DNA of 64,000 nt, taken from sequence record MK573636, one strand, 5' to 3'. The translations under genes and the position numbers were made by a program. The notes beneath the pieces are model-generated. The model saw only the letters and a list, made by a program, of their open reading frames with translations. It did no database searches and had not been told where the DNA came from. The stretch is from Escherichia phage vB_EcoM_PHB13. Shown here piece after piece: positions 1 through 64,000 of the stretch (positions are counted from its first letter, which is position 1; the number at the start of each line of letters is the position of its first letter).

Positions 1-171
1 AGCGCATCATGGCTTCCTGTGCAAGAAAATAGCGATATCTCAAGACCTGCAACTGTATTCGACCGTGGCGTTGTCTTTATCGATATTGACGAGACAGTAG
101 CAAAACTGCGTAAGAAAGCAATCAACAAGAAAAAGGTGATGTGGGATGAAAGAATATTTGAAACTGTTGCG
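1..171 (+). CDS. 3' end of upstream gene (partial; possibly dihydrofolate reductase by T4 synteny)
   Basis: Open frame enters window and stops at 169-171, overlapping td start by 26 nt. Identity not verifiable from 56 residues. Confidence 0.3.
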
Positions 172-1366
172 TGATGTTCTTGATAATGGCTGGCCTCGTG
201 AAGACCGCACGGGGGTAGGTACGCTCTCTAAATTCGGCGCAGAGATGCGAATTGATTTAAGCAAGGGTTTCCCATTACTGACCACTAAAAAGATGGCTAC
301 AGCCTCTGTAATTGGCGAATTGCTATGGTTTATGGAAGGGTCACTTGACCGCCGTCGCTTACAGGAAATTACACGCGGTAAGTTTGACGAAGAAGCCTTT
401 GACATTTGGCGCGGTAATTGTCTTGATATGAAAGAAAAGAATCCTTTGCGATTCAATGGTTATAATGTTGGCAATATGTATGGTATGGCATGGCGACGCA
501 AACCGATTCATCCACACGGTGAGATCAAAATTAAGCGCGTTAAGAGCAAATATACACATACATTTAAACACCCGTGGGTAGAAGACTTTACGCCAACCAA
601 TGAAACAGAAGACCGTTTATGTGCTATCTGGCGTGGTATGATTTATGAAGAGTTTGATTGTATTCTGGTAGCAGACCACTGGAAGACTCAATCTAATTTT
701 GTTAATGATGCATATTGCTTGTGGGGATTCCAGGAATGGGTAGATAGTGGTTATTTCGATTATCTGCTTGATAGTGATTATCTGGGTGGCGACATTTTAG
801 CACCGGATACCACGATGTTTGTTAGTATGGACGTAGACACATCAAGCACTAAAGACGATGAAGAATATGTCTATCGCCCGAAGATTTGGGAAGACCAGTT
901 ACAAAACGTGATTGAACAAATTAAAAACAATCCAACGGATCGCCGGATCATTATTGACTCATGGAACGTACAAGGAACACATAATGCTGTATTAGGTGTA
1001 TGTCATCCTTTCGTGCAATTCTATGTCAATGAAGGTAAACTGTCTTGTATGTGGTTTCAGCGAAGCGTAGACAGCTTTTTGGGCTTGCCCTTTAACGTCG
1101 CCAGCTATGCGCTGTTAACTCACATCATAGCGAAAATGTGTGATCTTGAGGTAGGAGAACTGATTTTCTCTGGTGGAGATACTCACATTTACAAAAACCA
1201 CTTTAATCAAGTTATGGAACAGTTAAGCCGTGTTCCGTTTGATAAACCAACAATTGAGTTGCCGGAATTTAAATCTTTAGATGAGATATTGACAAAGACT
1301 CCGAAAGACTTTAAAATTCACAACTATCAAAGCCATCCAGCGATCCCCGCTCAAATGGCAGTATAA
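146..1366 (+). CDS. td: thymidylate synthase (ThyA family) with ~120-aa internal insertion
   Basis: ThyA motifs: N-terminal RTGVGT, catalytic Cys in GVCHPFVQFYV, QRSVDSFLGLPFNVASYALL, GDTHIYKNH. 406 aa versus ~265-286 typical; upstream of nrdA as in T4. Confidence 0.85.
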   Translation: MKEYLKLLRDVLDNGWPREDRTGVGTLSKFGAEMRIDLSKGFPLLTTKKMATASVIGELLWFMEGSLDRRRLQEITRGKFDEEAFDIWRGNCLDMKEKNPLRFNGYNVGNMYGMAWRRKPIHPHGEIKIKRVKSKYTHTFKHPWVEDFTPTNETEDRLCAIWRGMIYEEFDCILVADHWKTQSNFVNDAYCLWGFQEWVDSGYFDYLLDSDYLGGDILAPDTTMFVSMDVDTSSTKDDEEYVYRPKIWEDQLQNVIEQIKNNPTDRRIIIDSWNVQGTHNAVLGVCHPFVQFYVNEGKLSCMWFQRSVDSFLGLPFNVASYALLTHIIAKMCDLEVGELIFSGGDTHIYKNHFNQVMEQLSRVPFDKPTIELPEFKSLDEILTKTPKDFKIHNYQSHPAIPAQMAV

Positions 1367-1372
1367 ACAAAG

Positions 1373-1388
1373 GGGGGCGAAAGCCCCC
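1373..1388 (+). other. GC stem-loop (GGGGGC-GAAA-GCCCCC) after td, no U-tract
   Basis: Perfect 6-bp stem read directly; no T-run follows, so likely RNA structure or processing site rather than strong terminator. Confidence 0.4.
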
Positions 1389-1436
1389 AATATGGAGGAT
1401 AAAACTTGTTCCTGCTAAAATATGAAGTGAGGTAAT

Positions 1437-3680
1437 ATGATTAAAAATGTTGTTAAGTCTTCCGGTCTGACTGTTCCGTTTGAAAAAGAAAAAGTAATGA
1501 AAATTCTGGAAGCGGCAGCCGAAGGTCATAACGTTGATCCATATGAATTGTTTGATATGGTTGAACCACTTCTGACAGAAGGTATGTCTACCAATGATAT
1601 CCAGAAAGTATTGATTAAGGTCGCCGCAGATAACATTACTGTAGAAACGCCTGATTATCAATATGTAGCAAGTAACCTTGCAATGTTCGCTCTTCGTAAA
1701 TCAGTATACGGTCAATTCCAACCGATTGATTTTTATAGCCATATTGAGCGTAATATTGCAACCGGAAAATATGATCGTGAAATTCTGCAAAAGTATTCCC
1801 GTGAAGAAGTGGAATATCTGGAGAAATTCATCGACCATAAACTTGATTTTAAAATGACCTATGCTGGTGCGATGCAGTTAAAAGAGAAATATCTTGTTCA
1901 GGATCGCAGCACTAAGAAAATCATTGAAACACCGCAATTTGCGTATATGCTGATCGGTATGTGCTTGCATCAAGAAGAGACAGAAAATCGACTTGAACAT
2001 GTGATTGATTTTTATAATGCTGTTGCGAATAAGCAAATCTCTCTGCCTACTCCGATTATGGCAGGTGTGCGTACCCCAACACGCCAATTTAGTTCGTGTG
2101 TGGTGATTGAAAGTGATGACTCATTGCAGGGCATCAACGAAACAGCAAATGCAATCATCAAGTATATTAGCAAGCGTGCTGGTATCGGTATCAACGCTGG
2201 CATGATTCGCGCGGAAGGATCTAAGATCGGGCATGGTGAAGTTCGTCATACTGGCGTTATCCCATTCTGGAAACATTTTCAGACTGCCGTTAAGTCATGC
2301 TCACAAGGCGGTATTCGTGGCGGGGCGGCGACTCTCTATTACCCAATGTGGCATTTAGAGTTTGAAAGTCTTATTGTGTTGAAGAACAATAAGGGGGTGG
2401 AAGATAACCGCATTCGTCATCTTGATTACGGCGTACAGATTAATAACCTGATGGTAGAGCGATTCCTTAAACGGGATTACATTACTCTGTTTAGTCCAGA
2501 TGTTGCAGGTGGCTTGTTGTGGGATCTGTACTTCCGAGATGAGGAAGGTTTCCGCCAGCTTTACGAAAAACTGGAAAAAGATCCGAGTGTTCGTAAAACT
2601 CGTGTTAAAGCCGAAGACCTGTTTTTAGCGGTGGCAATTGAACGTTTTAACACTGGTCGAATCTATCCAGCGTTCACAGACAACATGAACAATCACGGGG
2701 CGTTTATTCGTAATGTAGCACCGATTAAACAATCCAACCTGTGTTGTGAAATTGCTCTGCCGACAAAACCGATGGGTCGTGATGATTCAGAGATCAGTCT
2801 ATGCACTTTGGCAGCATATGTTTTAGGAAACTTTGATATCGAAAATATGGAAGAAGTAGAACGCATTGCTATGGTTATGGTGCGTGCACTTGACAACCTG
2901 TTAGATTATCAGGATTATCCTGTAGAACAAGCTCTGACAGCCAAAAAACGTCGCTCTCTGGGTGTTGGCGTGACTAACTTTGCATCGTATCTCGCGGATA
3001 ATTTCTTCACATATGAAGACGCTAACGAGTTTACGCATAAAACGTTTGAACGCTTGCAATATGCTCTGATTAAGGCTAGTGTGCAACTAGCAAAAGAGAA
3101 GGGTACTTGCGAACTGATGCACGAAACACGTTATGGTCGCGGTGAACTGCCTATCGACTGGTACAAAAAGACAGTAGATGAACTGGTTGATCCGGTGTAT
3201 GAGATGGATTGGGAAGAACTGCGCGAAGACCTGAAAAAATATGGCATTCGTAACAGTACGCTTTCGGCTCTGATGCCTTGTGAGTCGTCTTCTCAGGTAT
3301 CTAACAGCACAAACGGTATTGAACCGCCTCGCGGGATTGTATCGGTTAAAGGATCAAAGGAAGGACAATTTAATCAGGTTATTCCGAACGTAGAGAATAA
3401 TGCTGATGTTATTGACCTGCTTTGGACACTGATCAAGAAAGGTAACAAGCCTTATCTGACACTGGCAGCGATTATGCAGAAGTTTGTAGATCAGGCGATT
3501 AGTTCCAATACATCCTATGATCCAAGCACTTATAAGACTGGTAAAGTCGATATTGCTGATGTGTTAGATGATATGTTGTTCGCTCAACATTACGGTCTGA
3601 AAACCCTGTATTATGCGAACGTTCGCGACGGTGCAGATGGTACGGAAGACGCTAGCGAGTGCTCATCTTGCAAGCTGTAA
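1437..3680 (+). CDS. nrdA: ribonucleotide reductase class Ia large subunit
   Basis: 747 aa; active-site NLCCEIALPT motif, C-terminal CSSC redox pair; strong Shine-Dalgarno GAGGT; T4 synteny td-nrdA-nrdB. Confidence 0.93.
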   Translation: MIKNVVKSSGLTVPFEKEKVMKILEAAAEGHNVDPYELFDMVEPLLTEGMSTNDIQKVLIKVAADNITVETPDYQYVASNLAMFALRKSVYGQFQPIDFYSHIERNIATGKYDREILQKYSREEVEYLEKFIDHKLDFKMTYAGAMQLKEKYLVQDRSTKKIIETPQFAYMLIGMCLHQEETENRLEHVIDFYNAVANKQISLPTPIMAGVRTPTRQFSSCVVIESDDSLQGINETANAIIKYISKRAGIGINAGMIRAEGSKIGHGEVRHTGVIPFWKHFQTAVKSCSQGGIRGGAATLYYPMWHLEFESLIVLKNNKGVEDNRIRHLDYGVQINNLMVERFLKRDYITLFSPDVAGGLLWDLYFRDEEGFRQLYEKLEKDPSVRKTRVKAEDLFLAVAIERFNTGRIYPAFTDNMNNHGAFIRNVAPIKQSNLCCEIALPTKPMGRDDSEISLCTLAAYVLGNFDIENMEEVERIAMVMVRALDNLLDYQDYPVEQALTAKKRRSLGVGVTNFASYLADNFFTYEDANEFTHKTFERLQYALIKASVQLAKEKGTCELMHETRYGRGELPIDWYKKTVDELVDPVYEMDWEELREDLKKYGIRNSTLSALMPCESSSQVSNSTNGIEPPRGIVSVKGSKEGQFNQVIPNVENNADVIDLLWTLIKKGNKPYLTLAAIMQKFVDQAISSNTSYDPSTYKTGKVDIADVLDDMLFAQHYGLKTLYYANVRDGADGTEDASECSSCKL

Positions 3681-3688
3681 AATAAGTG

Positions 3689-3717
3689 TTGACGCGGGGA
3701 GAAATCCCCGCTATAAT
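3689..3717 (+). promoter_or_regulatory. early sigma70-type promoter TTGACG-N17-TATAAT with spacer palindrome GCGGGGA-GAAA-TCCCCGC (PeSL-like)
   Basis: -35/-10 hexamers and inverted repeat read directly, immediately after nrdA stop. Confidence 0.6.
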
Positions 3718-3748
3718 ACAACCATCAAAAACAAGTGAGGATTTTATT

Positions 3749-3916
3749 ATGACCAAATTAAAATGTGTTGCTGTAGATTTTGAGCTAGCTGATAGCTTTG
3801 TTGTCGGTGATGTATATGATGCTCGACATGATGGGACTTGCTACTACGTTGAGGATGAATACGGCGTAGAATGGGCTATTCTTCCTGATGATAAATGTTT
3901 TGAGGTTGTCGGATAA
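3749..3916 (+). CDS. small hypothetical protein (55 aa)
   Basis: ATG after GTGAGGA SD downstream of promoter at 3689; ORF-track start 3686 lies inside the promoter and is rejected. Confidence 0.5.
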   Translation: MTKLKCVAVDFELADSFVVGDVYDARHDGTCYYVEDEYGVEWAILPDDKCFEVVG

Positions 3917-4089
3917 TGGCTACTGTATGGTTATTGATTGCAATCAGCAATTCAATGTATAATTACGGAAATATGTCAAGCATTGAGTTTGCAACAAAGC
4001 AGGATTGCGTTAAAGCTCGCGAGGTTATCCGCGAAGACAATAAACGCTTTATGAATCTGTACTGTGTTGAAAAGCAGAAGGTGAACTAA
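3916..4089 (+). CDS. small hypothetical protein (57 aa), tandem paralog 1 (MATVWLL...)
   Basis: ORF below 60-aa track cutoff; N-terminus MATVWLLIA; SD GGATAA; paralogous to next ORF. Confidence 0.45.
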   Translation: MATVWLLIAISNSMYNYGNMSSIEFATKQDCVKAREVIREDNKRFMNLYCVEKQKVN

Positions 4090-4256
4090 TGGCTACAATA
4101 TGGTTATTGCTTTCCGTTAGCGTAGGCGTATATAATAAAGGAACTGTTACCAGCGTAGAGTTTTCATCACATCAAAATTGTTTTGAAGCTGTGCAGGAAT
4201 TGCAGCAGGATAGCGAAATAAACAGAAATACTAAGTTCTTTTGTGTTAAAAAGTGA
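4089..4256 (+). CDS. small hypothetical protein (55 aa), tandem paralog 2 (MATIWLL...)
   Basis: Start overlaps previous stop (TAATG); shares MATxWLL, SVEF and FCV/YCV motifs with preceding ORF. Confidence 0.45.
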   Translation: MATIWLLLSVSVGVYNKGTVTSVEFSSHQNCFEAVQELQQDSEINRNTKFFCVKK

Positions 4257-4271
4257 TAGTGAGGTGAATTA

Positions 4272-5435
4272 ATGAGCGTATTTAATCGTGAACATGTTGA
4301 TATTATGAATGAACCGATGTTTCTGGGTAGTGGGTTGGGTATCGCTCGCTATGATATTCAGCGTCATCAAGTATTTGAAGAATTAATTGAAAAATCTCTG
4401 TCATTTTTCTGGCGTCCAGAAGAAATTTCACTCGCAACCGACCGTATTCAATATCTTAATATGTGTGACGTTGAAAAGCGTTTCTTTACCGAAAACTTGA
4501 AGTATCAGACATTACTTGATTCTATTCAAGGTCGCGCACCGTCCGCAGCATTTGGTCCAATTGTATCTGATCCGACTCTCGATACATGGTTGCAAACATG
4601 GACATTCAGCGAAACGATTCATAGCCGAAGCTATACACACATTATGCGTAACTGTTTCATTGATCCGGCTAGTGAGTTCGACCAGATCATCGATAACCCT
4701 GCTATCATGAAGCGAGCGGAATCTATCGGGCAATATTATGATGATGTTCTGGTGAAAATCCGTGAATACGAGGACGCTAAAGAAAGTTTTAGTCGTTCTT
4801 CTGAAAATGAATTTGACCTTGATGCATATTCTGATAGCATTTCGTACGTGGAAGAAACTAAACGCAATCTGATGGACTCACTCTATCTGTGTATGCATTG
4901 CGTTAATGCACTGGAAGCAATCCGTTTTTATGTGTCCTTTGCATGTACTTTCAGCTTTGCCGAACGTGGTTTACTGGAAGGTAACGCGAAGATCATGAAA
5001 TTTATTGCGCGTGATGAACAACTTCACTTAAAAGGAACACAATACATTATTCGTCAATGGCAAACGGGGGCTGATGGTGATGAGTGGAAACAGATTGCGG
5101 AAGAACTTGAAGACGAAGCAACGAAAATCTTTCTGGATGTTGTCGAGCAAGAAAAAGAATGGGTAGATCACTTATTCGCAATGGGGGCAATTCCTGGCTT
5201 GTCACCGGAAATTCTGAAAACCTATGTAGAATACCTGGCAGATTCCCGTATGCGTGCTGCCGGACTGAAAAGCCCGTTTAGTGTTCGTCGTCATCCGTTA
5301 CCGTGGATGCGTAAATGGTTGAACTCTGACGAAGTACAGAATGCAGCGCAGGAAGTAGAGATTATGTATCTGGTATCTCAGGTTAATACCGATTTAACAG
5401 ACGACGACTACAACCGATTCGGGAAATATCTATGA
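4272..5435 (+). CDS. nrdB: ribonucleotide reductase class Ia small subunit
   Basis: 387 aa; di-iron ligand motifs (ETIHSRSYTHI, EAIRFYVSF...ERGLLEGN); uninterrupted (no intron). Confidence 0.92.
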   Translation: MSVFNREHVDIMNEPMFLGSGLGIARYDIQRHQVFEELIEKSLSFFWRPEEISLATDRIQYLNMCDVEKRFFTENLKYQTLLDSIQGRAPSAAFGPIVSDPTLDTWLQTWTFSETIHSRSYTHIMRNCFIDPASEFDQIIDNPAIMKRAESIGQYYDDVLVKIREYEDAKESFSRSSENEFDLDAYSDSISYVEETKRNLMDSLYLCMHCVNALEAIRFYVSFACTFSFAERGLLEGNAKIMKFIARDEQLHLKGTQYIIRQWQTGADGDEWKQIAEELEDEATKIFLDVVEQEKEWVDHLFAMGAIPGLSPEILKTYVEYLADSRMRAAGLKSPFSVRRHPLPWMRKWLNSDEVQNAAQEVEIMYLVSQVNTDLTDDDYNRFGKYL

Positions 5436-5908
5436 TATATTTTGTCGATTTAGATTTTACGATCACAGATCCAACGCATCGACTAGCAAAGATGCCAACC
5501 GAAAATCTTGATAAAGTCGAGTCGTGGATCGAATATAACAAGGCATGTGGGGGAGATTCCCCCATTTACGATGTAGTTCGTGTTATTAATGCTCTTTCCG
5601 ACAACGGGCATTTGATTTACATCCTCACCGGACGAAGTTCACATGCTTACATGGAAACAATTGATTGGTTAATTTCTAACGGGGTGTGTTTTGATAAAAT
5701 CTTTATGAGAGGCCGTACCGATTCCCGTAAAGACTATCACATCAAATTAGAGGTAATTAAATCCTTTGATAAAGATGAAGTTGTCGGAGTCTTTGAGGAT
5801 AACCCAGAAGTGATTAAAGTTTTGCGTGAAAATGGTTATCGTGTCTTTGACGTAGGAAATCACAAAGATAAGACGCGAGCGGATATTGCAAATCACGGTC
5901 ATGATTAA
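5432..5908 (+). CDS. HAD-superfamily phosphatase-like protein
   Basis: N-terminal DLDFTITD matches HAD DxDxT motif I; start overlaps nrdB stop (ATGA coupling). Confidence 0.55.
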   Translation: MIYFVDLDFTITDPTHRLAKMPTENLDKVESWIEYNKACGGDSPIYDVVRVINALSDNGHLIYILTGRSSHAYMETIDWLISNGVCFDKIFMRGRTDSRKDYHIKLEVIKSFDKDEVVGVFEDNPEVIKVLRENGYRVFDVGNHKDKTRADIANHGHD

Positions 5909-5920
5909 TGTTTGTTCAAA

Positions 5921-5945
5921 GTCGCCCATAGTGGCGACTTTTTTT
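5921..5945 (+). terminator. rho-independent terminator (GTCGCC-loop-GGCGAC + T7)
   Basis: 6-bp GC stem followed by TTTTTTT directly after 5432-5908 gene. Confidence 0.8.
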
Positions 5946-5956
5946 GTTATTGGGTG

Positions 5957-5985
5957 TTGACAATCTGATCTTGCCATAGCATAAT
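5957..5985 (+). promoter_or_regulatory. early promoter TTGACA-N17-CATAAT
   Basis: Hexamers read directly; 25 nt upstream of ORF 6010. Confidence 0.6.
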
Positions 5986-6009
5986 ACGCACATCGAAACG
6001 GAGGAACAT

Positions 6010-6228
6010 ATGGAAACAGAAGAACAAGTCATTGCATATTTTCATCGTAAAAAGATGAAACTTAGAATCGAAAAGCAGTACATCAATCACTACATTGACC
6101 GAGTTCACTTAACAAGTACACCTTACCTATTCCGGTTGATAAACCCTAGAAAACGGTGGGAGAAGTTGGATAGAAACACAAAAATAATTGATAAGCTCAC
6201 CCAATGGTGGAATGAATACAACAAGTAA
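6010..6228 (+). CDS. hypothetical early protein (72 aa)
   Basis: ORF with SD GGAGGAA, preceded by promoter. Confidence 0.5.
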   Translation: METEEQVIAYFHRKKMKLRIEKQYINHYIDRVHLTSTPYLFRLINPRKRWEKLDRNTKIIDKLTQWWNEYNK

Positions 6229-6242
6229 AAAGTAAAAAGTAG

Positions 6243-6270
6243 TTGACACTGAATAACGGGGTAGTAAGAT
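6243..6270 (+). promoter_or_regulatory. PeSL-like early promoter TTGACA-N16-TAAGAT with GGGGTAGTA/TACTCCC stem
   Basis: Direct reading; same cassette family as 6747 and 17337. Confidence 0.6.
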
Positions 6271-6301
6271 ACTCCCATCAAGAAAACAAAGGAGAATCAA
6301 A

Positions 6302-6520
6302 ATGAAATTTACTTGCACCGACTCTATCAACAAACACTTTGTAGTGGGCGAAGTATACGAATCTACTACCATTCGCCAGCGTGACCTGATGGGTCGCCTT
6401 TACAATCAGCCAGTATTCATTATTGGTGAAGAATTGTTCTACATTGAAAACCGTCCGTGGGTTGCTTTCAATAAACGAGGACGCAAGGTAGCAAAATTCG
6501 AACTTGTCATTAAAAAGTAG
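6302..6520 (+). CDS. hypothetical early protein (72 aa)
   Basis: ORF with SD AAGGAGAATC shared by all PeSL cassettes. Confidence 0.55.
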   Translation: MKFTCTDSINKHFVVGEVYESTTIRQRDLMGRLYNQPVFIIGEELFYIENRPWVAFNKRGRKVAKFELVIKK

Positions 6521-6549
6521 TTGACAGCATGAAACGGGGGTAGTAATAT
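6521..6549 (+). promoter_or_regulatory. PeSL-like early promoter TTGACA-N17-TAATAT with GGGGGTA/TACCCCC stem
   Basis: Direct reading. Confidence 0.6.
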
Positions 6550-6588
6550 ACCCCCCATCGAAACGAAATACACTTTAAGGAGAATCAA

Positions 6589-6738
6589 ATGAACAACTTT
6601 GACGCGGTACTGAAAATGGCAATCGAAACTTACGCGGAGATCTCCGGCGAGAAAGTAGAGGACATTATCAAAGAATGTCAGAACTTTGAAAGCCAGACAG
6701 CCAAGAATGTTCAAATGTTGATGTTTGCGGTTGCATAA
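6589..6738 (+). CDS. small hypothetical protein (49 aa)
   Basis: ORF below track cutoff, correct spacing after PeSL SD AAGGAGAATCAA. Confidence 0.4.
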   Translation: MNNFDAVLKMAIETYAEISGEKVEDIIKECQNFESQTAKNVQMLMFAVA

Positions 6739-6746
6739 AAAAGCAG

Positions 6747-6775
6747 TTGACAGCATATCACGGGAGTAGTAAGAT
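6747..6775 (+). promoter_or_regulatory. PeSL-like early promoter TTGACA-N17-TAAGAT with GGGAGTA/TACTCCC stem
   Basis: Direct reading. Confidence 0.6.
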
Positions 6776-6808
6776 ACTCCCATACCAAAACAACTAAGGA
6801 GTATCAAG

Positions 6809-7207
6809 ATGATTAAATTTCAAACTCGCAAAGACGTTCTGGACTTCGTTAAAGTTTTCGGTTACGCTGCATTGCAACATGCAATGGACAAAATGACCAT
6901 CTCCCCAGATCAGACTATGCTGATCCGTATGGTTAAAGCAACCGCCTACAAAAACGACATTACCCTCTCAGAAATCAACGACGGTAATACTGTCCGCGAG
7001 GTAATTGTTTCTTTCGAATCACCGAAAATTGGCGGTTTTCATACCACGATGTTAGGTGAAATCACTGTCACTGTATACGGGCAAGGTGGCGGAGTGTTTA
7101 CCGTCAAAGAAGCAATGGAAAATGGAACGCTGAACAAAGAAAAACTGGAATTTGTCCTGAAAATCATCAAGGAGCGTAACGAAGCTCGCGATATTCTGGA
7201 AAGTTAA
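6809..7207 (+). CDS. hypothetical early protein (132 aa)
   Basis: ORF with SD AAGGAGTATC; followed by terminator. Confidence 0.6.
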   Translation: MIKFQTRKDVLDFVKVFGYAALQHAMDKMTISPDQTMLIRMVKATAYKNDITLSEINDGNTVREVIVSFESPKIGGFHTTMLGEITVTVYGQGGGVFTVKEAMENGTLNKEKLEFVLKIIKERNEARDILES

Positions 7208-7214
7208 TAAGGTG

Positions 7215-7240
7215 GGCGGGAGAAATCCCGCCTTTGTTGT
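7215..7240 (+). terminator. rho-independent terminator (GGCGGGA-GAAA-TCCCGCC + T-rich)
   Basis: 7-bp stem and TTTGTTGT tail. Confidence 0.7.
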
Positions 7241-7257
7241 GACGTGAGGAAAGGATA

Positions 7258-7719
7258 ATGATTAATGAGCTAATAGAAAACTATGGATTCGTTAAATATT
7301 CATGTTTAGAGTGTAAAGATGGTGATGTGATTCTACCGCCTCAGAAGAACCGTTTAAATGTTCTTTATGCTATTGTGGTTGATGATGAACTGGTATACAT
7401 TGGTCAGACTGTCAATCTCAGAAAGCGGATCAATTATTACCGGACTAGCATTAACAGACAAACACCAACAGCGGATACTCGCAAGAGTAAGAATATTCAT
7501 AAGGCGCTAGAGGAAGGGAAGACAGTAACATTCTATTACCGCCAGTGCTTTGAGTTATATATTGAGAATCCAACGGGTAAAGATATTATAAGCACTGCCG
7601 ATATCGAAGAACCTGTTTTGATCACCAAATTTAAACCAGAATGGAACACAAATTATGTCAACAAAAGAAAACAACAAAAAAGTTTTAGCATTGTTCAAAA
7701 ATCTGATGGCACTATGTGA
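7258..7719 (+). CDS. denA: endonuclease II (GIY-YIG family DNA endonuclease)
   Basis: Colinear with remembered T4 DenA (YAIxxDDELVYIGxTxNLRKRINYYRT). 3' end overlaps rnlA start by ~65 nt in another frame. Confidence 0.8.
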   Translation: MINELIENYGFVKYSCLECKDGDVILPPQKNRLNVLYAIVVDDELVYIGQTVNLRKRINYYRTSINRQTPTADTRKSKNIHKALEEGKTVTFYYRQCFELYIENPTGKDIISTADIEEPVLITKFKPEWNTNYVNKRKQQKSFSIVQKSDGTM

Positions 7720-8824
7720 CGGATCTGATACGTTCTATTACAAAGATGAAATTACGGCGATGCAAACCCGTATGCGCATTTTTAGCTATCTGTACTTGAG
7801 CAAACCGGAAATGTGGAATAAACCAGATGCGTTAGAGTGTCGCGGGATCATGTTTGAAATTGACGATAAAGGTCGTCCGGTCCGCATCGCATCTCGTCCT
7901 ATGGAGAAGTTTTTTAATTTGGGTGAGAATGATCGCGCTCGCTTTAAGCCGGAAGATGTGGAAATGGTCATGGACAAAATGGACGGTAGTCTAGTAAGCA
8001 CATACATTGATAACGGCTATGTTCAGTTGAAGTCTAAAGCGGCCTTGTACTCAAGCCAGGCAGAGAGAGCAAACGGTCTTCTGTATTCAGAGAAGTATGC
8101 GGATCTACGAGCTAAGATCGCTGATATTGGGTCTGATTATACTTTCAACTTTGAATATACAGCACCCAGCAACCGAATTGTTGTAGAATATTCTGAACCG
8201 TCGCTAACACTTCTGAATGTACGCCATAACGTCACAGGAGAATACGTACCGCATCAAATGCTATTTGCTGACGCAATCCTACGTTCTCATCTGGTAAATG
8301 CGTTACAGGTTGATTCAGCGCGTTTTAGTAATATTCTTGATGAAGTTCGGACCGCAGAAGGTATCGAAGGAATTGTTGCACGCACTAAAGACGGTCAAAT
8401 GTTCAAGGTGAAGAGTGAATGGTATATTGGTGTGCATAACATTAAAAACACATCGATGTTTCCTAATAACCTGATCTACTATGTCGTAGAAAGCGAAACC
8501 GATGATTTGCGTGCTGCATATGAAGGCGAACCGGAAGCACTGGAACGAATCGAGCTATTCGAGGAAGCATTCAGGTCTATTCTTCGCAATGCCTTCACGA
8601 CAGCAACAGAATTTTATAACGCACACGCGGGAGAAGACAGAAAGACATATGCATCCAATGCGACTATCGAATCACGTAAACATGGTGACGCACAAGCATA
8701 TATTTTCATGTGTCTGATGATTGCATTTGATGGTCTTGATTATGACCGTATTCTGGCTTCAATGAAAACCTACTATCTACGGAATTATAAGAAACTGATT
8801 CCGGCTGATAAGATTGATTGGTAA
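7655..8824 (+). CDS. rnlA: RNA ligase 1 (T4 Rnl1 / gp63 homolog)
   Basis: Strong match to T4 RnlA incl. ALECRGIMFE, VRIASRPMEKFFNL and adenylylation motif KMDGSL. Start may be a downstream Met. Confidence 0.88.
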   Translation: MSTKENNKKVLALFKNLMALCDGSDTFYYKDEITAMQTRMRIFSYLYLSKPEMWNKPDALECRGIMFEIDDKGRPVRIASRPMEKFFNLGENDRARFKPEDVEMVMDKMDGSLVSTYIDNGYVQLKSKAALYSSQAERANGLLYSEKYADLRAKIADIGSDYTFNFEYTAPSNRIVVEYSEPSLTLLNVRHNVTGEYVPHQMLFADAILRSHLVNALQVDSARFSNILDEVRTAEGIEGIVARTKDGQMFKVKSEWYIGVHNIKNTSMFPNNLIYYVVESETDDLRAAYEGEPEALERIELFEEAFRSILRNAFTTATEFYNAHAGEDRKTYASNATIESRKHGDAQAYIFMCLMIAFDGLDYDRILASMKTYYLRNYKKLIPADKIDW

Positions 8825-8830
8825 TAATAA

Positions 8831-8854
8831 GCGGGGCTTGCCCCGCCTTTTGTC
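8831..8854 (+). terminator. rho-independent terminator (GCGGGG-CTTG-CCCCGC + TTTTG)
   Basis: Read directly after rnlA stop. Confidence 0.7.
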
Positions 8855-8866
8855 GTTGGGGGTAAT

Positions 8867-9190
8867 ATGTCAAAACTGATATACATTGTTATCATATCTG
8901 TGTTGCTGGGGGTAGGTGGCAATATGTGGTGGGAAAATAAAAAGGAGGTAGATCGACTGAATCAGGAATTTACAGAGTATAAGAAAAAGACAGATGAGAA
9001 GATGAAGATTGTAGACTCACTACAAAAGGAGATGTACGGAATAAGAACTAAGTTTGCAGAAGAACAAAACAAAGCAATGAAAGACGCTACACGAGGCTAT
9101 GTAGTAGCACAAAAACCCAAGTTGGTAGAGAAACAGCTTAATGATTCATTTAAGGAGTTTACCGAAGAATTAAAGGAGGCTACTAAATGA
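8867..9190 (+). CDS. putative i-spanin (N-terminal TM helix + periplasmic coiled-coil)
   Basis: 107 aa; hydrophobic LIYIVIISVLLGVGG then charged helical region; next to pseT where T4 places its spanins. Confidence 0.55.
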   Translation: MSKLIYIVIISVLLGVGGNMWWENKKEVDRLNQEFTEYKKKTDEKMKIVDSLQKEMYGIRTKFAEEQNKAMKDATRGYVVAQKPKLVEKQLNDSFKEFTEELKEATK

Positions 9191-9306
9191 GCATAGAAAT
9201 ATTGCCTACACAAGAGCAGATAAGCAATTTTAATCTGGTTGATTATCTGTGGATAGGTGCAAGCATTATTATCCTGATGGTGTTTTCAATTTTCGTGATA
9301 CACTGG

Positions 9307-9639
9307 ATGTTTAAGAAAGCACATAAGAATTTTCAGACCGCCATAATCCATGTCTTCGCTGTGCCTATTGTATTTGCTCTTTCTTCGTGTACAATGGACC
9401 ATTATTCACAGGAACCGAAATTACATCCTCCACTACCAGCACCAATAGAAAAAGTTGACATTGACCTGAATGTGGATACAATAGACGGTAAGCCTAGAGT
9501 TTCTATGTCGTGGGAGGACTCCCAAAAATTTAGAGTCTGGTTGGCTGATATTAAGAGATATACACTTGAAAGTAAGTTGATCCTGTGTTATTATCGCAAA
9601 GAACTCAATGAGGAACGGTGTAAACCGAAGGAGAAATAA
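9307..9639 (+). CDS. putative o-spanin lipoprotein (lipobox LSSC)
   Basis: Signal peptide MFKKAHKNFQTAIIHVFAVPIVFA + lipobox LSS-C, Pro-rich mature part. ORF track opens at 9187; the Met at 9307 is chosen because it gives a lipoprotein signal. Confidence 0.45.
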   Translation: MFKKAHKNFQTAIIHVFAVPIVFALSSCTMDHYSQEPKLHPPLPAPIEKVDIDLNVDTIDGKPRVSMSWEDSQKFRVWLADIKRYTLESKLILCYYRKELNEERCKPKEK

Positions 9640-10517
9640 TGCCGAAATGTGAAGTGATTTTAACCGTTGGTTGTTCTGGGTCCGGTAAAACTACATGGGC
9701 TATGGAAACGTGTAAACGGTTTAGTAATTATCGTAATGTGAATCGTGATGATCTTCGTCTTATGTTGTTTGGTGTTGACTCACCTTTGAAATACAAATAT
9801 ACTAAGGAAAAGGAAAAGCTGGTAGAGTCTATTCAGAGAATGATTGCTCGCGAGACTCTATCACGCGGATTAAGTATCATTATCTCTGATACTAACCTGA
9901 AAGAAAAACATCGTGTATTCTACAAAGAACTTGCAAAAGAATTTAACGCGGTGTATACTGAACAAGTGTTCAATGAATCATTTGAGACACTAAAGAAACG
10001 TAATTTCTATCGCGGCGAGAAAGCAATTCCACTTTCTCATTTGCGCAACCAATTTTATCTGATGCAGGAATATATGGGTCAAGAAGTATACAATCCGAAT
10101 ACCATGCTGCCGAAGGCAGTGATCTTTGATATTGATGGAACATTAGCGGATAAGGGCGGTCGTCATCCGTTTGACTGGACAAAGGTCAAAGAAGATAAAC
10201 CACGTCCGCAAGTGATCGAAATGCTTAAACTGTATCGTGATAATGGCTATCGTATCATTACATGCTCAGGGCGTGAGGATGTTTGCGAAGAAGATACTCT
10301 GCAATGGTTGCGTGAACAGGGTATTGAACCGAGTGATCACTTTCAACGTGAAACTAATGATCGTCGTCCTGATCATGAAGTGAAGAAAGAGATTTTCTTC
10401 TCTGAAATTGCACCGCGTTATCATGTTGTGTTGGCAGTAGATGATCGTGATCAAGTGGTTGACATGTACCGCTCAATTGGTGTAGAATGTTTTCAGGTTA
10501 ACTACGGAGACTTTTAA
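9639..10517 (+). CDS. pseT: polynucleotide 5'-kinase / 3'-phosphatase
   Basis: Colinear with T4 PseT: Walker A GCSGSGKTT, NRDDLR, phosphatase motif VIFDIDGTLA, C-terminal RSIGVECFQV. Confidence 0.9.
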   Translation: MPKCEVILTVGCSGSGKTTWAMETCKRFSNYRNVNRDDLRLMLFGVDSPLKYKYTKEKEKLVESIQRMIARETLSRGLSIIISDTNLKEKHRVFYKELAKEFNAVYTEQVFNESFETLKKRNFYRGEKAIPLSHLRNQFYLMQEYMGQEVYNPNTMLPKAVIFDIDGTLADKGGRHPFDWTKVKEDKPRPQVIEMLKLYRDNGYRIITCSGREDVCEEDTLQWLREQGIEPSDHFQRETNDRRPDHEVKKEIFFSEIAPRYHVVLAVDDRDQVVDMYRSIGVECFQVNYGDF

Positions 10518-10720
10518 TGTTTACCGATAAAATCAAGCAATTAGGCGAAGCACTTGCTAAACGTGGTTTTAGTGTTGATATTGAACCAGCGCCAGTTATG
10601 CCGTTTAGCGATGAACGTCGTAGTTTATATGTCATCATGAGAAATAATCATGGTGTGAATACATTCAATGTAAAACAGTATAGCGACGGATCAGTAGAAT
10701 ACTTTCGCGTATACGGTTAA
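10517..10720 (+). CDS. hypothetical protein (67 aa)
   Basis: ORF coupled to pseT stop (TAATG). Confidence 0.45.
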   Translation: MFTDKIKQLGEALAKRGFSVDIEPAPVMPFSDERRSLYVIMRNNHGVNTFNVKQYSDGSVEYFRVYG

Positions 10721-10741
10721 TTAATATGTGAGTATTATATT

Positions 10742-11248
10742 ATGTTGTCACAAACTTACATGCAGATCGCCTATCTAATCGCAAAGAACTCTAAATGCGT
10801 TTCGTGGAAGGTAGGCGCACTGATCGAAAAAGACGGGCGAATCATTTCTACTGGATTTAACGGCACTCCAGCAGGGCAAGTAAATTGTATCTGTCATGCA
10901 CATAAAAGCGGTTGGCTGGATGATGACGGCAAAATGATCTCAGAAAAACGACCAGAGCATAGTGCATGGTCACAGAAAAACGAGATCCACGCTGAATTAA
11001 ATGCTATTTTGTTTGCTGCCCGTAGCGGTGTATCGATTGAAGGCGCTAGTATGTGGTGTACTGCTTCACCGTGTCCAGATTGCGCTAAAGCAATTGCAAA
11101 CAGTGGAATTAAACATTTATACTATTGCGACACATATGATCGAAATGGTGGGCGTGATTGGGCTGATATTCTGAATAATGCAGATATTACGATCACGCGT
11201 ATTCCAAAAGCATTATTGACTGATTTGAAGGGTATTGATAATGACTGA
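10742..11248 (+). CDS. cd: dCMP deaminase
   Basis: Zinc-binding deaminase motifs HAELNA and SPCPDCAKAI; T4 synteny (pseT-cd-31). Confidence 0.88.
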   Translation: MLSQTYMQIAYLIAKNSKCVSWKVGALIEKDGRIISTGFNGTPAGQVNCICHAHKSGWLDDDGKMISEKRPEHSAWSQKNEIHAELNAILFAARSGVSIEGASMWCTASPCPDCAKAIANSGIKHLYYCDTYDRNGGRDWADILNNADITITRIPKALLTDLKGIDND

Positions 11249-11561
11249 ACAAGTTGATAATATCGCACTTCGTGAAGCACTAAAGAAAATGTTTTCGGTC
11301 GGTACTCACTCTTTGCAGTTTACTAAGAAAGATGGTACTGTCCGTGAGATGATCGCCACGCGAGATCCGGCACTGATGCCATTTGAAACATACGAAAAAT
11401 GGTTAGTTCCTAATGTTGAAAAACCGCGTAAAGAATCAGAAACATCTTTGCCAGTATATGAAATTGCAGTTGAAGGTTTCCGTAGTTTTGGGCTTGATAG
11501 TCTGATTAATGTAGACGGGCTGACTCCAGCGCAGATCGTCGAAATTTACGGTGGCAGTTGA
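11235..11561 (+). CDS. hypothetical protein (108 aa)
   Basis: ORF overlapping cd stop. Confidence 0.45.
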   Translation: MIMTEQVDNIALREALKKMFSVGTHSLQFTKKDGTVREMIATRDPALMPFETYEKWLVPNVEKPRKESETSLPVYEIAVEGFRSFGLDSLINVDGLTPAQIVEIYGGS

Positions 11562-12175
11562 CAATGGAAACAAAAGATGATAATATCGTATTACCAGCGC
11601 CGGAAGAATGGAGACAAGCTGTAGGTTATCCGTGGTATGAAATCTCTAATTATGGTAGATTGAGATCTATTGACCGAAGTATCGAATTTTATAGAGAAGT
11701 TTCTCCCGGTAATATTAAGCTCGTAAAACAAAAACGTGCTGGTAAAATAATAAAACCAATTTTAGACCGATATGGATATTATTATTCAACATTGTCAAAA
11801 CAAAAAGACAATGGTAAAATCTCAGTTAAAGCCGAAAAGATACATCGACTTGTAGCAAATGCATTTCTAGGAGACGTTACCGGACTTGAGGTTAATCACA
11901 TCAATGGTGTAAAAACCTGCAATTATGTGTGGAATCTAGAAATAGTAACCTTACTAGAAAATATGAGACATTCATTTAGAACTGGACTCAATAACAATGT
12001 CGGTGAAAACCACTCACGGGCAAAACTGACAAATGCGCAAGTCGAAGAAATAATGCGGCTTAAAGGAAAAGTTAAGAAGCAAATTATAGCTGATATGTTT
12101 AATGTTTCTTATTGTTGTATAGCGCAAATACATTCCGGTCTGCGGAGAAATCCAAAGGTCGCGAAATATAAATAA
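11558..12175 (+). CDS. HNH homing endonuclease (Mob-like, NUMOD4-type N-terminus)
   Basis: PWYEISNYGRLRS motif and HNH core HINGVKTCNYVWNLEIVT; inserted between cd and gene 31. Confidence 0.7.
   Translation: MTMETKDDNIVLPAPEEWRQAVGYPWYEISNYGRLRSIDRSIEFYREVSPGNIKLVKQKRAGKIIKPILDRYGYYYSTLSKQKDNGKISVKAEKIHRLVANAFLGDVTGLEVNHINGVKTCNYVWNLEIVTLLENMRHSFRTGLNNNVGENHSRAKLTNAQVEEIMRLKGKVKKQIIADMFNVSYCCIAQIHSGLRRNPKVAKYK
12167..12174 (+). promoter_or_regulatory. late promoter -10 box TATAAATA upstream of gene 31
   Basis: Exact TATAAATA ~38 nt upstream of gene 31 ATG, overlapping end of HNH gene. Confidence 0.5.
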
Positions 12176-12211
12176 TTTACTATTGAGATGAATTGAAGAG
12201 GTAAGAAAATT

Positions 12212-12535
12212 ATGACCGTTAAAACTCCTAAAGCACTTGGTGACTATGTGATCATTGAAGCTAAAGCGGAAAGCGCAGGGACCGAAGTAAAGAGCGATTT
12301 TGGTATTATCATCGAGCAAAAACGAACTATGGGAGAGATTCCTTTAGTCGGTAAGATTATTGATATCGGTGATAACGTTGATAAAGAATTGCTGGGCAAG
12401 ACTGTATTGCTTCCTCATGGGAAACTTAATAAAGTTCCTCATCCAGACGTTATTAACGGCGTTAAGAAGGAAGAAGAGATCGACCTGAAATGGACTGTAA
12501 CGCACAAACAGAATATTGTGGTAGTTTACGGTTAA
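12212..12535 (+). CDS. gp31: co-chaperonin GroES homolog (gp31), capsid folding
   Basis: 107 aa; colinear with T4 gp31 (GEIP loop, NKVPHPDV); SD GAAGAGGTAA. Confidence 0.8.
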   Translation: MTVKTPKALGDYVIIEAKAESAGTEVKSDFGIIIEQKRTMGEIPLVGKIIDIGDNVDKELLGKTVLLPHGKLNKVPHPDVINGVKKEEEIDLKWTVTHKQNIVVVYG

Positions 12536-12546
12536 TGATTTTAAAC

Positions 12547-12576
12547 GGCGGGAAATAATCCCGCCTATATTTTGGC
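12547..12576 (+). terminator. rho-independent terminator (GGCGGGA-AATAA-TCCCGCC + TATATTTT)
   Basis: Read directly after gene 31. Confidence 0.65.
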
Positions 12577-12617
12577 TATATGATTTTGTAAGTTATTGAT
12601 TATTAAGGAATTTTATT

Positions 12618-12782
12618 ATGAAAACTATGAATGTAAACATCCACGAAATCCATACCGAAGTATTCACCGAAGAAGACCAGTTTGGTGTATGGGTAAATCC
12701 TCATTCGATTACTATCGATATTCCTAATGACGATTATGATCCGTTCTCTCTGATTAGCGAGATTAGTTTCAATGACTTCTGA
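12618..12782 (+). CDS. small hypothetical protein (54 aa)
   Basis: ORF below track cutoff; acidic; weak SD. Confidence 0.3.
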   Translation: MKTMNVNIHEIHTEVFTEEDQFGVWVNPHSITIDIPNDDYDPFSLISEISFNDF

Positions 12783-13251
12783 AATTGATATCTATGCGGG
12801 TGGACCTTATCCATCGGGTGAATTGAGTAATTTCAATAAAAGACCATTCCGTCTATTTGGTTGCGATATTAACAGCACAGAAGGATTTTTACAGGGGCTA
12901 AGATTTAAGAACCCTCAGAGACAAAGAGAAATCTTTTTGATGCATGGTGGCAAAGCAAAAAGAACCGGAAGAACTGAAAAGATTGAGAATCACATGTTAT
13001 ATTTTCAGGGTCGCCCGATTCATCGAATGAGTGAGCATTATTACAAACTGGTACATCTGGCATTTGTTACGATGGCACGGAATAACCCAGAATTTTGTAA
13101 AGCATTACTCTCGACCGGAAATAAGAAATTACGTCATAGTATAGGTGGAACTGATCCGTTAAAGACTATATTGACTGAATCGGAATTTTGTAGTATCCTC
13201 AATGATATTCGTGAACGTTTAACAAAACGAGGTGAAAATGTCAATTCTTAA
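12772..13251 (+). CDS. NADAR (YbiA/DUF1768)-like protein
   Basis: Motifs LSNFNKRPF, STEGFLQG, GKAKRTGR, LLSTGNKKLRHS match NADAR family signature from memory. Confidence 0.55.
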   Translation: MTSEIDIYAGGPYPSGELSNFNKRPFRLFGCDINSTEGFLQGLRFKNPQRQREIFLMHGGKAKRTGRTEKIENHMLYFQGRPIHRMSEHYYKLVHLAFVTMARNNPEFCKALLSTGNKKLRHSIGGTDPLKTILTESEFCSILNDIRERLTKRGENVNS

Positions 13252-14734
13252 TATCATTAATCAGCTTGCAGCAACAGACAAAACATCGCTGAAAGAAAAG
13301 ATCCTGAAAGAATCTGCAAGCAATGAAACGCTGAAAGAATGCTTTTATCTGGCATATTGCAAACAGGTTACGTTTGGCGTAAAGAAATACGATAAACCAT
13401 CGCGTTATTCGTCTGTATTGTCTTTATCCGGTGCATTACAGGTCTTTAAAAATAAACTTGCCACGCGTCAAGTAACTGGTAACGCAGCATTACAGCTAGT
13501 TACCGATACTCTGACTTGCTTGTCAGAAGATGATGCTAAAGTTGCAATGATGGTCCTGAATCGTGATCTGGAATGTGGTTGTTCCGCTACCACTGCAAAC
13601 AAGGTATGGAAGAAACTGATCCCCCAGCAACCGTGTCACCTTGCATCGTCATGTTCTGATAAGACTATTGCTAATATCAAGTATCCGGCGTATGCACAAC
13701 TTAAAAGCGATGGCGCTCGTGGTATGGCTGATATTGACGGGGAAACATTAGCAATCTATACCCGTTCAGGTAATACCTATCAGGGACTTGATGATTTGTT
13801 TGCGGTTTTAGAGCGTCTACGAGGCCGTGGAATTGTTCTAGATGGCGAATTGGTATATATGCCTACCCTTTCGCAAACACCAGCGCAGAACTTCGTTGAG
13901 AGCATTTATGATGGTACTCTGTCATGGATATTTGAAGAAGAGGAAATGCCATTAACGCCAGTAGCGGAAGCAGTAAAAGAATCCGTTGTTGCAGATCGTC
14001 AGACCGGAAATGGTATCCTCAACAAATCACTGAAAGGAACTATTCCAAAAGAAGAAGCCCAATGTATTGTTTACACTGTCTGGGATGTTATCGACCGTGA
14101 TGTGTATTACGGAAACGAGAAAGCAACGAAGCAATATAAAGATCGATTCGAAGAACTAAAACAGATTGTTGAAGAACTTAACGATCCTCGTGTTCAGATA
14201 ATCGAAAACACTGTAGTTAACAATATAGATGAAGCTCGCGAAGTATATCATCGCTATGTAAACATGGGCTTAGAAGGTATTATCCTTAAAAATTTACATG
14301 GTGTATTTGAAGATCGTCGCAGTAAAGATCAGGTTAAATTTAAAGAAGTGATTGACTTCGACGCGGAAATTGTTGATGTATATCCGCATAGTAAAGACCC
14401 TAATAAGGTAGGCGGTTTTACTGTCCGTAGTGCGTGCGGACGAATGATGACTAACACCGGATCGGGATTGACTGACACCACAACCGAAAAAGGTGATGAT
14501 GGTATTGAACGTGTAATTCCGTTCGATCGTCGAAATGAACTCGACCGAGAAATGTTATGGGCTGACCGTCATAACCTGATTGGAAAAGTCATTGAGATGA
14601 CATGCAACGGGTATATCCGCAGCAAATCACGTAAAGAAGATGAACCGGAGTTCTCTTTATTTCTCCCGATCATCAAACGTATTCGCTACGACAAGACCAC
14701 TGCAAATACAGTAAAAGAGGTATTCGATGTGTGA
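13232..14734 (+). CDS. gp30: ATP-dependent DNA ligase
   Basis: 500 aa; colinear with T4 gp30 incl. RDLECG and adenylylation motif KSDGARG. Confidence 0.9.
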   Translation: MKMSILNIINQLAATDKTSLKEKILKESASNETLKECFYLAYCKQVTFGVKKYDKPSRYSSVLSLSGALQVFKNKLATRQVTGNAALQLVTDTLTCLSEDDAKVAMMVLNRDLECGCSATTANKVWKKLIPQQPCHLASSCSDKTIANIKYPAYAQLKSDGARGMADIDGETLAIYTRSGNTYQGLDDLFAVLERLRGRGIVLDGELVYMPTLSQTPAQNFVESIYDGTLSWIFEEEEMPLTPVAEAVKESVVADRQTGNGILNKSLKGTIPKEEAQCIVYTVWDVIDRDVYYGNEKATKQYKDRFEELKQIVEELNDPRVQIIENTVVNNIDEAREVYHRYVNMGLEGIILKNLHGVFEDRRSKDQVKFKEVIDFDAEIVDVYPHSKDPNKVGGFTVRSACGRMMTNTGSGLTDTTTEKGDDGIERVIPFDRRNELDREMLWADRHNLIGKVIEMTCNGYIRSKSRKEDEPEFSLFLPIIKRIRYDKTTANTVKEVFDV

Positions 14735-15200
14735 TAATGAAGGGGCGAAAGCCCCTAAACCTAAAAAATTGTCAAAGAAAGAGCAACGCCAGATCCTGAA
14801 AATGAAATATGGTGGACGTTGTGCCTATTGTGGCGAGGAACTAGGGGATCGCTGGCACGCAGACCACATCAAACCAGTATTGCGACGCTCAAAGGTAGTC
14901 TATGATGAAAATGGACGAATTGCCCGTAATGATGATGGATCGTGGAAGTATAAGGTTGTAGGAATGCATAAACCGGAACATGATATACTTGATAACATGA
15001 ATCCGGCGTGTGTGCAATGCAATCTTTATAAAAGCTGTATGGGCTTAGAATACTGGCGTAAGTTTATACGCGAGAACTTCCAGAAGTACATTCAGCGAAA
15101 TATGGGGTTGCGAGCGGCTAAACGCTTTGGCTTGCTGTCAATTCATGACCAGCCAGTAGAATTTTATTTCGAAAAGTACGAGCGCGAAAATAAGGAGTAA
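14727..15200 (+). CDS. HNH endonuclease (zinc-finger type)
   Basis: CAYCGEE...HADHIKP...NPACVQCN HNH signature; hairpin GGGGCGAAAGCCCC sits in first codons so true start may be Met26 (14802). Confidence 0.6.
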   Translation: MCDNEGAKAPKPKKLSKKEQRQILKMKYGGRCAYCGEELGDRWHADHIKPVLRRSKVVYDENGRIARNDDGSWKYKVVGMHKPEHDILDNMNPACVQCNLYKSCMGLEYWRKFIRENFQKYIQRNMGLRAAKRFGLLSIHDQPVEFYFEKYERENKE

Positions 15201-15207
15201 CCATTAT

Positions 15208-15552
15208 ATGTTCTTTATGTTTATCTATATCCTTTTTGTTTTCCTGGTAGGCATGTACGCAAGCCGTTTAAACCGTAGCGTTATCGGTTATGTTCTCCTA
15301 TCTTTGATCATTAGCCCGTTGATCACCTTTATCATTTTGTTGGTGTTGGGTCCAACTAAATCATATGAACAGGAACAAGCAGACAAGCTAAAAGCAGAGA
15401 TGGTAGAGAAACAATTTGTTCAACTGTATCTAGAAAACCCAGAGTTTGAGGAAGTTTCCACCCTTAAGCGAATGTATGACGATCTAACACGATACCCTAA
15501 CTATCGAAATGTGCTGGCTATGGAAGAAGCCATTAAGCTCATGAAAAAATAA
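15208..15552 (+). CDS. small membrane protein (2 predicted TM helices)
   Basis: Hydrophobic segments FIYILFVFLVGMYA and VLLSLIISPLITFIILLVLG. Confidence 0.5.
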   Translation: MFFMFIYILFVFLVGMYASRLNRSVIGYVLLSLIISPLITFIILLVLGPTKSYEQEQADKLKAEMVEKQFVQLYLENPEFEEVSTLKRMYDDLTRYPNYRNVLAMEEAIKLMKK

Positions 15553-15565
15553 TTCAAAAAAGTTG

Positions 15566-15594
15566 TTGACAGGGGATCACGTATCCCCTATACT
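15566..15594 (+). promoter_or_regulatory. PeSL early promoter TTGACA-GGGGATCACGTATCCCC-TATACT
   Basis: 17-nt spacer is a perfect palindrome. Confidence 0.65.
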
Positions 15595-15637
15595 ACACAC
15601 ATCAAAACGAAACACACTTTCTTAAGGAGAATCAAAA

Positions 15638-15949
15638 ATGAAATACATCGTAACGCTGCCAATGATTGACTTCGACGGAACCATGAACACCCAGAAGACC
15701 ATGAGCGCGGAGAACCAACTGAAAAACGCTACCCTGATTCGTGAAGTTCGCAAGGCACTGGCAAAAGAATTTAACACCAAAATTCATTCTGTAACTGGCG
15801 AACGTTTCGCGGATCATCTTGATATCAATATCAAACCAGTGCGCAACGGTGTTATCTCTGTAACAACCAACCGCCCACATGCTGACGCTGATAATCTGAC
15901 CGCTCGCGCAGAAGATGTAATTATGACCGTTATCATGGAAAAACTTTAA
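15638..15949 (+). CDS. hypothetical early protein (103 aa)
   Basis: ORF with PeSL SD AAGGAGAATCAAAAATG. Confidence 0.55.
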   Translation: MKYIVTLPMIDFDGTMNTQKTMSAENQLKNATLIREVRKALAKEFNTKIHSVTGERFADHLDINIKPVRNGVISVTTNRPHADADNLTARAEDVIMTVIMEKL

Positions 15950-15958
15950 AAAAAGTTG

Positions 15959-15988
15959 TTGACAGGGGAGGTTAAACTCCCCTATAAT
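15959..15988 (+). promoter_or_regulatory. PeSL early promoter TTGACA-N18-TATAAT (GGGGAG/CTCCCC stem)
   Basis: Direct reading. Confidence 0.65.
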
Positions 15989-16022
15989 ACACACATACCG
16001 AAACGAACTAGGAGAATCAATT

Positions 16023-16202
16023 ATGAACTTCAACGAAATCATCGCTAAAATCCGCTACAACGAAGAAACCATTGAACTGATGCAAAACAATATCACCAAT
16101 GGATATATGATTGCAGCGTCACAAGAAATCATTGATTTGACGGTAGCAGAAAATGCTCAGTTGAAACATCAACTTTCAACGGCTGGCGTGATTGTTATGT
16201 AA
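16023..16202 (+). CDS. small hypothetical protein (59 aa)
   Basis: ORF below track cutoff after PeSL SD. Confidence 0.4.
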   Translation: MNFNEIIAKIRYNEETIELMQNNITNGYMIAASQEIIDLTVAENAQLKHQLSTAGVIVM

Positions 16203-16219
16203 TAAAGAGAGGTGACTAA

Positions 16220-16522
16220 ATGGCAAAAGTTCAGGTAGGTGAGGTCTTCAAAATGGAAGACCATACCGTGGAAGAGATGAAAGGCGCAGTATTGAAAGTA
16301 ATTAATTCAATGTGGCGTAGTGTGCTTTACATCAACTTTATCGACGGTGATGTGTGGTGGGCTAGCGATAGCGATAAATGGGATATCAAGTTCTACAAAG
16401 GTCATACTCACTGGTTAGGATCAGAGGATGTTGTAGAAGTTCTGGCGGTTGATGTTATGCCAGGAGAGATCGAGAATCTTAGCGGAACAGCAAAAGAAGC
16501 ATTGACACGCCATTTTGCGTAA
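16220..16522 (+). CDS. HxHW/VLAVDV paralog family member A
   Basis: GHTHW then VLAVDV; SD AGAGAGGTGA. Confidence 0.55.
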   Translation: MAKVQVGEVFKMEDHTVEEMKGAVLKVINSMWRSVLYINFIDGDVWWASDSDKWDIKFYKGHTHWLGSEDVVEVLAVDVMPGEIENLSGTAKEALTRHFA

Positions 16523-16578
16523 TGTAGTATAACAATAATCGGGAGGGTAATACTCTCCCACAAATTGAGGATAATATT

Positions 16579-16770
16579 ATGTGTGGTCTTAAAATGGTTG
16601 CTGAATATAAGCGAACTGGTAATGTTATGATGTATCGACGCAATGCCAACGAAGAATGGAAACCTTCAAACCGCATTAAATCCATCCAGACGTTTATGAA
16701 TAACATCAAAGAAAACCTTTTCGTTAAGCGTGCTGGTGCTGGACATTGGGAAGTTTACGAAGCTGTATAA
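16579..16770 (+). CDS. hypothetical early protein (63 aa)
   Basis: ORF with SD GAGGATAA. Confidence 0.45.
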   Translation: MCGLKMVAEYKRTGNVMMYRRNANEEWKPSNRIKSIQTFMNNIKENLFVKRAGAGHWEVYEAV

Positions 16771-16786
16771 TTTTGAGGAAAATATT

Positions 16787-17095
16787 ATGGAACAAACTAA
16801 GCTATTTGTCGCGGAACCTTTTGTAAGAGACAATAAAAATCTGGCTAAAACAATCATTTTGTATTCGGATTGGATCTTTTATATCGATGGTAATTTAGAC
16901 GTATATTGTCGCACAGCTCCAACTGATTCGTTTTATATCGAAGAAAACGACACTCATAATCATTGGTATGATGGAAACGACAAAACCGAACTAGCTGTTG
17001 TCCTAGCGTCAGACGTAGAACCTGAAAACGCGGACAAAGTAGCAGACAAATTTATGAAGTACGCATATAAAGATAAAAATGAAGATGAAGAATAA
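16787..17095 (+). CDS. HxHW/VLAVDV paralog family member B
   Basis: THNHW then VVLASDV; start moved from track 16730 to Met after SD GAGGAA. Confidence 0.5.
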   Translation: MEQTKLFVAEPFVRDNKNLAKTIILYSDWIFYIDGNLDVYCRTAPTDSFYIEENDTHNHWYDGNDKTELAVVLASDVEPENADKVADKFMKYAYKDKNEDEE

Positions 17096-17102
17096 AAAGT
17101 TG

Positions 17103-17131
17103 TTGACAGGGGATCACCGATCCCCTATAAT
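17103..17131 (+). promoter_or_regulatory. PeSL early promoter TTGACA-GGGGATCACCGATCCCC-TATAAT
   Basis: Perfect palindromic spacer. Confidence 0.65.
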
Positions 17132-17165
17132 ACACACATACCAACGAGATATAGGAGAATCAAAA

Positions 17166-17333
17166 ATGTTCCAGACTAAAGCAGAATGCGAAGCATACAT
17201 TGTAGCAAACCACGGTGAAGACTACCTGAAATTCGATATCGTAGTAGCACAGAAGATCACCGGAATGGTTGCAAAATATCTGGGTGTTAAAGAAGGTTAC
17301 TATCCTAGCAACGCACCAGAAATTAACAAATAA
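17166..17333 (+). CDS. small protein (55 aa), duplicate copy 1 (MFQTKAECEAY...)
   Basis: Track start 17079 spans the promoter and is rejected; paralog of 20424-20591. Confidence 0.5.
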   Translation: MFQTKAECEAYIVANHGEDYLKFDIVVAQKITGMVAKYLGVKEGYYPSNAPEINK

Positions 17334-17336
17334 TAG

Positions 17337-17365
17337 TTGACAATGATTAAAGGGAGTAGTAAGAT
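17337..17365 (+). promoter_or_regulatory. PeSL early promoter TTGACA-N17-TAAGAT (GGGAGTA/TACTCCC stem)
   Basis: Direct reading. Confidence 0.6.
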
Positions 17366-17397
17366 ACTCCCATCAAGACAACAAACGGAGAATCAAA

Positions 17398-17577
17398 ATG
17401 AAAGCTATCGAAGTTCAGAAGTACATGGAAATCATCGTTGAAAGTAAAGCACATTTAGTGTTGACTACTCACGTAGGATATGATAAAAATGTGCATATGC
17501 TGGTAGACAACATCGGCTGGATGAAGTTTAATCCTAACGAGAACGTACAAGCTCAAGAAATGACCATCCCTTTCTAA
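17398..17577 (+). CDS. small hypothetical protein (59 aa)
   Basis: ORF below track cutoff after PeSL SD. Confidence 0.4.
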   Translation: MKAIEVQKYMEIIVESKAHLVLTTHVGYDKNVHMLVDNIGWMKFNPNENVQAQEMTIPF

Positions 17578-17589
17578 GAGGAATATATT

Positions 17590-17868
17590 ATGATGCGAAT
17601 TACTGCAACGCTGGATAAGACACACAAAGAAAGATTTTTCGGTATGATCTTAAAAACGCCGATTTTCGATAATTACCTTTATGTTGACTATAACGGTCAC
17701 ATTAGCTATAAATGTAAAAATGATATTCGTGATTCCTTTGGTGATAAATCACAAGCCGATATTCACGATCATTGGTGGAACCATGACGAACCTTTACGGG
17801 TTATCGCAGTTGATGTAAAAACAACAAAAGAAGCTGATAAGGTAGTGAATGATTATGAGCAAATTTAA
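17590..17868 (+). CDS. HxHW/VLAVDV paralog family member C
   Basis: IHDHWW then VIAVDV. Confidence 0.5.
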   Translation: MMRITATLDKTHKERFFGMILKTPIFDNYLYVDYNGHISYKCKNDIRDSFGDKSQADIHDHWWNHDEPLRVIAVDVKTTKEADKVVNDYEQI

Positions 17869-18064
17869 AGATTATAAAGCATATCAACAGATCTTGCGAG
17901 TATACGAACCAGAGTTCGCCGAAAAGATGATGGAAGATGCATCAAAATGCCCGTCCTTTTCTGGAAACAAAAACCATTATTCTACTGGTATTGTATCATG
18001 GAAAGAAACCGCATATACTCAACAATGGATAGATGTGTTTTCAAAAACTCTTGATTGGTGTTAA
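17849..18064 (+). CDS. small protein, MSKFKDY tandem paralog 1
   Basis: N-terminus MSKFKDYKAY; MMEDA motif shared with next ORF. Confidence 0.45.
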   Translation: MIMSKFKDYKAYQQILRVYEPEFAEKMMEDASKCPSFSGNKNHYSTGIVSWKETAYTQQWIDVFSKTLDWC

Positions 18065-18282
18065 TTATGAGTAAATTTAAAGATTATCGAGCATATAAAG
18101 CGATCTGCGATATATTCGATGAAAAGACCGCTCATGCAATGATGGAAGATGCAGAACAATATGAATCATTCGTCAATTCCAAAGATTGCACAGTAAACGA
18201 GGTTGTGTGCTGGAAAGATACAAAGTATGAAGAAAAATGGATTACTGTGTATTACGGAGAACTAGAATATGAAATTAACTAA
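18055..18282 (+). CDS. small protein, MSKFKDY tandem paralog 2
   Basis: N-terminus MSKFKDYRAY; MMEDAEQ; start possibly at internal Met 18067. Confidence 0.45.
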   Translation: MVLIMSKFKDYRAYKAICDIFDEKTAHAMMEDAEQYESFVNSKDCTVNEVVCWKDTKYEEKWITVYYGELEYEIN

Positions 18283-18589
18283 AAAGATTTTCCCAGAATT
18301 GCGTAACTGTCTGTTACTGGTTACTGAATATAAACCTTATACGATCTACTTGTATGTTGATGAAAATCTGAAAATCCGTTACTATGATTATACGTCTCCA
18401 GTAATGAGATCATTTGCTCACGCGATAGCAAACAATTGTATGAATCATAATCATTGGGTAAGTGATAATGATCATGATGCGTCAGAAGTTGTAGTGATCG
18501 CATGGAATCTATCACCAGCGGAAGCAGATCAAGCACGCATTAAGCATTATGCGAAAAACAATTGGTTTGACCTTATAAGTGAGGACTAA
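18269..18589 (+). CDS. HxHW/VLAVDV paralog family member D
   Basis: NHNHW then VVVIAWNL. Confidence 0.5.
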   Translation: MKLTKKIFPELRNCLLLVTEYKPYTIYLYVDENLKIRYYDYTSPVMRSFAHAIANNCMNHNHWVSDNDHDASEVVVIAWNLSPAEADQARIKHYAKNNWFDLISED

Positions 18590-18593
18590 TATT

Positions 18594-18872
18594 ATGTTCA
18601 AAGTAGGTGATAAGTTTATTCTTAGTCGTGATATTCTCCCTAATCTGAAAGGTTGTATCATCAATCCTAGTAAAAATTCATGGTTTTATCTGTTTATCGA
18701 CGACAAACTGAATGTACGCGCCGAATATAAAGAAGGTCTTCGTACTGGTCTAGGTTTCTTTCACGATCATGATCATAGCCATTGGCTAAACGGTGGATTC
18801 GAAGCAACGGTGCTAGCGGTTGATGTGACTTACACGAACATCATAGAAAAATATCAAAAAATTATTTTATAA
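18594..18872 (+). CDS. HxHW/VLAVDV paralog family member E
   Basis: HDHDHSHW then VLAVDV; start placed at ATG after SD GAGGACT. Confidence 0.5.
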   Translation: MFKVGDKFILSRDILPNLKGCIINPSKNSWFYLFIDDKLNVRAEYKEGLRTGLGFFHDHDHSHWLNGGFEATVLAVDVTYTNIIEKYQKIIL

Positions 18873-18878
18873 AAAGTG

Positions 18879-18907
18879 TTGACATAAGATCGGGTGTATA
18901 GCATAAT
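18879..18907 (+). promoter_or_regulatory. PeSL early promoter TTGACA-N17-CATAAT (GGGTGTAT/ATACACCC stem)
   Basis: Direct reading. Confidence 0.6.
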
Positions 18908-18953
18908 ACACCCATCGAAACGAGATACACTTTCTAACTAGGAGAATCAAATT

Positions 18954-19241
18954 ATGGCATACATCACTATCACTCTGAAAGTTAACAAATTTGCTCACGC
19001 TGCACACGAAACCGATAATGCAATCCGTAACAACAAGTTTGCACGTCTGGTACGCGATGCAGTAGCTAAAGAGTTCAACTTCAAATTTGCAGATGGTAAA
19101 GTTATCACTAAATGGACTCATGACGGCGAAACTAAAGTAGAACTTGCTGACAACTTCGCAAATCAGGAATATGCACACCGCCGCATCAATGAAATCATCA
19201 GCGATGAACTCTACTACGGAGTACAGGAAGGTTTGTTTTAA
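18954..19241 (+). CDS. hypothetical early protein (95 aa)
   Basis: ORF after PeSL SD; weak AKEFN similarity to 15638 ORF. Confidence 0.5.
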   Translation: MAYITITLKVNKFAHAAHETDNAIRNNKFARLVRDAVAKEFNFKFADGKVITKWTHDGETKVELADNFANQEYAHRRINEIISDELYYGVQEGLF

Positions 19242-19246
19242 TATAG

Positions 19247-19268
19247 GGGGCGTTAAGCCCCTTTTAAT
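19247..19268 (+). terminator. rho-independent terminator (GGGGC-GTTAA-GCCCC + TTTT)
   Basis: Read directly. Confidence 0.65.
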
Positions 19269-19290
19269 CTATCTGAATGAGGATATCACT

Positions 19291-19599
19291 ATGAAAAATC
19301 TTGTAGTTGAATTTACCCGCGAGAATTTACCACAATTTCGCAATTCTCTGCTTAAACTAGAGAACAGTAATTATGATGTATATTTTTACATCACCGAAGA
19401 TCTAGAGATCCTTTACGCTGATTACCCAGGTCCGATCCGTACCTTCGAAACCGCATCAAAATATAAAAATGTGCACGGTCATGAGCACTGGTTACGAGAA
19501 AACCCAGGTCGCAAGAAAGCACGCGTTAAAGTGTTGGCGATTGACATAACACCAGCATACGCCGACCGGATTGCACAGAATGATTATTTGTCTAAATGA
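19291..19599 (+). CDS. HxHW/VLAVDV paralog family member F
   Basis: HGHEHW then VLAIDI; start moved from track 19144 to Met after terminator and SD GAGGATA. Confidence 0.5.
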   Translation: MKNLVVEFTRENLPQFRNSLLKLENSNYDVYFYITEDLEILYADYPGPIRTFETASKYKNVHGHEHWLRENPGRKKARVKVLAIDITPAYADRIAQNDYLSK

Positions 19600-19606
19600 T
19601 TTCATT

Positions 19607-19633
19607 AGCCGACCTTAGTGTCGGCTTTTTTAT
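19607..19633 (+). terminator. rho-independent terminator (AGCCGAC-loop-GTCGGCT + T6)
   Basis: Read directly. Confidence 0.75.
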
Positions 19634-19657
19634 TGCATAAAATTTAAAAAAAAGGCA

Positions 19658-19686
19658 TTGACACCAGATCACGCCTATAGCATAAT
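19658..19686 (+). promoter_or_regulatory. PeSL early promoter TTGACA-N17-CATAAT
   Basis: Direct reading. Confidence 0.6.
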
Positions 19687-19726
19687 ACACCCATCGAAAC
19701 GAGATACCACTTAGGAGAATCAAACA

Positions 19727-19996
19727 ATGGCGCTGACTAAAACCACTACCAACTTTGCAAAACGTCACGGCTTCGACCTTGAAATCAATAGCTTTAACGA
19801 TTACACCCTTCTGTGTGTATATGAAATCGAAAATGATTGCGAGTGGATGTTCAGCTATCGCGTAAACGAAGACGGATCTTTCACTTGGAACGGAAATATC
19901 TATCTTGCACAGGAAGTAAAAGAAGAACTTCCGGCGACTATCAAAGATGAGAAACATTTACGTCAAGTTTTAAAATTTATTTCTGAAAATATCTAA
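19727..19996 (+). CDS. hypothetical early protein (89 aa)
   Basis: ORF after PeSL SD. Confidence 0.5.
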   Translation: MALTKTTTNFAKRHGFDLEINSFNDYTLLCVYEIENDCEWMFSYRVNEDGSFTWNGNIYLAQEVKEELPATIKDEKHLRQVLKFISENI

Positions 19997-20003
19997 AAAG
20001 TTG

Positions 20004-20032
20004 TTGACACCAAAGTAAGAACATAGCATAAT
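20004..20032 (+). promoter_or_regulatory. PeSL early promoter TTGACA-N17-CATAAT
   Basis: Direct reading. Confidence 0.6.
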
Positions 20033-20065
20033 ACACCCATACCGAAACGAACTGGAGAATCAAAA

Positions 20066-20347
20066 ATGAAATTCATCAAAGCAACCGAAATCCTGAAAAA
20101 CAAAGAAGCATACATCGGAAACATCGTTGGTATGAACATTCGCGGCGCTGGTAGCCAGTGGACCAAACTGGTTGATGTTAAAGCTAAAGGCGATAAAATT
20201 GAGTTCACTGTAAAAATGCTTACTCATAACGCACATATGGGTATCAAGACAAAAACGATGGCAGCAGATAAAAGCATCAACTATCAGGATCTGGGTGATT
20301 GGCTGAACTGGTGCAAAATGCACAACATCGAAACTAATCACGAATAA
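20066..20347 (+). CDS. hypothetical early protein (93 aa)
   Basis: ORF after PeSL SD. Confidence 0.5.
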   Translation: MKFIKATEILKNKEAYIGNIVGMNIRGAGSQWTKLVDVKAKGDKIEFTVKMLTHNAHMGIKTKTMAADKSINYQDLGDWLNWCKMHNIETNHE

Positions 20348-20361
20348 TTTTAAAAAAGTTG

Positions 20362-20390
20362 TTGACGGGGATCGGGAGATCCCCTATAAT
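20362..20390 (+). promoter_or_regulatory. PeSL early promoter TTGACG-GGGATCGGGAGATCCCC-TATAAT
   Basis: Direct reading. Confidence 0.65.
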
Positions 20391-20423
20391 ACACACATAC
20401 CGAAACGAAATAGGAGAATCAAA

Positions 20424-20591
20424 ATGTTCGAGACTAAAGCAGCATGTGAAGCATATATCATTGAAACCCACGGCGAAGATTATCTGAAATTTGACATTGT
20501 AGTAGCACAGAAGATTGTAGGGATGGTTGCGAAATACCTCGGAGTTAAAGAAGGTTACTATCCAAGCAACGCACCGGAAATTAACAAATAA
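20424..20591 (+). CDS. small protein (55 aa), duplicate copy 2 (MFETKAACEAY...)
   Basis: ~85% nt identity by eye to 17166-17333; identical C-terminus GVKEGYYPSNAPEINK. Confidence 0.5.
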   Translation: MFETKAACEAYIIETHGEDYLKFDIVVAQKIVGMVAKYLGVKEGYYPSNAPEINK

Positions 20592-20606
20592 TTTTTATAA
20601 AAAGTG

Positions 20607-20635
20607 TTGACAGGGGAGACACCCTCCCCTATAAT
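20607..20635 (+). promoter_or_regulatory. PeSL early promoter TTGACA-GGGGAGACACCCTCCCC-TATAAT driving the 20676-22731 operon
   Basis: Direct reading. Confidence 0.65.
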
Positions 20636-20675
20636 ACAACCATCAAGACGAGATACCACTTAGGAGAATCAAACA

Positions 20676-20927
20676 ATGGCTAACATCGAAACCGCAAAGA
20701 AAATCGCTAAAGACCTGAACGTTAAAGGCTTCCGTAAACTGAAATTACAGCGTGTACGCTACACCATCGGCAAACAGTGCTCTTTCATGAGCGAAGAAGT
20801 TGCTAACAGCCTCATTGATAACCTGATTGCGGCTGGCTGGGAAGTTGCGGATCTGAAAACTTGCCGCGAACTGGCTAACAAAGGTCTTTTAGATTCTGTT
20901 ACTATAAAACCAATGGGGGCAGCGTGA
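20676..20927 (+). CDS. hypothetical protein (83 aa), first gene of operon
   Basis: ORF after PeSL SD; stop overlaps next start. Confidence 0.5.
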   Translation: MANIETAKKIAKDLNVKGFRKLKLQRVRYTIGKQCSFMSEEVANSLIDNLIAAGWEVADLKTCRELANKGLLDSVTIKPMGAA

Positions 20928-21169
20928 AAAGAAAATTAATTAAACGAAATAAGGAATTTTTGAATAACTGCATTAAGGTTGCTAATGGTTGGCCTTTGTT
21001 CCTCTTCCTTTATGATTGGTATTCTAAACAATCGGTAGAGGAAACACGACACTATAAGAAGATCAGAAAAGAATCATATACAAAACAAGGCCGCATTAAC
21101 GGACTTTACTTAATGTGGCACGGCAAAGAACCTTCTAAAATCTGTGTTGGATTAAAGGGGCGTATATGA
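20924..21169 (+). CDS. hypothetical basic protein (81 aa)
   Basis: ATGA-coupled to neighbours. Confidence 0.45.
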   Translation: MKRKLIKRNKEFLNNCIKVANGWPLFLFLYDWYSKQSVEETRHYKKIRKESYTKQGRINGLYLMWHGKEPSKICVGLKGRI

Positions 21170-21882
21170 AACAAAAATTAATATTCTGCAACTTTGACGG
21201 ATCGGGGATAATGGGGCTAGAATGGGCTAAAGCAGGTCATAAGGTGATCTGCTTTAATGCAGATGATGCCGACCACGGCACATACAAAAAGTATAATACC
21301 CGATTTGAACATCCAAACATTACATATGTAAACACATGGATTGATTTGGATTGGCTGGAAAGAGCAATGGACCTTGAATGGGGAAAACCAGATATTATCT
21401 TTGCATTCCCACCGTGCACCAATTTAGCTGTTAGTGGCGCTGCACACTTTGAACGAAAGAAACGAGAACAAGGACCATTAATTCAAGTTCATGATGTAAG
21501 GGCAGCTAAAATAACCGCTTATTTGGGCGAATGGTTAGAAGTTCCCTACATGATAGAGAATCCTGTAAGCGTTATCTCTAGCATGTGGCGTAAGCCTGAT
21601 TACATGTTCCACCCGTGGGAATATGGCGGTTATTTGCCGGAATATGATATACATCCTACGTTTCCTGAGTATATTGCCTCCCGTGATATGTACCCGAAAA
21701 AGACTTGCTTATGGACGGGACAAGGTTTTATAATGCCAGAAAAGAAACCTATACCGATTAATAAAGGGTACAGTAAACAGCATTCTAAGCTAGGCGGGAA
21801 AGGAACCAGAACAAAGACTATCAGGTCACTTACCCCGCGAGGATTCGCAAAGGCAGTATTTGAAGCCAATAAGGATCTATGA
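21166..21882 (+). CDS. compact C5-cytosine methyltransferase-fold protein (variant motifs PCT / ENP)
   Basis: Motif I FDGSGIMG, motif IV FPPCTNLAVSG, motif VI ENPVSV, motif IX RSLTPRGFAKAV; only 238 aa. Confidence 0.55.
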   Translation: MKQKLIFCNFDGSGIMGLEWAKAGHKVICFNADDADHGTYKKYNTRFEHPNITYVNTWIDLDWLERAMDLEWGKPDIIFAFPPCTNLAVSGAAHFERKKREQGPLIQVHDVRAAKITAYLGEWLEVPYMIENPVSVISSMWRKPDYMFHPWEYGGYLPEYDIHPTFPEYIASRDMYPKKTCLWTGQGFIMPEKKPIPINKGYSKQHSKLGGKGTRTKTIRSLTPRGFAKAVFEANKDL

Positions 21883-22211
21883 TGGGATTGTTTAAGTATT
21901 CGCTAACGTCAAATTACGATAAACAAGGTCATTGCATCAGTTGCCCTGATTGTCGTAGCCATAACATCGAAAGCAAGATCACCGATCATATTGATGGACT
22001 TTGGTCGCCAGCAAGCGAGATAGAATACTATTGCGCTGATTGTGGAATTGTAGTAGCATATTGGGCATACGGATCATATGATCCTTACTTCCAGATGGGA
22101 GAGCGTTCAATCCCTGCTCTTATCTGGAGAATTAAGAACAATATCCGCCATTCATGGGATGAGTTCTTAAAAGATATTGATTTACGTGATGATCCATTCA
22201 GGAGACTATAA
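21879..22211 (+). CDS. zinc-ribbon protein (two CxxC pairs)
   Basis: CISCPDC and CADCG cysteine pairs; coupled to flanking genes. Confidence 0.45.
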   Translation: MMGLFKYSLTSNYDKQGHCISCPDCRSHNIESKITDHIDGLWSPASEIEYYCADCGIVVAYWAYGSYDPYFQMGERSIPALIWRIKNNIRHSWDEFLKDIDLRDDPFRRL

Positions 22212-22212
22212 C

Positions 22213-22731
22213 ATGAACCGTTTGACGCCTAAACGCCGTTACTATACCAATACTAAAAACTTTGTCATCTCTGTTTATGAGGCGTGGTTAGAAGATGGCT
22301 ATATCAACATGAACCCAGATTACCAGCGTCCTTTGGTATGGGACACCGAAAACAAACGTATGTTTATCGAAAACCTGATTAATGATTTTCCGGTTGGTGC
22401 TATCGCAATGGCTAAGATTGATGATGGCTCTCGCTATGAGATCGAAATCGTGGACGGTAAACAGCGTTTAAACGCAATATTCTCCTTTATGAAAGATGAG
22501 TTTAGCATTGCTGGTAATGATGATTCTATGTTGTATTACAGTGATTTTACGCCAGCAGAAAAGCGACGTTTTCGCAATCTCGGACTACCCGCGATCATGA
22601 TGGAAGAGAGCACACGAGAAGATCGATTAGAATATTTCTACAAAACAAACTTTTTCGGTGTGCCTCAATCAGAAGATCATCGCCAGCATGTGATTGCATT
22701 ATTGCAAGATGAGCAATTAAAAAATAACTAA
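22213..22731 (+). CDS. DUF262 / ParB-like (DGQQR-motif) domain protein
   Basis: DYQRPLVWD and DGKQRL motifs; start placed at ATG after SD GGAGA (track 22177). Confidence 0.5.
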   Translation: MNRLTPKRRYYTNTKNFVISVYEAWLEDGYINMNPDYQRPLVWDTENKRMFIENLINDFPVGAIAMAKIDDGSRYEIEIVDGKQRLNAIFSFMKDEFSIAGNDDSMLYYSDFTPAEKRRFRNLGLPAIMMEESTREDRLEYFYKTNFFGVPQSEDHRQHVIALLQDEQLKNN

Positions 22732-22738
22732 AAAGTTG

Positions 22739-22768
22739 TTGACAGGGGGATCGGTGATCCCCTATAAT
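22739..22768 (+). promoter_or_regulatory. PeSL early promoter TTGACA-GGGGGATCGGTGATCCCC-TATAAT
   Basis: Direct reading. Confidence 0.65.
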
Positions 22769-22804
22769 GCAAACATACCGAAACGAACTACTAAGGAGTA
22801 TCAA

Positions 22805-23017
22805 ATGGCTAACATCGAAATCATCATTACCGACGTAACTTATGACCGCATTAACGAAATCGGTACTGCTTTGCTAGAAGATGGAACAACTCGCACCATC
22901 AACTACGCAGAATACGTTGAAATGCGCGGTTGTATTAAACGAGTAGGAAAATATATCCTGATTGAAAAAGACTATTCAGGATACACATTAGAGCAATTGC
23001 TCGATGGTGCATTATAA
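22805..23017 (+). CDS. hypothetical early protein (70 aa)
   Basis: Start after PeSL SD; track start 22736 spans promoter and is rejected. Confidence 0.5.
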   Translation: MANIEIIITDVTYDRINEIGTALLEDGTTRTINYAEYVEMRGCIKRVGKYILIEKDYSGYTLEQLLDGAL

Positions 23018-23023
23018 TAAATT

Positions 23024-23046
23024 GGGGCGTTAAGCCCCCTTTTCAT
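23024..23046 (+). terminator. rho-independent terminator (GGGGC-GTTAA-GCCCC + TTTT)
   Basis: Same hairpin family as 19247. Confidence 0.65.
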
Positions 23047-23084
23047 AAATATAGGTTTATAGGTTATCAACTAGAGGATATAAA

Positions 23085-25136
23085 ATGTTTAACTTAGAAA
23101 TCGACGATCTAATGATTGAATCTTTCGAGAAATGGCTGTTGACGGAAGAGGAAGAAAACTTTGGCAGTATTGCTCCGGTACAGTGCTTAAAGCCTAAGCA
23201 GAATCCTAAACAGCTTTTTGCAGTACAGACACGCGATAAAGATGTGATTGTCCGTCTTTGTAACTTCACCAACAAAACACCTAAAATCATTCGTATGGGT
23301 GACAAGACCGCACATGTTGTACTGTGCGAAATGAACAAAAGCGGTCGTATTGTACAGCTTAAAAATGGTCTAGGCGATAACCCGATTGCAGTTATGGCAA
23401 GTGCTTTTGATGTGGTTATGGAAACAGCCCGTAAAGCGCAATTAGACGCTGTTATGTTCCGTTTTAACGTATCCCGCATGAAAGGTAAGACCGAACTGGT
23501 TAAGCGCGTTATAGAGCGTTTGGTGCGTCGTACACCGAAGTTTGAAGTATTCCAGCAGGAAGTAATGACCAGCAAAAAGATCGCTTTAGTTGTTGTCAAG
23601 CGTCGAGGTATGGCGATTGATAAGATTAAAGGGATTAAACTTGATGAATCCTTGTTCACTAAAGTAGAAAGTGATTTAGGTGATCGCTGGGTATCTAAAG
23701 CTACTGGCGAATCTCTGACTAAAGATGAAGCATATGCGGCTAGTCTTGTGTCAGAAGAAGAACGAAACGCGGAAGCAGAACAACGCGTAGCGGCTAAATC
23801 TCGTTTGACTAAAGAAGAAATGCTGAAAACTCAAGCGACCTATAACAGCGACTATGTGAATCATCCAGAAAAAATTAATCTTAAACCGGAAGAAGATATC
23901 ACCGAAGCAGAACCTAAGAAACAGTTTAATACTCTGATTGACCGTCAAGCCTTAGAACGTTCAACCGCCCGTTCTCTGAATGACTGGACAAGTGATATTA
24001 TCACTCGCTATGGTTTCATGCGTACTATTTTTGAAAGCGAAGCCGATGCAAAATACGCAGTAAGCGAACTGGTAAAAGTTCAGGACCAATATGATCCGTT
24101 GTCTGCGGAAGTTATCGCAGCATCAATCAAACGCTTAAAAGAAATCATGAGCGAGGAAGTATTCGAAAACAAGATCACTGCGTTGGCAATGGATCGAGTA
24201 GACCAGTCTATGCCAGCAGATGTAAAAGCTGAAATGCTGCGTAGTCATATCACACAGATTAAAACCGATGCCCTTCGTAATGTTGCCTCCGGTATGTTTG
24301 AAGCAATTGCAAGTAACATGGGTGAAATGATGGCAGATATTGATCTTGACCTACCAGGCGCGGAAGGTTTTGTGTTGAGCGAATATGCGGATGCAGCATA
24401 CATCAATATGAACAACTTCCTAACCGATCGTAAGCTGGATGAGTTCGAAGGGATCGCTGACCCAGAAGAATTGGTCAAGATGTGCGACGCACTGGATAAT
24501 GCCTTCGCTAACTATGGCGTTAAACTTGATCCGGGTACTATTCTGTATCGTGGTATGGACTTCCGGTCTCAAATGTGGGAAACTGCACGTAAGCAAAAAG
24601 CGTTTTACTTTAAAAACTATGTGAGCACTTCCCTTGCACCTAACATTTTTGGCGGCTGGAATGCAAACGTGGCTAGTGCCGTTGCTGGTGTTGATTCTAT
24701 GGCTGGCTCTCGCGGTGAAGGTGGCGCGAATGTTGCTTTCTCCATTGCTGGCGCGGAAAACATCCCTGTATTGCCAGTAGGTAACAAAGCATTTGCTTAC
24801 AAAGAATGCGAGATTTTACTTCCTCGCGGTGTTGTGTTATCCTTTGATACGGTAACTCGTGCTACGGCATCGACGGATTCACAAGAAACATATTACATTG
24901 AGGCACATATTATGAACAAAAGTGAACTGGCAGCATTACAAGAATCTGGCGAAATGATCGCGGATGGTGATGCATTCATCCGTGAAGGTGTTGTTAAACC
25001 TGCTTCTGACCTGTCTTTCTCCAGATTCATTACAGAAGCTAAAACCGAACGTAAGAAAGCAGATAAGGCAACTCTACGTCAGCTTATCGCTGATCTGGTG
25101 TCTGTAGACGCAATGCCAGATAAATTTAAAATGTAA
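23085..25136 (+). CDS. alt: Alt-like ADP-ribosyltransferase (virion-packaged in T4)
   Basis: 683 aa; matches to T4 Alt (FTKVESDLGD, FYFKNYVSTSLAPNIFGGW) and R-S-E ART triad (YRG, STS, ECEILLPRG). Confidence 0.8.
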   Translation: MFNLEIDDLMIESFEKWLLTEEEENFGSIAPVQCLKPKQNPKQLFAVQTRDKDVIVRLCNFTNKTPKIIRMGDKTAHVVLCEMNKSGRIVQLKNGLGDNPIAVMASAFDVVMETARKAQLDAVMFRFNVSRMKGKTELVKRVIERLVRRTPKFEVFQQEVMTSKKIALVVVKRRGMAIDKIKGIKLDESLFTKVESDLGDRWVSKATGESLTKDEAYAASLVSEEERNAEAEQRVAAKSRLTKEEMLKTQATYNSDYVNHPEKINLKPEEDITEAEPKKQFNTLIDRQALERSTARSLNDWTSDIITRYGFMRTIFESEADAKYAVSELVKVQDQYDPLSAEVIAASIKRLKEIMSEEVFENKITALAMDRVDQSMPADVKAEMLRSHITQIKTDALRNVASGMFEAIASNMGEMMADIDLDLPGAEGFVLSEYADAAYINMNNFLTDRKLDEFEGIADPEELVKMCDALDNAFANYGVKLDPGTILYRGMDFRSQMWETARKQKAFYFKNYVSTSLAPNIFGGWNANVASAVAGVDSMAGSRGEGGANVAFSIAGAENIPVLPVGNKAFAYKECEILLPRGVVLSFDTVTRATASTDSQETYYIEAHIMNKSELAALQESGEMIADGDAFIREGVVKPASDLSFSRFITEAKTERKKADKATLRQLIADLVSVDAMPDKFKM

Positions 25137-25153
25137 TTTTTAAGAAATAATGG

Positions 25154-25182
25154 TTGACTCAAACGGGGACTAGTTTTATACT
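25154..25182 (+). promoter_or_regulatory. promoter TTGACT-N17-TATACT overlapping alt terminator hairpin
   Basis: Direct reading; stem CGGGG(A)CTAG/CTAGCCCCG then TTTTCTG. Confidence 0.5.
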
Positions 25183-25214
25183 AGCCCCGTTTTCTGTTAT
25201 ATGGGAGGTTTAAA

Positions 25215-26039
25215 ATGTTCAAGAAATTACAGGATTTTCGTCTTTCAGAAGAATCACGCGAATCAATGATGGAACGTATGGATAATTACATCGAAACATA
25301 TGACATTGAGGGGATTAATGGTTACATGATCACTGAGATGATCAGCGATCAGATTAACTTTGATGATTATGTGAAGGTTATCCGCTTCCTTGAGCGTGAG
25401 ACACAAGATTATGGATTTGTCAAGAAAATCATTAATGTGATGTATGAAGTACACTCCGAAGACTTTGGAGATAATGTATTCAAACATTACAAACATAACA
25501 ACATAACCCCAGCAGAATATAATGCAATCTGTGATTATGTGTCTGAACAATACGAATGGGTAAATGGTGCTCTCTTAGGGGAAGAAGACATGACCGATGA
25601 GATATCAGAGATTGTTGATTTGATGGATTGCGCCATGGATAAAACCGAAAAGTTAAACGGTACTCTTTATCGCGGTCAACATCTTGACATTCAGACAATA
25701 GAGCGTATTATTGAAGATAAGGAATTTACCTTTAAAAACTTTGTGTCAACCAGCATGACACCGATCATCTTTGGAGGCTGGCTATCAAACAGCACTAGCC
25801 TTTATTGTGAGAATCGATATGAATCCATGACCGGAAAGATGCAACATTCTTGTAATGTATCGTGGGTAATTGACGTAAAAGATCATAAAGGTTTTGTTGT
25901 TGGGTCAATTGCATGGAATCCTTGCGAATGTGAAGTAATTTTACCGCGCGGGACTTGCGTCAAGGTAAACGACGTAGTAGAATCTTTCGGTGATGAGAAT
26001 CGTAGACAATTTACAATTTTCGGTGAGGTGACTAAATGA
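25215..26039 (+). CDS. ADP-ribosyltransferase, short Alt/Mod-like paralog
   Basis: R-S-E motifs LYRGQ, FTFKNFVSTSMTPIIFGGW, CECEVILPRG; 274 aa. Confidence 0.7.
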   Translation: MFKKLQDFRLSEESRESMMERMDNYIETYDIEGINGYMITEMISDQINFDDYVKVIRFLERETQDYGFVKKIINVMYEVHSEDFGDNVFKHYKHNNITPAEYNAICDYVSEQYEWVNGALLGEEDMTDEISEIVDLMDCAMDKTEKLNGTLYRGQHLDIQTIERIIEDKEFTFKNFVSTSMTPIIFGGWLSNSTSLYCENRYESMTGKMQHSCNVSWVIDVKDHKGFVVGSIAWNPCECEVILPRGTCVKVNDVVESFGDENRRQFTIFGEVTK

Positions 26040-26548
26040 AAATGATTAAACTGATTGGTCTTGCGGCTTTAGTGGCTATGCTTAATGGGTGCGCTGTGCA
26101 TGATCTGGCACTTGCATCTAAGAATACACACGAGTTTGTACGGTCATGTGAACGATGGCAGAAAGAGTCACGTTTTCCATTTAATAGCGTTGAAGATTGC
26201 GTGATTGACTACCTTGAAAAGAAAGACGCCTCATTACAGCGTTTAGGTCGTCAACCGGAATCAGCAGAACAGATCGCAAAGATTAAGGCAGATAAAGAAG
26301 CAGAGAAGAAACGCATTTACGAATATTATTATGGTCATGAAAATTCAATTGAAGAAATGAATCGCAAAGCAATGGAAGATGCCGACCGTCGTAGAAAATT
26401 TGGAGTATGTGTAATCGGGACGGAAGCAGCATATCAAGATGATCTTTCGGCTGCATATGAGGAAGGGGATTATGAAAAACTTCAATTGCTACAATCAAAA
26501 CAGTATCGCTATAAACTACGCAAACAATGTGATGATTTAATCAAATAA
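26036..26548 (+). CDS. putative lipoprotein
   Basis: Signal peptide with lipobox LNG-C (MKMIKLIGLAALVAMLNGC); start overlaps previous stop. Confidence 0.55.
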   Translation: MKMIKLIGLAALVAMLNGCAVHDLALASKNTHEFVRSCERWQKESRFPFNSVEDCVIDYLEKKDASLQRLGRQPESAEQIAKIKADKEAEKKRIYEYYYGHENSIEEMNRKAMEDADRRRKFGVCVIGTEAAYQDDLSAAYEEGDYEKLQLLQSKQYRYKLRKQCDDLIK

Positions 26549-26550
26549 AA

Positions 26551-26575
26551 GGCGGGGATTATCCCCGCCTTTCGC
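26551..26575. terminator. bidirectional terminator hairpin (GGCGGGG-ATTAT-CCCCGCC) between convergent genes
   Basis: Sits between stops of 26036-26548 (+) and gp54 (-). Confidence 0.6.
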
Positions 26576-26578
26576 TTA

Positions 26579-27511
26579 TCAGAACCAGTTAGTGACAGTA
26601 TTCACCACACGCCCACCAACGCCATTTAGACGCGATAAAGCATTACCAGCAGCAGATAACCCACTATCAAGTAAATTATTGCCGAACGTGTTTGTTATTG
26701 CGTTTATTGCCTTATCCTCAATCCATTCTCGCGCGGCTTGCTCTCCTACAGCACCAGTTTGCATAGAACGATATGCGAAAGTAACATCGAATGTTGTGAT
26801 TTCGTTGTTGTTTTCATAGTTTAATTCCGGTGCACTCACACCAACAGGAACACAACCATTAAACATCATGATCGTGTGAGGAACTCCCATTCGGTTATGT
26901 AAGTTGACCTGAATATCTGCTTCAACGTCAACAGGAAGCGCACGAAGCCCTGTAACGGGGTCTTCTACTGAGTTAACCCAATCCTGCATTGCTCGATAGT
27001 TTGATGCGCTAGAGTCCATTCTAAAGCTCAATACAAGCGGATCGAAATCACGTCCGGTAATTCGAATGTTTGGCGCATTGTGGTTACGGTCCATTTCATA
27101 ATTCAATCTGTTTTCTGGAACCTTAACAGCATACACCAGAAGACCGCTTGTCTTATATGCCATATTGAACCAGTCAAGCGCATATGTACCAACATCAAAT
27201 TGCCCCAGAAGAGATTGAACTACGCGGGATGACATTGCACCTAAAAGATACTTTTTGACACCAGATGAATCAACAGCACGCCTAACACCCTGTACAGCAA
27301 GATTTGTTAATGCGTCAGTATAATCACCACGAGTAATCCCGAAATAGTCATTTAATGCATTTGGTATAATATCATATACCGCACCGCCCATACTTTCTAG
27401 GATCGCTTGTGTCTTATTACTTGGAGTGGTGGCAAATGCCACGCTGAATAAGTTAGATCGCTGAAAGTCAAGGTTAGCGGCTTGTTCGTTAAAGTCATTT
27501 AAATCAAACAT
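26579..27511 (-). CDS. gp54: baseplate tail-tube initiator
   Basis: Size and order 54-48-29-28-27-51 as T4; start overlaps gp48 stop. Confidence 0.7.
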   Translation of the reverse strand: MFDLNDFNEQAANLDFQRSNLFSVAFATTPSNKTQAILESMGGAVYDIIPNALNDYFGITRGDYTDALTNLAVQGVRRAVDSSGVKKYLLGAMSSRVVQSLLGQFDVGTYALDWFNMAYKTSGLLVYAVKVPENRLNYEMDRNHNAPNIRITGRDFDPLVLSFRMDSSASNYRAMQDWVNSVEDPVTGLRALPVDVEADIQVNLHNRMGVPHTIMMFNGCVPVGVSAPELNYENNNEITTFDVTFAYRSMQTGAVGEQAAREWIEDKAINAITNTFGNNLLDSGLSAAGNALSRLNGVGGRVVNTVTNWF

Positions 27512-28569
27512 TATGCCGCACTCCCAAATATAGTACCACGGGAAAGTGTCAAGATCTCTCTAAATGATACTTCCAGAACAAAGGTACTCGGCAAGTTAGG
27601 AGAAATAGCAAGGCCATTAAACTTACCATCAGGCGACTTGTCCAGACGTACACTTGAGATCTGAGCGGGACCAAATGCATCGCTACGCCCTTCAAACGAT
27701 GTACGCTTACCGAAGTTAGAGATCATCCATATTGTCGGGTTAGATACAGTAATTGCGTTTGATAGAAAATCGGTGATCCCTTCAAACAGAGTATCATTTC
27801 TCTTCGCTTCCTCTGGGGTGGATTTTCTCAATAGTGTATTTTTATACCACGCATCAACTTCCGCTTTTAGTTCTTTTGCGGTGCTTGAAATACCACTAGA
27901 TCCATAAGACAATTCTAAAAACGTTTCGTATATGATCAGAATATTGCGAAGGTCTTCAATACTACGTGGGGTTAAATGCCATACATAGTTTTTAGTTCGT
28001 GCGTCAGCACCCGCATACATGCTTCGTGCAGTATTATAAATCTGTTCACCGTGATCGGCAAGGTATCCACCAGTAATACTTTCGATACCACCAAAAACGG
28101 CAGTAGATGCCATATTAGAAAGAGCACCGCCTAAAGTACCACCGCCGCGAGAAATGACAGATTCACCAACATCATTAAACTTATGGCTAGCAGCGTCAAC
28201 GTCAGATTGACTACGAGGAAGAAGAATATTAGCAATTGCCTCTCGGTCAAATGCAGCATTTCTCCCACCCAAATTTAAATCAAAACCAGCGATATTAACG
28301 CTACCACCAAAACCACTAGCAACATTTTTCTTTTTCCTGAAATCACGCAACGATCCGGTAGTACGAGATGTATAATCGTATGCAGTGAATAACAGACCAT
28401 TATTATATAAGTCGTTGATATAATAACCGCTAGCATCATTACCGCTAGCACGTTCAGCGGGGAATTGAGCGGTTAATGTTTTCCCTTTATTTTTTGAGGT
28501 AAAACCAGCGGAGGTTTTAACCCCCGCTTTAAAGCTATCAACGGCATCATTGATAACACTAATTTTCAT
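27511..28569 (-). CDS. gp48: baseplate tail-tube cap
   Basis: 352 aa; synteny. Confidence 0.7.
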   Translation of the reverse strand: MKISVINDAVDSFKAGVKTSAGFTSKNKGKTLTAQFPAERASGNDASGYYINDLYNNGLLFTAYDYTSRTTGSLRDFRKKKNVASGFGGSVNIAGFDLNLGGRNAAFDREAIANILLPRSQSDVDAASHKFNDVGESVISRGGGTLGGALSNMASTAVFGGIESITGGYLADHGEQIYNTARSMYAGADARTKNYVWHLTPRSIEDLRNILIIYETFLELSYGSSGISSTAKELKAEVDAWYKNTLLRKSTPEEAKRNDTLFEGITDFLSNAITVSNPTIWMISNFGKRTSFEGRSDAFGPAQISSVRLDKSPDGKFNGLAISPNLPSTFVLEVSFREILTLSRGTIFGSAA

Positions 28570-30296
28570 TAAAAGTTCCCCATATTAATTGTACCGGGGG
28601 CATCAATTCTAGTTGTTGGTGCACCCTGTTTAATAGTTCTATTGTTTGTTACAATTTGTGTATTATTTACGTTTGAGGTCTGATTTGTCGTTTGTTGCTG
28701 GATTGCAGCTTGTTTCTGCATTTGTTCAGTACGTTCCGCTTGTTTTGCTGTTTCCGTTTCAGTTGCAGGAACAGGATTAGTTGGAACCACACCATTAGTT
28801 TTATCAGCATACATCTCATCAAATTTTTCAATAAGACGCTCTAACTGAGAACGATCACTTTCAACTAATGTAGGATCTTGAACTTGCTCACGGTAAACAT
28901 CAATATCCTTTTTCAACTCTACCATTCTTTCTTTGTCATAGTCACCGCTCAAATTCTCCATAACTTCATTAATATTATTGATCGCACCCTCGCTTTTAAT
29001 TCTAAGTTTACGACTAGCAGATCGTTGTTCAGCAGAAACAGACTTGTATTCCCCTCGTTTTAATTCTTCTTGTCGTTTCTCTGCGTCAACATCCTTTTGA
29101 TCTCTCCAGCCCAGACTAACAAGACCTTCATTAAATTTATCTTTAATAGATTCGCCTATGGCCTCGCCAATATCACGGGCTTTTCCTGTCCATCCTGTGC
29201 GCTCTCCATATTTGTCTTCTTCGTGTTCAGACTCGACCTTATCCATTAATTCGAGTTCTCTGTCATTTGGCTTATAGCCTTTAGCAACAGCAGACTTTAA
29301 AGCACCGTATTCTAAATTATCGGCATAATCACCCATACCAGGGATCATGCGAAGAATTTTAGCAATACCAGTAGTGATAATTCGATCAAGTTGGATAAAG
29401 GTTTTATAGAATGCATCACCAATACCCATAACCAGCGATTTAATTAATTCTTTATATTCTCCTTTAGACCAATAATCTCGAACCTGACGAACAGTAGTTA
29501 AAATATCGCTAATAGGACCAGCCCATCCTCCGGCCTTATCCATAAATTCATTGAATTTTGTTTCGAATAAATCACTCCAATATCTGAAATGAACCATCAG
29601 GGTATCAATAACAAAAACAATACCCAGCAAAATAGCACCCCATTTTGCGGCTTCTGCCATTGCGGTTAAGGTGATCTTAAATAACATCCCTAAGACCTTA
29701 TTAGAGATTCCTATGGTTTCTTTAAATCCACCACGAACAACTTTAATAAGATTTTCCATAGAGTCTTTATCTAACTCTTTCCTTTTCTTCTTTTTGTCTT
29801 CCTGTTCAGGTTTCCTCTTAGGGAGATTCTGATAATTGTCGTTGTTAGGTTGTTCAGGGACAGTAGGCAAAACTGGCTGAGGTGATGGCATTGTTTGCGG
29901 TTGTTCCGGTTTTTTCAGTGCTTCTTCAATCGCACCAATACCGCTAGCCATTTTACTGACAACACCAAATCTACGTTCCATCATAACACCAAAACCACGT
30001 AATTTCTCATTCATCTGAGAAGAGAAATTATTGAGTTTTTGCAATTCTTCATAAGTTTTTTGGGTATTGCCAGCGGTAGATTGTGTATTTTCTGCCGTCA
30101 ATTCATTGGCTGCGGTGTTATCCTCTACCGCACCAACAACTTCATTAGATTTTTGTTCCACTGTCTCCGCCACCAATTCGGTAGCGGCTTGCAAATTATC
30201 AATAGAATCAAGTTTATCTAATTTGTTAAGTTTATCAATCGGGTTTTCTTCCGCTTCCTTGCGCATCCCGCGAAATGATGTTAATGCGTCATTCAT
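28569..30296 (-). CDS. gp29: baseplate hub / tail-length tape-measure protein
   Basis: 575 aa, coiled-coil/low-complexity N-terminal half; synteny. Confidence 0.7.
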   Translation of the reverse strand: MNDALTSFRGMRKEAEENPIDKLNKLDKLDSIDNLQAATELVAETVEQKSNEVVGAVEDNTAANELTAENTQSTAGNTQKTYEELQKLNNFSSQMNEKLRGFGVMMERRFGVVSKMASGIGAIEEALKKPEQPQTMPSPQPVLPTVPEQPNNDNYQNLPKRKPEQEDKKKKRKELDKDSMENLIKVVRGGFKETIGISNKVLGMLFKITLTAMAEAAKWGAILLGIVFVIDTLMVHFRYWSDLFETKFNEFMDKAGGWAGPISDILTTVRQVRDYWSKGEYKELIKSLVMGIGDAFYKTFIQLDRIITTGIAKILRMIPGMGDYADNLEYGALKSAVAKGYKPNDRELELMDKVESEHEEDKYGERTGWTGKARDIGEAIGESIKDKFNEGLVSLGWRDQKDVDAEKRQEELKRGEYKSVSAEQRSASRKLRIKSEGAINNINEVMENLSGDYDKERMVELKKDIDVYREQVQDPTLVESDRSQLERLIEKFDEMYADKTNGVVPTNPVPATETETAKQAERTEQMQKQAAIQQQTTNQTSNVNNTQIVTNNRTIKQGAPTTRIDAPGTINMGNF

Positions 30297-30811
30297 GATA
30301 GGCGATCCAATATGTTAATTCCACCATAGATAGTACCTTCCGGTGTATCCAGTGCAATAGTTTTTCTTAATCCTGTAGCCCAATCCATAATAAAAGCTGG
30401 GAAATCATGGAAGTCTACGCTAGGATCGTGATAATGATGACTCAAGAAATCAGCGTCATCGATAATGGGGTCAGAAGTATACATTGGATTTTTAAATTTA
30501 AAGACTTTACCATTTAAAGTAAATTCAGTCTCTGTACAAATATACACATCAGACAGCTTAAGACCATCTTTTTCTTCCAGACACTTACCATTAAACGCAC
30601 AAAGGTTAAGCATAACCAATTCAGACTCGGCAGCGTTTAACCCAGGACAGATTGAATCAAGAAGAATCTTTAATGTTTCATCACAGCTACGAACATCTTT
30701 TAATAATCGATGTTGCTTAATCCCCATTTTTGGGATCTTAATATGTTTCCCGTTTATCTCTAATTTTTTTACAGGAACAACAAATTTTAACATAGGTTTA
30801 GTTTCTGTCAT
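30293..30811 (-). CDS. gp28: baseplate distal hub subunit
   Basis: 172 aa; synteny. Confidence 0.65.
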   Translation of the reverse strand: MTETKPMLKFVVPVKKLEINGKHIKIPKMGIKQHRLLKDVRSCDETLKILLDSICPGLNAAESELVMLNLCAFNGKCLEEKDGLKLSDVYICTETEFTLNGKVFKFKNPMYTSDPIIDDADFLSHHYHDPSVDFHDFPAFIMDWATGLRKTIALDTPEGTIYGGINILDRLS

Positions 30812-31920
30812 TATATCTTACCTTCAAATTTGACTTCCTGTAATTCTTCGCTGTTACCGATCATATACAGGTGAGTTAATGATTGCTCTCGGCTAATTTC
30901 ATGCACAACTTCGTCAACAATAAAATCATTGCGTGCTTGTTGCTTCTCATCAAAGAATCGAATAACCATACCGGGGCGCAACGAAAAATTACCGTGACAC
31001 ACGGCGGTAGCATATGAATCATATTGTTCTATTGTGGCAAGTTTAGAACCTTCCAAAAACGCATTCTTATAAGTTAAATCGCCATAAGCGCCACCATGAG
31101 CAAAGTGTGCAATATTATCCCCATTACCAACAATAATTTTATTATACTGCTTAGTAACAAAATCAATAGTTGTGTATGTCACATTGCTAAACGAATTTTT
31201 AACTTTAGCATTGCTCTTAGTCTGCCATTCGAAATTAAAAACCATCAGATTAGGCGACATATCAATAAATTGCCCCATGAGTCTAGGCTCACAGATTATA
31301 GCTGGTATTGGCTCATTTTTTAGTATTGTATCGTGTCCAGCGATCGTTATACCATCAAAATCTTCCCAGCAATACACGAAAGACTCTGTTTCTACGCTTT
31401 GCCCGTATGCCCTCACAAAATCCATATAGTCATTTATGGTACTAACCCACGGACAACGAGGAATAACAACGTTATCACCCTTTATAGTAGGTTTCCATAA
31501 AGGAACTTCCTTATAGATGGCATCAATCATGCTAGTTACGTTATTAACCGCGTTATTTGTCAATGAGCGAGAAAATTTAAGGTTTAATGTTTCGTGATAG
31601 CTCTTTAACTGGAATGTTAAAATATTGTCGGATTTTTGGTCAATTGTTACATTACTATGAGAGATCCCATAGATTCGGTTAAACACTTCATCTGTATTAG
31701 CAGTGGATAGCGAAATCTGAATGATCTCTCTCCCGTTTAATTTTGTATGCATCGCCTTATTATCATAGAATTGCAACAATCCTTCATTCACCCCACGAAT
31801 CGAATCACGCAGAGTCATTGTAACAAAGGTAGCACCCAACTCTATAAAGCGATGATTTAGAAATGCCTCATAATCCTGATAAAGTTTTATTGAGACATTA
31901 GGAAACCCCGTTCTTTGCAT
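30811..31920 (-). CDS. gp27: baseplate hub subunit
   Basis: 369 aa; synteny. Confidence 0.7.
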   Translation of the reverse strand: MQRTGFPNVSIKLYQDYEAFLNHRFIELGATFVTMTLRDSIRGVNEGLLQFYDNKAMHTKLNGREIIQISLSTANTDEVFNRIYGISHSNVTIDQKSDNILTFQLKSYHETLNLKFSRSLTNNAVNNVTSMIDAIYKEVPLWKPTIKGDNVVIPRCPWVSTINDYMDFVRAYGQSVETESFVYCWEDFDGITIAGHDTILKNEPIPAIICEPRLMGQFIDMSPNLMVFNFEWQTKSNAKVKNSFSNVTYTTIDFVTKQYNKIIVGNGDNIAHFAHGGAYGDLTYKNAFLEGSKLATIEQYDSYATAVCHGNFSLRPGMVIRFFDEKQQARNDFIVDEVVHEISREQSLTHLYMIGNSEELQEVKFEGKI

Positions 31921-32668
31921 TATTTGCCTCTTTTACGTCTTTCTCGACCAGTGTCAGCGCAATGTTTCTCTCAATCGGTAACATATCCATAAGATCACTG
32001 ATAGAATAATTTGATTTTGCCAATAGATGGTTTATTCGATAAAAGATGAATAACTCATCTGGATTCAACAACAATTTGAATAATGGAAGAAGACCTATGT
32101 ATTTCAGGTCATGACTTTCACAACAAGATATCTTTTGTTCGATCTTGATTGTGTGCATCTGCTTAACAACTTCTTCAAATTCAGCAAATGAGATTGAATC
32201 GATAACCTGTTCTCTAACTTCTTCCGGTAATTCAGTCCATAGATAATCATTAATACCATCAGATACACGCTCTATCGCATCCAGAAACGTTTTTGCATAG
32301 TCGGTTGATGGTTTAACATACCGGAAAGTTATTTTAAGCCCTGCGGCCTCTAGAACGATTGGTTTTAGTGCTTCAATCTGTAAGTTAAGCAACATTTTTC
32401 TTTCTTTGTTGCAAGTCGGGCAAGTAAAGCAAAGCGGTATCTTTGTTTTACCTATTGAGCTAGTAAAAACGTTCAGGAAAATATATTCACGAAATGCAGG
32501 GTCTACGTCTGGATATATTTCTTCTAGTAGCTCATCCAGGATAGTTTGTTCTTCTTCTGGATTCATCTTAATTTCAGTTGACACCAGAAGGAAATCTCTG
32601 TAATCTTTAACAGTGAAAGGTTTAAATCGCTGTACACCTTCCGGTAGTTTTATTCGGATAATATTCAT
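31898..32668 (-). CDS. gp51: baseplate hub assembly catalyst
   Basis: 256 aa; CxxC...C motif; synteny; late promoter upstream. Confidence 0.65.
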   Translation of the reverse strand: MNIIRIKLPEGVQRFKPFTVKDYRDFLLVSTEIKMNPEEEQTILDELLEEIYPDVDPAFREYIFLNVFTSSIGKTKIPLCFTCPTCNKERKMLLNLQIEALKPIVLEAAGLKITFRYVKPSTDYAKTFLDAIERVSDGINDYLWTELPEEVREQVIDSISFAEFEEVVKQMHTIKIEQKISCCESHDLKYIGLLPLFKLLLNPDELFIFYRINHLLAKSNYSISDLMDMLPIERNIALTLVEKDVKEANNAKNGVS

Positions 32669-32688
32669 GGTATAATCCCCCTTTCGGG

Positions 32689-32696
32689 TATTTATA
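32689..32696 (-). promoter_or_regulatory. late promoter -10 box TATAAATA for gene 51
   Basis: Exact reverse-complement TATTTATA ~21 nt upstream of gp51 ATG. Confidence 0.6.
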
Positions 32697-32738
32697 AAAT
32701 ACTAAATAATTCTATGTGTTTATAAAGGGTGTTTTATT

Positions 32739-33368
32739 ATGCAATACTTTTTCAAGATCCAATTAGGCGAAAAGTTGATACACGCCCGTGCTTTCACCTT
32801 CGGCGAATTTCAAAAACTGGTAGCAGCAAAAGAGACTGGCAAGCTGTCAGAGGTTGTTATAGAGATCATACATGAATGTACGGGGATCAATGCATTAGAG
32901 CTAGAGAAATGCGAAGCAGAATATATTTTTCTTCTCTTATGGTGTCACAGCCTCAATAAGATGAAAATTGATGCTACTTGGGTATGTGGTGTATGCAATA
33001 AAGAGAAAGTATATTCTCTTGATGTTTCACGCACACAGATACCAGAAGTTGAACCGTATATTCTGGACTTAGGTCAAATAAAAATTAAATTTCGTCAACC
33101 TAAGTTTACAGAAGATGTTGATATTATGCAGATGGTAATTGCATGTATCGAATATATCGTGATCGGCGATCAGCAATTCAATATAGACGACCTGAACGCA
33201 CAGGACTTTGACCGTGTGCTGGATATGCTTACCACGGATAAAGTGGAAGAAGTGATCGACGAGCTAACAAGAAATCAAATCACGCTGGCAGTACCGATCA
33301 AATGCGAATGCGGGGAATCTGGTGTATATTCATTATCAGGTCTATCCAGTTTCCTTAAAATTCTTTGA
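32739..33368 (+). CDS. gp26: baseplate hub subunit
   Basis: 209 aa (T4 gp26 208 aa); adjacent to gp25. Confidence 0.65.
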   Translation: MQYFFKIQLGEKLIHARAFTFGEFQKLVAAKETGKLSEVVIEIIHECTGINALELEKCEAEYIFLLLWCHSLNKMKIDATWVCGVCNKEKVYSLDVSRTQIPEVEPYILDLGQIKIKFRQPKFTEDVDIMQMVIACIEYIVIGDQQFNIDDLNAQDFDRVLDMLTTDKVEEVIDELTRNQITLAVPIKCECGESGVYSLSGLSSFLKIL

Positions 33369-33763
33369 GGTATAACATGGCAACTATTAATCAGATGTAT
33401 ACTGATTTGGATCTCAATATATCCAGATCGTGGAATAACGACGTTAAAAAGAACATAGGGATTAAAGCGGTTAAGGATTCTATTCTACTGATCGTAACTA
33501 CTCGCAAAGGATCTCGTCCATTTGATCCACTGTTTGGATGCGATCTCAATAAATCACTGTTTGAGAACATGAACCCACTGACAGTGGATACCTTATCAAA
33601 AAACATTAATGAGGCGATCCGAAACTATGAACCACGGGTCCGAAACCTGACAGTAGAAGTAACTCCGCAGTACGACGATAACTCAATCATAGTATCAATC
33701 TACTTTTCAGTAATAGATAACCCGGATGATCTTGAACAACTACGCATAAGACTTGCAAAGTGA
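33365..33763 (+). CDS. gp25: baseplate wedge subunit (lysozyme-like fold)
   Basis: 132 aa, colinear with T4 gp25 (TTRKGSRPFDP.FGCDL, IRNYEPR, FSVIDNPDD). Confidence 0.9.
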   Translation: MRYNMATINQMYTDLDLNISRSWNNDVKKNIGIKAVKDSILLIVTTRKGSRPFDPLFGCDLNKSLFENMNPLTVDTLSKNINEAIRNYEPRVRNLTVEVTPQYDDNSIIVSIYFSVIDNPDDLEQLRIRLAK

Positions 33764-33810
33764 TTTTGTGTGTGATATGATATAGGTCTTAGTGTGAATA
33801 AGGGGATATT

Positions 33811-34218
33811 ATGGACCTAAACGATTTGAAAGAACAATTAGAAGCTGACATGAAGATCGATGCGACTAAGTTGCAATGGGAGGCGCTGAATAATCCGGTA
33901 GTATACTCAAAGTGGTTAAGGATTTACAGCGAGGCAAAGCGAGAGACGATTGCACTTGAGGCTAAAAAGAAAAAGGCTATGAAAAATCGTCTTGATTTTT
34001 ATACTAACCGTAGTGATGACTGGTGTCGCGCAGAGTACGAGAAATCAGAATTGAAAGTTGTCATGGCAGCAGATGACGAGATCTTGCCACTTGATACGAA
34101 AATTGCATATTACCAGATGGTAATGGATTTCGCTGGTCGCGCACTTGATATCGTTAAATCTCGTGGATTTGCGATCAAGAATGCTATAGAATTGCGTATG
34201 CTGGAATCTGGTCGCTAA
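33811..34218 (+). CDS. uvsY: recombination mediator protein UvsY
   Basis: 135 aa, colinear with T4 UvsY (YSKWL, KSRGFAIK). Confidence 0.88.
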   Translation: MDLNDLKEQLEADMKIDATKLQWEALNNPVVYSKWLRIYSEAKRETIALEAKKKKAMKNRLDFYTNRSDDWCRAEYEKSELKVVMAADDEILPLDTKIAYYQMVMDFAGRALDIVKSRGFAIKNAIELRMLESGR

Positions 34219-34238
34219 ATACATACAGGAGGAATTTT

Positions 34239-34415
34239 ATGAAAATCTGTATTTGTTGTAAACAACCTGTCGAGGATGCGTTAGCCGTCCAGACAGAAAA
34301 CGGCGTTGTTCACACTGGCTACTGCTTACAGCTAGTAACAGAACGTTCGATTAGTGAAGATGCGAACGGCGAAGAACAAGAACAACTCGTAGAGCAAACA
34401 ATGCTGTTAATGTAA
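34239..34415 (+). CDS. small Cys-rich hypothetical protein (58 aa)
   Basis: ORF below track cutoff; SD GGAGGAA. Confidence 0.4.
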   Translation: MKICICCKQPVEDALAVQTENGVVHTGYCLQLVTERSISEDANGEEQEQLVEQTMLLM

Positions 34416-34447
34416 TTTGTTGATAACCGATTTTAATTGGTTTATTT

Positions 34448-34473
34448 TGCCCCATCATTGATGGGGCTTTTTT
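34448..34473. terminator. bidirectional terminator (GCCCCATC-ATT-GATGGGGC + T6)
   Basis: 8-bp stem with T-run; between convergent genes. Confidence 0.75.
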
Positions 34474-34478
34474 ATATC

Positions 34479-34715
34479 TTAAAAATCCTCTTCTGGCTCC
34501 TCTTCTGGCTCGTTGTCGGCCTCCAATTGCTTACGGCGTCCAGCGATGGCATCACGGATCGAAATATCATCAGCAGGTTTCAATTCTGTTTCTTTCTTGC
34601 GCTTCTCATAATATGCCTCAAGTTCATTTAATCCCTCGATAGTATTACAAGAATAAATCTTACTCATGAAACCGTCAATAGCGGCCTCAACCAAAAAACG
34701 TTTAAAGCTAATCAT
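34479..34715 (-). CDS. uvsW.1: UvsW.1-like small acidic protein
   Basis: 78 aa immediately downstream of uvsW as in T4; acidic C-terminus. Confidence 0.6.
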   Translation of the reverse strand: MISFKRFLVEAAIDGFMSKIYSCNTIEGLNELEAYYEKRKKETELKPADDISIRDAIAGRRKQLEADNEPEEEPEEDF

Positions 34716-34758
34716 TTTTAATCTCCGTAGAATAAAGGGGCATTAAAGCCCCTATTTA

Positions 34759-36261
34759 TTAAATCTCGATGGTTTTCGTGACATATTCGAATCGATCGGT
34801 GTTGTAAATTTTTATTCTTTCAAGGGCATGTTTAAGAGCATAATTAAGGTGACTAAACTGTTTCTTAGCATTCTTGCTCTTTGTCTTCACCGCCAGATGA
34901 TCTATAAGATCCCAGACCGTTGCAATATCCTTAGAACCATGTTTACGCAATGCACGACCGATACTCTGACGAACGATAGTTGATTCCTTCACTGGATGAC
35001 CGAAAATAACATGGTGCAAATTCTTAATTGAAACACCAGTAGAGAACACACCATAGGATGCAACACAAATGATCCCGGTGTCACCCTCCGCCATTTTCTT
35101 AAATTCATCACGTTCTTCTGTCTTAACTCCACCGTCAATATAATAAACCTTGTCGTGTACCTTCTGTAACGCGTCATACATAAGTTTTCCGTGCTTAGTA
35201 TTGCGGAACATCAGGAATACGTTTTCTCCCTTCTTAGCGAGTTTTAGCGCCAAATTGCAAGCAAACTTATTACGTCGTGGGTTAGATGTAATATACTTGA
35301 TCTCTTCCGCATATTCTCTCCCCTTAACCGCGCTACATTCCTCATCGGTATAACGAAGGAAAAGACAGTTAATTTTCAGTTTTGTCACTTGCCCTTCTTC
35401 CATCAGGCGGTCAATACTCACGATCTTAGAAATATCACCGAAAAGCCCGACATACTGCATCATGTTAGCTTTCCCGTCACGAGGGGAACCAGTCATACCG
35501 ATCTTAAATTGGCAATGATCCATATCAGTAACGATGTTTAGCAGGTTTTTAGCAGTGGCTTTGTGACATTCGTCAACAATAACCATCCCAAATTGCTGGA
35601 ACCACTCACGAGGTTGTTTACATGCAGATTGCCACGTACTAACAACGATCAGGCGATCACCTACGTGTTTACTAGTACCGCTCATGATAGTATGAATTGC
35701 TTCATAAGGAAACTGGCGATAATCAACAAAGTCATCACGCATTTGCAGCACTAGCGACGTGGTAGGAACGATGATCAACACTTTCCCTTCGTAGTTCTCT
35801 AAGTACCAACGAGACAACATACAAGCAATCGCAGATTTACCAGCGGACGTAGGCAAAACTAACATACGGCGTTTATGATGAATACCTTCAAAGACGGCCT
35901 TTGATTGATACCAATGAGGGGTGATCCTGTTATCACCGGAATATAATTCTAAGTCATTACACCATTTTGTAATTTCTTCTTCTGTAACTTGTTCTTTTTC
36001 GAATAAGCGAGGATCTACCCATACGCTATAGCCCATATTTTTAGCGAAGATTCCCACGGTTTTAGTTAGGCCGATTGGCAGCTTTCCGTTGTAATCTAAA
36101 AGACGAATACGCCCATCCCATCCACCATACTTAAATCTTTTTTGAAACCGCGCTCCCTCGACTTCAAAACTAAAATAATCTCGCATTTCTAATAAAATTG
36201 AATCGCTACATTCAATTTGAACATGGGAGTAGTTCAGAAAGTGAATTTTAATATCTTGCAT
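34759..36261 (-). CDS. uvsW: UvsW DNA helicase (SF2)
   Basis: Walker A LPTSAGKS, DECH box MVIVDECH; N-terminus MQDIKIHF matches T4 MDIKVHF, so ATG at 36259-36261 preferred over track GTG at 36276. Confidence 0.88.
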   Translation of the reverse strand: MQDIKIHFLNYSHVQIECSDSILLEMRDYFSFEVEGARFQKRFKYGGWDGRIRLLDYNGKLPIGLTKTVGIFAKNMGYSVWVDPRLFEKEQVTEEEITKWCNDLELYSGDNRITPHWYQSKAVFEGIHHKRRMLVLPTSAGKSAIACMLSRWYLENYEGKVLIIVPTTSLVLQMRDDFVDYRQFPYEAIHTIMSGTSKHVGDRLIVVSTWQSACKQPREWFQQFGMVIVDECHKATAKNLLNIVTDMDHCQFKIGMTGSPRDGKANMMQYVGLFGDISKIVSIDRLMEEGQVTKLKINCLFLRYTDEECSAVKGREYAEEIKYITSNPRRNKFACNLALKLAKKGENVFLMFRNTKHGKLMYDALQKVHDKVYYIDGGVKTEERDEFKKMAEGDTGIICVASYGVFSTGVSIKNLHHVIFGHPVKESTIVRQSIGRALRKHGSKDIATVWDLIDHLAVKTKSKNAKKQFSHLNYALKHALERIKIYNTDRFEYVTKTIEI

Positions 36262-36297
36262 AGCGAATAGCCTCACTCAATAAATACAGTATACAAA

Positions 36298-36305
36298 TAT
36301 TTATA
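36298..36305 (-). promoter_or_regulatory. late promoter -10 box TATAAATA upstream of uvsW
   Basis: Exact reverse-complement TATTTATA 37 nt upstream of corrected uvsW ATG. Confidence 0.5.
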
Positions 36306-36331
36306 CAAACACCCCCAATCAGGAGAATAAC

Positions 36332-37057
36332 ATGTTTGATAAAGAATATTTCGAAGAACTCCGCGCTATTGCGGCGTCCGACGACAAAGAAGCACAGAAA
36401 ACCGCTAAAACAGAATTAGCGGACTACGCGAAACAATTTGATATTAAGGTCAAAAAGACGTTCTCACTAGAGAACATGATCGAGTTCGTAGAAACCGAAT
36501 TAACTAAACTGGCTTCCGAAATGGAAGAAGAAACTCCGGCAGAAGGAACCAGTATTAACGATCTTATTCTGGCAGCAGACACCGCAGATGATAAAGTGGT
36601 ATTCGACGAAGTTGATCCGTCTCTGGTTGAAGCAATGAAAGAACCTGAGATCGTCATTGAAGAAACAAAAGAAGAATCTCCAGCAGTTGAACCAGTGGTC
36701 GAAGAAGTTAAGTCAGATGTTGAAGAAGCACCGGAAGTTAAAGTGGAATCTCCGGTAGCCAACATTTTCTCTAACGAAGCAGAGCATCGTTCCCCAGCAC
36801 ATGACACTGATTCATTTTGCGATCTTACCGGCTTCCGTCCGACCATTTGCTTGATCGGTGGCGGTCGTGGTTACTACTCCTGCCCGTGGTGGATTTTCGA
36901 CTGGATCGTTAATACTCCAGATTGGAAGAAGTATCCAGAGCGTTTCCCGCACGCGTATGTACACGACACCCTCAAGTCACTGATCTATTATATCAAACGC
37001 GATGGGTCTGTCAAGGTGCGAGAGACTAAACATAGCCAATTCCACACACTCAAGTAA
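36332..37057 (+). CDS. acidic low-complexity protein with Hoc-like C-terminal motif (possible Inh homolog by synteny)
   Basis: E/P/V-rich linker; C-terminal CPWWIFDWIV resembles Hoc GWWVFDEIV; between uvsW and hoc. Confidence 0.45.
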   Translation: MFDKEYFEELRAIAASDDKEAQKTAKTELADYAKQFDIKVKKTFSLENMIEFVETELTKLASEMEEETPAEGTSINDLILAADTADDKVVFDEVDPSLVEAMKEPEIVIEETKEESPAVEPVVEEVKSDVEEAPEVKVESPVANIFSNEAEHRSPAHDTDSFCDLTGFRPTICLIGGGRGYYSCPWWIFDWIVNTPDWKKYPERFPHAYVHDTLKSLIYYIKRDGSVKVRETKHSQFHTLK

Positions 37058-37322
37058 TTTTTGGGTGATAAAAGTTGTGAAATATTTGTTATACTTTTAA
37101 TTGTAGTTCCGTTATGCAATTAAAAAGAGGATACTACATGTCTAACAAAATCAATGTATTACATCAAACAGAACAAATACCCAGACGAGATCGATACTAT
37201 TTCGGCCTCGTTGCATCACTATTCTAATACTCATGTATTGGAATCTCGCAATGGTTATCTGGTTGATGACAATCAACTATTTCAATTAATTAAATTCGGA
37301 TTTTCGATGGGAGTGGCTTTAT

Positions 37323-38537
37323 ATGGCTTTCACAGTATCAATACAATCTAACAAAAGATGTTTTCTTGCTGGAGATGGTTTCACCTTAACGGCGACTGTA
37401 GCGGGTGACGAACCATTACCCAGCAATTTGACATATACATGGACAAAAGACGACCAACCGCATGAAAATAGCACAGCTACGCTAACTGTAGCAGACGCAA
37501 CAAGTGAAAATGCGGGTAGCTATAAAGTAACGGTACAAGATACCGATACGACGGAATCAGTAGAATCTGAAGTTTTCCTCATGGAAGAAGCTGAATTAAT
37601 CGTAAATATCACCGAACCGCAGCATTTCTACGTATCATCACAAAAAGACGTAGAATTACATGCAACAGTAAATTTTTCTGGTGGGAAGACCCCAGCAGAC
37701 AACTATGAACTACATTATAGTTGGAGTAAGGGCGAAGACGTTATAGACACAAAACAGGATATTACAATCCAAGAATTTACAGCAGATAAAAACGGCGTGT
37801 ATACTGTAAAAGTGTGGGGTGAGTCGGAAGATTCAGCCGCTAGCGCATCGACTAAAATCATGCTGGCAACAATGAACGTAGATCAGGATGTGGTGGAATC
37901 AAAGACCGTGGCACTAGGTAATGAGATCTTACTTAATTATGTTGTGTCAGAGGACATTGTAGGCGATTCTAGCGGTATGCCTAATTTGACGATCAAATAT
38001 AACTGGTATTTGCAGCGCGAAGGGCAACCGTCACCGACTCTAATCGGTAGTGAGGTCGGCGAAGCACTGGAAGGATTTTCTATCATGCCAGACGGTCATC
38101 TGTTCAAAGAGAGTGCTACTTACGATGACACAGCCAAATTCTGGTGTGTTGCTAAACTATATCAACAGATCGAAGATGAAACAGTAGAAGTTGCAGCAAG
38201 TACAAGCCGAAAATGTTCAATGGAAGTTGTTAAAATGTTTCGTTACGTACACCCGATCCCGTGGCGCAAAACTTCATTTATCTACATTGGATGGTGGGTA
38301 TTTGACGAGATTGTTAAATTCAATGAGGCTGGGTTAGAGTGGCGTGATCGAGAAGTTTATTCAACCAGCAAGTACGCCAAAGATCTGGAGACAATCGCGG
38401 CAGCGGAAGAAAAATATAGTGATTGCACTTGCATGGAATCTCGCAATGGTTTCATGTATCATTCCAAAGAGTTACATAAACTGGACCGAGATACGTTAGA
38501 GCGAGTTCTACGCATTCGTGAAACGCATCCTGCTTAA
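37323..38537 (+). CDS. hoc: Hoc outer capsid decoration protein (Ig-like domains)
   Basis: Ig-like repeats; C-terminus matches T4 Hoc (YVHPIPWR, GWWVFDEI, ESRNGF). Confidence 0.8.
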   Translation: MAFTVSIQSNKRCFLAGDGFTLTATVAGDEPLPSNLTYTWTKDDQPHENSTATLTVADATSENAGSYKVTVQDTDTTESVESEVFLMEEAELIVNITEPQHFYVSSQKDVELHATVNFSGGKTPADNYELHYSWSKGEDVIDTKQDITIQEFTADKNGVYTVKVWGESEDSAASASTKIMLATMNVDQDVVESKTVALGNEILLNYVVSEDIVGDSSGMPNLTIKYNWYLQREGQPSPTLIGSEVGEALEGFSIMPDGHLFKESATYDDTAKFWCVAKLYQQIEDETVEVAASTSRKCSMEVVKMFRYVHPIPWRKTSFIYIGWWVFDEIVKFNEAGLEWRDREVYSTSKYAKDLETIAAAEEKYSDCTCMESRNGFMYHSKELHKLDRDTLERVLRIRETHPA

Positions 38538-38548
38538 TGAAATCTATC

Positions 38549-38576
38549 AGCCATCCTTCGGGGTGGCTTTTTTGTT
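38549..38576 (+). terminator. rho-independent terminator (AGCCATCC-TTCG-GGGTGGCT + T6)
   Basis: Read directly after hoc. Confidence 0.75.
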
Positions 38577-38584
38577 TTTAGTGC

Positions 38585-38612
38585 TTGACAGAGCGATTTA
38601 GATGCCTATAAT
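38585..38612 (+). promoter_or_regulatory. sigma70-type promoter TTGACA-N16-TATAAT
   Basis: Direct reading. Confidence 0.55.
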
Positions 38613-38738
38613 GGCACGCATCGACATGCTACTGTCATAGTGAGGCGAAGAAAATATTATGAATATGGGGTTGAAAATGGCTTTAATAACTGTTACTGTC
38701 CTATTCGTTGTTGTGTTTATGAATGTATGAGGTGAAGT

Positions 38739-38936
38739 ATGAATGAGATTGTACGATTGATCAAAGAAGCACCAATCGAGATGTATTTTCTGGCTTTGGT
38801 TGCAACAATGGTCTATCAGCTAGTCGCATGTCATGTGTGGAAGTCGGAAAATGCGTTTATCCGGTTTTTTGGTACTGTCATGATCCAGTTTCCGGTACTG
38901 ATCACTATCCTGTTAATCGTCAATGGGGCGAAGTGA
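38739..38936 (+). CDS. small membrane protein (65 aa)
   Basis: Two hydrophobic segments; preceded by a 23-aa hydrophobic mini-ORF at 38659-38730. Confidence 0.4.
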   Translation: MNEIVRLIKEAPIEMYFLALVATMVYQLVACHVWKSENAFIRFFGTVMIQFPVLITILLIVNGAK

Positions 38937-39211
38937 TGGACAAGAAAACAGCGTTAATGGTTTACATGCTACGCGAAGACCACGGTCTTAATTTTGTTGA
39001 TATTGCTAAAAAGATTGGCGGGATCAGCGGACAAGATGCGGCTAAGGCATGGTTGATGGTAAAAGATGCACGCGAGGCTTACGCCAGCCGTGAAAAGGTT
39101 GTTTATCGTAAACACCACATCAACAAAAAATTTAAAAATAAAGTTCAAAAACGTGTTGACAAGCCAAATAACACTGTTATAATGGACGCATTCAAACGGG
39201 CAATGTCCTGA
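38936..39211 (+). CDS. small basic protein (91 aa)
   Basis: Start taken at MDKKTALMVY (GTGATGG overlap with previous stop) rather than track 38828. Confidence 0.4.
   Translation: MDKKTALMVYMLREDHGLNFVDIAKKIGGISGQDAAKAWLMVKDAREAYASREKVVYRKHHINKKFKNKVQKRVDKPNNTVIMDAFKRAMS
39155..39183 (+). promoter_or_regulatory. sigma70-type promoter TTGACA-N17-TATAAT inside 3' end of preceding ORF
   Basis: Direct reading. Confidence 0.5.
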
Positions 39212-39257
39212 TTTGTAATTAATATTCTGAATAACTAATCAATAGAGGTGACTAATT

Positions 39258-39695
39258 ATGAAATTCCGTAAAAACCACGTAGCAATGAAAAAGGCAATGT
39301 TCGAAGCATTCAAAGCAGTTGATCAGGGCGGTGTTACTCTGATTGAGCAAATTAATGTTGATGTTTGGCAATCTCCGGCGATCACCTGCTCCCGTCTTGC
39401 TACGGCTGGACTTCTGAAAGTTCACAGCTCTACCGCATACGACGAAGCATTGCAAGTTATTAAGGCTTTTTCTGGAGACGTTACCAGCAAGTTGGTCTAT
39501 GAGAATAAAGGTGAAATTGCGGTTGCTCACGTAGGCAACAATATCCAGATGGAGATCAAGATTAAGGAAGGGTCTAAACGCAATCAGATGCTTGTTCGCT
39601 TCCAACCATACAAAACTAACGTAGTGCCGGATGATCTGATCATCTCTAAGAGTAATGTTACCATTCGCCGAAATCAGATCGTTATCAACAAATAA
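39258..39695 (+). CDS. hypothetical protein (145 aa)
   Basis: ORF with SD GAGGTGA; followed by terminator. Confidence 0.55.
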   Translation: MKFRKNHVAMKKAMFEAFKAVDQGGVTLIEQINVDVWQSPAITCSRLATAGLLKVHSSTAYDEALQVIKAFSGDVTSKLVYENKGEIAVAHVGNNIQMEIKIKEGSKRNQMLVRFQPYKTNVVPDDLIISKSNVTIRRNQIVINK

Positions 39696-39703
39696 TTAAC
39701 ATT

Positions 39704-39730
39704 AGCCGTCCTTCTGGGCGGCTTTTTTGT
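39704..39730 (+). terminator. rho-independent terminator (AGCCGTCC-TTCT-GGGCGGCT + T6)
   Basis: Same family as 38549 and 63084. Confidence 0.75.
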
Positions 39731-39781
39731 ATCTGTTATCAACATAATTTTAGTTTACATGTGCACAATATTAATACTGTT

Positions 39782-39808
39782 TGATTAAATTGTGACCAAA
39801 ACGAAGAA
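39782..39808. repeat. 27-nt imperfect direct repeat, copy 1 (TGATTAAATTGTGACCAAAACGAAGAA)
   Basis: Matches copy 2 at 24 of 27 positions, ~148 nt away, in 380-bp AT-rich non-coding region. Confidence 0.6.
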
Positions 39809-39929
39809 AGATCTTTAGAACATAGAAAATGTATCTTTGGTTAATTATTAATCACTACATATTGTAACACAAATGTTATACTCCGTAGGAGTTCGCGAAG
39901 CGATATCCTTTTGTGTAGTTTTTACATAT

Positions 39930-39956
39930 ATGATTAAATTATGAACAAAACGAAGA
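39930..39956. repeat. 27-nt imperfect direct repeat, copy 2 (TGATTAAATTATGAACAAAACGAAGAC)
   Basis: See copy 1. Confidence 0.6.
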
Positions 39957-40108
39957 CTTATCTTATAGAATAATAAAAATTTGTTTCGAACATTTATTAA
40001 TCAATTACTGGAAGTGTTTTAATGCTCGCTGTGCTCGCTTCCGCTACGCGGATACTTGTATTTGTTATTAACTTGTAGTATGATATTGCTTTCTATGGAG
40101 GAAATATT

Positions 40109-40696
40109 ATGTTTGACCAGTTACAAGATCTATTTGGAGTAAAACCACTTCGTAGATGTGCTCTTATAGGCTCTAGAAAAGCGCCTAACGACATTTTGAT
40201 AATGGCTAGTACCATTGGGAGGGTATTGTCAGAAAATCGCGTTGTAGCGCATTCTGGAGGGGCTTACGGTATGGACAATGCTTTCATGAAGTATTACGAC
40301 CCAGATTATAGAAAAATTTTCATTCCAAATTGGAAGTTTTACGATCATAAGCATAATGGTCGTGATGTGATTGCGTGGCAGACTCTAGAGCAAAAGAATC
40401 TGGCGATGGATGAATTAGAACACGTTTATGATAATCCTCGTTCTATACCGTTATACATGCAAAATCTGTTTTCTAGAAATGTTGCTCAAGTCTTAGGTGA
40501 GACACTTGATGATCCTGTAGATTGTGTGTTATTTTGGGCGAAAGAAGTTAATGGAATCGTTTCGGGAGGAACTCGAATTGCTGTCTATATTGCTCGTAGA
40601 CATGGGATACCATGTTTTAACTTATATCATCAAGAAAATAGATCCGCCGTCGAAAAAATATTGGGCGGATCTGACTTGTCTTGGTTAGATATTTAG
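40109..40696 (+). CDS. SLOG-superfamily (DprA/Smf- or LOG-like) Rossmann-fold protein
   Basis: ALIGSRKAP, AHSGGAYGMDNAF, NLFSRNVAQVLG, NGIVSGGTRIAVYIARRHGIPCF match DprA/LOG signatures from memory; convergent with gene 24. Confidence 0.45.
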   Translation: MFDQLQDLFGVKPLRRCALIGSRKAPNDILIMASTIGRVLSENRVVAHSGGAYGMDNAFMKYYDPDYRKIFIPNWKFYDHKHNGRDVIAWQTLEQKNLAMDELEHVYDNPRSIPLYMQNLFSRNVAQVLGETLDDPVDCVLFWAKEVNGIVSGGTRIAVYIARRHGIPCFNLYHQENRSAVEKILGGSDLSWLDI

Positions 40697-41938
40697 TTAA
40701 GCGTTGTCAATCTCAAGCGGTGGCAGTTCGATTCCTAAAATGTAGGACATTTCTGAACGTCCAGCCATTTTACCCCAATCGTCACCCTTGATGACCTGGT
40801 GTTCTTCCTGATCAACTTTTGATGTGTATGGGTTGACAGAGAGTGAATAACGATTCATAATAGCTACATGATGCTGGAAGCTATTAGGGTCAATTACGCT
40901 CTTATACGCGCCAGCGCCGTCGGCTTCTGTATATGGGGAGTAGAACAGAGAACCTACACTCTCCATATCACCGATCATGTGCTTACAACCAACGAGCATA
41001 TAATCGAAAGGTGTTGTCGTGTCTGCGTACACTTCCAGACCGCAACGTAGACGACCTTCGCTTAGAGCATTGTCGGTTTCTTCCATCCAACCGGTAGATT
41101 GCAGGAGGCCAACCACGCGAGAAGACGCCAAAACGTATGTACCAGCAAAGGAGGAAGTCCGCAACATTTGATTGCTCATCTCGCAAGCATAGCGGTAAAG
41201 TTCACGCGCTTGTGTTGGTGCATCCTGAACGCTAACGAGAGAAAGTACGCCATCAGGGGTGATCCCTTTAATTTTATAGCGAGATGATACAGTGATCAAC
41301 TTCTGAATAATATCTTTGTTGATCTCTTCGGAAGCAACAGTAGCCAGAAGATCAATTACAGAGTTTTCAGAGTTGATTTGGCTTGCCTCAAGATCCTGCA
41401 TTAATTCAGTGGTGAACGAGGTTTTCAGTTTACGAGAACCTACATTAACTTGCCACTTGTCAAACTGCATAGAGGTAGACGCAATTTCGGTGTTTTTATC
41501 TTCAAAGTATTCTACCGATGCACAATCGCTATAGAAACGAATTTTGTTTGTCATTACGCCTTTAAAGATCGCAGCTTCTGGAGTTGCGGCATCTTCACCG
41601 ACTGTACCAGCGGTCACAACTTCGTATACAACATCGCCTGATTTGAATAGTGCGCCTTCGTCATAAGATTTTTCTTTTGAAAACTCTTCAATCTCTGTGC
41701 GATCACCAACCGCTCCACCGTAGGTTGCAGCAGTTCGGAAAGTCATCTGACCATCATGATTAAGATAACGTAGGCCGTACAATGCAGATACTGGTTGATC
41801 CGTTGGTTGGATTGCTACCAGATCAGAGAAAATCAGGTTGTTTACCGCGCGAGTTAATGATAATAGTTGCGGTCGCGCTGTCTGGTTAGCTACTGAGGAA
41901 GTAGATTCCCGCAACAGTTCAGTAAAAATATGAGTCAT
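40697..41938 (-). CDS. gp24: head vertex protein
   Basis: Colinear with T4 gp24 (ELLRESTSS, KRYKIKGITPDG, GSLFYSPYTE); start set at MTHIF because track start 41986 runs over the late promoter. Confidence 0.9.
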   Translation of the reverse strand: MTHIFTELLRESTSSVANQTARPQLLSLTRAVNNLIFSDLVAIQPTDQPVSALYGLRYLNHDGQMTFRTAATYGGAVGDRTEIEEFSKEKSYDEGALFKSGDVVYEVVTAGTVGEDAATPEAAIFKGVMTNKIRFYSDCASVEYFEDKNTEIASTSMQFDKWQVNVGSRKLKTSFTTELMQDLEASQINSENSVIDLLATVASEEINKDIIQKLITVSSRYKIKGITPDGVLSLVSVQDAPTQARELYRYACEMSNQMLRTSSFAGTYVLASSRVVGLLQSTGWMEETDNALSEGRLRCGLEVYADTTTPFDYMLVGCKHMIGDMESVGSLFYSPYTEADGAGAYKSVIDPNSFQHHVAIMNRYSLSVNPYTSKVDQEEHQVIKGDDWGKMAGRSEMSYILGIELPPLEIDNA

Positions 41939-41975
41939 GTTTATGAATCCTGTATTTGCCTTAATGGATATATCA

Positions 41976-41983
41976 TATTTATA
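41976..41983 (-). promoter_or_regulatory. late promoter -10 box TATAAATA for gene 24
   Basis: Exact TATTTATA on + strand ~40 nt upstream of gp24 ATG. Confidence 0.65.
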
Positions 41984-42675
41984 CAAAAAGAAAAAGGAAT
42001 CCGAAGGATTCCAAAAATAAACTTACTTCTTCCTAGAAACATTATCAACGCTACGGTTAACTTTGTTTACCATATTAATTGCATGATCAGAACGAATAAT
42101 TGCATAAGCTAATGCTAACATCAATTCGTTGTATTCCTTACGAGTCATAACATAGCTGTTTTCTTTCTTACTCATGCATTCCTCCTTATGGAGAATTTTG
42201 GGTTAATTCAGGGAACAGCGTACCAAAACCAAAAATTATCGCTAGCGTCACGCTGGAATGCCATAACAAGGTCGACATACACCAGATCTGTATATCTACC
42301 AAATCTATCCGACCCAATATCAACATGAACGCTCATTTCATTCATTGGTCCTTTGCCATGCAGTTACTACGAAAATTGGTGAAATTGTTTGTTGTGTTTT
42401 AATAAATCCAGCATCAAAAGCAATTACACATATCATAGCCACCGGATTTAGGCTCGCGACCCCCGATGTTCTGCATCTTCCTGTCTTTGTTGTGTGTATC
42501 TATTTTTCGCTCCCAATAGAATATAGGCTTGCAACCTTATTTATAACGGGATATAATACGCAAAAAGGGAAGACCCTTTCGAGTCTTCCCTTTGGAATTA
42601 ACACTTTACACTGTCATAAGGTTTATGATAAGTCGGGTATTGCACCCGACCGGAGTTTTTCAGGAATGGCTTATA

Positions 42676-44262
42676 TTAGCAACCTTTAACCCATACACGA
42701 CGGAAGTATGCGTTTTTACCTACGCTGTCTTTGCTCAACATACCGGAGGTGATGCGAGCGGACGGTGCTTGGGATTTGCTGTCTGCAAACGGGTTAATGC
42801 CGATGCCATAGCGAGTCTTGAAGCCCAGAACCGGGTGGAAAGACTGCGGGTCAGTTGCACGCAGCGGAGTCAGAGCAACATACGGAGCATAGTAGATACC
42901 AGCATCCATTTCGTTGTCGCCTTTGTAACCTACGGTGAAGTAGTCTTGACGAGCATACTGGTCGATGAACACTTTGTACTTACCAGCCAGAACACCAGCG
43001 AAAACAGCTTTAGTGGTGTCGGTATTCAGACCTTTTGCAGCACCCTGCATAGCAAGACTGATACCCTGATCAGCAGAAGCCAGAATGTTTACAACGTTAC
43101 GGGAAGCGATAACAAAGTTACCCGCACCGCGACCAGTCTGACGAGCGATTTCAGCAGCTTCTTTGTCGATCTGGTAGATCAGAGATTTGAAGGATTCACC
43201 AGCCCAACGAGCACCGCGAGTATCGATCGGGTCTTGCAGGTCAAATACACCAGCTTTAGAACCAACGGTCTGAGTCATGCCAGTCTTACCAACCTGAGCG
43301 GTAAAGTTGATGACGTCAACGATTTCACGGTTGATTTCAAGCAGAACTTCGTTAGCCAGGATAGCATTCAGTTCAGCGTCAGCATCCATACCGTGTACAG
43401 CACGCAGATCCTGCGCAACTTCGATAGAGTAACGGGCTTTCAGTTGGCGAGATTTCGCTTCAACAACCTGTTTGTCAATACGCATTGACATTTCAGCCCA
43501 CGGGTTATTGCTGGAACCGTTAAAGCCTTCCTGAATTTCGGCAATGGAAGTAGCCATACCGAAAGCGATTTCAGCAAGTTTACCTTCTTCCATCAGCTTC
43601 ATGACAACTTCATCATCTGACTCGCTGCCAGCTTTGGTCGGGGTTACTGCGCCAGCGGTAACGTTTTGCAGATATGCAATGCCAGTTTCTGCGAAGGTGT
43701 GGTGTACAATATCACCTGCTTCAATCTGAGTATTGATAGTTAGTTTAGCAAACGGAGTCCCGGTCGGAGAACCTACAGCTGCACCTTTAGCAGCAAGAGA
43801 GCTATGGAACGCATCAGGTGCATACATCGGATGGAATGCTTCTTTAGCCTGAGACGCCAGCGGATCAGCACCATATACAGAACGGATTGCAAAGATCTGG
43901 CTAGTCGGAGTGCTCATCGGCTGAACGCCACAAATATCAAATGCGATCAGGTTAGGGATAGCACGGCGAACCATACCGATAACAGCCGGACCTACGTTGG
44001 TGATTGCACCGGTAGTCTGACCAGCCGCGATGTGAGATGCATCATAACCGTGGTCGCCAGCAACTTCGGCTTCTGCGATAAAGCCACCGAATGCTTCAAC
44101 AACTTTTTCATCCTTATAGATCGGGTCTACAGCAAAATCCGCTTCCTGAGATTCCAGAATTTTAGCAACCAGTTTCTGCTTAGACGCAGTTGCGATTTCC
44201 GGCAGTTTTTCGTTCTCCAGCAGCGGGGACCATTTTTCCATCAGTTCTTTGGTAGTTTTCAT
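42676..44262 (-). CDS. gp23: major capsid protein
   Basis: 528 aa, high identity to T4 gp23 over full length (RRAIPNLIAFDICGVQPM, GRGAGNFVIASRNVVN, YYAPYVALTPLR). Confidence 0.97.
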   Translation of the reverse strand: MKTTKELMEKWSPLLENEKLPEIATASKQKLVAKILESQEADFAVDPIYKDEKVVEAFGGFIAEAEVAGDHGYDASHIAAGQTTGAITNVGPAVIGMVRRAIPNLIAFDICGVQPMSTPTSQIFAIRSVYGADPLASQAKEAFHPMYAPDAFHSSLAAKGAAVGSPTGTPFAKLTINTQIEAGDIVHHTFAETGIAYLQNVTAGAVTPTKAGSESDDEVVMKLMEEGKLAEIAFGMATSIAEIQEGFNGSSNNPWAEMSMRIDKQVVEAKSRQLKARYSIEVAQDLRAVHGMDADAELNAILANEVLLEINREIVDVINFTAQVGKTGMTQTVGSKAGVFDLQDPIDTRGARWAGESFKSLIYQIDKEAAEIARQTGRGAGNFVIASRNVVNILASADQGISLAMQGAAKGLNTDTTKAVFAGVLAGKYKVFIDQYARQDYFTVGYKGDNEMDAGIYYAPYVALTPLRATDPQSFHPVLGFKTRYGIGINPFADSKSQAPSARITSGMLSKDSVGKNAYFRRVWVKGC

Positions 44263-44295
44263 GTTCTTTAAACCTTGTTTGTTGTTAACCTAAAG

Positions 44296-44303
44296 TATTT
44301 ATA
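44296..44303 (-). promoter_or_regulatory. late promoter -10 box TATAAATA for gene 23
   Basis: Exact TATTTATA on + strand 34 nt upstream of gp23 ATG. Confidence 0.7.
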
Positions 44304-44321
44304 AAGTAGATTTGAATTACA

Positions 44322-45116
44322 TTAGATGAAATTCAGGTAGCGGGATACGCCGGAATCTACAGTTGCCTTTTTATCTGATTTTTCGACATTTTCTGCAATA
44401 ACATTCAGCTTGTCGGCATCAGTATTTAGTGATTCTTCAATCTTCGCTTGTTTGTCTTCTTTCTTAGCAACCATTTCGACAATTGCAGTTAATTTCTTAT
44501 CGAAAGTTTCGCTATATTCCAGACCTTCAATCAGCGCGGTTACTTTTTCTTTCTGAGTATCGGAAAGATCACGAGTGCTTTCATTGATCGCTTGTTCGCG
44601 CTTCATGCCACGAATTTCGCTTTCAAGTTGCAGTTTGGCATCAAAGAGTTCAGAGGTTTTTTCTTTTTCTTCTTTGAGTGCTTCGTCAAGTTCAGCAACA
44701 ACGTCTACAGATTCTTCCGGTACTACAACATTGTGAGTAACGAAAACATCTTTCAGAGAACCAATCAGGGATTCACACAGATCCGCTTTAATATTACGGG
44801 TGACGGCTTCTTTATTTTCTGCCAGCCATTTAGCGCCTAAGTGATTCAGGAATTTATCTGCATCTTCGTACAGTTTGGTTTCAATCTCGGTGCGTGCTTC
44901 TTCGACCTTTGATTCTACCAGTTCATCGGCTTTAGCGGCGATTTTTTCAATGTGGCTTTCTGCCAGTGCAGCAGCATTAGCTTTTACCGCCTGAGCGTAG
45001 ATAGTACCAAAATTTTCTTTTACTTCCGGCGACAGTTCGACGGATTCAAACAGGTCATCGAGAGCAACGTCTACGGTGATCTGTTTTGCTTCTTCGAGCA
45101 GCATTTCTTTAAGCAT
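44322..45116 (-). CDS. gp22: prohead core scaffold protein
   Basis: 264 aa acidic helical protein; synteny 21-22-23. Confidence 0.8.
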   Translation of the reverse strand: MLKEMLLEEAKQITVDVALDDLFESVELSPEVKENFGTIYAQAVKANAAALAESHIEKIAAKADELVESKVEEARTEIETKLYEDADKFLNHLGAKWLAENKEAVTRNIKADLCESLIGSLKDVFVTHNVVVPEESVDVVAELDEALKEEKEKTSELFDAKLQLESEIRGMKREQAINESTRDLSDTQKEKVTALIEGLEYSETFDKKLTAIVEMVAKKEDKQAKIEESLNTDADKLNVIAENVEKSDKKATVDSGVSRYLNFI

Positions 45117-45147
45117 GGTTATAACCTTCTTGTTGATAACGACGTTA

Positions 45148-45843
45148 TTATTTATAGCGTTTAGATAACGCTTCTGCGAGCGCCATAAACGCGCTATTAT
45201 TCGATTCTACGATGTTTTGTTGTGAGGCTGTAGGGTTAGTCACTTTTTCGGTTTTATCGCTTTCTGGTGCGTCTGACGCGCTAGAATCGCTATCCGTTGA
45301 CTCAACCACCGGAGTTACCCACGCATCTGGTGCGCTCGGACCCCAAACAACATCAACACCAACCGTCAACACAAAACCTTCCTGTACAATATTGTATCCG
45401 CGACCAGAGTCTTTCAACCGACCCAACCCACGGGAGGAAACGCCAGGAATCCAGCCAGCGCGAATCAGTGCAGCAAGTTTATCACCTGCGCCTTTATCCC
45501 CTTCAATAACACGGGCTTTACCCATCACGTTATTACCTTCCCACCATAATTTTTCAATTATGATGCAAGCATTAGATGGATCTGGCATTGCTCTTGCTGG
45601 GTGATTAAGTTCGCCTAGAGCTTGATGTGTCTCAACTTGTTCATGTATGTATTTAGTAACCGCATTTTCTAGAACACTGCGAGGATACCAGCGTTTATTG
45701 CGGTTTACCGTTTCGGCTTGCAGGAAAATCCCTTGAATATAGAGATTTCCTGTAGCCTTATCATCAAATGATTCAAGCAATGACGAACTACCGCGAGCAC
45801 AAGGAACGCCCCATTGTTCGATCAGTAATTCGTTCTTTTCCAT
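45148..45843 (-). CDS. gp21: prohead core protease
   Basis: Colinear with T4 gp21 (LLIE.WG, GIFLQAE.VNRNKR.YP, LGELNHP, IRAGWIPGVSSRGLG). Confidence 0.92.
   Translation of the reverse strand: MEKNELLIEQWGVPCARGSSSLLESFDDKATGNLYIQGIFLQAETVNRNKRWYPRSVLENAVTKYIHEQVETHQALGELNHPARAMPDPSNACIIIEKLWWEGNNVMGKARVIEGDKGAGDKLAALIRAGWIPGVSSRGLGRLKDSGRGYNIVQEGFVLTVGVDVVWGPSAPDAWVTPVVESTDSDSSASDAPESDKTEKVTNPTASQQNIVESNNSAFMALAEALSKRYK
45149..45156 (-). promoter_or_regulatory. late promoter -10 box TATAAATA for gene 22 (within 3' end of gene 21)
   Basis: Exact TATTTATA on + strand ~33 nt upstream of gp22 ATG. Confidence 0.55.
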
Positions 45844-45854
45844 GTTGTTTCCTG

Positions 45855-46262
45855 TTATAATCCTAACGCCTTACGTTTACGCATTGCTTTTTTGCGCTTA
45901 CGTTCCGCATGACGTTCGATAGATGGATTTGCACGTTTGGTTTTTGCAGCACGACGGGCAATTTGACGGCGTTTAGCTTTGCTTAGGCCAGTAGTCATGT
46001 AAGCATTACGCTCACGGGTTTTGCGATCTTTCTTACGTGCAACTTCCCCGCGTGCGTTTACATGTTTAACCATTGCTTCATTTACAGTAATTCCGTCGAT
46101 GATAGACAGCATTGCTACCGCCAGTTCAGGCTCATCCTCGGAGATACCTTCAACGATTTTCAATAGTTCTTCTGACTCAAACATAGCCAACATGTCCAAT
46201 TTTTCCTGTGCTTCCGGCAGAAAAGTTTCTAAGTCAGCTTTAGGAGTAAAATCTTTAATCAT
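45855..46262 (-). CDS. gp68: prohead core protein
   Basis: 135 aa, basic C-terminus; synteny 67-68-21. Confidence 0.7.
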   Translation of the reverse strand: MIKDFTPKADLETFLPEAQEKLDMLAMFESEELLKIVEGISEDEPELAVAMLSIIDGITVNEAMVKHVNARGEVARKKDRKTRERNAYMTTGLSKAKRRQIARRAAKTKRANPSIERHAERKRKKAMRKRKALGL

Positions 46263-46274
46263 GTTGGCTTCCTA

Positions 46275-46514
46275 TTATTCGTCGTCTTCTTTATCTTTTT
46301 TATCGTCTTTGCGATCTTCGTCTTCGTCGTCCTCATAATCCATATCTTCATCATCGCGGTCTTTTTCTTCTTCACCTTCGATCATGATACTGGATGCGAT
46401 TTCGACACGCTGAGATTCGATGATCTGGGCTTTTTTAGCCTCCATGATCTTATCAAATTCTTTTTCGATCAGCGTTAGATCGCGAGTTTTAATTGCTTCG
46501 ATAAATTGTTTCAT
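46275..46514 (-). CDS. gp67: prohead core protein (internal peptide precursor)
   Basis: 79 aa, strongly acidic DE-rich C-terminus; synteny 20-67-68. Confidence 0.75.
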   Translation of the reverse strand: MKQFIEAIKTRDLTLIEKEFDKIMEAKKAQIIESQRVEIASSIMIEGEEEKDRDDEDMDYEDDEDEDRKDDKKDKEDDE

Positions 46515-48080
46515 TTAAAAATCCTCTATTTCATCGGGAGTTTGTTTAAAGCGCGGATCGTTCGCTTCTTCTTCGATCTGTTTCTTCTCGGTGTCCATCT
46601 GGTCATCGGTATATTTCAGAATGTCACGCATCACTGTCTGGTTAGAGAAATATTTACCAATGTAAGGTGTAATACGTTCGATTAGACCGATTCGACGTTC
46701 TAAAATTTCCGCGTCTTTAACTTCTGTATAGTAAGAGTCCCGATGGAAAACCACCTTGATATTATTTATTTCACGATCCCAATCGTCTTCCGTAATTACA
46801 TTTTTGAGAATCAGATTATATTTCAGAGGATCGCGCAATACTTCCGAAAACTGTGATTGCAGAGTTCTAATGAATTTCGAAAATTCCAACTCATCGCGAG
46901 TAATTTCTGAACCGTCACCACCGATCACCATATTAGCATCGGAGAGATTGCTGCGTGACAATGGCACACGCAACGCTTCATACAATTTACGGTTAAAGTA
47001 GCGAATATCATCGATATCACTCATACCGGATGCACCGGGTAAAGTAGTAACGTCGGTGATTGCTTTACCATCTCGACGCTGTAACCAGTAGTCCTCTGTC
47101 ATTGATAGATTTGCTTGCTGGTTTTTAAGTTTACCAGTCGATGCATCATAAACAACGCGGTTTTTAAAAGACTGTGCCACTGAGTTCATGTGCTGTGCAG
47201 CCTTGCGGTTGTTCATGTTTCCGGTATCAATAAAGAACACTCGGCGTTCCGGTGCACGCGTGATACGATAAACGACCATTGCGTCTTCCAACAATTTAAG
47301 CTGGTTTGCTGGCTTAACAGCCCGATGCAAATAACCAATGATATATTTATCATCACAATCCATCAAGCCGCTGTGAGCGTATGTAATAGCACTACGAGGG
47401 ATTTTAACGCGACTGTTAGGAGAGAATACTTGACCACCTGCGCAATAAGAGCTATTGCCTACAGTGTAAATGAAATATTCTTTCGTTGCTTTATAAATTT
47501 TACCTTCCGGTGTGTCTTCTGTAATGATCTCGCGAACATATTCAAGATTACGTGGGTCAAGCTGGCGCAATTCTACGATACCATCTTTTGGATTTTTGCC
47601 GATGATTTTATGGAAGAAAATACGCGAATCGACATACCAGCGACGGAACATATCCTGACCGCGCCTATCAAACTGGATAGTGTTTAAAAGATCTTTAAAT
47701 TCTTCATGAATGCGCTCTTTTACAGATTCACTAAAGCCAGTCGCCTCAAGATTTAATGAAACAACTTCATGGCCTTCTTCAAATACAATCGCATCGTTAA
47801 CGATATTTTGTACAGCGTTTTCGACTTCATGGTTATTCATCAAACCGCGATATGTGTTAACTAATTGCTTAGTTGTGCTGATTTTCTGGTCGGTGCTGTA
47901 AAATTGCTGGGTAAGAGAGTTCCACGCGCTAGCAGGTAAATTATCATTAATTTCTACTTCCGTAGCACCATCATTGTTTTTAGGTGCGGCGATAGACTCT
48001 GCTTTATCTTTAATTTGTTCTTCGTATTTGTCGTTGTCAAAATCAGCCCAACGCGCAAGCATTTTTAATCTACTAAACAT
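46515..48080 (-). CDS. gp20: portal vertex protein
   Basis: 521 aa, high identity to T4 gp20 (FRRWYVDSRIFFHKI, GYLHRAVKPANQLKLLEDA, MTEDYWLQRRDGKA). Confidence 0.95.
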   Translation of the reverse strand: MFSRLKMLARWADFDNDKYEEQIKDKAESIAAPKNNDGATEVEINDNLPASAWNSLTQQFYSTDQKISTTKQLVNTYRGLMNNHEVENAVQNIVNDAIVFEEGHEVVSLNLEATGFSESVKERIHEEFKDLLNTIQFDRRGQDMFRRWYVDSRIFFHKIIGKNPKDGIVELRQLDPRNLEYVREIITEDTPEGKIYKATKEYFIYTVGNSSYCAGGQVFSPNSRVKIPRSAITYAHSGLMDCDDKYIIGYLHRAVKPANQLKLLEDAMVVYRITRAPERRVFFIDTGNMNNRKAAQHMNSVAQSFKNRVVYDASTGKLKNQQANLSMTEDYWLQRRDGKAITDVTTLPGASGMSDIDDIRYFNRKLYEALRVPLSRSNLSDANMVIGGDGSEITRDELEFSKFIRTLQSQFSEVLRDPLKYNLILKNVITEDDWDREINNIKVVFHRDSYYTEVKDAEILERRIGLIERITPYIGKYFSNQTVMRDILKYTDDQMDTEKKQIEEEANDPRFKQTPDEIEDF

Positions 48081-48099
48081 TATTCACCTCGAATTGGGA

Positions 48100-48124
48100 G
48101 AAATTAGGCGGGGAACTTCTCCCC
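48100..48124 (-). other. intergenic stem-loop (GCGGGGAGAAGTTCCCCGC) between genes 19 and 20
   Basis: Read directly; family of GCGGGGAGAA hairpins (also 3693, 48650). Confidence 0.5.
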
Positions 48125-48138
48125 GCATGATAATATAT

Positions 48139-48633
48139 TTATTCTACCCAATCGATAGCAAAAGTAACTTCAAACGTTTCAACTTCGTTGTTTTGTTCCC
48201 AATCGAGGGTTACTTCACCAACGTTGGTCGGGAAAATACCGTACAATGTTTTTTCGCTAGTTGATTCGGTGTTACGGTTAAGTTGACGAACAATAGCTTG
48301 TTTCTTATATTGTGCAGGAGTTGCACCAGTGATCGCCGAACCAGTGCCGTGTGTCTGATCGCTCCATGCAACGATAGCATCACGGATCTTGTGTGCGTCA
48401 TCGTTGAATACAGTGATGGTCCAGTCGTCATATACACGGTCGCCAGCGATGTTAATTTTACGGTTTTGATAGCCTATAGCAATTTTTTCTACGGTAGCAG
48501 CCGGGACAGTCGCAGCCTTACACATCAGCTTAAAGTTTTGCCCCAGATACGGGATCTCAACTTCAAACAGGTTAGGACGAGCAAAATCGCCAGACTCGAA
48601 ACCGCGTGTAATATCATTCAAATCGAGTGCCAT
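48139..48633 (-). CDS. gp19: tail tube protein
   Basis: 164 aa, colinear with T4 gp19 (FESGDFARPNLF, KINIAGDR, WPTNVGE). Confidence 0.93.
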   Translation of the reverse strand: MALDLNDITRGFESGDFARPNLFEVEIPYLGQNFKLMCKAATVPAATVEKIAIGYQNRKINIAGDRVYDDWTITVFNDDAHKIRDAIVAWSDQTHGTGSAITGATPAQYKKQAIVRQLNRNTESTSEKTLYGIFPTNVGEVTLDWEQNNEVETFEVTFAIDWVE

Positions 48634-48649
48634 AATTGATATTCCTTAA

Positions 48650-48675
48650 TAGAGCGGGGATTTTCTCCCCGCTTG
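48650..48675 (-). other. intergenic stem-loop (GCGGGGAGAAAATCCCCGC) between genes 18 and 19
   Basis: Read directly. Confidence 0.5.
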
Positions 48676-48706
48676 ATTTAACTTTTAATCTATGCTAATT
48701 TACTGA

Positions 48707-50707
48707 TTATGCCTGGTTAGCTGGACCGATAATTTCGTCAAAGTCAGCACCAGTTGCAACAGCAGTGAAATTGAGCATGATATAGTTGATCGATTTTGCT
48801 GGTTTGATGAACATACTAGCAACAAATTCATTACGATCAATTACATCCGGCGTGTTATTCGTGGTGTCGCATTGTACTCGGAAGTCATAAATGCCACCCA
48901 GAGAGCGAATCGTGCTGAGATATTGCGAAACCTCCATACGGAAGGAAGCGCGAGTAAAGTTATCGTTGTTTTCAAACAGTTTGTATTTGCTTGAATCGCC
49001 GATATTCTTTTTCAGCATGTTAAACAGACGACGAACGTTAATTCGGTCAAACGGGCTAGGAACAGTCGTAGCGGTTTTATCACCCATCAGGATAAACCCT
49101 TCACCACCAGCACCGATTACCGGGTTAATTGCGGCCTGATACAGACGATCGCGGTGCGCCTTGCGAGGCTCAATTGCCAGTTTAACCACGTTCATGATCT
49201 GACCACGGTTATAACCTGCCGGACTCATCCACGGCTGGGATACAGCATCAGTACGAGCGCACAGACCAGCAATATCGGCAGCCAACGGAACCCAACGGTT
49301 TACGTCGTTGTATTTGTCATACTGATATTTGTAGTTACCATCAATAACCGCGTAAGTGGTATTAATGTTCATGTTGTTTTCATTATAGTTTCCTGAACCT
49401 TCGCGCCATGCAATCAGGTTATCAATTGCAGTAGTCACCGGAATATTAACAACAGTGCTACGCGGCGGAGAAACCATTACTAAGCAATCCTGACGCTCAT
49501 CACCGATGGAAACAGCATGTTTCTGTACGGTAGAGAACGCATCGCCTTCGCCAGCACATGCACCAGCGATCAACAGGTTTACGTGAATAGATTCTCGTTC
49601 AGCAAACAGATCCCAACCTTGCATCATCGCACCGATGAACGGATCAGCACCAACACCAGCAGTCGTTGCTTCGTTAGCAGAAACACCACCAGCAAGAGAG
49701 ATAATACCACTGAAACCATCTACCCACCCTTGAGCGGTTGCATAGATGTACTGGCTAGAACCACGAGCAAAGAAGTCGTCCATGTAGATAGAATTGCCGT
49801 ATACGTCTTTATCCCCTTTCAGAGTAGACAGTACATAGGATTCTACCACAACACCATCGCGACGAACAATAAATGCATATTGATTATCATTCTGCGGTGC
49901 ATATGGAATCAGGTTGCGTGCTGCGGTGCGCTCGCCACCATAAGGATACATGGTCAGATCCGGTGCAGTGTTCTTAAACGCACTACGTGCCAGAATTTCC
50001 ACTTCCAGCGAGTTGCCAATCTCACCAGCATAGATCGCGCTTACCGCTGGCATATCATACTTCTGGAGTTTAGTCAAGAAAGTTTGATTTGTGATATTGG
50101 CGCGGGAAGTTTCCAGATCCGTTAAGAGAAGACCGGAATCAGTGACAATTTTAGTTACTGACAGCGCCGCACTACCGTTACCTGACGAAGAAGTGAACTC
50201 TGCCGTCCAACCTCCATCAAGTTCTGGATATACACCGATTGCTTTAGCGTGAGCGATAATTTTACCAGTTGGGATAAATACGCCCTTAACTTTACCATCA
50301 CCATCAACTTTAGTTACTTTACCTGCCGTTTCAATATCTTGACGGTTATGTTTAATCTTGATGGTATCGCCTACTTCATAGTTTGAACCTTCGTTTGTGA
50401 TTTCAAACTCTACGTTACCAGCTAGGGCAGTTGCGTTTTTTGCTTTTTCTTTATTGAGTACACGAACAACACGCAGGTCATTGCCATACTGGAGGAAGTT
50501 AGCCCCGCTCATGAAATAGTCTGCGGTGTTATTATCCGGCTGACCAAATTTATTAACTAATTCAACTTCATTAGTTACTTGAATAATCTGGAAAGCTGGA
50601 CCCCATTGGAATTTACCTACCAGTGCCGCGCGACCAGTCGCAGATTGCACAATGGTAGTGGAGAGAGTAGTTTCTTTCGTTTCGAAACCCGGTGATAATA
50701 GAGTCAT
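48707..50707 (-). CDS. gp18: tail sheath protein
   Basis: 666 aa, colinear with T4 gp18 (MTLLSPG, GKFQWGPAFQI, FMSGANFLQYGNDLRVVR). Confidence 0.95.
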   Translation of the reverse strand: MTLLSPGFETKETTLSTTIVQSATGRAALVGKFQWGPAFQIIQVTNEVELVNKFGQPDNNTADYFMSGANFLQYGNDLRVVRVLNKEKAKNATALAGNVEFEITNEGSNYEVGDTIKIKHNRQDIETAGKVTKVDGDGKVKGVFIPTGKIIAHAKAIGVYPELDGGWTAEFTSSSGNGSAALSVTKIVTDSGLLLTDLETSRANITNQTFLTKLQKYDMPAVSAIYAGEIGNSLEVEILARSAFKNTAPDLTMYPYGGERTAARNLIPYAPQNDNQYAFIVRRDGVVVESYVLSTLKGDKDVYGNSIYMDDFFARGSSQYIYATAQGWVDGFSGIISLAGGVSANEATTAGVGADPFIGAMMQGWDLFAERESIHVNLLIAGACAGEGDAFSTVQKHAVSIGDERQDCLVMVSPPRSTVVNIPVTTAIDNLIAWREGSGNYNENNMNINTTYAVIDGNYKYQYDKYNDVNRWVPLAADIAGLCARTDAVSQPWMSPAGYNRGQIMNVVKLAIEPRKAHRDRLYQAAINPVIGAGGEGFILMGDKTATTVPSPFDRINVRRLFNMLKKNIGDSSKYKLFENNDNFTRASFRMEVSQYLSTIRSLGGIYDFRVQCDTTNNTPDVIDRNEFVASMFIKPAKSINYIMLNFTAVATGADFDEIIGPANQA

Positions 50708-50738
50708 TAGAATTTCCTCATCTTTTTATGCATTATCG

Positions 50739-53059
<2,321 letters not shown>

Positions 53060-53072
53060 AATAAATTACCTC

Positions 53073-53906
53073 TTAAAACTCTCTTACAATACGTGGACCC
53101 GGTGGAGTTGGCGCAACTGGTATTGGAATATCACTAGAATATGATTCTTTGACAGTTCCGTCCCATTCTTCTTGCTCAACATCACGTTTAACGACCTCAT
53201 GATCCACTGATTCAAAATTACCGCTAGGATTTAATTCACGAGAATTAGCATGAAAATCAAGATAAATCGTTCTGATTTCCCCCTTAACGTCGGTGGCTGG
53301 AGGATAGATAAACCCGATGAACTCAAACATAATGGTCCACTCAAGACGACGACGAGAAAACTTATCTTCGCCTACCTGTTCATCTGGAGTGATAGAACTA
53401 ATTGTGACCTGAATATCTCGATCAATCCATACATCATTACCGTGTAGTTCTTTAATCTTACAGTTAAAATGAGGCTGGAAGTAAGGAAGAATCTGTTCAA
53501 TTATCTGAAACATATCATCTTCGCTACGCGTATAAATCCCTAACTCGAAAGTAAACTTATATGGTACAGGATTATATTGTGTTACGCTCCTGATTCCATC
53601 CGCTGTATATTTTGGTACTGTCTTATTTGCAATATTGGTTTTAAAGTTCTGGGCGTATGTCATATCAATCAAAGAAAGACACATACGCGGTAAAATAGTT
53701 TCTACCTTTGCTACGTCTTCCTCACTTGAGATATTGTTATATTTGTCCAGACTCATCATGAATTTTTCTTTCTTTGCGTAGGTAATTGGAACTTTAATAT
53801 AACGCTCACCGTCACTACGCACCCTTTTAATTTGTACGCCGGAGAATAAATTACCCAGCAATACAATATACCGTCTAATTGACGAATTATAGTGCCAACC
53901 GAACAT
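53073..53906 (-). CDS. gp15: tail sheath stabiliser / tail completion protein
   Basis: Start set at MFGWHYNSS (T4 gp15 begins MFGYFYNSS); track start 53936 is 10 codons upstream. Confidence 0.8.
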   Translation of the reverse strand: MFGWHYNSSIRRYIVLLGNLFSGVQIKRVRSDGERYIKVPITYAKKEKFMMSLDKYNNISSEEDVAKVETILPRMCLSLIDMTYAQNFKTNIANKTVPKYTADGIRSVTQYNPVPYKFTFELGIYTRSEDDMFQIIEQILPYFQPHFNCKIKELHGNDVWIDRDIQVTISSITPDEQVGEDKFSRRRLEWTIMFEFIGFIYPPATDVKGEIRTIYLDFHANSRELNPSGNFESVDHEVVKRDVEQEEWDGTVKESYSSDIPIPVAPTPPGPRIVREF

Positions 53907-53932
53907 TTGACCCCCTTGTTTATGAGTATTTA

Positions 53933-54673
53933 TCAAAAATTAGCAAAAGGTGAACCAGTGCCATTAATTGGATCAAATGGGTCAATAAAATCTTGTCCTT
54001 CGCTTCTGAATTGCTTATCTTCTTTGTACTGATCTAAGTTGATATCTGTTAACCCGTCCAGATTAGTGATCGGTGCAAGATCCAGATCCGCGAACTCATC
54101 AACGTTGATTCCCTCGTTGCGTTGTAATTCTGGTCGCAATTCCTCACCGCTATACACGAATTTCTCTGCAATGATTTTACGCATGGCATTTTTGCCAGCC
54201 TGAAAAAACGGCTGATATGGCTCGACGTAATTGATTTCAAATAAATCATTACTCATTGGAATATAAATCAAGTCACCTGATTTTGGCTCTTGATCATCTA
54301 CTTGATGTTTGAATAGGTTAGGATTAACCGTAAAAGTTAGTTCATCATTGGCTTGATAACCGAAACTAGAGAAGAAATTACCCGCGCCTTCATACCCATC
54401 AAATGAGTTAATATAAGCAGCAAATTTCCATGCTTTAGTAAATTTGCTTTGAACATCCTCGCCAAAGATCATGTCTGGTTTGACAAATTCACGAGGGATG
54501 TAATATAATTCTACACCTCGCATCTGAATAGCTTCGGCGACCATAACGTCGGCTAACGTCTGAGTATTTGTATATTTGTGAAAGTTCACATAAGGATTAA
54601 GAATCTCTGATTGTCGTGTATTCTCATAATCCTTTTGCGATTCAAGGCGAGCAAAAAGAGTGTTGTTAAACAT
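53933..54673 (-). CDS. gp14: neck protein
   Basis: 246 aa; synteny 13-14-15. Confidence 0.75.
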
Positions 54674-54682
54674 ATGTTACTC

Positions 54683-54700
54683 CAAATGGGGGAATACTCC
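54683..54700 (-). other. stem-loop GGGGGAGTATTCCCCC between GIY-YIG gene and gene 14
   Basis: Perfect 6-bp GC stem read directly. Confidence 0.45.
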
Positions 54701-54709
54701 CCCAATTTA

Positions 54710-55525
54710 TTAATCTACGAAGAAATAATTTTTGTTTTTATCGGTATTTGATTTAAGTCTTCCGACAATCAATCCTCGCTTAACGTTTAATTTTATAACA
54801 GCTTCTCCTATGCTATTGTATATCACTCCGTTGATGCTTATTCTTCTTGATCTAGTGCTAGTTATTCCGAGTCTAGATTTGCTAATTCTTTCTCTCCATT
54901 CTTTAGTAAAAACACGTCCGGTGTGTTTTTGTCTTATTTTATCTTTCACCTCATCGGATAACGATAGCCCCTTATGTGAATCAGACATTTTTCTTCTCGT
55001 TTCTTCTGTATGTCTTTTTCCTAAATTAATCATCCTTAACTTTTCTTTTGTCTCCTCTGCAATAACTTTTCCTAAGTTATTTTGTCTCATCTTTTCTTTT
55101 GTTTCTTCCGTGTGCTTCCTTCCCTTTTGAGATGCGGACATCTTTTGTCTTGCATCTTTAGTATGTTTCCTTCCGGTATTTTTCTCTGAGATCTTTTTTC
55201 TCATTTCTTCTATCTTTGCTTCATCAGAAACCTTCCACATACAAACAGTGCCACCGCCTTCTGCTATATTATATGTGTCTTCTCTCCTGACAAAATCAAC
55301 CGTAACAATCCTTGCCTCTTCTTTATCCGCATCTTCTCTGCTATCAAATTTTGACAATATCTCTTTAGTGAAATTTTCTAATCCGTGATGCTTAATAGCT
55401 TGTTTTATTATTTTTCCACTTCCCATGTATTTTGTATCGTCTTCTGCCAATCCATCACAAGACCGAACACCTACGTAAATCTTATCGTTTATTTTGTTGG
55501 TTATTTTGTATACATAATGTTCCAT
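54710..55525 (-). CDS. GIY-YIG homing endonuclease (Seg-like) with three NUMOD3 repeats
   Basis: GIY-YIG core YVYKITNKINDKIYVG...NIAEGG; three RKHTEETKEKM-type repeats; sits between genes 13 and 14. Confidence 0.75.
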   Translation of the reverse strand: MEHYVYKITNKINDKIYVGVRSCDGLAEDDTKYMGSGKIIKQAIKHHGLENFTKEILSKFDSREDADKEEARIVTVDFVRREDTYNIAEGGGTVCMWKVSDEAKIEEMRKKISEKNTGRKHTKDARQKMSASQKGRKHTEETKEKMRQNNLGKVIAEETKEKLRMINLGKRHTEETRRKMSDSHKGLSLSDEVKDKIRQKHTGRVFTKEWRERISKSRLGITSTRSRRISINGVIYNSIGEAVIKLNVKRGLIVGRLKSNTDKNKNYFFVD

Positions 55526-55578
55526 TTAGTATCTCCGATATAACATAGGGTATATGATAACATATACCCATATTTATT

Positions 55579-56511
55579 TTATATCATTAGTATACCAAAT
55601 GGTGGATCTAAGTCAAGTAATTCTTGTCGTAATTTCTCAATATCCGCGCGTGCTTCTTCGATGATTCTGACACCATCAACTGTTACACCACCTGGTAATT
55701 GCAACCCTTGATGTTTAGCTAAGATCTGCCCCCATAGCTCACGAGTAAACGCGGTCGCGCAGTCTTTAACCCAGCGGTTATTATATGCGCCCTGCTTGTT
55801 CTCACTGATCGGTCCCATGCCAGCAACAATCCCGCTTAAACCAGCAGTTGGATTATCATAAACGGCGCTAATCCCGCCAGCGGTAGAACATCCTCCAGCA
55901 TGAGCATAACCAGCAACCGCGCCGATCATATCAGGAACGTCTACATAGCTTTTAACATATAATTCAACAACAATGAGATCACCTTCTCGGAAGTTTCCTG
56001 TAATCTTAAGTTGTCCGTTTGCGCTATTATACCAATAGTCTGGCAGTGGATTAAGCATATTTTGCATAGTGGCTCGATAGCTCATAAGCTGTTCGAAATA
56101 TCCTAGATCACCGCCCATTGCATTTGGACCATAAAATTTACTACATCCAGATCCTAAACCGCCATTTACACCAGCTAAACCCAACAGAAAGTCAGTAAAC
56201 CACGGATAAACGGCAGTGCCATCCATCGTAGCCGCGCTACCTACGTTTGTTCTAATTATTTTAGTTACTGCGAATACCCCAGAATCGCTTAAATCAAATA
56301 CCCCGTGTTGCGCTTGCTCTGCACTAACACGAAATACTTTATATCCTTTATTCACACCATCGAAATGATATTCCCCATAGAGTTCTAATGCTCTCTGAAT
56401 ACAATCGTAAATCTGGTCTTCTGTTACTTCTACGTTAATTACTGGTGCGCCTAAACGACGCAGAATAGCGTCTTTTAATTCTCTTGGGTTATTTGTTACA
56501 TATCCTGACAT
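55579..56511 (-). CDS. gp13: neck protein
   Basis: 310 aa, N-terminus near-identical to T4 gp13 ([37 protein letters not shown]). Confidence 0.92.
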
Positions 56512-56532
56512 AATATCACCTATAAACGAAAA

Positions 56533-56557
56533 AGGGGCTTAACGCCCCTTTAATTTC
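56533..56557 (-). terminator. terminator-like hairpin (GGGGCGTTAAGCCCC + TTTT) between wac and gene 13
   Basis: Same hairpin family as + strand 19247 and 23024, here on - strand. Confidence 0.5.
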
Positions 56558-58327
56558 TTATACCGGAGAAATTCCAAAGAGGAACTCTTTAATTTGTAGC
56601 TGTTGCGCTAATGCTTCTTCGGATACGCCCTTAATGCGAATATCGATCCGGTCGCCCTTTTCAATATTTAGGAAAGCACTGGTAGAATAGCTAATTAAAT
56701 CATCAGCTCCATAATGACCATTTCGTACCTCATGTACAATCAGACCATTTTTAGCAATACCGACTACGAAAGTAGCGTTATGTGCCGCATTTACAGAACA
56801 ACGGAAATCACAACGGAATAAGCCTTTGTCGTTAACCGTAACAAGAGATTCGCTCTTAACCATTCCACGCGCAGGAACTTCTTCGGTCATATCGTTTAGC
56901 GGAATCGGTTTATAAACATCCTGTTCGTCAAGTTCAACCGTAATATCTGCGGTATTTTTAAATGCTCCAGCAGCATATGCAACTTGCACCCATTCGCCGT
57001 GCTTACGCAGATAATGAAAACCGTCATCAGGTACATCATCTACTTTGTTTCCGTTAGATGTTTGTAGCTCTTTGACGATTTTAATCACGCCTTTCTGAGT
57101 AAATGGATCTTCTGAACCATCATCGCCATAGATATCACTTGATAGTTTAATAACGCCAGCGGTCAAACCTGATTCGCGATCACCTACAAGCTGTTCCATG
57201 TCCTGTACGCTTGCTTCTAACCGACCCTGAGTGTTTTCTACAACTTTAATACGTCCGGCTAGAGTATGTCGATCGCTGTCAGTGCCAATCTCATTGGAAA
57301 GTCGAACAACTTCACCGCGCAAACCGTCAGCACCGCTTACACCAACAACCTGTTTAAGATCTAAAAATTCTCGCTCTGTGTTGGTTAATCGATAATCAAT
57401 GCTTCCAGCCGATTGAGGCGTTCCGATCTTATTCTCGACAGCCAGAAGACGAGGACGAATACCGGAATCTACACCATTAACATCATTGTTTAGACGTTCA
57501 TAATTAGTTCCCAGCGTAGTGACTTTAGTCCCGATATCAGGGATTGAATCAAACAAAATTGCTTTCTTGACTTCTAGAACTTCGTTTGATAAGTTAGCAA
57601 TGTTTCTTGCGTTGGTGCGGAGACGAACATACACATTTTCTTGTGTTGCAAGAGACGTGTCGCCGATCTCACTGCGCATTTTGTTAACTTGTCTTGTTAA
57701 CTCGCCTACGTCAGAATCTTGCCAGTCGTTTTCAAGCTGAACGATTCGGCGACCGTGGTCATTTAATGCTGCGGTATTCTGAATAACTCGGTATTTGATG
57801 CCAGAACCGGAACTGCCAGCATCAGGGGAACCATTGATATTAAAGTTAGGATAAGAACCCATTTCTTGTTTGATGAAAGAAATGTCATCATAGATTGTTC
57901 TTGTGCTAGGATCGGCAGCGGGGCGATCACCAATCTTGATGTTAAGTTCTGATACAGCGTCTACCGTTGTTTGCAGAGTTCTTGCTGTTTCTCCTAAGTT
58001 CTCTTCGACGGATTCAACTTTTGCGACAGTCTGGTTAACCACATCAATGATACTTCCGTCAGAAATTACCCCTAAAGTTGTTTTAATATCGTTAACCGCC
58101 GTTACAACCTCGTTAACTTTAGCGACGGTTGATTTTGCGTTTTCGTTTACGCGTGCAACGTTTTCTTGAATTGCAACAGGGGCGCGGTTAAGCGTCCCGT
58201 CATTGCCAGTCTGTGTCGTTGCTGCGCTTAAACATTCGCCATTCTTGATCCAGTTAATACGGTGCTGTCCTTCGCTTGGTACACCGTCAACATGTGGGAT
58301 CTCGTGGATGTTTAATTGTTCAATCAT
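56558..58327 (-). CDS. wac: fibritin (whiskers) with extra C-terminal domain
   Basis: N-terminus matches T4 fibritin (VDGVPSEGQHRINWIKNGE); foldon-like YLRKHGEWV is followed by ~140 more residues. Confidence 0.85.
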   Translation of the reverse strand: MIEQLNIHEIPHVDGVPSEGQHRINWIKNGECLSAATTQTGNDGTLNRAPVAIQENVARVNENAKSTVAKVNEVVTAVNDIKTTLGVISDGSIIDVVNQTVAKVESVEENLGETARTLQTTVDAVSELNIKIGDRPAADPSTRTIYDDISFIKQEMGSYPNFNINGSPDAGSSGSGIKYRVIQNTAALNDHGRRIVQLENDWQDSDVGELTRQVNKMRSEIGDTSLATQENVYVRLRTNARNIANLSNEVLEVKKAILFDSIPDIGTKVTTLGTNYERLNNDVNGVDSGIRPRLLAVENKIGTPQSAGSIDYRLTNTEREFLDLKQVVGVSGADGLRGEVVRLSNEIGTDSDRHTLAGRIKVVENTQGRLEASVQDMEQLVGDRESGLTAGVIKLSSDIYGDDGSEDPFTQKGVIKIVKELQTSNGNKVDDVPDDGFHYLRKHGEWVQVAYAAGAFKNTADITVELDEQDVYKPIPLNDMTEEVPARGMVKSESLVTVNDKGLFRCDFRCSVNAAHNATFVVGIAKNGLIVHEVRNGHYGADDLISYSTSAFLNIEKGDRIDIRIKGVSEEALAQQLQIKEFLFGISPV

Positions 58328-59727
58328 TAGCGCACCCTTATGATATAGTTTAATGCCAGACTCTTGACGCGAGTCTCGTTAGCCGTTCTTACGGATCTTC
58401 CTGAGTCAAAGTTAACAGTAGTACCCCAATCATCACCACCACCGTTTTTATAGTTCGTGCTCCATTGACCGCGCTGTGCAGTAAATGCTCCACCATACCA
58501 ACCGCGCCAGCGGTCAGCTACAGGGAATTTACCAGTAATTCTCTGCATTGCGTCTTCTTGATAAGAACCAAATCGACGACCTGGATCAAGGTTTCTTCCA
58601 TGATCGCAACCACGAGCAACTAAACCGCGCATATCAGGAATGTTAAAATTGTCACCTGAACCACCAAAGGTATAACCAATCGCAGAAAATAATTGCGGAT
58701 ATTGATTTTTATTCAGCGAACGACCATTACAGATCAGAAAGTCACCTCGATCGGCATTGAATCCAGAAAGGATAATACCACCAATTGGCATTGCGTGATT
58801 CGCTAATTCATTTTTAGTAACAAACTGGTTGCCGTCTGAGTTTGAACCTTTATAGACGTTTCCGCTTACCGTACCGCCAGTGCTAGGAAGAACCTTAGCA
58901 TTTGCTGATAGTGCAGCGTTAGCCTCACTTCCCACGGTGTCTCGTAGTTTAACAATACCGTATTGAGACGTTGTTGCCTTAGTGCTTGCAAACTTCTTAG
59001 CAGAAACAACTACAGTATCATCTGAACCAGCATTCATCTGTGACTGACTGGCGATCTTAACAGTACCCGCCTGATTCTCATTGGCGCGAGCATTTGCAAA
59101 TGCATAAGGACTAATTGCAAAACCTTCTCGAATCTGGCCTTGTAAAACTTGCGCATTGGTTGCTAACTGAACTAAACCCTGTGCGCTTTCGGTTGCTGTG
59201 TTTTGATCTGGAATTAATCCAGGTACAATCTGTGCAATGGCAGTGTGCATCTTTTTCGGTGTTACTGCCATTGTGTCATCACTGCCAATCTTTGCCGCCT
59301 CAAGAGAACATATCTTAATAGTCCCCTGAACGCTCTCTGACGCCTTTTTAGTGGTGAAGTAATGGTTTAGTGTGTCTGGACCGATTGCTATGTTCTCGTT
59401 GCTCTCTTGCAGCGATTCTTCCATCGTGGCAAATCGGGTAATGCCTTTTACTTCTTTTGTGGCATCTGGACGTGACATTTTAACAGCCAGTGTTTTTGGA
59501 GTCACGATCTTATTGTCTACTGTCCCGTCGTTTACTTCTTCCTGAGTTGCGATTGCAGCGATCCCGGCTGTATCTTCCGTAGCGTCCGGTAATCCATTTA
59601 CGGCAAAGCCATTAATAGCGGCTAAAGCCGCTTGTACGTTGGTAATGCTTTGAGGCCAATCATTTACAGGGTTAAACTTGACGTATTGAGCATCGTCTTT
59701 TACATGGTTAATAGTATTGTTTGCCAT
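58327..59727 (-). CDS. gp12: short tail fibre protein
   Basis: 466 aa; colinear with T4 gp12 (YVKF.P, ATESAQGLVQLAT, REGFAISPY, DMRGL, LALNYIIRV). Confidence 0.92.
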   Translation of the reverse strand: MANNTINHVKDDAQYVKFNPVNDWPQSITNVQAALAAINGFAVNGLPDATEDTAGIAAIATQEEVNDGTVDNKIVTPKTLAVKMSRPDATKEVKGITRFATMEESLQESNENIAIGPDTLNHYFTTKKASESVQGTIKICSLEAAKIGSDDTMAVTPKKMHTAIAQIVPGLIPDQNTATESAQGLVQLATNAQVLQGQIREGFAISPYAFANARANENQAGTVKIASQSQMNAGSDDTVVVSAKKFASTKATTSQYGIVKLRDTVGSEANAALSANAKVLPSTGGTVSGNVYKGSNSDGNQFVTKNELANHAMPIGGIILSGFNADRGDFLICNGRSLNKNQYPQLFSAIGYTFGGSGDNFNIPDMRGLVARGCDHGRNLDPGRRFGSYQEDAMQRITGKFPVADRWRGWYGGAFTAQRGQWSTNYKNGGGDDWGTTVNFDSGRSVRTANETRVKSLALNYIIRVR

Positions 59728-59738
59728 TATACATCACC

Positions 59739-60383
59739 TTATGCAATACGTTTGAAATAATATAGGGTAGTTCCAAATTTCTCTTCTGTACCCATTCGAG
59801 ACCATGAACCATAACCAACACGAGCAGGAGAATCAACATTTCCTGTGATTGTAATTCCGTACTTGTTAATATCGGTTGGTGGATGTTCAAGAGAATCGAT
59901 ATAATGAATTTCTAATTGGTCGTTGCTACTTCCTTTTCTTTTTACTTCTTTGAACATAATGTTTTTATTCATTAGTTCGGTAAATTTTTCCGTTACTTTC
60001 TCACATAGAGAAACGCCGGAAGACCCAACATCAACAATAAATGGATAACCCAAAACATCAATTAATACTTTGTTTGCGTCTGGATTATGCTGATTGTTAA
60101 CAGAACCAGAAAATGACAGAGTTTCAATCTGTCCTGCGGCTTGTGGTGGAGTTGAGTTGGTTGTAACCAACACATCACCAATTCGGATCATTGACAATGA
60201 ATAAAGGTCATCAATTGCAGATTGAACGTTGCTTACATAGGAACCTTTTCTTGATTGATCGACATTAACACCACCGATAGGACGAGAACCACCGATAACA
60301 GGATCTTTCGATCCTGGATCGTATGAAATAAACGCCGCATCGCTGGAAAATACACTAGCTTTTGAACGTGTTTTCGAAATCAT
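59739..60383 (-). CDS. gp11: baseplate wedge subunit / short tail fibre attachment
   Basis: 214 aa (T4 gp11 219 aa); position between 10 and 12. Confidence 0.8.
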   Translation of the reverse strand: MISKTRSKASVFSSDAAFISYDPGSKDPVIGGSRPIGGVNVDQSRKGSYVSNVQSAIDDLYSLSMIRIGDVLVTTNSTPPQAAGQIETLSFSGSVNNQHNPDANKVLIDVLGYPFIVDVGSSGVSLCEKVTEKFTELMNKNIMFKEVKRKGSSNDQLEIHYIDSLEHPPTDINKYGITITGNVDSPARVGYGSWSRMGTEEKFGTTLYYFKRIA

Positions 60384-60384
60384 A

Positions 60385-62187
60385 TTAACCTACCCTTAGC
60401 CAACGATAGACAGTTCTGTATGGAGGAAGAATACCAATCATTGACGGGTCGGTATTTCCCTGATTAACTTTAACATTATCTTCGCGATATTTGGTAAACG
60501 CTGGACCTACTGCATCAGGATCTACCTGACAACCACCGATAATAATATTTCCGTTATCATCTTTTACAAGAACTCGATCGTCGCTCTGTAATTCAGGAAT
60601 CATATTTTTCTTGATCTGGTATGCAACATCACCACCGTTACCCCCTGCGGTGTGTGTAGGTTGACCATGTGTATCAAGATCGTTGTTGTTTAGTGCGAAG
60701 TTTTGATCGCTTGCGTCAGAAGACCAACCAACTAAAAATTCTTTTTCTGCATAACGTACCCATGTACCAAATCCCATATATGTCGCTGGGTTAGCTGGGT
60801 TATGCGCATTTTCATAAATTGTGCCTATAGGATAGAAAATATCGAATATGGAATAGATATCCATCACACGACCTGTATAATCTTCCATTGGGCGTTTAGT
60901 TGCTTGGCTTGGATTCTGGAAATCGGTATATTCAATTCGATTTGTCAGAGTAACTTCATCTTCGTTATTAAGATAGATTTTATCTGCTTTTTCTTTAATA
61001 CCGCCTACACCGTCCCATTCCATTAATGTTCCGATATCATTATTAAACCAGCGAATTGTGATAGTATCTCGGTTATCTAGTGCTTTAGATAATTTAATAC
61101 CAGTCACCACGCTGTTTTCGTCGAACATCAATGAATAATCTTCCCCAGATTCCACCCATTGACCGCCAGCAAGTACGCAGGTTTCTTCCGTTTCACCGTC
61201 AGCGCCTTCACAAATAAAGGAAGGTAAATCCGCATCACCCGCTTTAATCATTTGTGTGCCGTTGATCAGCAATTCAAATGAATTTGGATTAATAAGATCT
61301 CGCTTACTTACGCCTAATTCAACATTAGTAAATTCTTTCTTATTAGCTAGTTCACCAACCCAAACTTCACCAGGGATGGATTCCAAAGTGGTCATTCCTG
61401 TTTCATAAACGCGGATTGTATGAGTAATATAGCTTGACCGGAAGGATGCGATACCGTCCATATAAGTTATGATTTGAATGGTATCACCCGCCGAACAAGG
61501 GAAGCGTAATTTAATGCTTTTACCGTCCAGCGGAACAATATCACCGTTTTCACCGATTGATCCATAGTTAGAATCATCGGTTAAATCCTTGCCATAATAA
61601 AGCAAGTTACCGCGATAATACACTTCAACATTTCGAATATTGTAAGTATTGGAACCAAACACATTAGGGAAGTCTGTTTGTCCTTCGGTTGCAATATAAA
61701 CTTCTTTGGCAACTGTGCTTAAATCGGAAGTGGTGATAGTATCTACTCGTTTATTTTCGACATATTCCCAACGTCCAGGCGCACAATAAACCAATTCAAC
61801 ATCCATGAAATCTTTATACAACTCACGGTCGATTGGAGATCCCTTAATGGTATCACCTTGTGCTGGCTTCAACGTTACGTTATGTGCAGCCCATGAGCGC
61901 CAAACATCACGAAGTTTAATTGTTTTATTATAATCACTCGCGCTTCCTTTAGGCAATTCAACAGAAACAGCGTTGTTCGTTGTATTAATCGCCCATGCAT
62001 CACCAAAATTTGGTTTTAATACTGGTTGTGTGTGAGTTTTCCACGCGCCGGATGCATGAGGGATATCACCATCCCCCAGCTTATTATAAAGTTCAGAAAA
62101 GTTGTCATTAATCTTTTGACCACCTTTTCTTAGATAATCACCTGTACCGTCATCAACAACGTTACCGATATTAATTAATTGTTTCAT
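60385..62187 (-). CDS. gp10: baseplate wedge subunit
   Basis: 600 aa (T4 gp10 602 aa); synteny. Confidence 0.8.
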   Translation of the reverse strand: MKQLINIGNVVDDGTGDYLRKGGQKINDNFSELYNKLGDGDIPHASGAWKTHTQPVLKPNFGDAWAINTTNNAVSVELPKGSASDYNKTIKLRDVWRSWAAHNVTLKPAQGDTIKGSPIDRELYKDFMDVELVYCAPGRWEYVENKRVDTITTSDLSTVAKEVYIATEGQTDFPNVFGSNTYNIRNVEVYYRGNLLYYGKDLTDDSNYGSIGENGDIVPLDGKSIKLRFPCSAGDTIQIITYMDGIASFRSSYITHTIRVYETGMTTLESIPGEVWVGELANKKEFTNVELGVSKRDLINPNSFELLINGTQMIKAGDADLPSFICEGADGETEETCVLAGGQWVESGEDYSLMFDENSVVTGIKLSKALDNRDTITIRWFNNDIGTLMEWDGVGGIKEKADKIYLNNEDEVTLTNRIEYTDFQNPSQATKRPMEDYTGRVMDIYSIFDIFYPIGTIYENAHNPANPATYMGFGTWVRYAEKEFLVGWSSDASDQNFALNNNDLDTHGQPTHTAGGNGGDVAYQIKKNMIPELQSDDRVLVKDDNGNIIIGGCQVDPDAVGPAFTKYREDNVKVNQGNTDPSMIGILPPYRTVYRWLRVG

Positions 62188-63038
62188 GTAGCAACCCCGA
62201 TTTTAATAGTGTCTACGGCTTTAACTGCTAAACGAATATTTTCGCCAGTAGCCTTATACTCTGCATATACTTTATCGCCGGAACCGATGAAATAACGAAC
62301 CGTGTATAGTTCATCTTCTGTCTTCTGCAAAACTGCATATTCCGTCGCATAAACTTTTCCGGCTTTAGAATCAATCATCAGTAGCGTTTCACTTGAACGC
62401 ATTTTTGAACCGGATGTATTGCTAGCGGTAGTTAATAATTTGATGGAAACGTATTCTGTTTTTGCGGCAATAGCAACGTTTGTTGCTACTCCAGTTACGT
62501 TAACTGTTTTATCTAATGGCGTTGTTGTATCGGTAAACATACTTTCGATACCCAATCTCCACGTTACGCGACTACCTTCAACGGCAGTACACCAAACAGT
62601 GACTTTTGAAAATGGTTGTGTTATTGTAGCATCACCGGAATAACCGCTAATAGAATCACCTGCTTGAGTTCGAATATTGAGCGGTGTCGTCGTTGAAAGG
62701 CTACCGTTACTATTTATGAATACAACACCCTCGCCGACCTTTGCTTTAGGTAGAATAGCAATAAGTGCGCCTTGAGTTGTATCGATATCGTGTAGACTCC
62801 CAATCTCAACAGCGGAACCAGCGTAGCTTTGACGTGGATGTTTCTGATAGTATCCGGTTGCATGAATAACCATTCTTCCCACGCCGTGGTCTACGTCTTT
62901 AAACCGTTGATCAGCGAATGCGTCATAGATTGAATCAAAGTTATCGTTAATTTTATTACCGCCATCATATAAGATATCGCCAGTCGATGGATTGCCGACA
63001 GTACCTGTGTCTATTCTTTTCTTTGGAACTTGTGCCAT
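62184..63038 (-). CDS. gp9: baseplate wedge / long tail fibre socket
   Basis: 284 aa (T4 gp9 288 aa); synteny; late promoter upstream. Confidence 0.8.
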   Translation of the reverse strand: MAQVPKKRIDTGTVGNPSTGDILYDGGNKINDNFDSIYDAFADQRFKDVDHGVGRMVIHATGYYQKHPRQSYAGSAVEIGSLHDIDTTQGALIAILPKAKVGEGVVFINSNGSLSTTTPLNIRTQAGDSISGYSGDATITQPFSKVTVWCTAVEGSRVTWRLGIESMFTDTTTPLDKTVNVTGVATNVAIAAKTEYVSIKLLTTASNTSGSKMRSSETLLMIDSKAGKVYATEYAVLQKTEDELYTVRYFIGSGDKVYAEYKATGENIRLAVKAVDTIKIGVAT

Positions 63039-63065
63039 TGTTTAATTCCTCATGTTATGATGTAT

Positions 63066-63073
63066 TATTTATA
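63066..63073 (-). promoter_or_regulatory. late promoter -10 box TATAAATA for gene 9
   Basis: Exact TATTTATA on + strand 28 nt upstream of gp9 ATG. Confidence 0.65.
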
Positions 63074-63083
63074 AAATACATAC

Positions 63084-63110
63084 AAAAAAGCCGCCCACAA
63101 GGACGGCTTA
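63084..63110 (-). terminator. rho-independent terminator (AGCCGTCC-TTGT-GGGCGGCT + T7) after methyltransferase gene
   Basis: Same hairpin family as + strand 38549 and 39704. Confidence 0.75.
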
Positions 63111-63113
63111 TAA

Positions 63114-63953
63114 TTAAATGTCAAACAAATCTGAGAGCGTCCCAGACTCGCTTTCCTGTTTCGGTAAGATAATCTCCTTACTTTCTTCTATTTGTTCGTT
63201 AGGACGTGATTTAGGAGCTTCTACGGCTTCTTTCTCGTAATACCGAACCTCAACCACTTCTGTTAAAACGTTGGTACTATGCCATTCATCGCGATAGATT
63301 GATGTATCGATCCCACATCCGGCATAAGTCACCAAACCAGTTTGTTTGCTCCATTTTAGATATTTATTAGACTTCATGGTCCCGTCATAATAAGGTCTAC
63401 CAGAATAGGCAAAACCAGCGGAACCAACAGGAACAATAAAATAACCTACATCTGCAAACTTCTGGCCTAATGTCATAACCTTAAATTCAAATTCTCCGCC
63501 AGTGTACTCAAATACATCCTTTGTGTCGGTTGTATTGATTTTCCCGAAAGGTGGATTGCTGATCACCACATCGAATTTTTCGTTTGACTCAAATTCGAAT
63601 ACATCGCTGGTGATCCATTCTGCTTCCGGTAATAGTCGCTTGCCAATCCGCGCAAATTCTGGATTGAGTTCGACGCATACGATCTTTTCTGGCTTACAAC
63701 GATGTAACATACAAAAAGATAAGCGACCGATCCCAGCACAAAGATCTAATACTTTTCCTGTGCAATGTGCATCGATGGTAAAATCCCATGCAAGCCCTTC
63801 TGGGGTAAAGAATGCACCGGAACCACCTAGCCCATCGCCATGATAGTTATTATAGCAAAATTCTTTTTCTTCATATGTCAATGGGCGATCTGAATTAATC
63901 AACTCCATTGCTCGGTCGTGTAATTTTTGTTCTTGTTTAGAAAGTCGTGCCAT
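63114..63953 (-). CDS. orphan N6-adenine DNA methyltransferase (gamma-class, NPPF)
   Basis: FFTPEGLAWDF, SAM-binding VLDLCAGIGRL and catalytic VISNPPFG; lies between gene 9 and the upstream gene ending at 63953. Confidence 0.65.
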   Translation of the reverse strand: MARLSKQEQKLHDRAMELINSDRPLTYEEKEFCYNNYHGDGLGGSGAFFTPEGLAWDFTIDAHCTGKVLDLCAGIGRLSFCMLHRCKPEKIVCVELNPEFARIGKRLLPEAEWITSDVFEFESNEKFDVVISNPPFGKINTTDTKDVFEYTGGEFEFKVMTLGQKFADVGYFIVPVGSAGFAYSGRPYYDGTMKSNKYLKWSKQTGLVTYAGCGIDTSIYRDEWHSTNVLTEVVEVRYYEKEAVEAPKSRPNEQIEESKEIILPKQESESGTLSDLFDI

Positions 63954-64000
63954 TATTTAACCTTTGCTGTGACGGTAACGCTATGCCCCAAATAAACATG
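63953..64000 (-). CDS. 3' end of upstream late gene (partial; possibly baseplate gp8 by synteny)
   Basis: Open frame to window edge; stop overlaps methyltransferase start (TAATG). Identity not verifiable. Confidence 0.3.
   Translation of the reverse strand, partial: HVYLGHSVTVTAKVK

Follow-up and report, generated by a model that had tools for sequence, protein, structure and literature searches.

The window, that is, the whole 64,000-nt stretch of phage DNA analysed here, belongs to an RB49/Phi1-like T4-type coliphage of the genus Krischvirus, and 58 phage records share its td region with 80-98% identity, phiS, Phi1, E26 and RB49 giving the best hits. A continuous open reading frame on the plus strand (positions 146-1366; 406 aa plus the stop codon) encodes Td, the only member of the thymidylate synthase family among the ORFs of the 64 kb, and is immediately followed by nrdA (1437-3680); T4-like phages share this arrangement, with td directly upstream of nrdA. 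The protein contains approximately 122 extra residues between R117, in the WRRKP segment, and D250, in DQL, and the insert extends over residues ~118-249. The initial annotation had described a td product of 406 aa with about 120 residues between the WRxKP and DRRII motifs, which agrees with the conserved landmarks, and had placed the anomaly correctly at positions 479-900 (residues 112-252). The features of the locus are the following:

146..1366, plus strand: td / thyA coding sequence (ORF list; PF00303; TIGR03284)
146..496, plus strand: N-terminal enzyme core, residues 1-117 (R21, E58, W88 and Y112; alignment with E. coli ThyA; invariant columns of alignment A1; dN/dS 0.03)
497..541, plus strand: N-terminal insert junction RKPIHPHGEIKIKRV, residues 118-132 (strands predicted by AF2 at 118-120 and 126-130)
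542..613, plus strand: short basic-to-acidic linker, residues 133-156, in place of the deleted N-terminal beta subdomain of the module (alignments A1 and A2)
614..754, plus strand: retained helical core of the module, residues 157-203 (W..M helix; W..F.NF..D helix; LWGFQEWVD)
764..838, plus strand: beta-beta-alpha finger relic LLDSDYLGGDILAPDTTMFVSMDVD, residues 207-231 (conservation table; secondary structure of the window protein compared with the long-insert model)
839..892, plus strand: acidic linker (TSSTKDDEE) and C-terminal junction strand (YVYRPKIWE, residues 241-249), the C-terminal subdomain of the module being deleted (A1, A2 and AF2)
893..1363, plus strand: C-terminal enzyme core, residues 250-406 (catalytic residues and MAV motif; invariant columns; dN/dS 0.13)

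As judged from its sequence, Td is a thymidylate synthase of the ThyA type, predicted to convert dUMP and methylene-THF into dTMP and DHF. PF00303 spans the entire protein, with an interrupted profile alignment (E 1.7e-84; 283.6 bits against a cut-off of 24.3), and the NCBIfam ThyA equivalog TIGR03284 is matched with 283.2 bits, its cut-off being 108.35. In the alignments, residues 1-82 pair with residues 1-82 of E. coli ThyA, while residues 250-406 pair with residues 110-264 of the same enzyme, to which they are ~50% identical, and with residues 120-286 of T4 Td; identity of the core to ThyA enzymes of solved structure amounts to 42-46%, and the protein belongs to the ThyA fold. The reference set of functional residues in E. 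coli ThyA comprises the catalytic Cys C146, R21, R126', R127' and R166 (the arginines bind the dUMP phosphate), E58, Y94, H147, D169, N177 and D205/H207/Y209. The corresponding set in Td (R21, E58, Y112, R266/R267, the catalytic C286, H287, R306, S307, D309, N317, D345, H347 and Y349) is found both by alignment with ThyA and in A1, in which all of these residues are invariant with the exception of the near-invariant R267 (at least 90%), and this confirms the initial annotation in its claim that all catalytic motifs are present. The C-terminal MAV closure motif is also kept, and fold, catalytic residues and closure motif are shared with E. coli ThyA and T4 Td. An 18-residue expansion between W88 and Y112 (residues ~90-108) falls at the usual variable site in the small domain.

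The loop occupied by the insert has 5 residues in T4 Td and ~10 in E. coli ThyA, in comparison with the ~122 additional residues of the window enzyme. All of the 58 related phage genomes have both the insert and the continuous frame, and where lengths vary they do so by whole codons; an alignment artefact or a frameshift joining two ORFs, which the initial annotation had itself named as an alternative, is therefore excluded. A recently acquired foreign segment is ruled out as well, since the GC content of the insert equals that of its flanks. Structure prediction with AF2 gives the insert as a structured domain, with pLDDT values of 82-98 across its length, helices at 153-169, 177-189 and 195-200 in the helical core, and strands at both junctions, those on the C-terminal side at 241-245 and 248-250.

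Used alone as a query, the insert had no match in Pfam, among PDB sequences or in a word-indexed protein search, and gave in PHROGs only a marginal match to phrog_2081, 'HNH endonuclease' (E 0.037); when the insert alignment was used as the query, the word-indexed search returned nine proteins only. The search with full-length Td, instead, retrieved thymidylate synthases from phages, 401-613 aa long, in which an insertion occupies the same position. The longest of these insertions, of 245-284 aa, align with the window insert in A1 and match phrog_2081, phrog_953 and phrog_374, all named 'HNH endonuclease', with E-values of 1.7e-33, 1e-25 and 2e-20, respectively. Among the long-insert enzymes are the ThyA of the Klebsiella jumbo phages KP13-7 and phiKp_21 (517 aa) and many metagenomic forms of 520-590 aa, which carry at the same site a central module homologous to that of the window, and the long-insert enzymes share with the window Td the junction motifs PHG...IKR and V.RP..W.DQ; the N-terminal junction motif is kept in all of the insert-bearing relatives of the Krischvirus-like clade in A1.

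The module is by no means confined to thymidylate synthases. In fact, tblastn with one long insert returned 1440 phage records, the Krischvirus td itself among them (E 2e-11), and the matches listed are mostly free-standing ORFs annotated as HNH endonuclease, homing endonuclease or hypothetical protein. Free-standing genes of PHROGs 2081, 953 and 374, such as gp38 of Vibrio phage D391 (174 aa) and gp176 of K408, encode a module homologous to the window insert; these genes are located between the primase and DNA polymerase genes, adjacent to RNR, or, in Vibrio phage K408, beside td and frd, and they have their own start and stop codons, whereas the window copy is a degenerate internal segment of Td. 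In an exhaustive profile search, the family numbered 34,554 cluster representatives with a threshold of E≤1e-3 and 8,644 when this was tightened to E≤1e-10. The best 149 representatives comprise 74 thymidylate synthases split at profile positions ~121-125, that is, in the same loop, and 75 other proteins, many of which are 170-300 aa long and consist essentially of the module alone. A profile built from these 75 non-thymidylate-synthase proteins matches residues ~143-240 of the window Td (30.8 bits; E 6.5e-9) and no other of the 580 ORFs of the window, so that the homology of the insert to the module family is direct as well as transitive. On these profile comparisons, the insert is a homologue of the members of a very large phage family. 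The endonuclease label given to this family ('HNH endonuclease' in PHROGs) is based on annotation in PHROGs and GenBank and on the context of the genes.

The AF2 model of one long insert (pLDDT 89.9) consists of an N-terminal beta subdomain, a helical core, a strand-loop-strand-helix unit and a small C-terminal subdomain. In the third of these elements strand 1 ends with an invariant D-K-D, the loop contains a Tyr-Ser that is likewise invariant, and the helix bears a conserved Asn. Structure matches of the module in BFVD include proteins named homing endonucleases.

Compared with this architecture, the copy in the window is severely reduced. The long embedded forms have the complete module of 245-284 aa with all of the family-conserved residues, whereas the window copy has lost the flanking subdomains and the putative catalytic residues. 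Twenty-five positions are conserved in at least 85% of the free-standing members, and each is kept by the long embedded copies at a frequency of 0.69-1.0. The window copy retains 10 of the 25 (W98, M101, Y106, V123, W127, F133, D136, D156, D158 and T172, in family numbering) and has lost the other 15 (F48, T51, G52, D69, G77, G79, G82, R104, C105, Y113F, K157S, Y168L, S169A, C173T and N181D). Both strands of the finger are kept; the DKD of the family reads DSD, with Ser210 in place of the Lys, the YS of the loop reads LA (Leu218-Ala219) and TC reads TT, and the Asn-bearing helix is lost, residues 228-240 being predicted as coil. The whole N-terminal beta subdomain, the G.GY motif, the RC segment with the loop after it and the C-terminal subdomain are missing, family positions 48-82 corresponding to gaps or substitutions, and the window copy does not have the set of elements that marks a complete module (N-terminal beta subdomain, GVGY, W..M..RCY helix, DKD, YS..TC and Asn helix). 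Furthermore, what is retained has become strongly acidic, its net charge being -12 (pI 4.05) where the median of the family is 0 to +1, and this argues against DNA binding.

Intermediate deletion forms are also found, namely inserts of 193-194 aa in which only the N-terminal subdomain is missing, and one of 163 aa. The short form, of 127-140 aa, is common to other T4-like phages in which the enzyme cores are 59-72% and the inserts 40-52% identical, and one of these relatives lies in a frd-td-nrdA-nrdB context on a 169-kb contig. As the short form is shared across diverged T4-like phages, the truncation is old and the remnant has been kept stably. From these alignments, the window insert is best described as the truncated and decayed remnant of an endonuclease-like module that has lost its putative catalytic residues.

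The distribution of the module among thymidylate synthases is informative about how it came to be there. It occurs in frame, with 245-284 aa and no splicing apparatus, in no fewer than three lineages of thymidylate synthase, always in the same loop, and the three core backbones that bear it are the Krischvirus-like clade, a clade including the enzymes P0018 and P0019, and P0127, which has a differently built small domain with its own long expansion before the conserved Tyr. Loop length is multimodal in the set of 129 sequences, made up of 128 thymidylate synthases and of one free-standing module protein, from which the only value of 108 aa comes: the loop measures 5 aa in 53 sequences, 10-11 aa in 6, 28-33 aa in 41 and at least 100 aa in 29. 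The core of P0019 (552 aa) is 92% identical to that of P0042 (299 aa), which is free of the insert, and 83% identical to that of its clade-mate P0018, but only 50-66% identical to the insert-bearing enzymes outside its own clade. The P0019 and P0042 genes are found in syntenic phage contigs (a 238-aa gene, a 98-aa gene, DHFR and thymidylate synthase), and at the DNA level ~850 bp in the former replace ~92 bp in the latter, between flanks that are 77-81% identical; with flanks this diverged, the presence/absence event is not recent. We infer from these sequence patterns that the entry of the module into td may have been an event of homing or of homing-like gene conversion. Ordinary homologous recombination between td genes could also account for its occurrence at one and the same site.

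Taken with its decay, this distribution leads us to regard the window Td, with a probability of about 0.72, as an ordinary ThyA in which the surface loop linking the WR strand to the DQL helix holds what is left, after decay, of a homing-endonuclease-like mobile module. According to the history that we propose, the module would have entered the td loop as a site-specific mobile element, the intact form of which may be a PacI-like nuclease targeting the empty loop-coding site, and its presence would destroy this presumed empty target; even unspliced, it would have been tolerated owing to the permissiveness of the loop. Krischvirus and some other T4-like phages would descend from a lineage in which the decay that follows fixation, as in the homing cycle, removed both terminal subdomains and the putative catalytic residues, leaving a relic that would no longer cut or bind DNA. 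What remains would be a compact acidic domain of ~125 residues, translated as part of Td and most likely constrained because its misfolding or imprecise deletion would damage an essential enzyme. Three elements of this scenario are inferences, namely that the intact module is a nuclease, that it entered by homing, and the reason for which the relic is retained. A broader version holds that the full-length modules are active site-specific endonucleases, residing unspliced and in frame in the thymidylate synthase loop as a class of selfish elements for which the tolerance of the host enzyme makes intron and intein unnecessary, and that the Krischvirus insert is the fossil end-stage, possibly reused as an acidic interaction or decoy domain; we put this forward tentatively, as a possibility somewhat short of even odds.

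The constraint acting on the insert can be estimated from nine Krischvirus genes, for which dN/dS is 0.22 in the insert, against 0.03 in the N-terminal and 0.13 in the C-terminal core, the insert value deriving from small counts (~10 non-synonymous and ~10 synonymous changes per pair). Between the window and RB49 the insert differs by 10 non-synonymous and 9 synonymous changes, with a binomial P = 0.005 under neutrality for this one pair. Both results indicate that the insert is translated and constrained, and purifying selection on the relic would also be expected from a real new function.

It is here that the strongest competing explanation arises, in which the insert is a functional accessory domain, co-opted from an endonuclease-type module and used, for instance, for docking in a dNTP-synthesis/replication complex, for interaction with a basic partner or for diverting related endonucleases as an acidic decoy. 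We consider it unlikely, even if several observations are in its favour: the fold of the insert is predicted with high confidence, purifying selection is evident, the size remains within 127-140 aa in T4-like phages although core identity has fallen to ~60%, and the distinctive net charge of -12 has been acquired. However, dN/dS is ~2-7 times higher in the insert than in the enzyme cores, in-frame indels (SEYN) are tolerated in it, and its constraint is simply explained by the need to avoid misfolding of an essential enzyme. The 'new accessory domain' suggested by the initial annotation therefore stands as far as a domain is concerned and falls as a newly evolved catalytic accessory, the insert being rather the putative decayed remnant of a homing-endonuclease-like mobile module.

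Less probable still, in our opinion, is that the module has always been a DNA-binding or structural domain, spread by domain shuffling or recombination, and was never a nuclease or a homing element. The profile evidence gives some reason for this doubt, as a Pfam HNH match is absent from the long inserts, from the free-standing examples and from the 75 family members; in the Pfam scan of these 75 proteins only an I-HmuI NUMOD-like DNA-binding domain co-occurs, in 7 of them, and nothing nuclease-like. Neither Pfam nor NCBIfam has a model for the family, the module profile has no match among PDB sequences, and no nuclease tested as such was encountered among the family members. Moreover, the module does not conform to the canonical HNH or His-Me finger (PF01844, PF13392 and others), as it has D-K-D where D-H is expected. 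On the other hand, many free-standing members are the module alone (170-190 aa) and occupy typical sites of homing endonuclease genes, the same loop is occupied on three enzyme backbones, and the layout of D-K-D, Tyr and Asn is that of a His-Me finger with Tyr instead of the catalytic His, as in PacI (PMC5714182). The likeness to PacI is to be taken with caution, since the structural similarity is weak and sequence similarity is undetectable, the module is devoid of the Cys4 zinc sites of that enzyme and the window relic has neither the Tyr nor the helix. The family, which is very large and for which Pfam and NCBIfam have no entry, may represent a PacI-like nuclease that dispenses with the canonical histidine.

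Thymidylate synthase homologues act as hydroxymethylases in other phages, and the initial annotation had proposed that Td could be a relative of the dUMP or dCMP hydroxymethylases, implying modified pyrimidines in the phage DNA. The unusual length of the protein is all that speaks for this, and the proposal is very improbable: the equivalog cut-off of ThyA is passed, the whole catalytic set is kept, and in structure Td resembles ThyA far more than it does the dCMP/CMP hydroxymethylases. Moreover, the position equivalent to Asn177, at which dCMP hydroxymethylases have an Asp, is occupied by Asn317, the counterpart of the dUMP-specifying Asn177 of E. coli. Consistently, RB49 has been described as having canonical DNA (PMC8056088). 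The td gene of Krischvirus can accordingly be annotated as encoding an ordinary dTMP synthase, with no hint of modified DNA.

Removal of the insert before the enzyme matures, whether by protein splicing (intein) or as a self-splicing intron whose ORF reads through, would have precedents in the group I introns of td in T4 and in Bacillus phages and in the inteins of ThyX genes, and the size of the insert resembles that of a mini-intein, but it is extremely unlikely: a search of positions 1-1600 against Rfam gave no family at E≤1, the frame is open over both junctions in 58/58 genomes with length variants of whole codons, AF2 places strands at both junctions, and the insert is homologous to a non-intein family. 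The junctions themselves (...WRRKPIHPHG... and ...YRPKIWE|DQL) are not those of an intein, as the first residue of the insert is not Cys, Ser or Thr, a terminal His-Asn and a downstream nucleophile are absent, no HN dipeptide occurs anywhere in the insert and no Pfam intein family matches. The insert in Td is not an intron, an intein or an artefact, and the initial annotation was right in considering it a protein-level insertion, the dN/dS of 0.22 pointing the same way.

A number of known systems place the decayed module in perspective, free-standing homing endonuclease genes being one of the closest precedents. T4 td contains a group I intron, of which the window td is devoid, and with it I-TevI, which shares the host gene with the module but involves RNA-level splicing and a different site. 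Inteins are in frame like the module and, unlike it, are spliced out, the Td insert staying in the mature enzyme as a domain inserted in a loop. In-frame, unspliced endonuclease insertions are present in mitochondrial rps3 and cox2. The insertion in cox2 has been described (PMC5374615). These mitochondrial insertions are the nearest precedent, even though they are elements of the LAGLIDADG type in different hosts. Inteins, I-TevI, the mitochondrial insertions and the Td module have in common that a selfish element of the endonuclease type, on our reading of the module, sits in a conserved gene and that its presence or absence varies between close relatives. A literature search, of incomplete coverage, found no description of the Krischvirus/RB49 td insertion or of endonuclease-like modules in thymidylate synthase.

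The feature of the window is a decayed relic in an otherwise ordinary enzyme, and the wider phenomenon is the more interesting part. To our knowledge, homing endonuclease genes are thought to survive in essential genes only when spliced out with an intron or an intein, and otherwise as free-standing genes between other genes. A module that is left in the mature enzyme, in one loop, on several backbones and in at least 74 sequence clusters would represent, if true, a third way of hiding inside a gene. Its forms, intact (245-284 aa), partly deleted (~163-194 aa) and fossil (~130 aa), offer a natural series in which decay and entrenchment can be followed. In addition, the thymidylate synthase loop accepts insertions of 130-280 residues, a property useful for protein engineering. 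In the databases, the genes that bear the insert are annotated simply as thymidylate synthase.

When the td gene of the window is compared with those of the Krischviruses KFS-EC (L004) and ELT3 (L005), the N-terminal core together with the insert shows a dS of merely 0.07-0.2, whereas the C-terminal core (window 893-1363) reaches a dS of ~0.9, with a dN of 0.136. On these substitution values, td is a recombination mosaic, whose breakpoint coincides with the insert's 3' end or lies close to it.

Within the relic, four codons specifying SEYN are present or absent among Krischviruses, the indel falling at window ~656-661, between residues D171 and I173. This position coincides exactly with the site at which the module has lost its RCY...Y segment, and the relic therefore tolerates in-frame length changes. 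A second insertion, of ~10-40 residues at profile positions ~172-176, was observed in 10 module-bearing thymidylate synthases, and it occupies a different enzyme loop from that of the module.

Metagenomic carriers of the second insertion: P0138, P0143, P0162, P0184, P0213, P0214, P0218, P0225, P0230, P0277

The module family also occurs as a separate gene. In Vibrio phage K408, an insert-less td-frd pair has a free-standing family member two genes upstream of it, an arrangement that fits a targeting of the td region by this family.

L001 (Vibrio phage K408) 2387-3208, free-standing module-family gene

The surroundings of td also vary. Its start is overlapped by 29 nt by a small upstream ORF, and its immediate upstream neighbour is not DHFR, unlike in three related thymidylate synthases (P0006, the insert-bearing P0019 and the insert-less P0042). 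Directly 3' of the stop codon there is a G+C-rich hairpin, which no T-run follows in the window; the annotation of phage G37-3 marks a putative terminator at the corresponding position.

Window 19-174 (+), 3' end of the small ORF upstream of td (related phages: 89 aa, annotated as hypothetical)
Window 1372-1388, hairpin GGGGGG-CGAAAG-CCCCC
L006 (Krischvirus vB_EcoM_011D4) 1576-1833, DNA methylase gene after td

In vB_EcoM_011D4 td is followed by this DNA methylase gene, which is a local gene insertion, while in other Krischviruses td leads directly to nrdA.

Follow-up and report, generated by a model that had tools for sequence, protein, structure and literature searches.

In the 64,000-nucleotide stretch of Escherichia phage vB_EcoM_PHB13 DNA analyzed here (the window), a plus-strand open reading frame at 12772..13251 (stop codon included) starts with ATG and encodes a 159-residue protein in which a sequence-only reading had noted four NADAR-like motifs. 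Both the frame and the motifs are as it described: LSNFNKRPF occupies residues 18-26, STEGFLQG residues 35-42, GKAKRTGR residues 60-67, and LLSTGNKKL residues 112-120, and in a profile search the four coincide with conserved blocks alignable to E. coli YbiA and a Phytophthora NADAR. We refer to this gene as adfN, the orthologue of T4 gene 30.3. An open reading frame of 54 amino acids lies immediately upstream (12618..12782, plus strand) and shares 11 nt with the beginning of adfN; it matches phrog_15277 (E=3.7e-42), and a Pfam search returned no match for it. On the other side, also on the plus strand, is an ATP-dependent DNA ligase, the gene 30 orthologue (13238..14734; PF01068, E=2.8e-22; 41% identity to T4 gp30). 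Its ATG is at 13238, which places the ligase start over the adfN stop with a 14-nt overlap, in agreement with the earlier statement that the gene adjoins DNA ligase. The order of these three genes and both overlaps are kept in a divergent relative (L008), and the 54-residue frame and adfN are probably co-translated.

A GC-rich, terminator-like hairpin (GGCGGGA...TCCCGCC) with a T-run is found 3' of gene 31 at 12547..12565 (plus strand); it is a consensus match only, from a scan in which such sites were no more numerous than in shuffled sequence, and it makes a plausible but weak candidate for a terminator dividing gene 31 from the unit formed by the 54-residue frame, adfN, and the ligase. Sites in a promoter scan were no commoner than in shuffled sequence, and for this reason we claim no promoter for adfN. 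The block running from gene 31 through adfN to the ligase has endonuclease genes on both sides: a homing-endonuclease frame with NUMOD4 and HNH_3 domains (11558-12175, plus strand) sits between a phrog_1086 gene and gene 31, and a second HNH endonuclease frame (PF01844; 14727-15200, plus strand) overlaps the ligase stop codon. Several Krischvirus relatives cover 83-84% of positions 11500-15300 in two pieces, with a gap of about the size of the first of these frames, which suggests that the homing-endonuclease gene is a mobile insertion that some genomes have and others lack.

Database profiles place the 159-residue protein in the family Pfam models as PF08010 (Phage_30_3, "Bacteriophage protein GP30.3"), with a score of 130.6 bits (E=4.6e-38; cut-off 36) spanning profile positions 2-138 of 138, and its PHROGs match is phrog_652 (E=2e-44). 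Its score against the Pfam NADAR profile PF08719 is 15.9 bits (E=0.016), below the gathering cut-off of 35.1, and its NADAR match in NCBIfam is sub-threshold only. The profile search proposed in the sequence-only reading thus fails with the NADAR model and succeeds strongly with PF08010, the model Pfam keeps apart from NADAR for the phage gp30.3 branch. PADLOC defence models gave no match for our protein, nor for T4 gp30.3, since renamed AdfN for anti-DarT factor NADAR (Johannesman et al., bioRxiv 2024; Nat Commun 2025, PMC11825919); because the T4 protein is missed too, this search is uninformative. T4 AdfN likewise has no match above threshold, whether to the Pfam NADAR profile or to PADLOC.

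BLASTP aligned the protein end to end with T4 gp30.3 (152 aa) at 38% identity (E=4e-30), and the T4 protein used as query found a single match in the window and likewise a single one in the complete KFS-EC genome, that of a close relative. The surrounding gene order, pseT, cd, 31, 30.3, 30, alt, is T4-type. By sequence and synteny, the 159-residue gene is the orthologue of T4 30.3. Modeling, from an alignment that contained no T4 sequence row, assigns the protein to the NADAR/YbiA fold, and its predicted structure and that of T4 AdfN match the same three PDB NADAR entries. We hold the assignment of family and fold to be nearly certain.

Escherichia phage vB_EcoM_G37-3 matches the region at 99.0% identity, and 58 other records do so at 95-99%; all are RB49-like T-even phages (genus Krischvirus, family Straboviridae). 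Every annotated public relative that we examined labels the gene "hypothetical protein," and the orthology supplies it with a functional name. Comparison of adfN with its counterpart in L008, a metagenomic relative at 67% identity, gave pN 0.185 and pS 0.678 by the Nei-Gojobori method (dN/dS ~0.12); against KFS-EC there are three synonymous and three non-synonymous differences. These comparisons, with the retained residues and gene arrangement, indicate that the gene is functional and under constraint, through purifying selection, and the same dN/dS value, with the PF08010 and phrog_652 matches, argues that 12772..13251 is not a chance reading frame.

More widely, tblastn detected the family in 1,509 phage records, the majority being T4-like phages that infect enterobacteria, Aeromonas, Acinetobacter, or Vibrio, and a scan of IMG/VR gave only two close loci. 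An exhaustive HMMER search returned 969 representative clusters (a simpler homologue search had given seven relatives); our alignment rests on this exhaustive search, and 156 aligned family domains drawn from the representatives constitute the residue census used below. Four representatives (P0013, P0064, P0109, and P0115) are tandem two-domain gp30.3-family proteins of ~290 aa. The second domain of P0064 and of P0109 has lost the catalytic Glu (the corresponding segments read ASVASF and KTMQNL) and keeps Arg at the +7 position, and these domains may be pseudo-enzyme partners.

The positions that are near-invariant in the census are all retained in our protein: L18-S19-N20-F21, F26, E37, Q41, H122, T135, and E138. 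By BLASTP alignment, E37 (codon 12880..12882, plus strand) corresponds to the catalytic Glu of T4 AdfN, E36; Glu occupies the position in 152 of the 156 representatives. The codon at 13135..13137 (plus strand) specifies H122, the last-strand His typical of phage gp30.3-type proteins, which aligns with T4 H123 and is conserved in 154 of the 156. The residue at this place in the last strand is Glu in YbiA, Asp in DarG1, and His in phage NADARs, with the substitution of His for the Glu/Asp marking the phage branch (Schuller et al., Mol Cell 2023). The designation "NADAR (YbiA-like)" therefore stands as to the NADAR fold and falls as to the subfamily, since our protein has the His of the gp30.3 branch where YbiA has Glu. 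A C-terminal alpha-helix predicted by the structure model at residues 136-158 (13177..13245, plus strand) is intact; its TILTExEF motif is conserved, and TILTESEF...IRERL aligns through the end of T4 AdfN.

The function of this family is already known: family, fold, chemistry, and counter-defence role have all been published for T4. NADARs hydrolyse ADP-ribose from the N2 position of guanine (Schuller et al., Mol Cell 2023), and T4 gp30.3 removes ADP-ribose from guanosine and not from thymidine in vitro, with no protection of uninfected cells from DarT1 (Cihlova et al., Toxins 2024, PMC11125620). The methods of that study describe the T4 gp30.3 construct as residues 1-208; the product of gene 30.3 in NC_000866 has 152 aa, whereas gp61.2 (AdfA) is 208 aa long, and the stated range is probably a typographical slip. 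In phage infection, T2 and T4 require AdfN to escape DarTG1, and AdfN suffices for the escape; its E36A variant is inactive, and it neither binds DarT1 nor affects DarTG2 (PMC11825919). Phage RB69 is sensitive to DarTG1 through a frameshift that deletes the C-terminal helix of its AdfN, with loss of function, and full activity of the T4 protein requires the T-even infection context, probably through a further phage factor (PMC11825919).

Against this background, we consider it likely, with good confidence, that the copy described here is an anti-DarTG1 guanine-ADP-ribose glycohydrolase, the Krischvirus orthologue of T4 AdfN. Its family, its orthology and synteny with T4 30.3, the NADAR fold, the retained Glu, His, and C-terminal helix, and purifying selection are established here; substrate, chemistry, and the anti-DarTG1 role would follow those of the T4 protein. 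The sequence-only reading had suggested guanine ADP-ribose removal against a DarTG-like host defence, and that is what the T4 orthologue has been shown to do (PMC11825919, PMC11125620); for this copy we infer it. Under this proposal, a host DarT1-type toxin would place ADP-ribose on the guanine N2 amino group of replicating phage DNA, and AdfN, a single-domain NADAR-fold ADP-ribosylglycohydrolase presumably produced early in infection, would bind the ADP-ribose and cut the N-glycosidic bond. R44 would coordinate the diphosphate, with E37 and H122 flanking the distal ribose. Unmodified guanine would thereby be restored and phage replication would continue, so that AdfN would work as an orphan "antitoxin" against DarTG1. 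If the proposal is right, RB49-like phages, a group that includes members of therapeutic cocktails, should resist E. coli strains that carry DarTG1. Counting against it are the Arg found here in place of K43, a Lys that T4 AdfN cannot do without, the identity of only 38% to the T4 protein, the T-even factor that T4 AdfN needs for full activity and that Krischvirus may or may not supply, and the lack of above-threshold Pfam NADAR and PADLOC matches.

The substituted residue, R44 (codon AGA, 12901..12903, plus strand), lies seven residues past the catalytic Glu, at the position of the diphosphate-coordinating Lys; alignments equate it with T4 K43, PnNADAR K50, and E. coli C7 NADAR K95. Lys is found at this position in 141 of the 156 census domains (~90%), Arg in 11, and other residues in four. 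R44 is fixed in every close relative that we examined (KFS-EC, L008, L012, and L013). The nearest outgroup, which is a T4-like phage of Acinetobacter, has it too. Arg together with an unaltered Glu and His is found repeatedly, in at least three lineages whose closest neighbors bear Lys, and on this ground the Arg looks like a variant that is tolerated and selected rather than a lesion. K43A of T4 AdfN is inactive (PMC11825919). In the DarG1-type NADAR of E. coli C7, K95R left hydrolysis in vitro and gave no rescue from DarT1 in cells (Schuller et al., Mol Cell 2023), and the failure of this variant in cells makes the in vivo efficiency of our copy uncertain. The fixed Arg is the sole bench-worthy lead from this gene, a modest one for enzymologists: the natural Lys-to-Arg change lets one ask, in a case shaped by selection, whether an Arg suffices for phosphate binding in vivo.

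We weighed three further readings that turn on this residue or on the distance from T4. The AdfN branch shared by Krischvirus and the Acinetobacter phage could be functionally shifted, either in substrate range (toward RNA guanosine-ADP-ribose or the products of other toxins) or in its dependence on the T-even cofactor; we think this unlikely. Hardly more promising is the idea that the protein belongs to the same enzyme class with something other than DarT1-modified DNA as its main substrate, whether guanosine-ADP-ribose on RNA or the products of other base-ADP-ribosylating toxins. The T4 phage NADAR does hydrolyse guanosine-ADP-ribose on RNA in vitro, the authors of the AdfN study suggest that some counter-defences target other ADP-ribosylating systems (PMC11825919), and the Lys-to-Arg change and 38% identity would allow a shifted preference. 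However, the T4 NADAR is weaker on RNA than that of C7, no sequence feature of our protein indicates RNA, and in vivo the family is known for one phenotype only, escape from DarTG1.

We consider it very improbable that the copy is attenuated or decaying, with an Arg at the phosphate-binding position too weak for protection in vivo. The C7 K95R result and the prevalence of Lys in 90% of family representatives speak for such a loss. They are opposed by the fixation of R44 across relatives at dS>1.7 with strong constraint on the gene, by its occurrence in the outgroup and its recurrence beside an intact Glu and His, and by the integrity of the other invariant residues and the C-terminal helix. 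Moreover, AdfN is the only known anti-DarT1 factor in KFS-EC, whose complete genome yielded no AdfA, and loss of AdfN function there would leave that phage with neither known factor, AdfA being absent as a back-up.

Comparison with characterized systems shows what this copy shares with them and where it departs. It shares with T4 AdfN the PF08010 family, the size class (159 versus 152 aa), the cd-31-30.3-30-alt block, the Glu, the His, and the C-terminal helix. Unlike T4, besides having R44 for K43, the locus has no 30.1 or 30.2 before the ligase, a 14-nt gene overlap in that place, and no internal 30.3' frame. The source lineage differs as well: in the complete genome of KFS-EC, searches in which the controls were detected found no gp42 (dCMP hydroxymethylase), beta-gt (beta-glucosyltransferase), AdfA (gp61.2), 30.1, or 30.2. 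KFS-EC retains a gp56 (dCTPase/dUTPase) homologue (L005 43569-44084; 51% identity) despite belonging to a lineage whose DNA has unmodified cytosine, as in RB49. We had considered the absence of hydroxymethylcytosine as a contrast with the preference of T4 AdfN for hydroxymethylated DNA put forward in the preprint (Johannesman et al., bioRxiv 2024), and dropped it because AdfN is still required, and works, in T4-GT7, which has unmodified DNA (PMC11825919).

The literature places the phage branch closest to DarG1-type NADARs. Relative to those of E. coli C7 and Geobacter lovleyi (PDB 8bat), our protein has His where DarG1 has its last-strand Asp, its domain starts at residue ~4 with no N-terminal extension, and its neighbors are the 54-residue frame and DNA ligase, with no adjacent DarT1 gene; T4 AdfN, for its part, cannot substitute for DarG1 in uninfected cells (PMC11825919). 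AdfN-Bas32 and AdfN-Bas60, from T5-like and Vequintavirinae phages, are likewise phage-encoded NADARs with anti-DarTG1 activity (PMC11825919), but they come from separate superfamily branches, through independent acquisition, and need no phage cofactor, whereas the protein here is of the T4-type branch. AdfA (T4 gp61.2) also counters DarT1 in T-even phages (PMC11825919); it is unrelated to AdfN in sequence and mechanism, binding the toxin and having no enzymatic domain.

Two plus-strand genes with PF03496 domains lie ~10 kb downstream of adfN in the window, in keeping with the earlier remark that the phage encodes ADP-ribosyltransferases: an Alt-like enzyme of 683 aa (23085..25136; E=5.4e-9; annotated Alt-like in KFS-EC) and a short ADP-ribosyltransferase of 274 aa (25215..26039; E=3.5e-17; phrog_15144, E=1e-197). 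The short gene follows directly after the Alt-like one, and its product resembles the C-terminal catalytic part of Alt. PF03496-type Alt and Mod enzymes modify proteins (arginine in RNA polymerase), as a note in the T4 record also states. We treat the Alt-like gene as context and not as part of the proposed adfN mechanism. The sequence-only reading had raised the management of phage-induced ADP-ribosylation as a second role, for which we found no support. That AdfN reverses or tunes the phage's own ADP-ribosylation by Alt, the short transferase, or ModA is extremely unlikely: the two genes are present and a close relative has an annotated modA homologue at another place in its genome, but the targets of Alt and Mod are proteins, and the NADARs tested all act on base-linked ADP-ribose and are inactive on thymidine- or phosphate-linked forms. 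Deleting adfN from T4 or T2 leaves plaquing normal when DarTG1 is absent (PMC11825919), and the family occurs in phages away from any transferase gene.

Scarcely credible, too, is a YbiA-like housekeeping role, as an N-glycosidase of riboflavin-pathway intermediates, in view of the His in place of the Glu that defines the YbiA subfamily (E. coli YbiA, PDB 2b3w), of the protein's place in the phage branch near the DarG1-type NADARs, and of the demonstrated defence-related role of the T4 copy, YbiA itself being an enzyme of riboflavin metabolism that gives no protection from DarT1 in vivo (PMC11125620; PMC11825919).

The sequence-only reading had also drawn a functional hint from the position of the gene in a DNA-metabolism block beside the ligase. 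We rejected this link: the adjacency is inherited T4 synteny that is not conserved in the wider family, and for that reason it adds nothing to the argument on function. In Rhizobium phage RL38J1 the family gene adjoins a helicase. In Aeromonas phage 31 the 30.3 homologue (L009 3001-3450) lies inside a tRNA cluster, beside vs.6 and directly before a tRNA-Arg gene, an arrangement that shows, at the level of gene order, movement of 30.3 independently of the ligase block. Among the three phages compared, the T4-type order survives only in the Acinetobacter T4-like phage, where one further gene intervenes.

Follow-up and report, generated by a model that had tools for sequence, protein, structure and literature searches.

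Promoter-early stem-loops (PeSLs) were defined by Arbiol et al. in 2010 in phages RB49 and phi1 (Genome Biol Evol 2:140, PMC2839356). The PeSLs of RB49, phi1 and JSE combine an AT-rich stretch with the upstream stop codon, a TTGACA-N17-TATAAT promoter, a G-rich/C-rich stem-loop, an SD sequence and an ATG, and their stem-loops fall into five positional subclasses (PMC2839356). PeSL211/210, PeSL206/205 and PeSL193/192 were tested experimentally: the phi1 PeSL206/205 (ortholog of PeSL 4 in Table 1) displayed a promoter activity of about 13,000 Miller units, and the PeSL211/210 stem-loop (ortholog of that of PeSL 1) had a terminator-like effect in a lacZ reporter (PMC2839356). Inverse PCR provided evidence for mini-circles, i.e. 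circular excision products from the region, for ORF192 and ORF210 in RB49/phi1 (PMC2839356). The RB49 early-promoter consensus agrees with 5'-end mapping (PMC1524935).

Other systems resemble these units in part. The PeSLs of T4/PST and KVP40/nt-1 (Comeau et al. 2014, PMC4122927) are also composites of promoter and stem-loop, found in hyperplastic regions near indels between sister phages, but their consensus sequences differ (TTTACW...TAYWAT; TTGYVH...TAWWAT), their stems are AT-richer and lie upstream of the promoter, and they share no sequence homology with the Krischvirus type, which was not found outside Krischvirus. Integron gene cassettes are likewise small, mostly single-gene units between repeated structured sites (attC), with a proposed circular excised intermediate; they differ by their dedicated integrase, by the folded single-stranded form of attC and by being usually promoterless, whereas each unit described below has its own promoter, no integrase is present and exchange apparently goes through general homologous recombination. 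Lambdoid morons (Hendrix et al. 2000) are similar in that an additional gene, complete with its promoter and terminator, is inserted between resident genes.

The DNA analysed here (the window) is a stretch of 64,000 nucleotides from Escherichia phage vB_EcoM_PHB13 (MK573636). Judged on its sequence, it is that of a Krischvirus (an RB49/phi1-like T4-type coliphage), with 94-96% identity to Krischvirus genomes including RB49, phi1 and GEC-3S. The interval 15566-22768, flagged by a sequence-only reading as an array of early promoters with palindromes, is the variable (hyperplastic) region between gp30 (DNA ligase) and alt, i.e. ORFs 212-185 of RB49/phi1 and HPR3 in RB49. It aligns colinearly at 94-98% with ORF212-185 of both phi1 and RB49, which makes its units orthologous to the originally described PeSLs (PeSL211/210, 206/205, 193/191 and others), and the GEC-3S annotation already has promoters at the orthologous sites. 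The positional subclasses are the same and only allele-level differences separate PHB13 from RB49/phi1: for example, the -10 of PeSL206/205 is TATAAT in PHB13 against TATACT in phi1/GEC-3S, a change of one base toward the consensus. As to gene content, ORF211 is present as in RB49, and ORF192, ORF195/196 and ORF186 are absent. The cassette-bearing zones consist of small ORFs, mostly without a Pfam family, and no Rfam match at the gathering threshold was found in the 64-kb window. The suggestion that these are PeSL-like recombination cassettes of T4-type phages is supported by the Krischvirus identity and by the orthology to ORFs 212-185. We consider the repeated units to be PeSLs, a type of composite regulatory cassette found in RB49/phi1-type (Krischvirus) T4-like phages, with a probability of about 0.9; as such they are a correct rediscovery of elements known from this very region in the RB49/phi1 group, where they have also been tested.

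The literal motif TTGACA-N16-18-TANAAT was matched 11 times in the whole window (0.38 expected; none of 100 shuffles reached 11), with only four of these matches inside 15.5-23 kb. A relaxed criterion, of at least 10 matches over the 12 hexamer positions, defines 11 cassettes in the flagged interval, all on the + strand and each directly upstream of an ORF (Table 1); the interval limits are the first -35 and the last -10. All 11 have a near-consensus sigma-70 promoter (TTGACA - about 17 nt - TATAAT), with scores of 10 to 12 out of 12 (four perfect) and spacers of 17-18 nt. Six further cassettes of the same build (3689, 5957, 6243, 6521, 6747 and 25154) each lie 60-75 nt 5' of an ORF with a ribosome-binding site, and the sites at 10459, 38585 and 39156 have the promoter only. 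The array is real, and the initial count of at least 18 copies was about right, the total for the window being 17 clear cassettes plus two to three looser ones. They cluster at 3.7-6.8 kb and 15.5-25.2 kb, in intergenic positions and co-oriented with the early genes; no PeSL-type cassette was found in the window past 25.2 kb, and relatives annotate baseplate genes from about 26.5 kb.

A chance origin of the matches, as sigma-70-like sequences that AT-rich phage DNA would contain anyway, has a negligible probability. A low-stringency promoter scan of 14-24 kb was indeed barely above shuffles (38 against 29.4 expected), but the PeSL units are present far beyond chance. Besides the excess of high-stringency matches, the strand bias is strict, the distance to the start codons is fixed, the 10-mer SD GGAGAATCAA occurs 12 times on the + strand (nine of them inside the interval) and never on the - strand, and the cassettes are conserved at orthologous sites in 58 genomes. 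Moreover, an unbiased repeat finder returned the cassette elements as the dominant direct-repeat families; together with the high-stringency count and the SD strand bias, this refutes a chance origin.

Each unit is about 85-100 bp long and separates two consecutive small early genes, running from the stop codon of the first to the start codon of the second. All follow the same plan: an AT-rich stretch, the sigma-70 -35/-10 pair, a shared leader, the GGAGAATCAA ribosome-binding site and the start codon. In nine cassettes an A-rich run ends in (G)TTG and the TAA of the upstream gene is within about 25 nt; the exceptions are PeSL 7, where a terminator separates the upstream stop codon from the A-run, and PeSL 3, whose -35 is inside an ORF end. 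The SD is GGAGAATCAA in nine, GGAGTATCAA in one and GAGGAT in one, and the ATG comes 5-8 nt past the GGAG(A/T)A or GAGGAT core. The sequence-only reading had placed a common leader and SD after every promoter: this is largely true of the SD, but the CGAAACGA-like leader is there in only six of the 11. Its statement that the cassettes bracket nearly every small gene was overstated, since they occupy 11 of 25 gene junctions; ORFs 204-199 and 190-187 form multi-gene blocks without internal cassettes.

Table 1. PeSL cassettes of the flagged interval and the repeated cassette bodies (window positions; MFE in kcal/mol; single positions are starts)
Feature	Position	Strand	-35	Hairpin	-10	SD	ATG (gene)	Remarks
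PeSL 1	15545..15640	+	15566-15571	GGGGATCACGTATCCCC 15572-15588, spacer; MFE -10.1, z -2.7	TATACT 15589-15594	15626-15631	15638 (ORF210)	Ortholog of PeSL211/210; AT-rich 15545-15565
PeSL 2	15939..16025	+	15959	GGGGAGGTTAAACTCCCC 15965-15982, spacer; MFE -13.9, z -3.5	TATAAT 15983-15988	16011	16023 (ORF209)	
PeSL 3	16502..16581	+	16502, within end of ORF208	16541-16559, 3' of -10; z -2.4	TAGTAT 16525-16530	GAGGAT (differs)	16579 (ORF207)	Weakest (10/12 hexamer matches)
PeSL 4	17083..17168	+	17103	GGGGATCACCGATCCCC 17109-17125, spacer; z -4.1	TATAAT 17126-17131	17154	17166 (ORF205)	Ortholog of PeSL206/205
PeSL 5	17329..17400	+	17337	GGGAGTAGTAAGATACTCCC 17352-17371, overlaps -10; z -4.1	TAAGAT 17360-17365	17387	17398 (ORF204)	
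PeSL 6	18859..18956	+	18879	GGGTGTATAGCATAATACACCC 18892-18913, overlaps -10; z -5.0	CATAAT 18902-18907	18941	18954 (ORF198)	
PeSL 7	19607..19729	+	19658	Promoter-internal stem degenerate	CATAAT 19681-19686	19714	19727 (ORF194)	Canonical terminator hairpin and T-run 19607-19632, 5' of -35
PeSL 8	19984..20068	+	20004	None (MFE 0)	CATAAT 20027-20032	20054	20066 (ORF193)	Promoter-only
PeSL 9	20342..20426	+	TTGACG 20362	GGGGATCGGGAGATCCCC 20367-20384, spacer; z -2.8	TATAAT 20385-20390	20413	20424 (ORF191)	
PeSL 10	20587..20678	+	20607	GGGGAGACACCCTCCCC 20613-20629, spacer; z -3.0	TATAAT 20630-20635	20663	20676 (ORF190)	
PeSL 11	22719..22807	+	22739	22746-22762, spacer	22763-22768	GGAGTATCAA 22795	22805 (ORF185)	Recombinant; ORF186 absent
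ORF205 cassette body	17163..17334	+						Direct repeat of ORF191 cassette (85% nt, 87% aa)
ORF191 cassette body	20421..20592	+						Second copy of ORF205/ORF191 repeat

A G-rich/C-rich hairpin accompanies nine of the 11 cassettes (MFE from -10 to -16 kcal/mol, z from -1.8 to -5.0). The inverted repeat was initially said to fill the spacer in most copies; it does so in six (PeSLs 1, 2, 4, 9, 10 and 11), but overlaps the -10 in two (PeSLs 5 and 6) and is downstream of it in PeSL 3, which fits the 'stem-loop downstream of -10' subclass of PMC2839356. PeSLs 7 and 8 lack a promoter-associated hairpin and retain only the 3' arm ATACACCC. The three hairpin sub-families first named are present, and a fourth, GGGGAG...CTCCCC, was added. 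Over 24 genomes, 45 distinct hairpin sequences were found, all keeping the pairing: the outer GGGG/CCCC is nearly invariant and the inner stem differs between families, of which there are at least four. In PeSL199/198, the ortholog of PeSL 6, both sides of two adjacent pairs have changed (a compensatory change), and 99% of cells are paired against 29-62% in slid controls. Single mismatches in the core stems are most commonly G·T on the sense strand (six of 17 imperfect variants, versus one A·C), several of these probably deriving from one event.

These variations bear on the view, raised as a possibility by Arbiol et al. (PMC2839356), that a DNA-binding protein is involved, the palindromes being operators for a sequence-specific dimer (an early-promoter repressor, or a recombination factor recognising GGGG...CCCC) and not RNA hairpins. 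Most palindromes do fit precisely into the -35/-10 interval, where repressors classically bind, and a nearly invariant outer GGGG/CCCC would suit such a protein. However, the stem is not always in the same place (spacer, overlapping the -10, downstream, upstream), the inner stem changes between families with pairing kept, the G·T excess, even if several cases are probably one event, is more in keeping with RNA-type pairing than with a symmetric protein site, and no candidate repressor was identified. We regard operators as very unlikely.

Under the PeSL explanation, promoter and attenuator activity in PHB13 would be carried over from orthologs differing by one or a few bases. Host sigma-70 RNA polymerase would start early transcripts at each PeSL, as shown for an ortholog. 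The hairpin, transcribed only on read-through RNA from upstream, would damp read-through and insulate neighbouring cassettes; a reporter assay demonstrated such damping with one orthologous hairpin, and there is no U-tract after the stem. The PeSL stems do not qualify as intrinsic terminators: they are followed by TATAAT or ACACAC, and the only + strand calls of the terminator scan are that of PeSL 7, 19245-19262 and 23024-23038. The lack of a T-run after the stems and of scan calls for them speaks against the PeSL explanation, as does the lack of a promoter-associated hairpin in PeSLs 7 and 8. Finally, near-identical direct repeats of about 40-100 bp at many junctions would allow the very active homologous recombination of the phage to cross over between units, deleting the intervening genes or, in reverse, possibly inserting a PeSL-plus-gene cassette. 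For these steps, deletion-type junctions and chimeric units come from the comparison below, circular excision comes from the literature (only the reciprocal deletion products are seen for the window and its relatives), and insertion is what we infer.

The comparison involved 23 relatives, picked for diversity, and considered indels or replacements of at least 100 bp. There were 14 such events, nine of them PeSL-bounded on both sides. A lack of repeat-bounded indels among relatives, named at the outset as a refuting result, was thus not what they showed, and the interpretation of the units as recombination sites is not refuted. In the PeSL-bounded events the overlapping homology measured 40-240 bp, and the junctions had chimeric PeSLs. 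Against a gene-junction null, and with events treated as independent, two-junction deletions joining two PeSLs were six of nine versus 0.18 expected (P=0.002) and junction matches on PeSLs were 17 of 23 versus 0.44 expected (P=0.004). Crossovers in junction PeSLs fall in the AT-rich/-35 part (MIZ4, PTE-Eco09) or between -10 and SD (JK32). PeSL 11 is itself a chimera, its 5' half matching RB49 PeSL187/186 and its 3' leader RB49 PeSL186/185, with the crossover in CATACCGAAACGA. Phage Cognac lacks the 3020 bp between the ORF205 and ORF191 repeat copies, with a 238-bp overlap. At PeSL 7, RB49, MIZ4, JK32 and Brandy have the ORF195/196 cassette inserted, and the ORF192 cassette is present at the PeSL 9 site in RB49, G2494 and FL38. 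Three of the 14 events were PeSL-free (ORF189.1, +265 bp at 16220 and +172 bp at 22213), and the ORF211 and ORF207 events each had one side without a PeSL; PeSL-free junctions showed instead short homology (10-20 bp) at ribosome-binding sites and start codons.

All presence/absence polymorphisms are at fixed positions. Of the gain, loss or permutation of cassettes envisaged at the outset, gain/loss was found in that form; permutation to new positions was not seen among the 23 relatives, which showed only presence/absence and intragenomic paralogous cassettes. The comparative data from these relatives give no support for cassette insertion or transposition, and deletion alone could, from the alignments, explain all the presence/absence polymorphisms. 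It is conceivable, though doubtful, that the units are nothing more than strong early promoters: selection for efficient translation and for sigma-70 binding would keep them alike, and recombination would be incidental to the repeats, with no 'mobile' role and no insertion pathway. Deletion would suffice there, since no polymorphic cassette changes position between the genomes that carry it; non-PeSL junctions also recombine, and no recombinase was found in the cassette region. Against this, breakpoints are over-represented at PeSL junctions compared with the remaining gene junctions, paralogous gene-plus-PeSL cassettes (ORF205/191 and ORF210/198) occupy two sites of one genome, and mini-circles were detected experimentally (PMC2839356); moreover, the difference from the PeSL explanation is mostly one of emphasis.

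The modular theory of phage evolution proposes 'linker' sequences, for which PeSLs are among the few concrete candidates; they would account for the gain and loss of small accessory genes in T4-type phages without damage to core genes. The PHB13 finding adds no new kind of element. What the present analysis adds is the widening of the original two-genome comparison to 23 relatives, in which breakpoints are measurably enriched at PeSLs, the demonstration that plain start-codon microhomology serves instead in a sizeable minority of events, and comparative data that favour deletion more directly than insertion.

One oddity concerns the GGGGATC...GATCCCC hairpins: at one and the same orthologous locus, different genomes can carry 3-nt loops that are reverse complements of each other (ACC/GGT, ACA/TGT). 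From the sequences, such pairs are the mark expected of hairpin-loop inversion through strand or template switching. An orientation-flipping central loop is also expected of a non-contacted operator centre. That the hairpins act at the DNA level too, not solely as RNA attenuators, seems to us improbable. Should they extrude in single-stranded or cruciform DNA while the phage undergoes recombination-dependent replication, exchange would be actively initiated by PeSLs, e.g. as targets of a structure-specific nuclease, and they would be more than passive homology patches. The reverse-complement loop pairs are a small addition to the known PeSL picture.

When the 15400-23200 segment was compared by megablast with 50,697 phage records, 58 matched at 90-99% identity, all of them RB49/phi1-like coliphages of the genus Krischvirus. 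The interval that carries the repeated promoters (15566-22768) is the counterpart of ORFs 212-185 of phi1 and RB49, with the gp30 DNA ligase and HNH endonuclease genes on one side and alt on the other. The strict pattern TTGACA-N16-18-TANAAT gave 11 matches in the window against 0.38 expected, and within 15566-22768 a threshold of at least 10 matches over the 12 hexamer positions returned exactly 11 plus-strand cassettes. The sequence GGAGAATCAA occurs 12 times on the plus strand and never on the minus strand, and the main direct-repeat families returned by a generic repeat finder are these same units; taken together with the excess of matches, this rules out a chance origin. Six further cassettes of like build lie at 3689, 5957, 6243, 6521, 6747 and 25154, each with an ORF 60-75 nt downstream.

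Elements of this type are the PeSLs (promoter-early stem-loops), which Arbiol et al. (2010, PMC2839356) defined from motifs recurring between the genes of phi1 and RB49. By definition, a PeSL has an AT-rich region including the upstream stop codon and a consensus sigma-70 promoter, together with a polyG/polyC stem-loop, for which five positions are possible; the downstream ORFan contributes its SD and ATG. There are ~50 per genome, the majority in hyperplastic regions (PMC2839356). Since every sequence-level feature of this definition is found in the window, its elements are, on sequence grounds, members of the PeSL family by orthology, beyond mere resemblance, which supports the PeSL interpretation put forward in the sequence-only reading. 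The element is already known, experiments in sister phages having characterised it in the orthologous region. PeSL206/205 (named after its flanking ORFs), the ortholog of the window PeSL whose -35 starts at 17103, gave ~13,000 Miller units, and circles with ORF192/193, ORF191-194 and ORF210 were found by inverse PCR (PMC2839356). According to Nolan et al. (2006, PMC1524935), the predicted RB49 early-promoter consensus fits 5'-end mapping; our literature search found no Krischvirus transcriptome paper. In GEC-3S, 'promoter', 'minus_35_signal' and 'minus_10_signal' features are already annotated at orthologous sites. What is added here is a breakpoint tally over 23 genomes, a recombinant PeSL at 22739, the share of events without PeSL, and a note on a possible flipping of loops. 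Two perfect 12-of-12 sigma-70 promoters with 16-nt spacers are also present on the plus strand (38585-38612 and 39156-39183); they are without PeSL leader and SD, and the next ORF follows after a leader of ~70-120 nt.

A stable G-rich/C-rich hairpin is present in 9 of the 11 cassettes (located in the spacer in six, across the -10 in two and downstream in one), with minimum free energies of -10 to -16 kcal/mol and z values of -1.8 to -5.0. Only its 3' arm is kept in 19658 and 20004; a canonical terminator (19607-19632) lies upstream of the former. The array of promoters with palindromes is thus confirmed, and the three hairpin families initially distinguished were all found, plus a fourth, GGGGAG...CTCCCC. 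That cassettes bracket nearly every small gene was an overstatement, as one is present at 11 of 25 gene junctions. Across 24 genomes (the window and 23 Krischvirus relatives), 45 distinct hairpin sequences were counted, and pairing is retained in all. In the orthologous PeSL199/198, GGGGATAT/ATATCCCC stands in place of GGGTGTAT/ATACACCC, with two neighbouring pairs altered on both sides, probably in a single event; 99% of the cells are paired there versus 29-62% in slid controls. A bias to G·T wobble in the sense strand would point to a hairpin at the RNA level; the sense-strand mismatches among distinct variants are six G·T versus one A·C, several of them probably reflecting one mutation spread via recombination. 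With regard to a possible link to Dam, GATC is enriched ~3-fold in the promoter cores, but one hairpin family is the source; over the whole window it is found 370 times versus 233 expected.

The stem-loop of PeSL211/210, the ortholog of 15566, lowered lacZ expression like rrnB T1 (PMC2839356). A terminator scan found no T-run after the PeSL stems, so that the classical intrinsic terminator model was rejected and does not explain the reduction in read-through. A known structured RNA or tRNA was likewise rejected, no Rfam family and no tRNA being found in the 64-kb window. A near-identical terminator-like hairpin, GGGG(G)CGTTAAGCCCC(T), is found after ORF198 (19245-19262) and ORF185 (23024-23038); it is a second small repeat, separate from the PeSL stems.

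Features of the region and events in relatives (deletions are named by the -35 starts of the two PeSLs joined)
Feature	Coordinates	Details
gp30 DNA ligase	13232-14734	from annotated relatives
HNH endonuclease gene	14727-15200	next after gp30 DNA ligase; from annotated relatives
alt	23085-25136	from annotated relatives
Six H-x-H-W paralogs	16220-16522, 16787-17095, 17590-17868, 18269-18589, 18594-18872, 19291-19599
Paralog pair ORF210/198	15638-15949 and 18954-19241	same PHROG 7474
Paralog pair ORF205/191	17166-17333 and 20424-20591	87% aa identity
Paralog pair ORF202/201	17849-18064 and 18067-18282	41% aa; tandem
Sites of reverse-complement loops	17109-17125, 22746-22762	also orthologous sites in the relatives (L001-L023)
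15566 x 15959 deletion		ORF210 lost; JK32, SFHK24, Brandy, Skers
15566 x 17103 deletion		ORF210-206 lost; G5211
15959 x 17103 deletion		ORF209-206 lost; PTE-Eco09; 70-bp overlap
17103+ORF205 x 20362+ORF191 deletion		3020 bp lost; Cognac; 238-bp overlap
20362 x 20607 deletion		ORF191 lost; JK32, Brandy; 90-bp overlap
20362 x 22739 deletion		2306 bp lost; MIZ4; 75-bp overlap
ORF195/196 cassette	19608-19705	PeSL-flanked in relatives; 98-bp overlap
ORF192 cassette	20343-20347	PeSL-flanked in relatives
ORF186 cassette	22764-22805	PeSL-flanked in relatives
ORF211 indel		PeSL on one side; GAAAA(A)TAA microhomology
ORF207 replacement		PeSL on one side; G37-3
ORF189.1 deletion	20924-20945 vs 21160-21185	no PeSL
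+265 bp at 16220	16203-16222	no PeSL
+172 bp at 22213	22195-22216	no PeSL

For the ligase-alt region of the 23 relatives, blastn alignments were chained to the window and events of at least 100 bp were counted, which gave 14 distinct indels or replacements. Indels bounded by the repeats do occur in relatives: six deletions join two window PeSLs, and three cassettes present in relatives have PeSLs at their flanks there. Tested against a null that scatters breakpoints randomly over the gene junctions, of which 11 in 25 bear a PeSL, two PeSLs were joined in 6 of 9 two-junction deletions (P=0.002) and PeSLs made up 17 of 23 junction hits (P=0.004), for events that are possibly non-independent and relatives that were chosen for diversity. 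The units left at the junctions are chimeras: MIZ4 and PTE-Eco09 have the crossover in the AT-rich/-35 part, and JK32 has it in the -10-to-leader part. The window has its own: 22739 combines the 5' half of RB49 PeSL187/186 with the 3' leader of PeSL186/185, joined within CATACCGAAACGA, and ORF186 is lost there. Polymorphic cassettes occupy the same position in every genome having them, so that, of the gain, loss or permutation initially envisaged, the comparison shows loss or fixed-site gain, and not permutation. Cassette duplication is indicated only within a genome (ORF205/ORF191 and ORF210/ORF198), a PeSL being immediately before both copies of each pair.

The 15566 x 15959 and 15566 x 17103 deletions were read on a phi1-like background without ORF211; their left breakpoint relative to the window is 15187, at the 3' end of the HNH gene. 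In the alignments to the window, 15187 is the left breakpoint common to three different deletions. This 3' end occurs in two allelic forms, of 474 nt and 477 nt. A PeSL comes directly after the phi1-type form; after the window form comes ORF211, which is predicted to encode a membrane protein. The three events without PeSL are gene-precise and had breakpoints in 10-20 bp of similarity around ribosome-binding sites and start codons, such as GGGGC.G.TGAAA.AAAATTAAT; start-codon similarity is a second, PeSL-independent way to lose or gain cassettes.

Within the GGGGATC family, orthologous loci of different genomes carry 3-nt loops that are reverse complements of each other (ACC/GGT and ACA/TGT), which suggests either loop inversion or exchange between PeSLs. 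The hairpin loop could have inverted in the DNA itself; alternatively, a single ancient flip could have been passed among PeSLs through recombination. A term search of Arbiol et al. 2010 (PMC2839356) found no mention of such loop pairs.

A 91-nt PeSL compared by BLAST with the 50,697 phage records matched Krischvirus-like coliphages only, plus one marginal hit in Vibrio phage VF16 (LC811684.1, 5372-5431; 79% over 60 nt, E=4e-4), which is probably merely a similar strong early promoter; in this collection, the PeSL type thus shows no spread to other genera of the kind that would speak for horizontal cassette transfer. The VF16 match is inside the left terminal repeat of this 122-kb phage. An exact-pattern scan of IMG/VR matched two contigs (150 kb and 165 kb).

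As to the proteins encoded between PeSLs, the H-x-H-W family (92-106 aa, ~22-36% identity) has an invariant H-x-H-W followed by a V-x-A-x-D-like strand, and its members are assigned to PHROGs of unknown function. They gave no Pfam match at gathering score and no PDB sequence match; an AlphaFold model (pLDDT 77.5; five strands and two C-terminal helices) had no significant Foldseek match in PDB. The 21166-22731 block, without PeSL, encodes three proteins. The first (238 aa) has C5-methyltransferase-like motifs (FPPC, ENP), a weak PADLOC MTase_II match and no Pfam match, and is annotated as DNA methyltransferase in relatives; the second (110 aa) is zinc-ribbon-like; the third (172 aa) is mostly GmrSD_N/DUF262 (Pfam 4e-20; PADLOC NsnA 1e-20). 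By these similarities, the block may be a phage-borne modification or nuclease-domain module.

Follow-up and report, generated by a model that had tools for sequence, protein, structure and literature searches.

We analysed a window of 64 kb from phage vB_EcoM_PHB13. The window is part of a ~164-kb T4-type Krischvirus genome (RB49-like), and not of a small phage genome as the initial annotation had supposed. The hyperplastic interval between gene 30 (DNA ligase; window positions 13232–14734) and alt contains six genes, all on the + strand and each beginning where the initial annotation had placed it, that encode proteins of 92–106 aa; we refer to these as m1 to m6. The m1 gene (16220–16522; 100 aa; net charge −7; HTHW codons at 16403–16414) is the ortholog of RB49p208 and falls in PHROG 16486. 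The m2 gene (16787–17095; 102 aa; net charge −12; HNHW codons at 16955–16966) occupies the position of RB49p206. The m3 gene (17590–17868; 92 aa; HDHW codons at 17764–17775) is the ortholog of RB49p203 and falls in PHROG 15972, m4 (18269–18589; 106 aa; HNHW codons at 18446–18457) is the ortholog of RB49p200 and falls in PHROG 9345, and m5 (18594–18872; 92 aa; HSHW codons at 18774–18785), which starts 4 nt past the m4 stop codon, is the ortholog of RB49p199 and falls in PHROG 17255. Lastly, m6 (19291–19599; 102 aa; HEHW codons at 19480–19491) is the ortholog of RB49p197 and, like m4, falls in PHROG 9345. A Shine-Dalgarno sequence (GAGG/GGAG) is located 6–10 nt 5' of the ATG in all six genes. 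Each gene encodes a soluble protein of ~100 aa, with pI values of 4.4–7.9 and net charges of −12 to +1 across the paralogs. More broadly, we analysed 22 ORFs between 15.2 and 22.2 kb, and ten of them belong to three paralog families.

All six proteins carry an HxHW motif, which reads KGHTHW, DTHNHW, DIHDHWW, MNHNHW, HDHSHW and HGHEHW in m1 to m6, respectively. As reported in the initial annotation, a hydrophobic stretch follows the motif; it is a strand lying 8–13 residues past the Trp (VLAVDV, VLASDV, VIAVDV, VIAWNL, VLAVDV and VLAIDI). A Y-x-D segment had also been described as common to all copies; we observed [YF]-x-D in four of the six, with YIN in m1 and YIT in m6, and the Asp of this segment is present in 88% of sequences in the wider family. 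Translating the window in all six frames gives exactly six occurrences of the pattern H.HW, all within the six ORFs; shuffled windows yielded 1.5 on average and never more than 4. The His codons of the motif differ between copies (CAT/CAC), indicating that the constraint acts at the protein level; we therefore rejected the possibility that HxHW is a conserved DNA or RNA element.

Pairwise identity among the six proteins is 17–36%, with m4 and m6 being the nearest paralogs to each other (36%). When each member in turn was left out of a profile HMM, the left-out member scored 24–49 bits, with E-values of 1.2e-6 to 2e-14 among the 580 ORFs of ≥40 aa in the window, and no further ORF among these 580 fell below an E-value of 0.01. 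The best of 2000 shuffled sequences per member scored 8.6–15 bits, and none of the 2000 reached the score of the real protein. These data confirm the proposed paralogy, and we conclude that all six ORFs are genuine protein-coding genes belonging to a single, ancient paralogous family. Scanning the complete RB49 genome identified exactly six family members, all within the gene 30–alt interval. The T4 counterpart of this interval contains only alt.1, with no homolog of the family.

The leave-one-out profiles unite all six copies, in contrast to the clustering in PHROGs, where the family is split into five clusters of unknown function (9345, 16486, 15965, 15972 and 17255). Full-length matches to PHROG 9345 were obtained for m4 (1.8e-51) and m6 (2.5e-48), and weak matches for m2 (2.2e-6), m5 (7.2e-5) and m3 (2.4e-3); m1 did not match this cluster. 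Scans of the six proteins against Pfam, NCBIfam and PADLOC, and of 24 family members against Pfam, returned nothing consistent: PADLOC gave no match at E≤1, and NCBIfam gave two, both to m6 and far under the curated cut-offs. Isolated matches to PROCT (E=0.0017) and T4_Y03C (E=0.1) fell below the cut-off and were discarded. A profile search of PDB sequences yielded none below E=0.99. Using hhalign, we found no homolog of the family profile among 14 small T4 ORFs from the alt-to-cd region (maximum probability 0.9%) or among 15 other ORFs of the hyperplastic region in the window (maximum 2.6%).

We examined AlphaFold models of m6 (pLDDT 81.9) and m2 (pLDDT 80.5), which have identical topology. 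The predicted alpha/beta fold begins with a beta meander of four strands; a variable loop leads into the HxHW motif, and another variable loop connects the motif to a fifth strand, which is followed by a helix at the C terminus. Structure prediction supports a common fold for these two members, and it gave no significant match to a solved structure. The nearest solved structures are YopQ (8brf), the Tas1 immunity protein (6ox6_B) and GIY-YIG nuclease domains (3mx4, 2wsh, 1ln0 and 1ycz), all of which resemble the models as small alpha/beta proteins in which a beta hairpin or meander is packed by helices, with 54–71 residues superposing at 2.8–3.6 Å. In the family alignment, Y33, D35, H64, H66 and W67 are the polar and aromatic residues that are conserved, and the most variable, gap-rich segments are residues 43–63 and 68–78, on either side of the motif. 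In both models, confidence is lowest over the HxHW segment (pLDDT 62–71). The conserved His and Trp, together with Tyr and Asp, are residue types that suggest a ligand or metal site. The metal- or ligand-binding fold proposed in the initial annotation would be plausible, as would a role in anti-defence or host takeover; homology and fold comparisons gave no match that speaks for or against either. No complete, invariant set of metal ligands is present: three sequences have Ser or Asp in place of the first His, Asp35 gives way to Thr in m6 and to Asn in m1, and Asn or Gly frequently stands in for the Asp of VxDV.

Several known families were considered and rejected because their defining residues are missing and structural scores are insignificant. 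For a GIY-YIG nuclease domain, these features are GIY and YIG motifs ~10–11 residues apart, an invariant Arg in helix 1, an invariant Glu as metal ligand and a match to PF01541; for the histidine triad (HIT), H-phi-H-phi-H-phi-phi with hydrophobic phi, and the HIT fold; for the HxH sites of metallo-beta-lactamases, cupins and amidohydrolases, a complete ligand set, e.g. HxHxDH, with the corresponding fold; and for the anti-Thoeris sponge Tad2, a match to Pfam DUF2829 and the Tad2 fold. A 2H-phosphoesterase was rejected likewise.

Consistent with the initial description of the locus as an early region, the genes are served by consensus sigma-70 promoters of the PeSL type (Arbiol et al., 2010; PMC2839356), and we found no TATAAATA late promoter in the six-gene region. 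A PeSL combines consensus −35 and −10 elements with an AT-rich sequence upstream and a GC-rich stem-loop. A PeSL at 15951–16008 (+ strand; promoter at 15959), with TTGACA and TATAAT 18 nt apart and a GGGGAG...CTCCCC stem-loop in the spacer, heads a unit comprising the ORF at 16023, m1, the ORF at 16579 and m2. A second PeSL, at 17095–17152 (+ strand; promoter at 17103), directly follows the m2 stop codon, has a stem-loop with TTGACA/TATAAT, and is equivalent to RB49 PeSL206/205, for which promoter activity was demonstrated using lacZ fusions (PMC2839356). A PeSL-like element at 17329–17386 (+ strand; promoter at 17337; TTGACA, 17 nt, TAAGAT; stem GGGAGTA/TACTCCC) heads the unit of the ORF at 17398, m3, the ORFs at 17855 and 18067, m4 and m5. 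A PeSL at 18871–18928 (+ strand; promoter at 18879; TTGACA, 17 nt, CATAAT), directly past the m5 stop codon, heads the unit of the ORF at 18954 and m6. A hairpin followed by a T run, resembling an intrinsic terminator, is located directly past the m6 stop codon (19607–19626; + strand). In RB49, terminator activity has been measured experimentally for PeSL211/210 (PMC2839356). The three transcription units with the six genes are each headed by a PeSL (15951, 17329 and 18871); the individual genes are not.

The family shares many features with the PeSL-associated early ORFans described in RB49 and phi1 hyperplastic regions (Arbiol et al., 2010; Comeau et al., 2014; PMC4122927): the phage group and interval are the same (RB49 ORFs 197–208), the genes are small, promoter/stem-loop cassettes have consensus sigma-70 sequences, and there is insertion, deletion and replacement polymorphism among close relatives. 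By contrast with the single-gene PeSL cassettes of these phages, most family members lie together in three transcription units, with a stable number and order. We found no mention of this family in PMC2839356, and literature searches on the motif, on Krischvirus anti-defence and on toxicity of RB49 ORFans revealed nothing on the family.

All eight Krischvirus genomes sampled have six copies in conserved order, with frameshifted copies in two: a frameshift divides m6 in both kvi and JSE, and m2 is broken in JSE. In JSE and the metagenomic contig L005, the m5 slot is occupied by another, m4-like paralog. The m2 locus is dimorphic, and the m2 gene of the window is a different allele from that of RB49 (73% aa identity). 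In the phage collection, no other T4-like genus carries the family, and a search for related loci with one family protein (P0092) gave no match among viral contigs. We conclude that the family is specific to a T4-type clade comprising Krischvirus and a few uncultured relatives. Subfamilies of the m1, m2, m3 and m4/m6 types are already found in divergent, uncultured T4-like contigs (L003 and L008), indicating that the duplications are old; the copy number is stable.

The six-fold expansion had been taken to imply diversifying selection. We observed ortholog dN/dS values of 0.00–0.28 gene-wide, and likewise 0.00–0.28 in the variable loops; each copy is therefore maintained by purifying selection. 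Since the subfamilies also predate the genus, the data do not support recent diversifying selection. Inside each ortholog group, the variable positions and insertions cluster in the two loops flanking the motif, where dS is raised along with dN, suggesting that divergent alleles have been exchanged and not that positive selection has acted. The evolutionary picture is clearly that of an old, stable and sub-functionalised family.

Many early genes of T4-type hyperplastic regions are unexplained; among the few with a characterised function, some serve host takeover or anti-defence. AsiA, Arn, Dmd and IPI* of T4-type phages are cytoplasmic, early, non-essential proteins of ~60–110 aa encoded in variable regions. 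The family resembles them in size and in its location in a variable region, and probably also in being cytoplasmic, early and non-essential. To our knowledge, none of the four forms a six-copy family, and we detected no sequence or structural similarity between them and the family; nor did we find sequence or fold homology to characterised anti-defence or host-takeover proteins generally. We infer the role of the family from its context. Our best guess, which we hold tentatively, is that the six proteins are early accessory binders with a common His-based ligand or metal site and differing targets. They would be made within the first minutes of infection and would be dispensable; accessory status is suggested by the presence of only alt.1 in the T4 interval, by the disruption of m6 and m2 and the replacement of m5 in some phages, and by the dimorphic m2 locus. 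The common small site would be formed by the invariant His-Trp together with the first His, which is nearly invariant, and the Tyr/Asp located where strand 3 ends, and would most plausibly coordinate a divalent metal or small ligand. The two hypervariable, indel-prone loops and the paralog-specific surface charge may direct each copy to a different target, and the most likely role would be to bind, and neutralise or re-task, different components of the host or its defences. The domains may act as dimers, as suggested by a protein (P0086) of 203 aa in which two family domains are naturally fused in tandem; it is encoded by one 2.1-kb contig, and only this one, and MAFFT spread single-domain members over both of its halves, an alignment that was unsuitable. 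Such a role fits a phage without cytosine hypermodification, given that Krischvirus lacks hydroxymethylcytosine genes (PMC12115623), and it fits the RB49 annotation, which lists no asiA, motA or alc among its genes. Against this reading, genes engaged in an arms race would not usually be expected to show low dN/dS, ancient paralogs and a stable copy number.

The same stability and strong purifying selection would better suit housekeeping-like functions, and the paralogs might instead be phage-internal regulators with no part in counter-defence, binding host RNA polymerase or phage replication or transcription components, timing the early programme and replacing AsiA/MotA/Alc-like functions. 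The early sigma-70 promoters and the lack of asiA, motA and alc in the RB49 annotation would agree with this; however, single members are frameshifted or replaced in the viable phages kvi and JSE, other T4-like genera in the collection lack the family, and we found no resemblance to phage proteins known to bind RNA polymerase, and we consider such regulators unlikely. The Tyr/Asp/His/His/Trp constellation would be equally compatible with an enzyme active site and with a binding site. GIY-YIG-type alpha/beta domains are common in T4-like phages, and the family could be a degenerate relative of these, acting as a small metal-dependent hydrolase, nuclease or phosphoesterase with His-x-His and Asp as the catalytic metal site; we regard this as quite improbable. 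Similarly improbable, in our view, is that the pocket, formed by oligomers, acts as a sponge for nucleotide-derived immune signals or another metabolite, with ligand specificity varying by paralog. Least probable of all is that the genes are mobile PeSL cargo with little or no phage function, spread by PeSL recombination, with HxHW merely stabilising the fold. The genes do sit among PeSL repeats, mini-circles carrying PeSLs and ORFans have been demonstrated in RB49 (PMC2839356), and single copies are broken in some phages; but dN/dS is 0.00–0.28 in every member and across old paralogs, gene order and number are conserved over the eight genomes, subfamilies are kept in distant phages, and most members lack flanking PeSLs of their own.

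The analysis identifies H64, H66, W67 and the loops as specific experimental targets. Six anonymous RB49-type "hypothetical proteins", spread over five PHROGs clusters, become one defined family with a diagnostic motif, a confident predicted model that has no solved counterpart, and a mapped conserved site with variable loops; we regard this as a well-supported lead and not a discovery. Phage therapy makes use of Krischvirus phages, whose DNA is unmodified, and knowledge of their early accessory arsenal therefore has practical value. A more far-reaching version, which we consider rather unlikely, is that the family has a small fold not described before, with a novel His-x-His-Trp site for a metal or ligand, and serves cytosine-unmodified T4-type phages as a modular scaffold, in which six sub-functionalised copies each inactivate a different defence or housekeeping target of E. 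coli, possibly as homo- or hetero-dimers.

The six plus-strand ORFs m1–m6 (16220-16522, 16787-17095, 17590-17868, 18269-18589, 18594-18872 and 19291-19599) matched the initial annotation in position, length and HxHW-type motifs, and each has GAGG or GGAG ahead of its ATG. Pairwise identity among their products is only 17–36%. When HMMs were built from five members at a time, the sixth scored 24–49 bits, compared with 8.6–15 bits for the best of 2000 shuffles, and was recovered at E=1e-6 to 2e-14 among all 580 ORFs of the window; no further ORF among the 580 had E<0.01. Six-frame translation of the window yielded six occurrences of H.HW, all within m1–m6; shuffled windows averaged 1.5 and never exceeded 4. 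The histidine codons vary between copies, indicating that constraint acts on the protein. PHROGs joins m2–m6 via phrog_9345, yet spreads the members over five clusters. Scanned in six frames with the HMM, the complete RB49 genome showed exactly six members, every one in the interval between gene 30 and alt; m1–m6 correspond to RB49p208, p206, p203, p200, p199 and p197, each annotated as "hypothetical protein".

We observed no family match in Pfam, NCBIfam or PADLOC and no match among PDB sequences, and a BFVD search returned family members only. Membership tests for HIT, metallo-beta-lactamase/cupin and Tad2 proteins failed, and these readings were rejected. Among 5.8 billion proteins, a word-seeded profile search gave 85 matches, all of about 80–130 aa and all unnamed or "hypothetical", the long contigs among them being 164–176 kb; when 1.84 billion cluster representatives were searched exhaustively with HMMER, only 21 clusters reached E<=1e-3. 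By tblastn, 55–56 of 50,697 phage records matched, and these were Krischvirus only. We conclude that this six-member family of early-region genes is real, ancient and confined to a single clade of T4-type phages. It is "hypothetical" in every record inspected, we found no description of it as a family, and we regard it as a well-defined orphan: a solid, moderately interesting lead, and not a surprise, because multi-copy ORFans are expected in T4-type hyperplastic regions.

We located two relatives, both divergent and uncultured. L003, a 20-kb T4-like contig, has two m2-type members in the same gene 30–alt interval. In L008, a 2.1-kb contig (Logan SRR8048117), four adjacent ORFs encode five family domains: an m1-type member, the tandem fusion P0086, an m3-type member and an m4-type member. 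It follows from these types that at least four subfamilies are older than the Krischvirus radiation. P0086 (L008 823-1434; 203 aa) joins an m5-like and an m2-like domain, with HNHW in each, and this one natural fusion, on a single contig, is a hint that the domains function as dimers.

Positions 15000-21000 aligned by megablast over their full length, at 94–96% identity, with 28 complete genomes from Krischvirus, the RB49-like group of T4-type myoviruses infecting E. coli and Shigella. These genomes are 163–176 kb, which refutes the earlier description of a small phage genome. The DNA ligase gene (gene 30, 13232-14734) and an ORF for an HNH endonuclease (14727-15200) lie upstream of the family; a C5 DNA methyltransferase gene (21166-21882) and alt lie downstream of it. 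The gene 30–alt interval contains only alt.1 (62 aa) in T4 and ~25 small ORFs in RB49-type phages. The HNH endonuclease ORF shares its first 8 nt with the 3' end of the ligase gene, and the C5-cytosine methyltransferase gene lies within the same hyperplastic region as m1–m6; both are consistent with a phage having unmodified cytosine in its DNA.

Ten copies of the ~58-nt PeSL repeat (AAAAAGTTGTTGACA, GC-rich stem-loop, TATAAT) lie at 15558, 15951, 17095, 17329, 18871, 19650, 19996, 20354, 20599 and 22731, the layout in this region being an AT-rich tract, TTGACA, the GC-rich stem-loop and TATAAT. PeSL promoter/terminator cassettes are known from RB49 and phi1 (PMC2839356). The copies at 15951, 17329 and 18871 head three plus-strand units containing m1 and m2, m3 to m5, and m6, respectively, and a terminator-like hairpin lies 3' of m6. 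Arbiol et al. (PMC2839356) measured activity for RB49 elements: PeSL206/205, directly 3' of m2, as a promoter, and the stem-loop of PeSL211/210 as a terminator. The T4-type late promoter TATAAATA is absent between 12.2 and 32.6 kb of the window. Based on the PeSL promoters, the activity of the RB49 element and the lack of a late promoter, early expression of m1–m6 is well supported by inference. A whole PeSL-plus-ORF cassette is duplicated (17083-17334 and 20342-20592; 172 nt at 85% identity), likely by PeSL-mediated recombination, and its products (17163-17333 and 20424-20591; 55–56 aa) are 89% identical. Between m3 and m4 there is a second tandem pair of paralogs (17855-18064 and 18067-18282; 69 and 71 aa), both members beginning MSKFKDY and sharing 41% identity. 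Analysis of 22 ORFs between 15.2 and 22.2 kb placed 10 of them in three paralog families.

We next compared eight Krischvirus genomes, all of which have six members in the same order. A frameshift breaks m6 in two in kvi (L013 5121-5578) and JSE (L016 4374-4762), and m2 is disrupted at its N-terminus in JSE (L016 6734-7000), reflecting either dispensability of individual members or sequencing errors in the records. In JSE and the metagenomic relative L005, two m4-like paralogs replace m4 and m5. Just upstream of m1, JSE (L016 7612-7878, minus strand) and L005 (5581-5847) have an ORF of 88 aa with no counterpart in the window. It is collinear with the family, has NGHL where HxHW is expected, and probably represents a seventh member that has degenerated (hhalign probability 13%; BFVD Foldseek match to JSE C4MZ33, E=5.7e-3). 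The m2 locus is dimorphic across Krischvirus genomes, with allele classes at >90% and about 70% identity to the window copy (18 records at >90%, 36 at 60–80%; RB49, 73%). The flanking genes are 95–100% identical among Krischvirus genomes, so the divergence of m2 between them indicates allele replacement by recombination.

The initial annotation had proposed that the six-fold expansion implies diversifying selection. This was unsupported: ortholog dN/dS (Nei-Gojobori) was 0.00–0.28 for each of m1–m6, and was still 0.00–0.28 when codons were split and the two variable loops considered alone. In the m2 and m4 loops dN was raised and dS much raised relative to the remaining codons, and this joint increase points to a mosaic exchange between divergent alleles and not to positive selection. 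What emerges is a set of old, sub-functionalised paralogs under purifying selection. The observation in the initial annotation is confirmed and its interpretation partly supported, without the diversifying selection or the small genome.

AlphaFold2 models built from family alignments for m6 (pLDDT 81.9, pTM 0.78) and m2 (pLDDT 80.5, pTM 0.75) are confident predictions that agree with each other. The predicted topology starts with beta1, a short helix and a beta2-beta3-beta4 meander; HxHW follows, with one variable segment before and one after it, and beta5 and a C-terminal helix complete the fold, for which no related solved structure is recognisable. Both models are least confident at HxHW (pLDDT 62–71). 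In m6 numbering, H66 and W67 are invariant (100%), followed by Y33 and H64 (92%), D35 (88%), V86 (79%), A91 (75%), and I34 and F52 (71%). Variability and gaps are highest in segments 43–63 and 68–78, and substitutions and in-frame insertions inside ortholog groups fall in the same two loops. The conserved polar and aromatic constellation appears to sit between two variable loops. Gly, Asn, Asp and His are over-represented in the HxHW flanks, and net charge ranges from -12 (m2) to +1 (m6), with pI from 4.4 to 7.9.

Our best reading, which we hold tentatively, is that m1–m6 are accessory early proteins that would share a putative His-based site for a metal or ligand, and that surfaces specific to each paralog would be aimed at different targets, most likely host ones. 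Alternatively, they could be phage-internal regulators, small-molecule sponges, small metalloenzymes or near-neutral cassette cargo. Krischvirus lacks cytosine hypermodification (PMC12115623), and asiA, motA and alc are absent from the RB49 annotation list; the accessory-protein reading fits phages of this kind. Two unrelated 59-aa ORFs lie directly before m1 (16023-16202) and m3 (17398-17577). In the distant contig L008, too, orthologs of these ORFs come before family members, so the ORFs may be functionally coupled partners.
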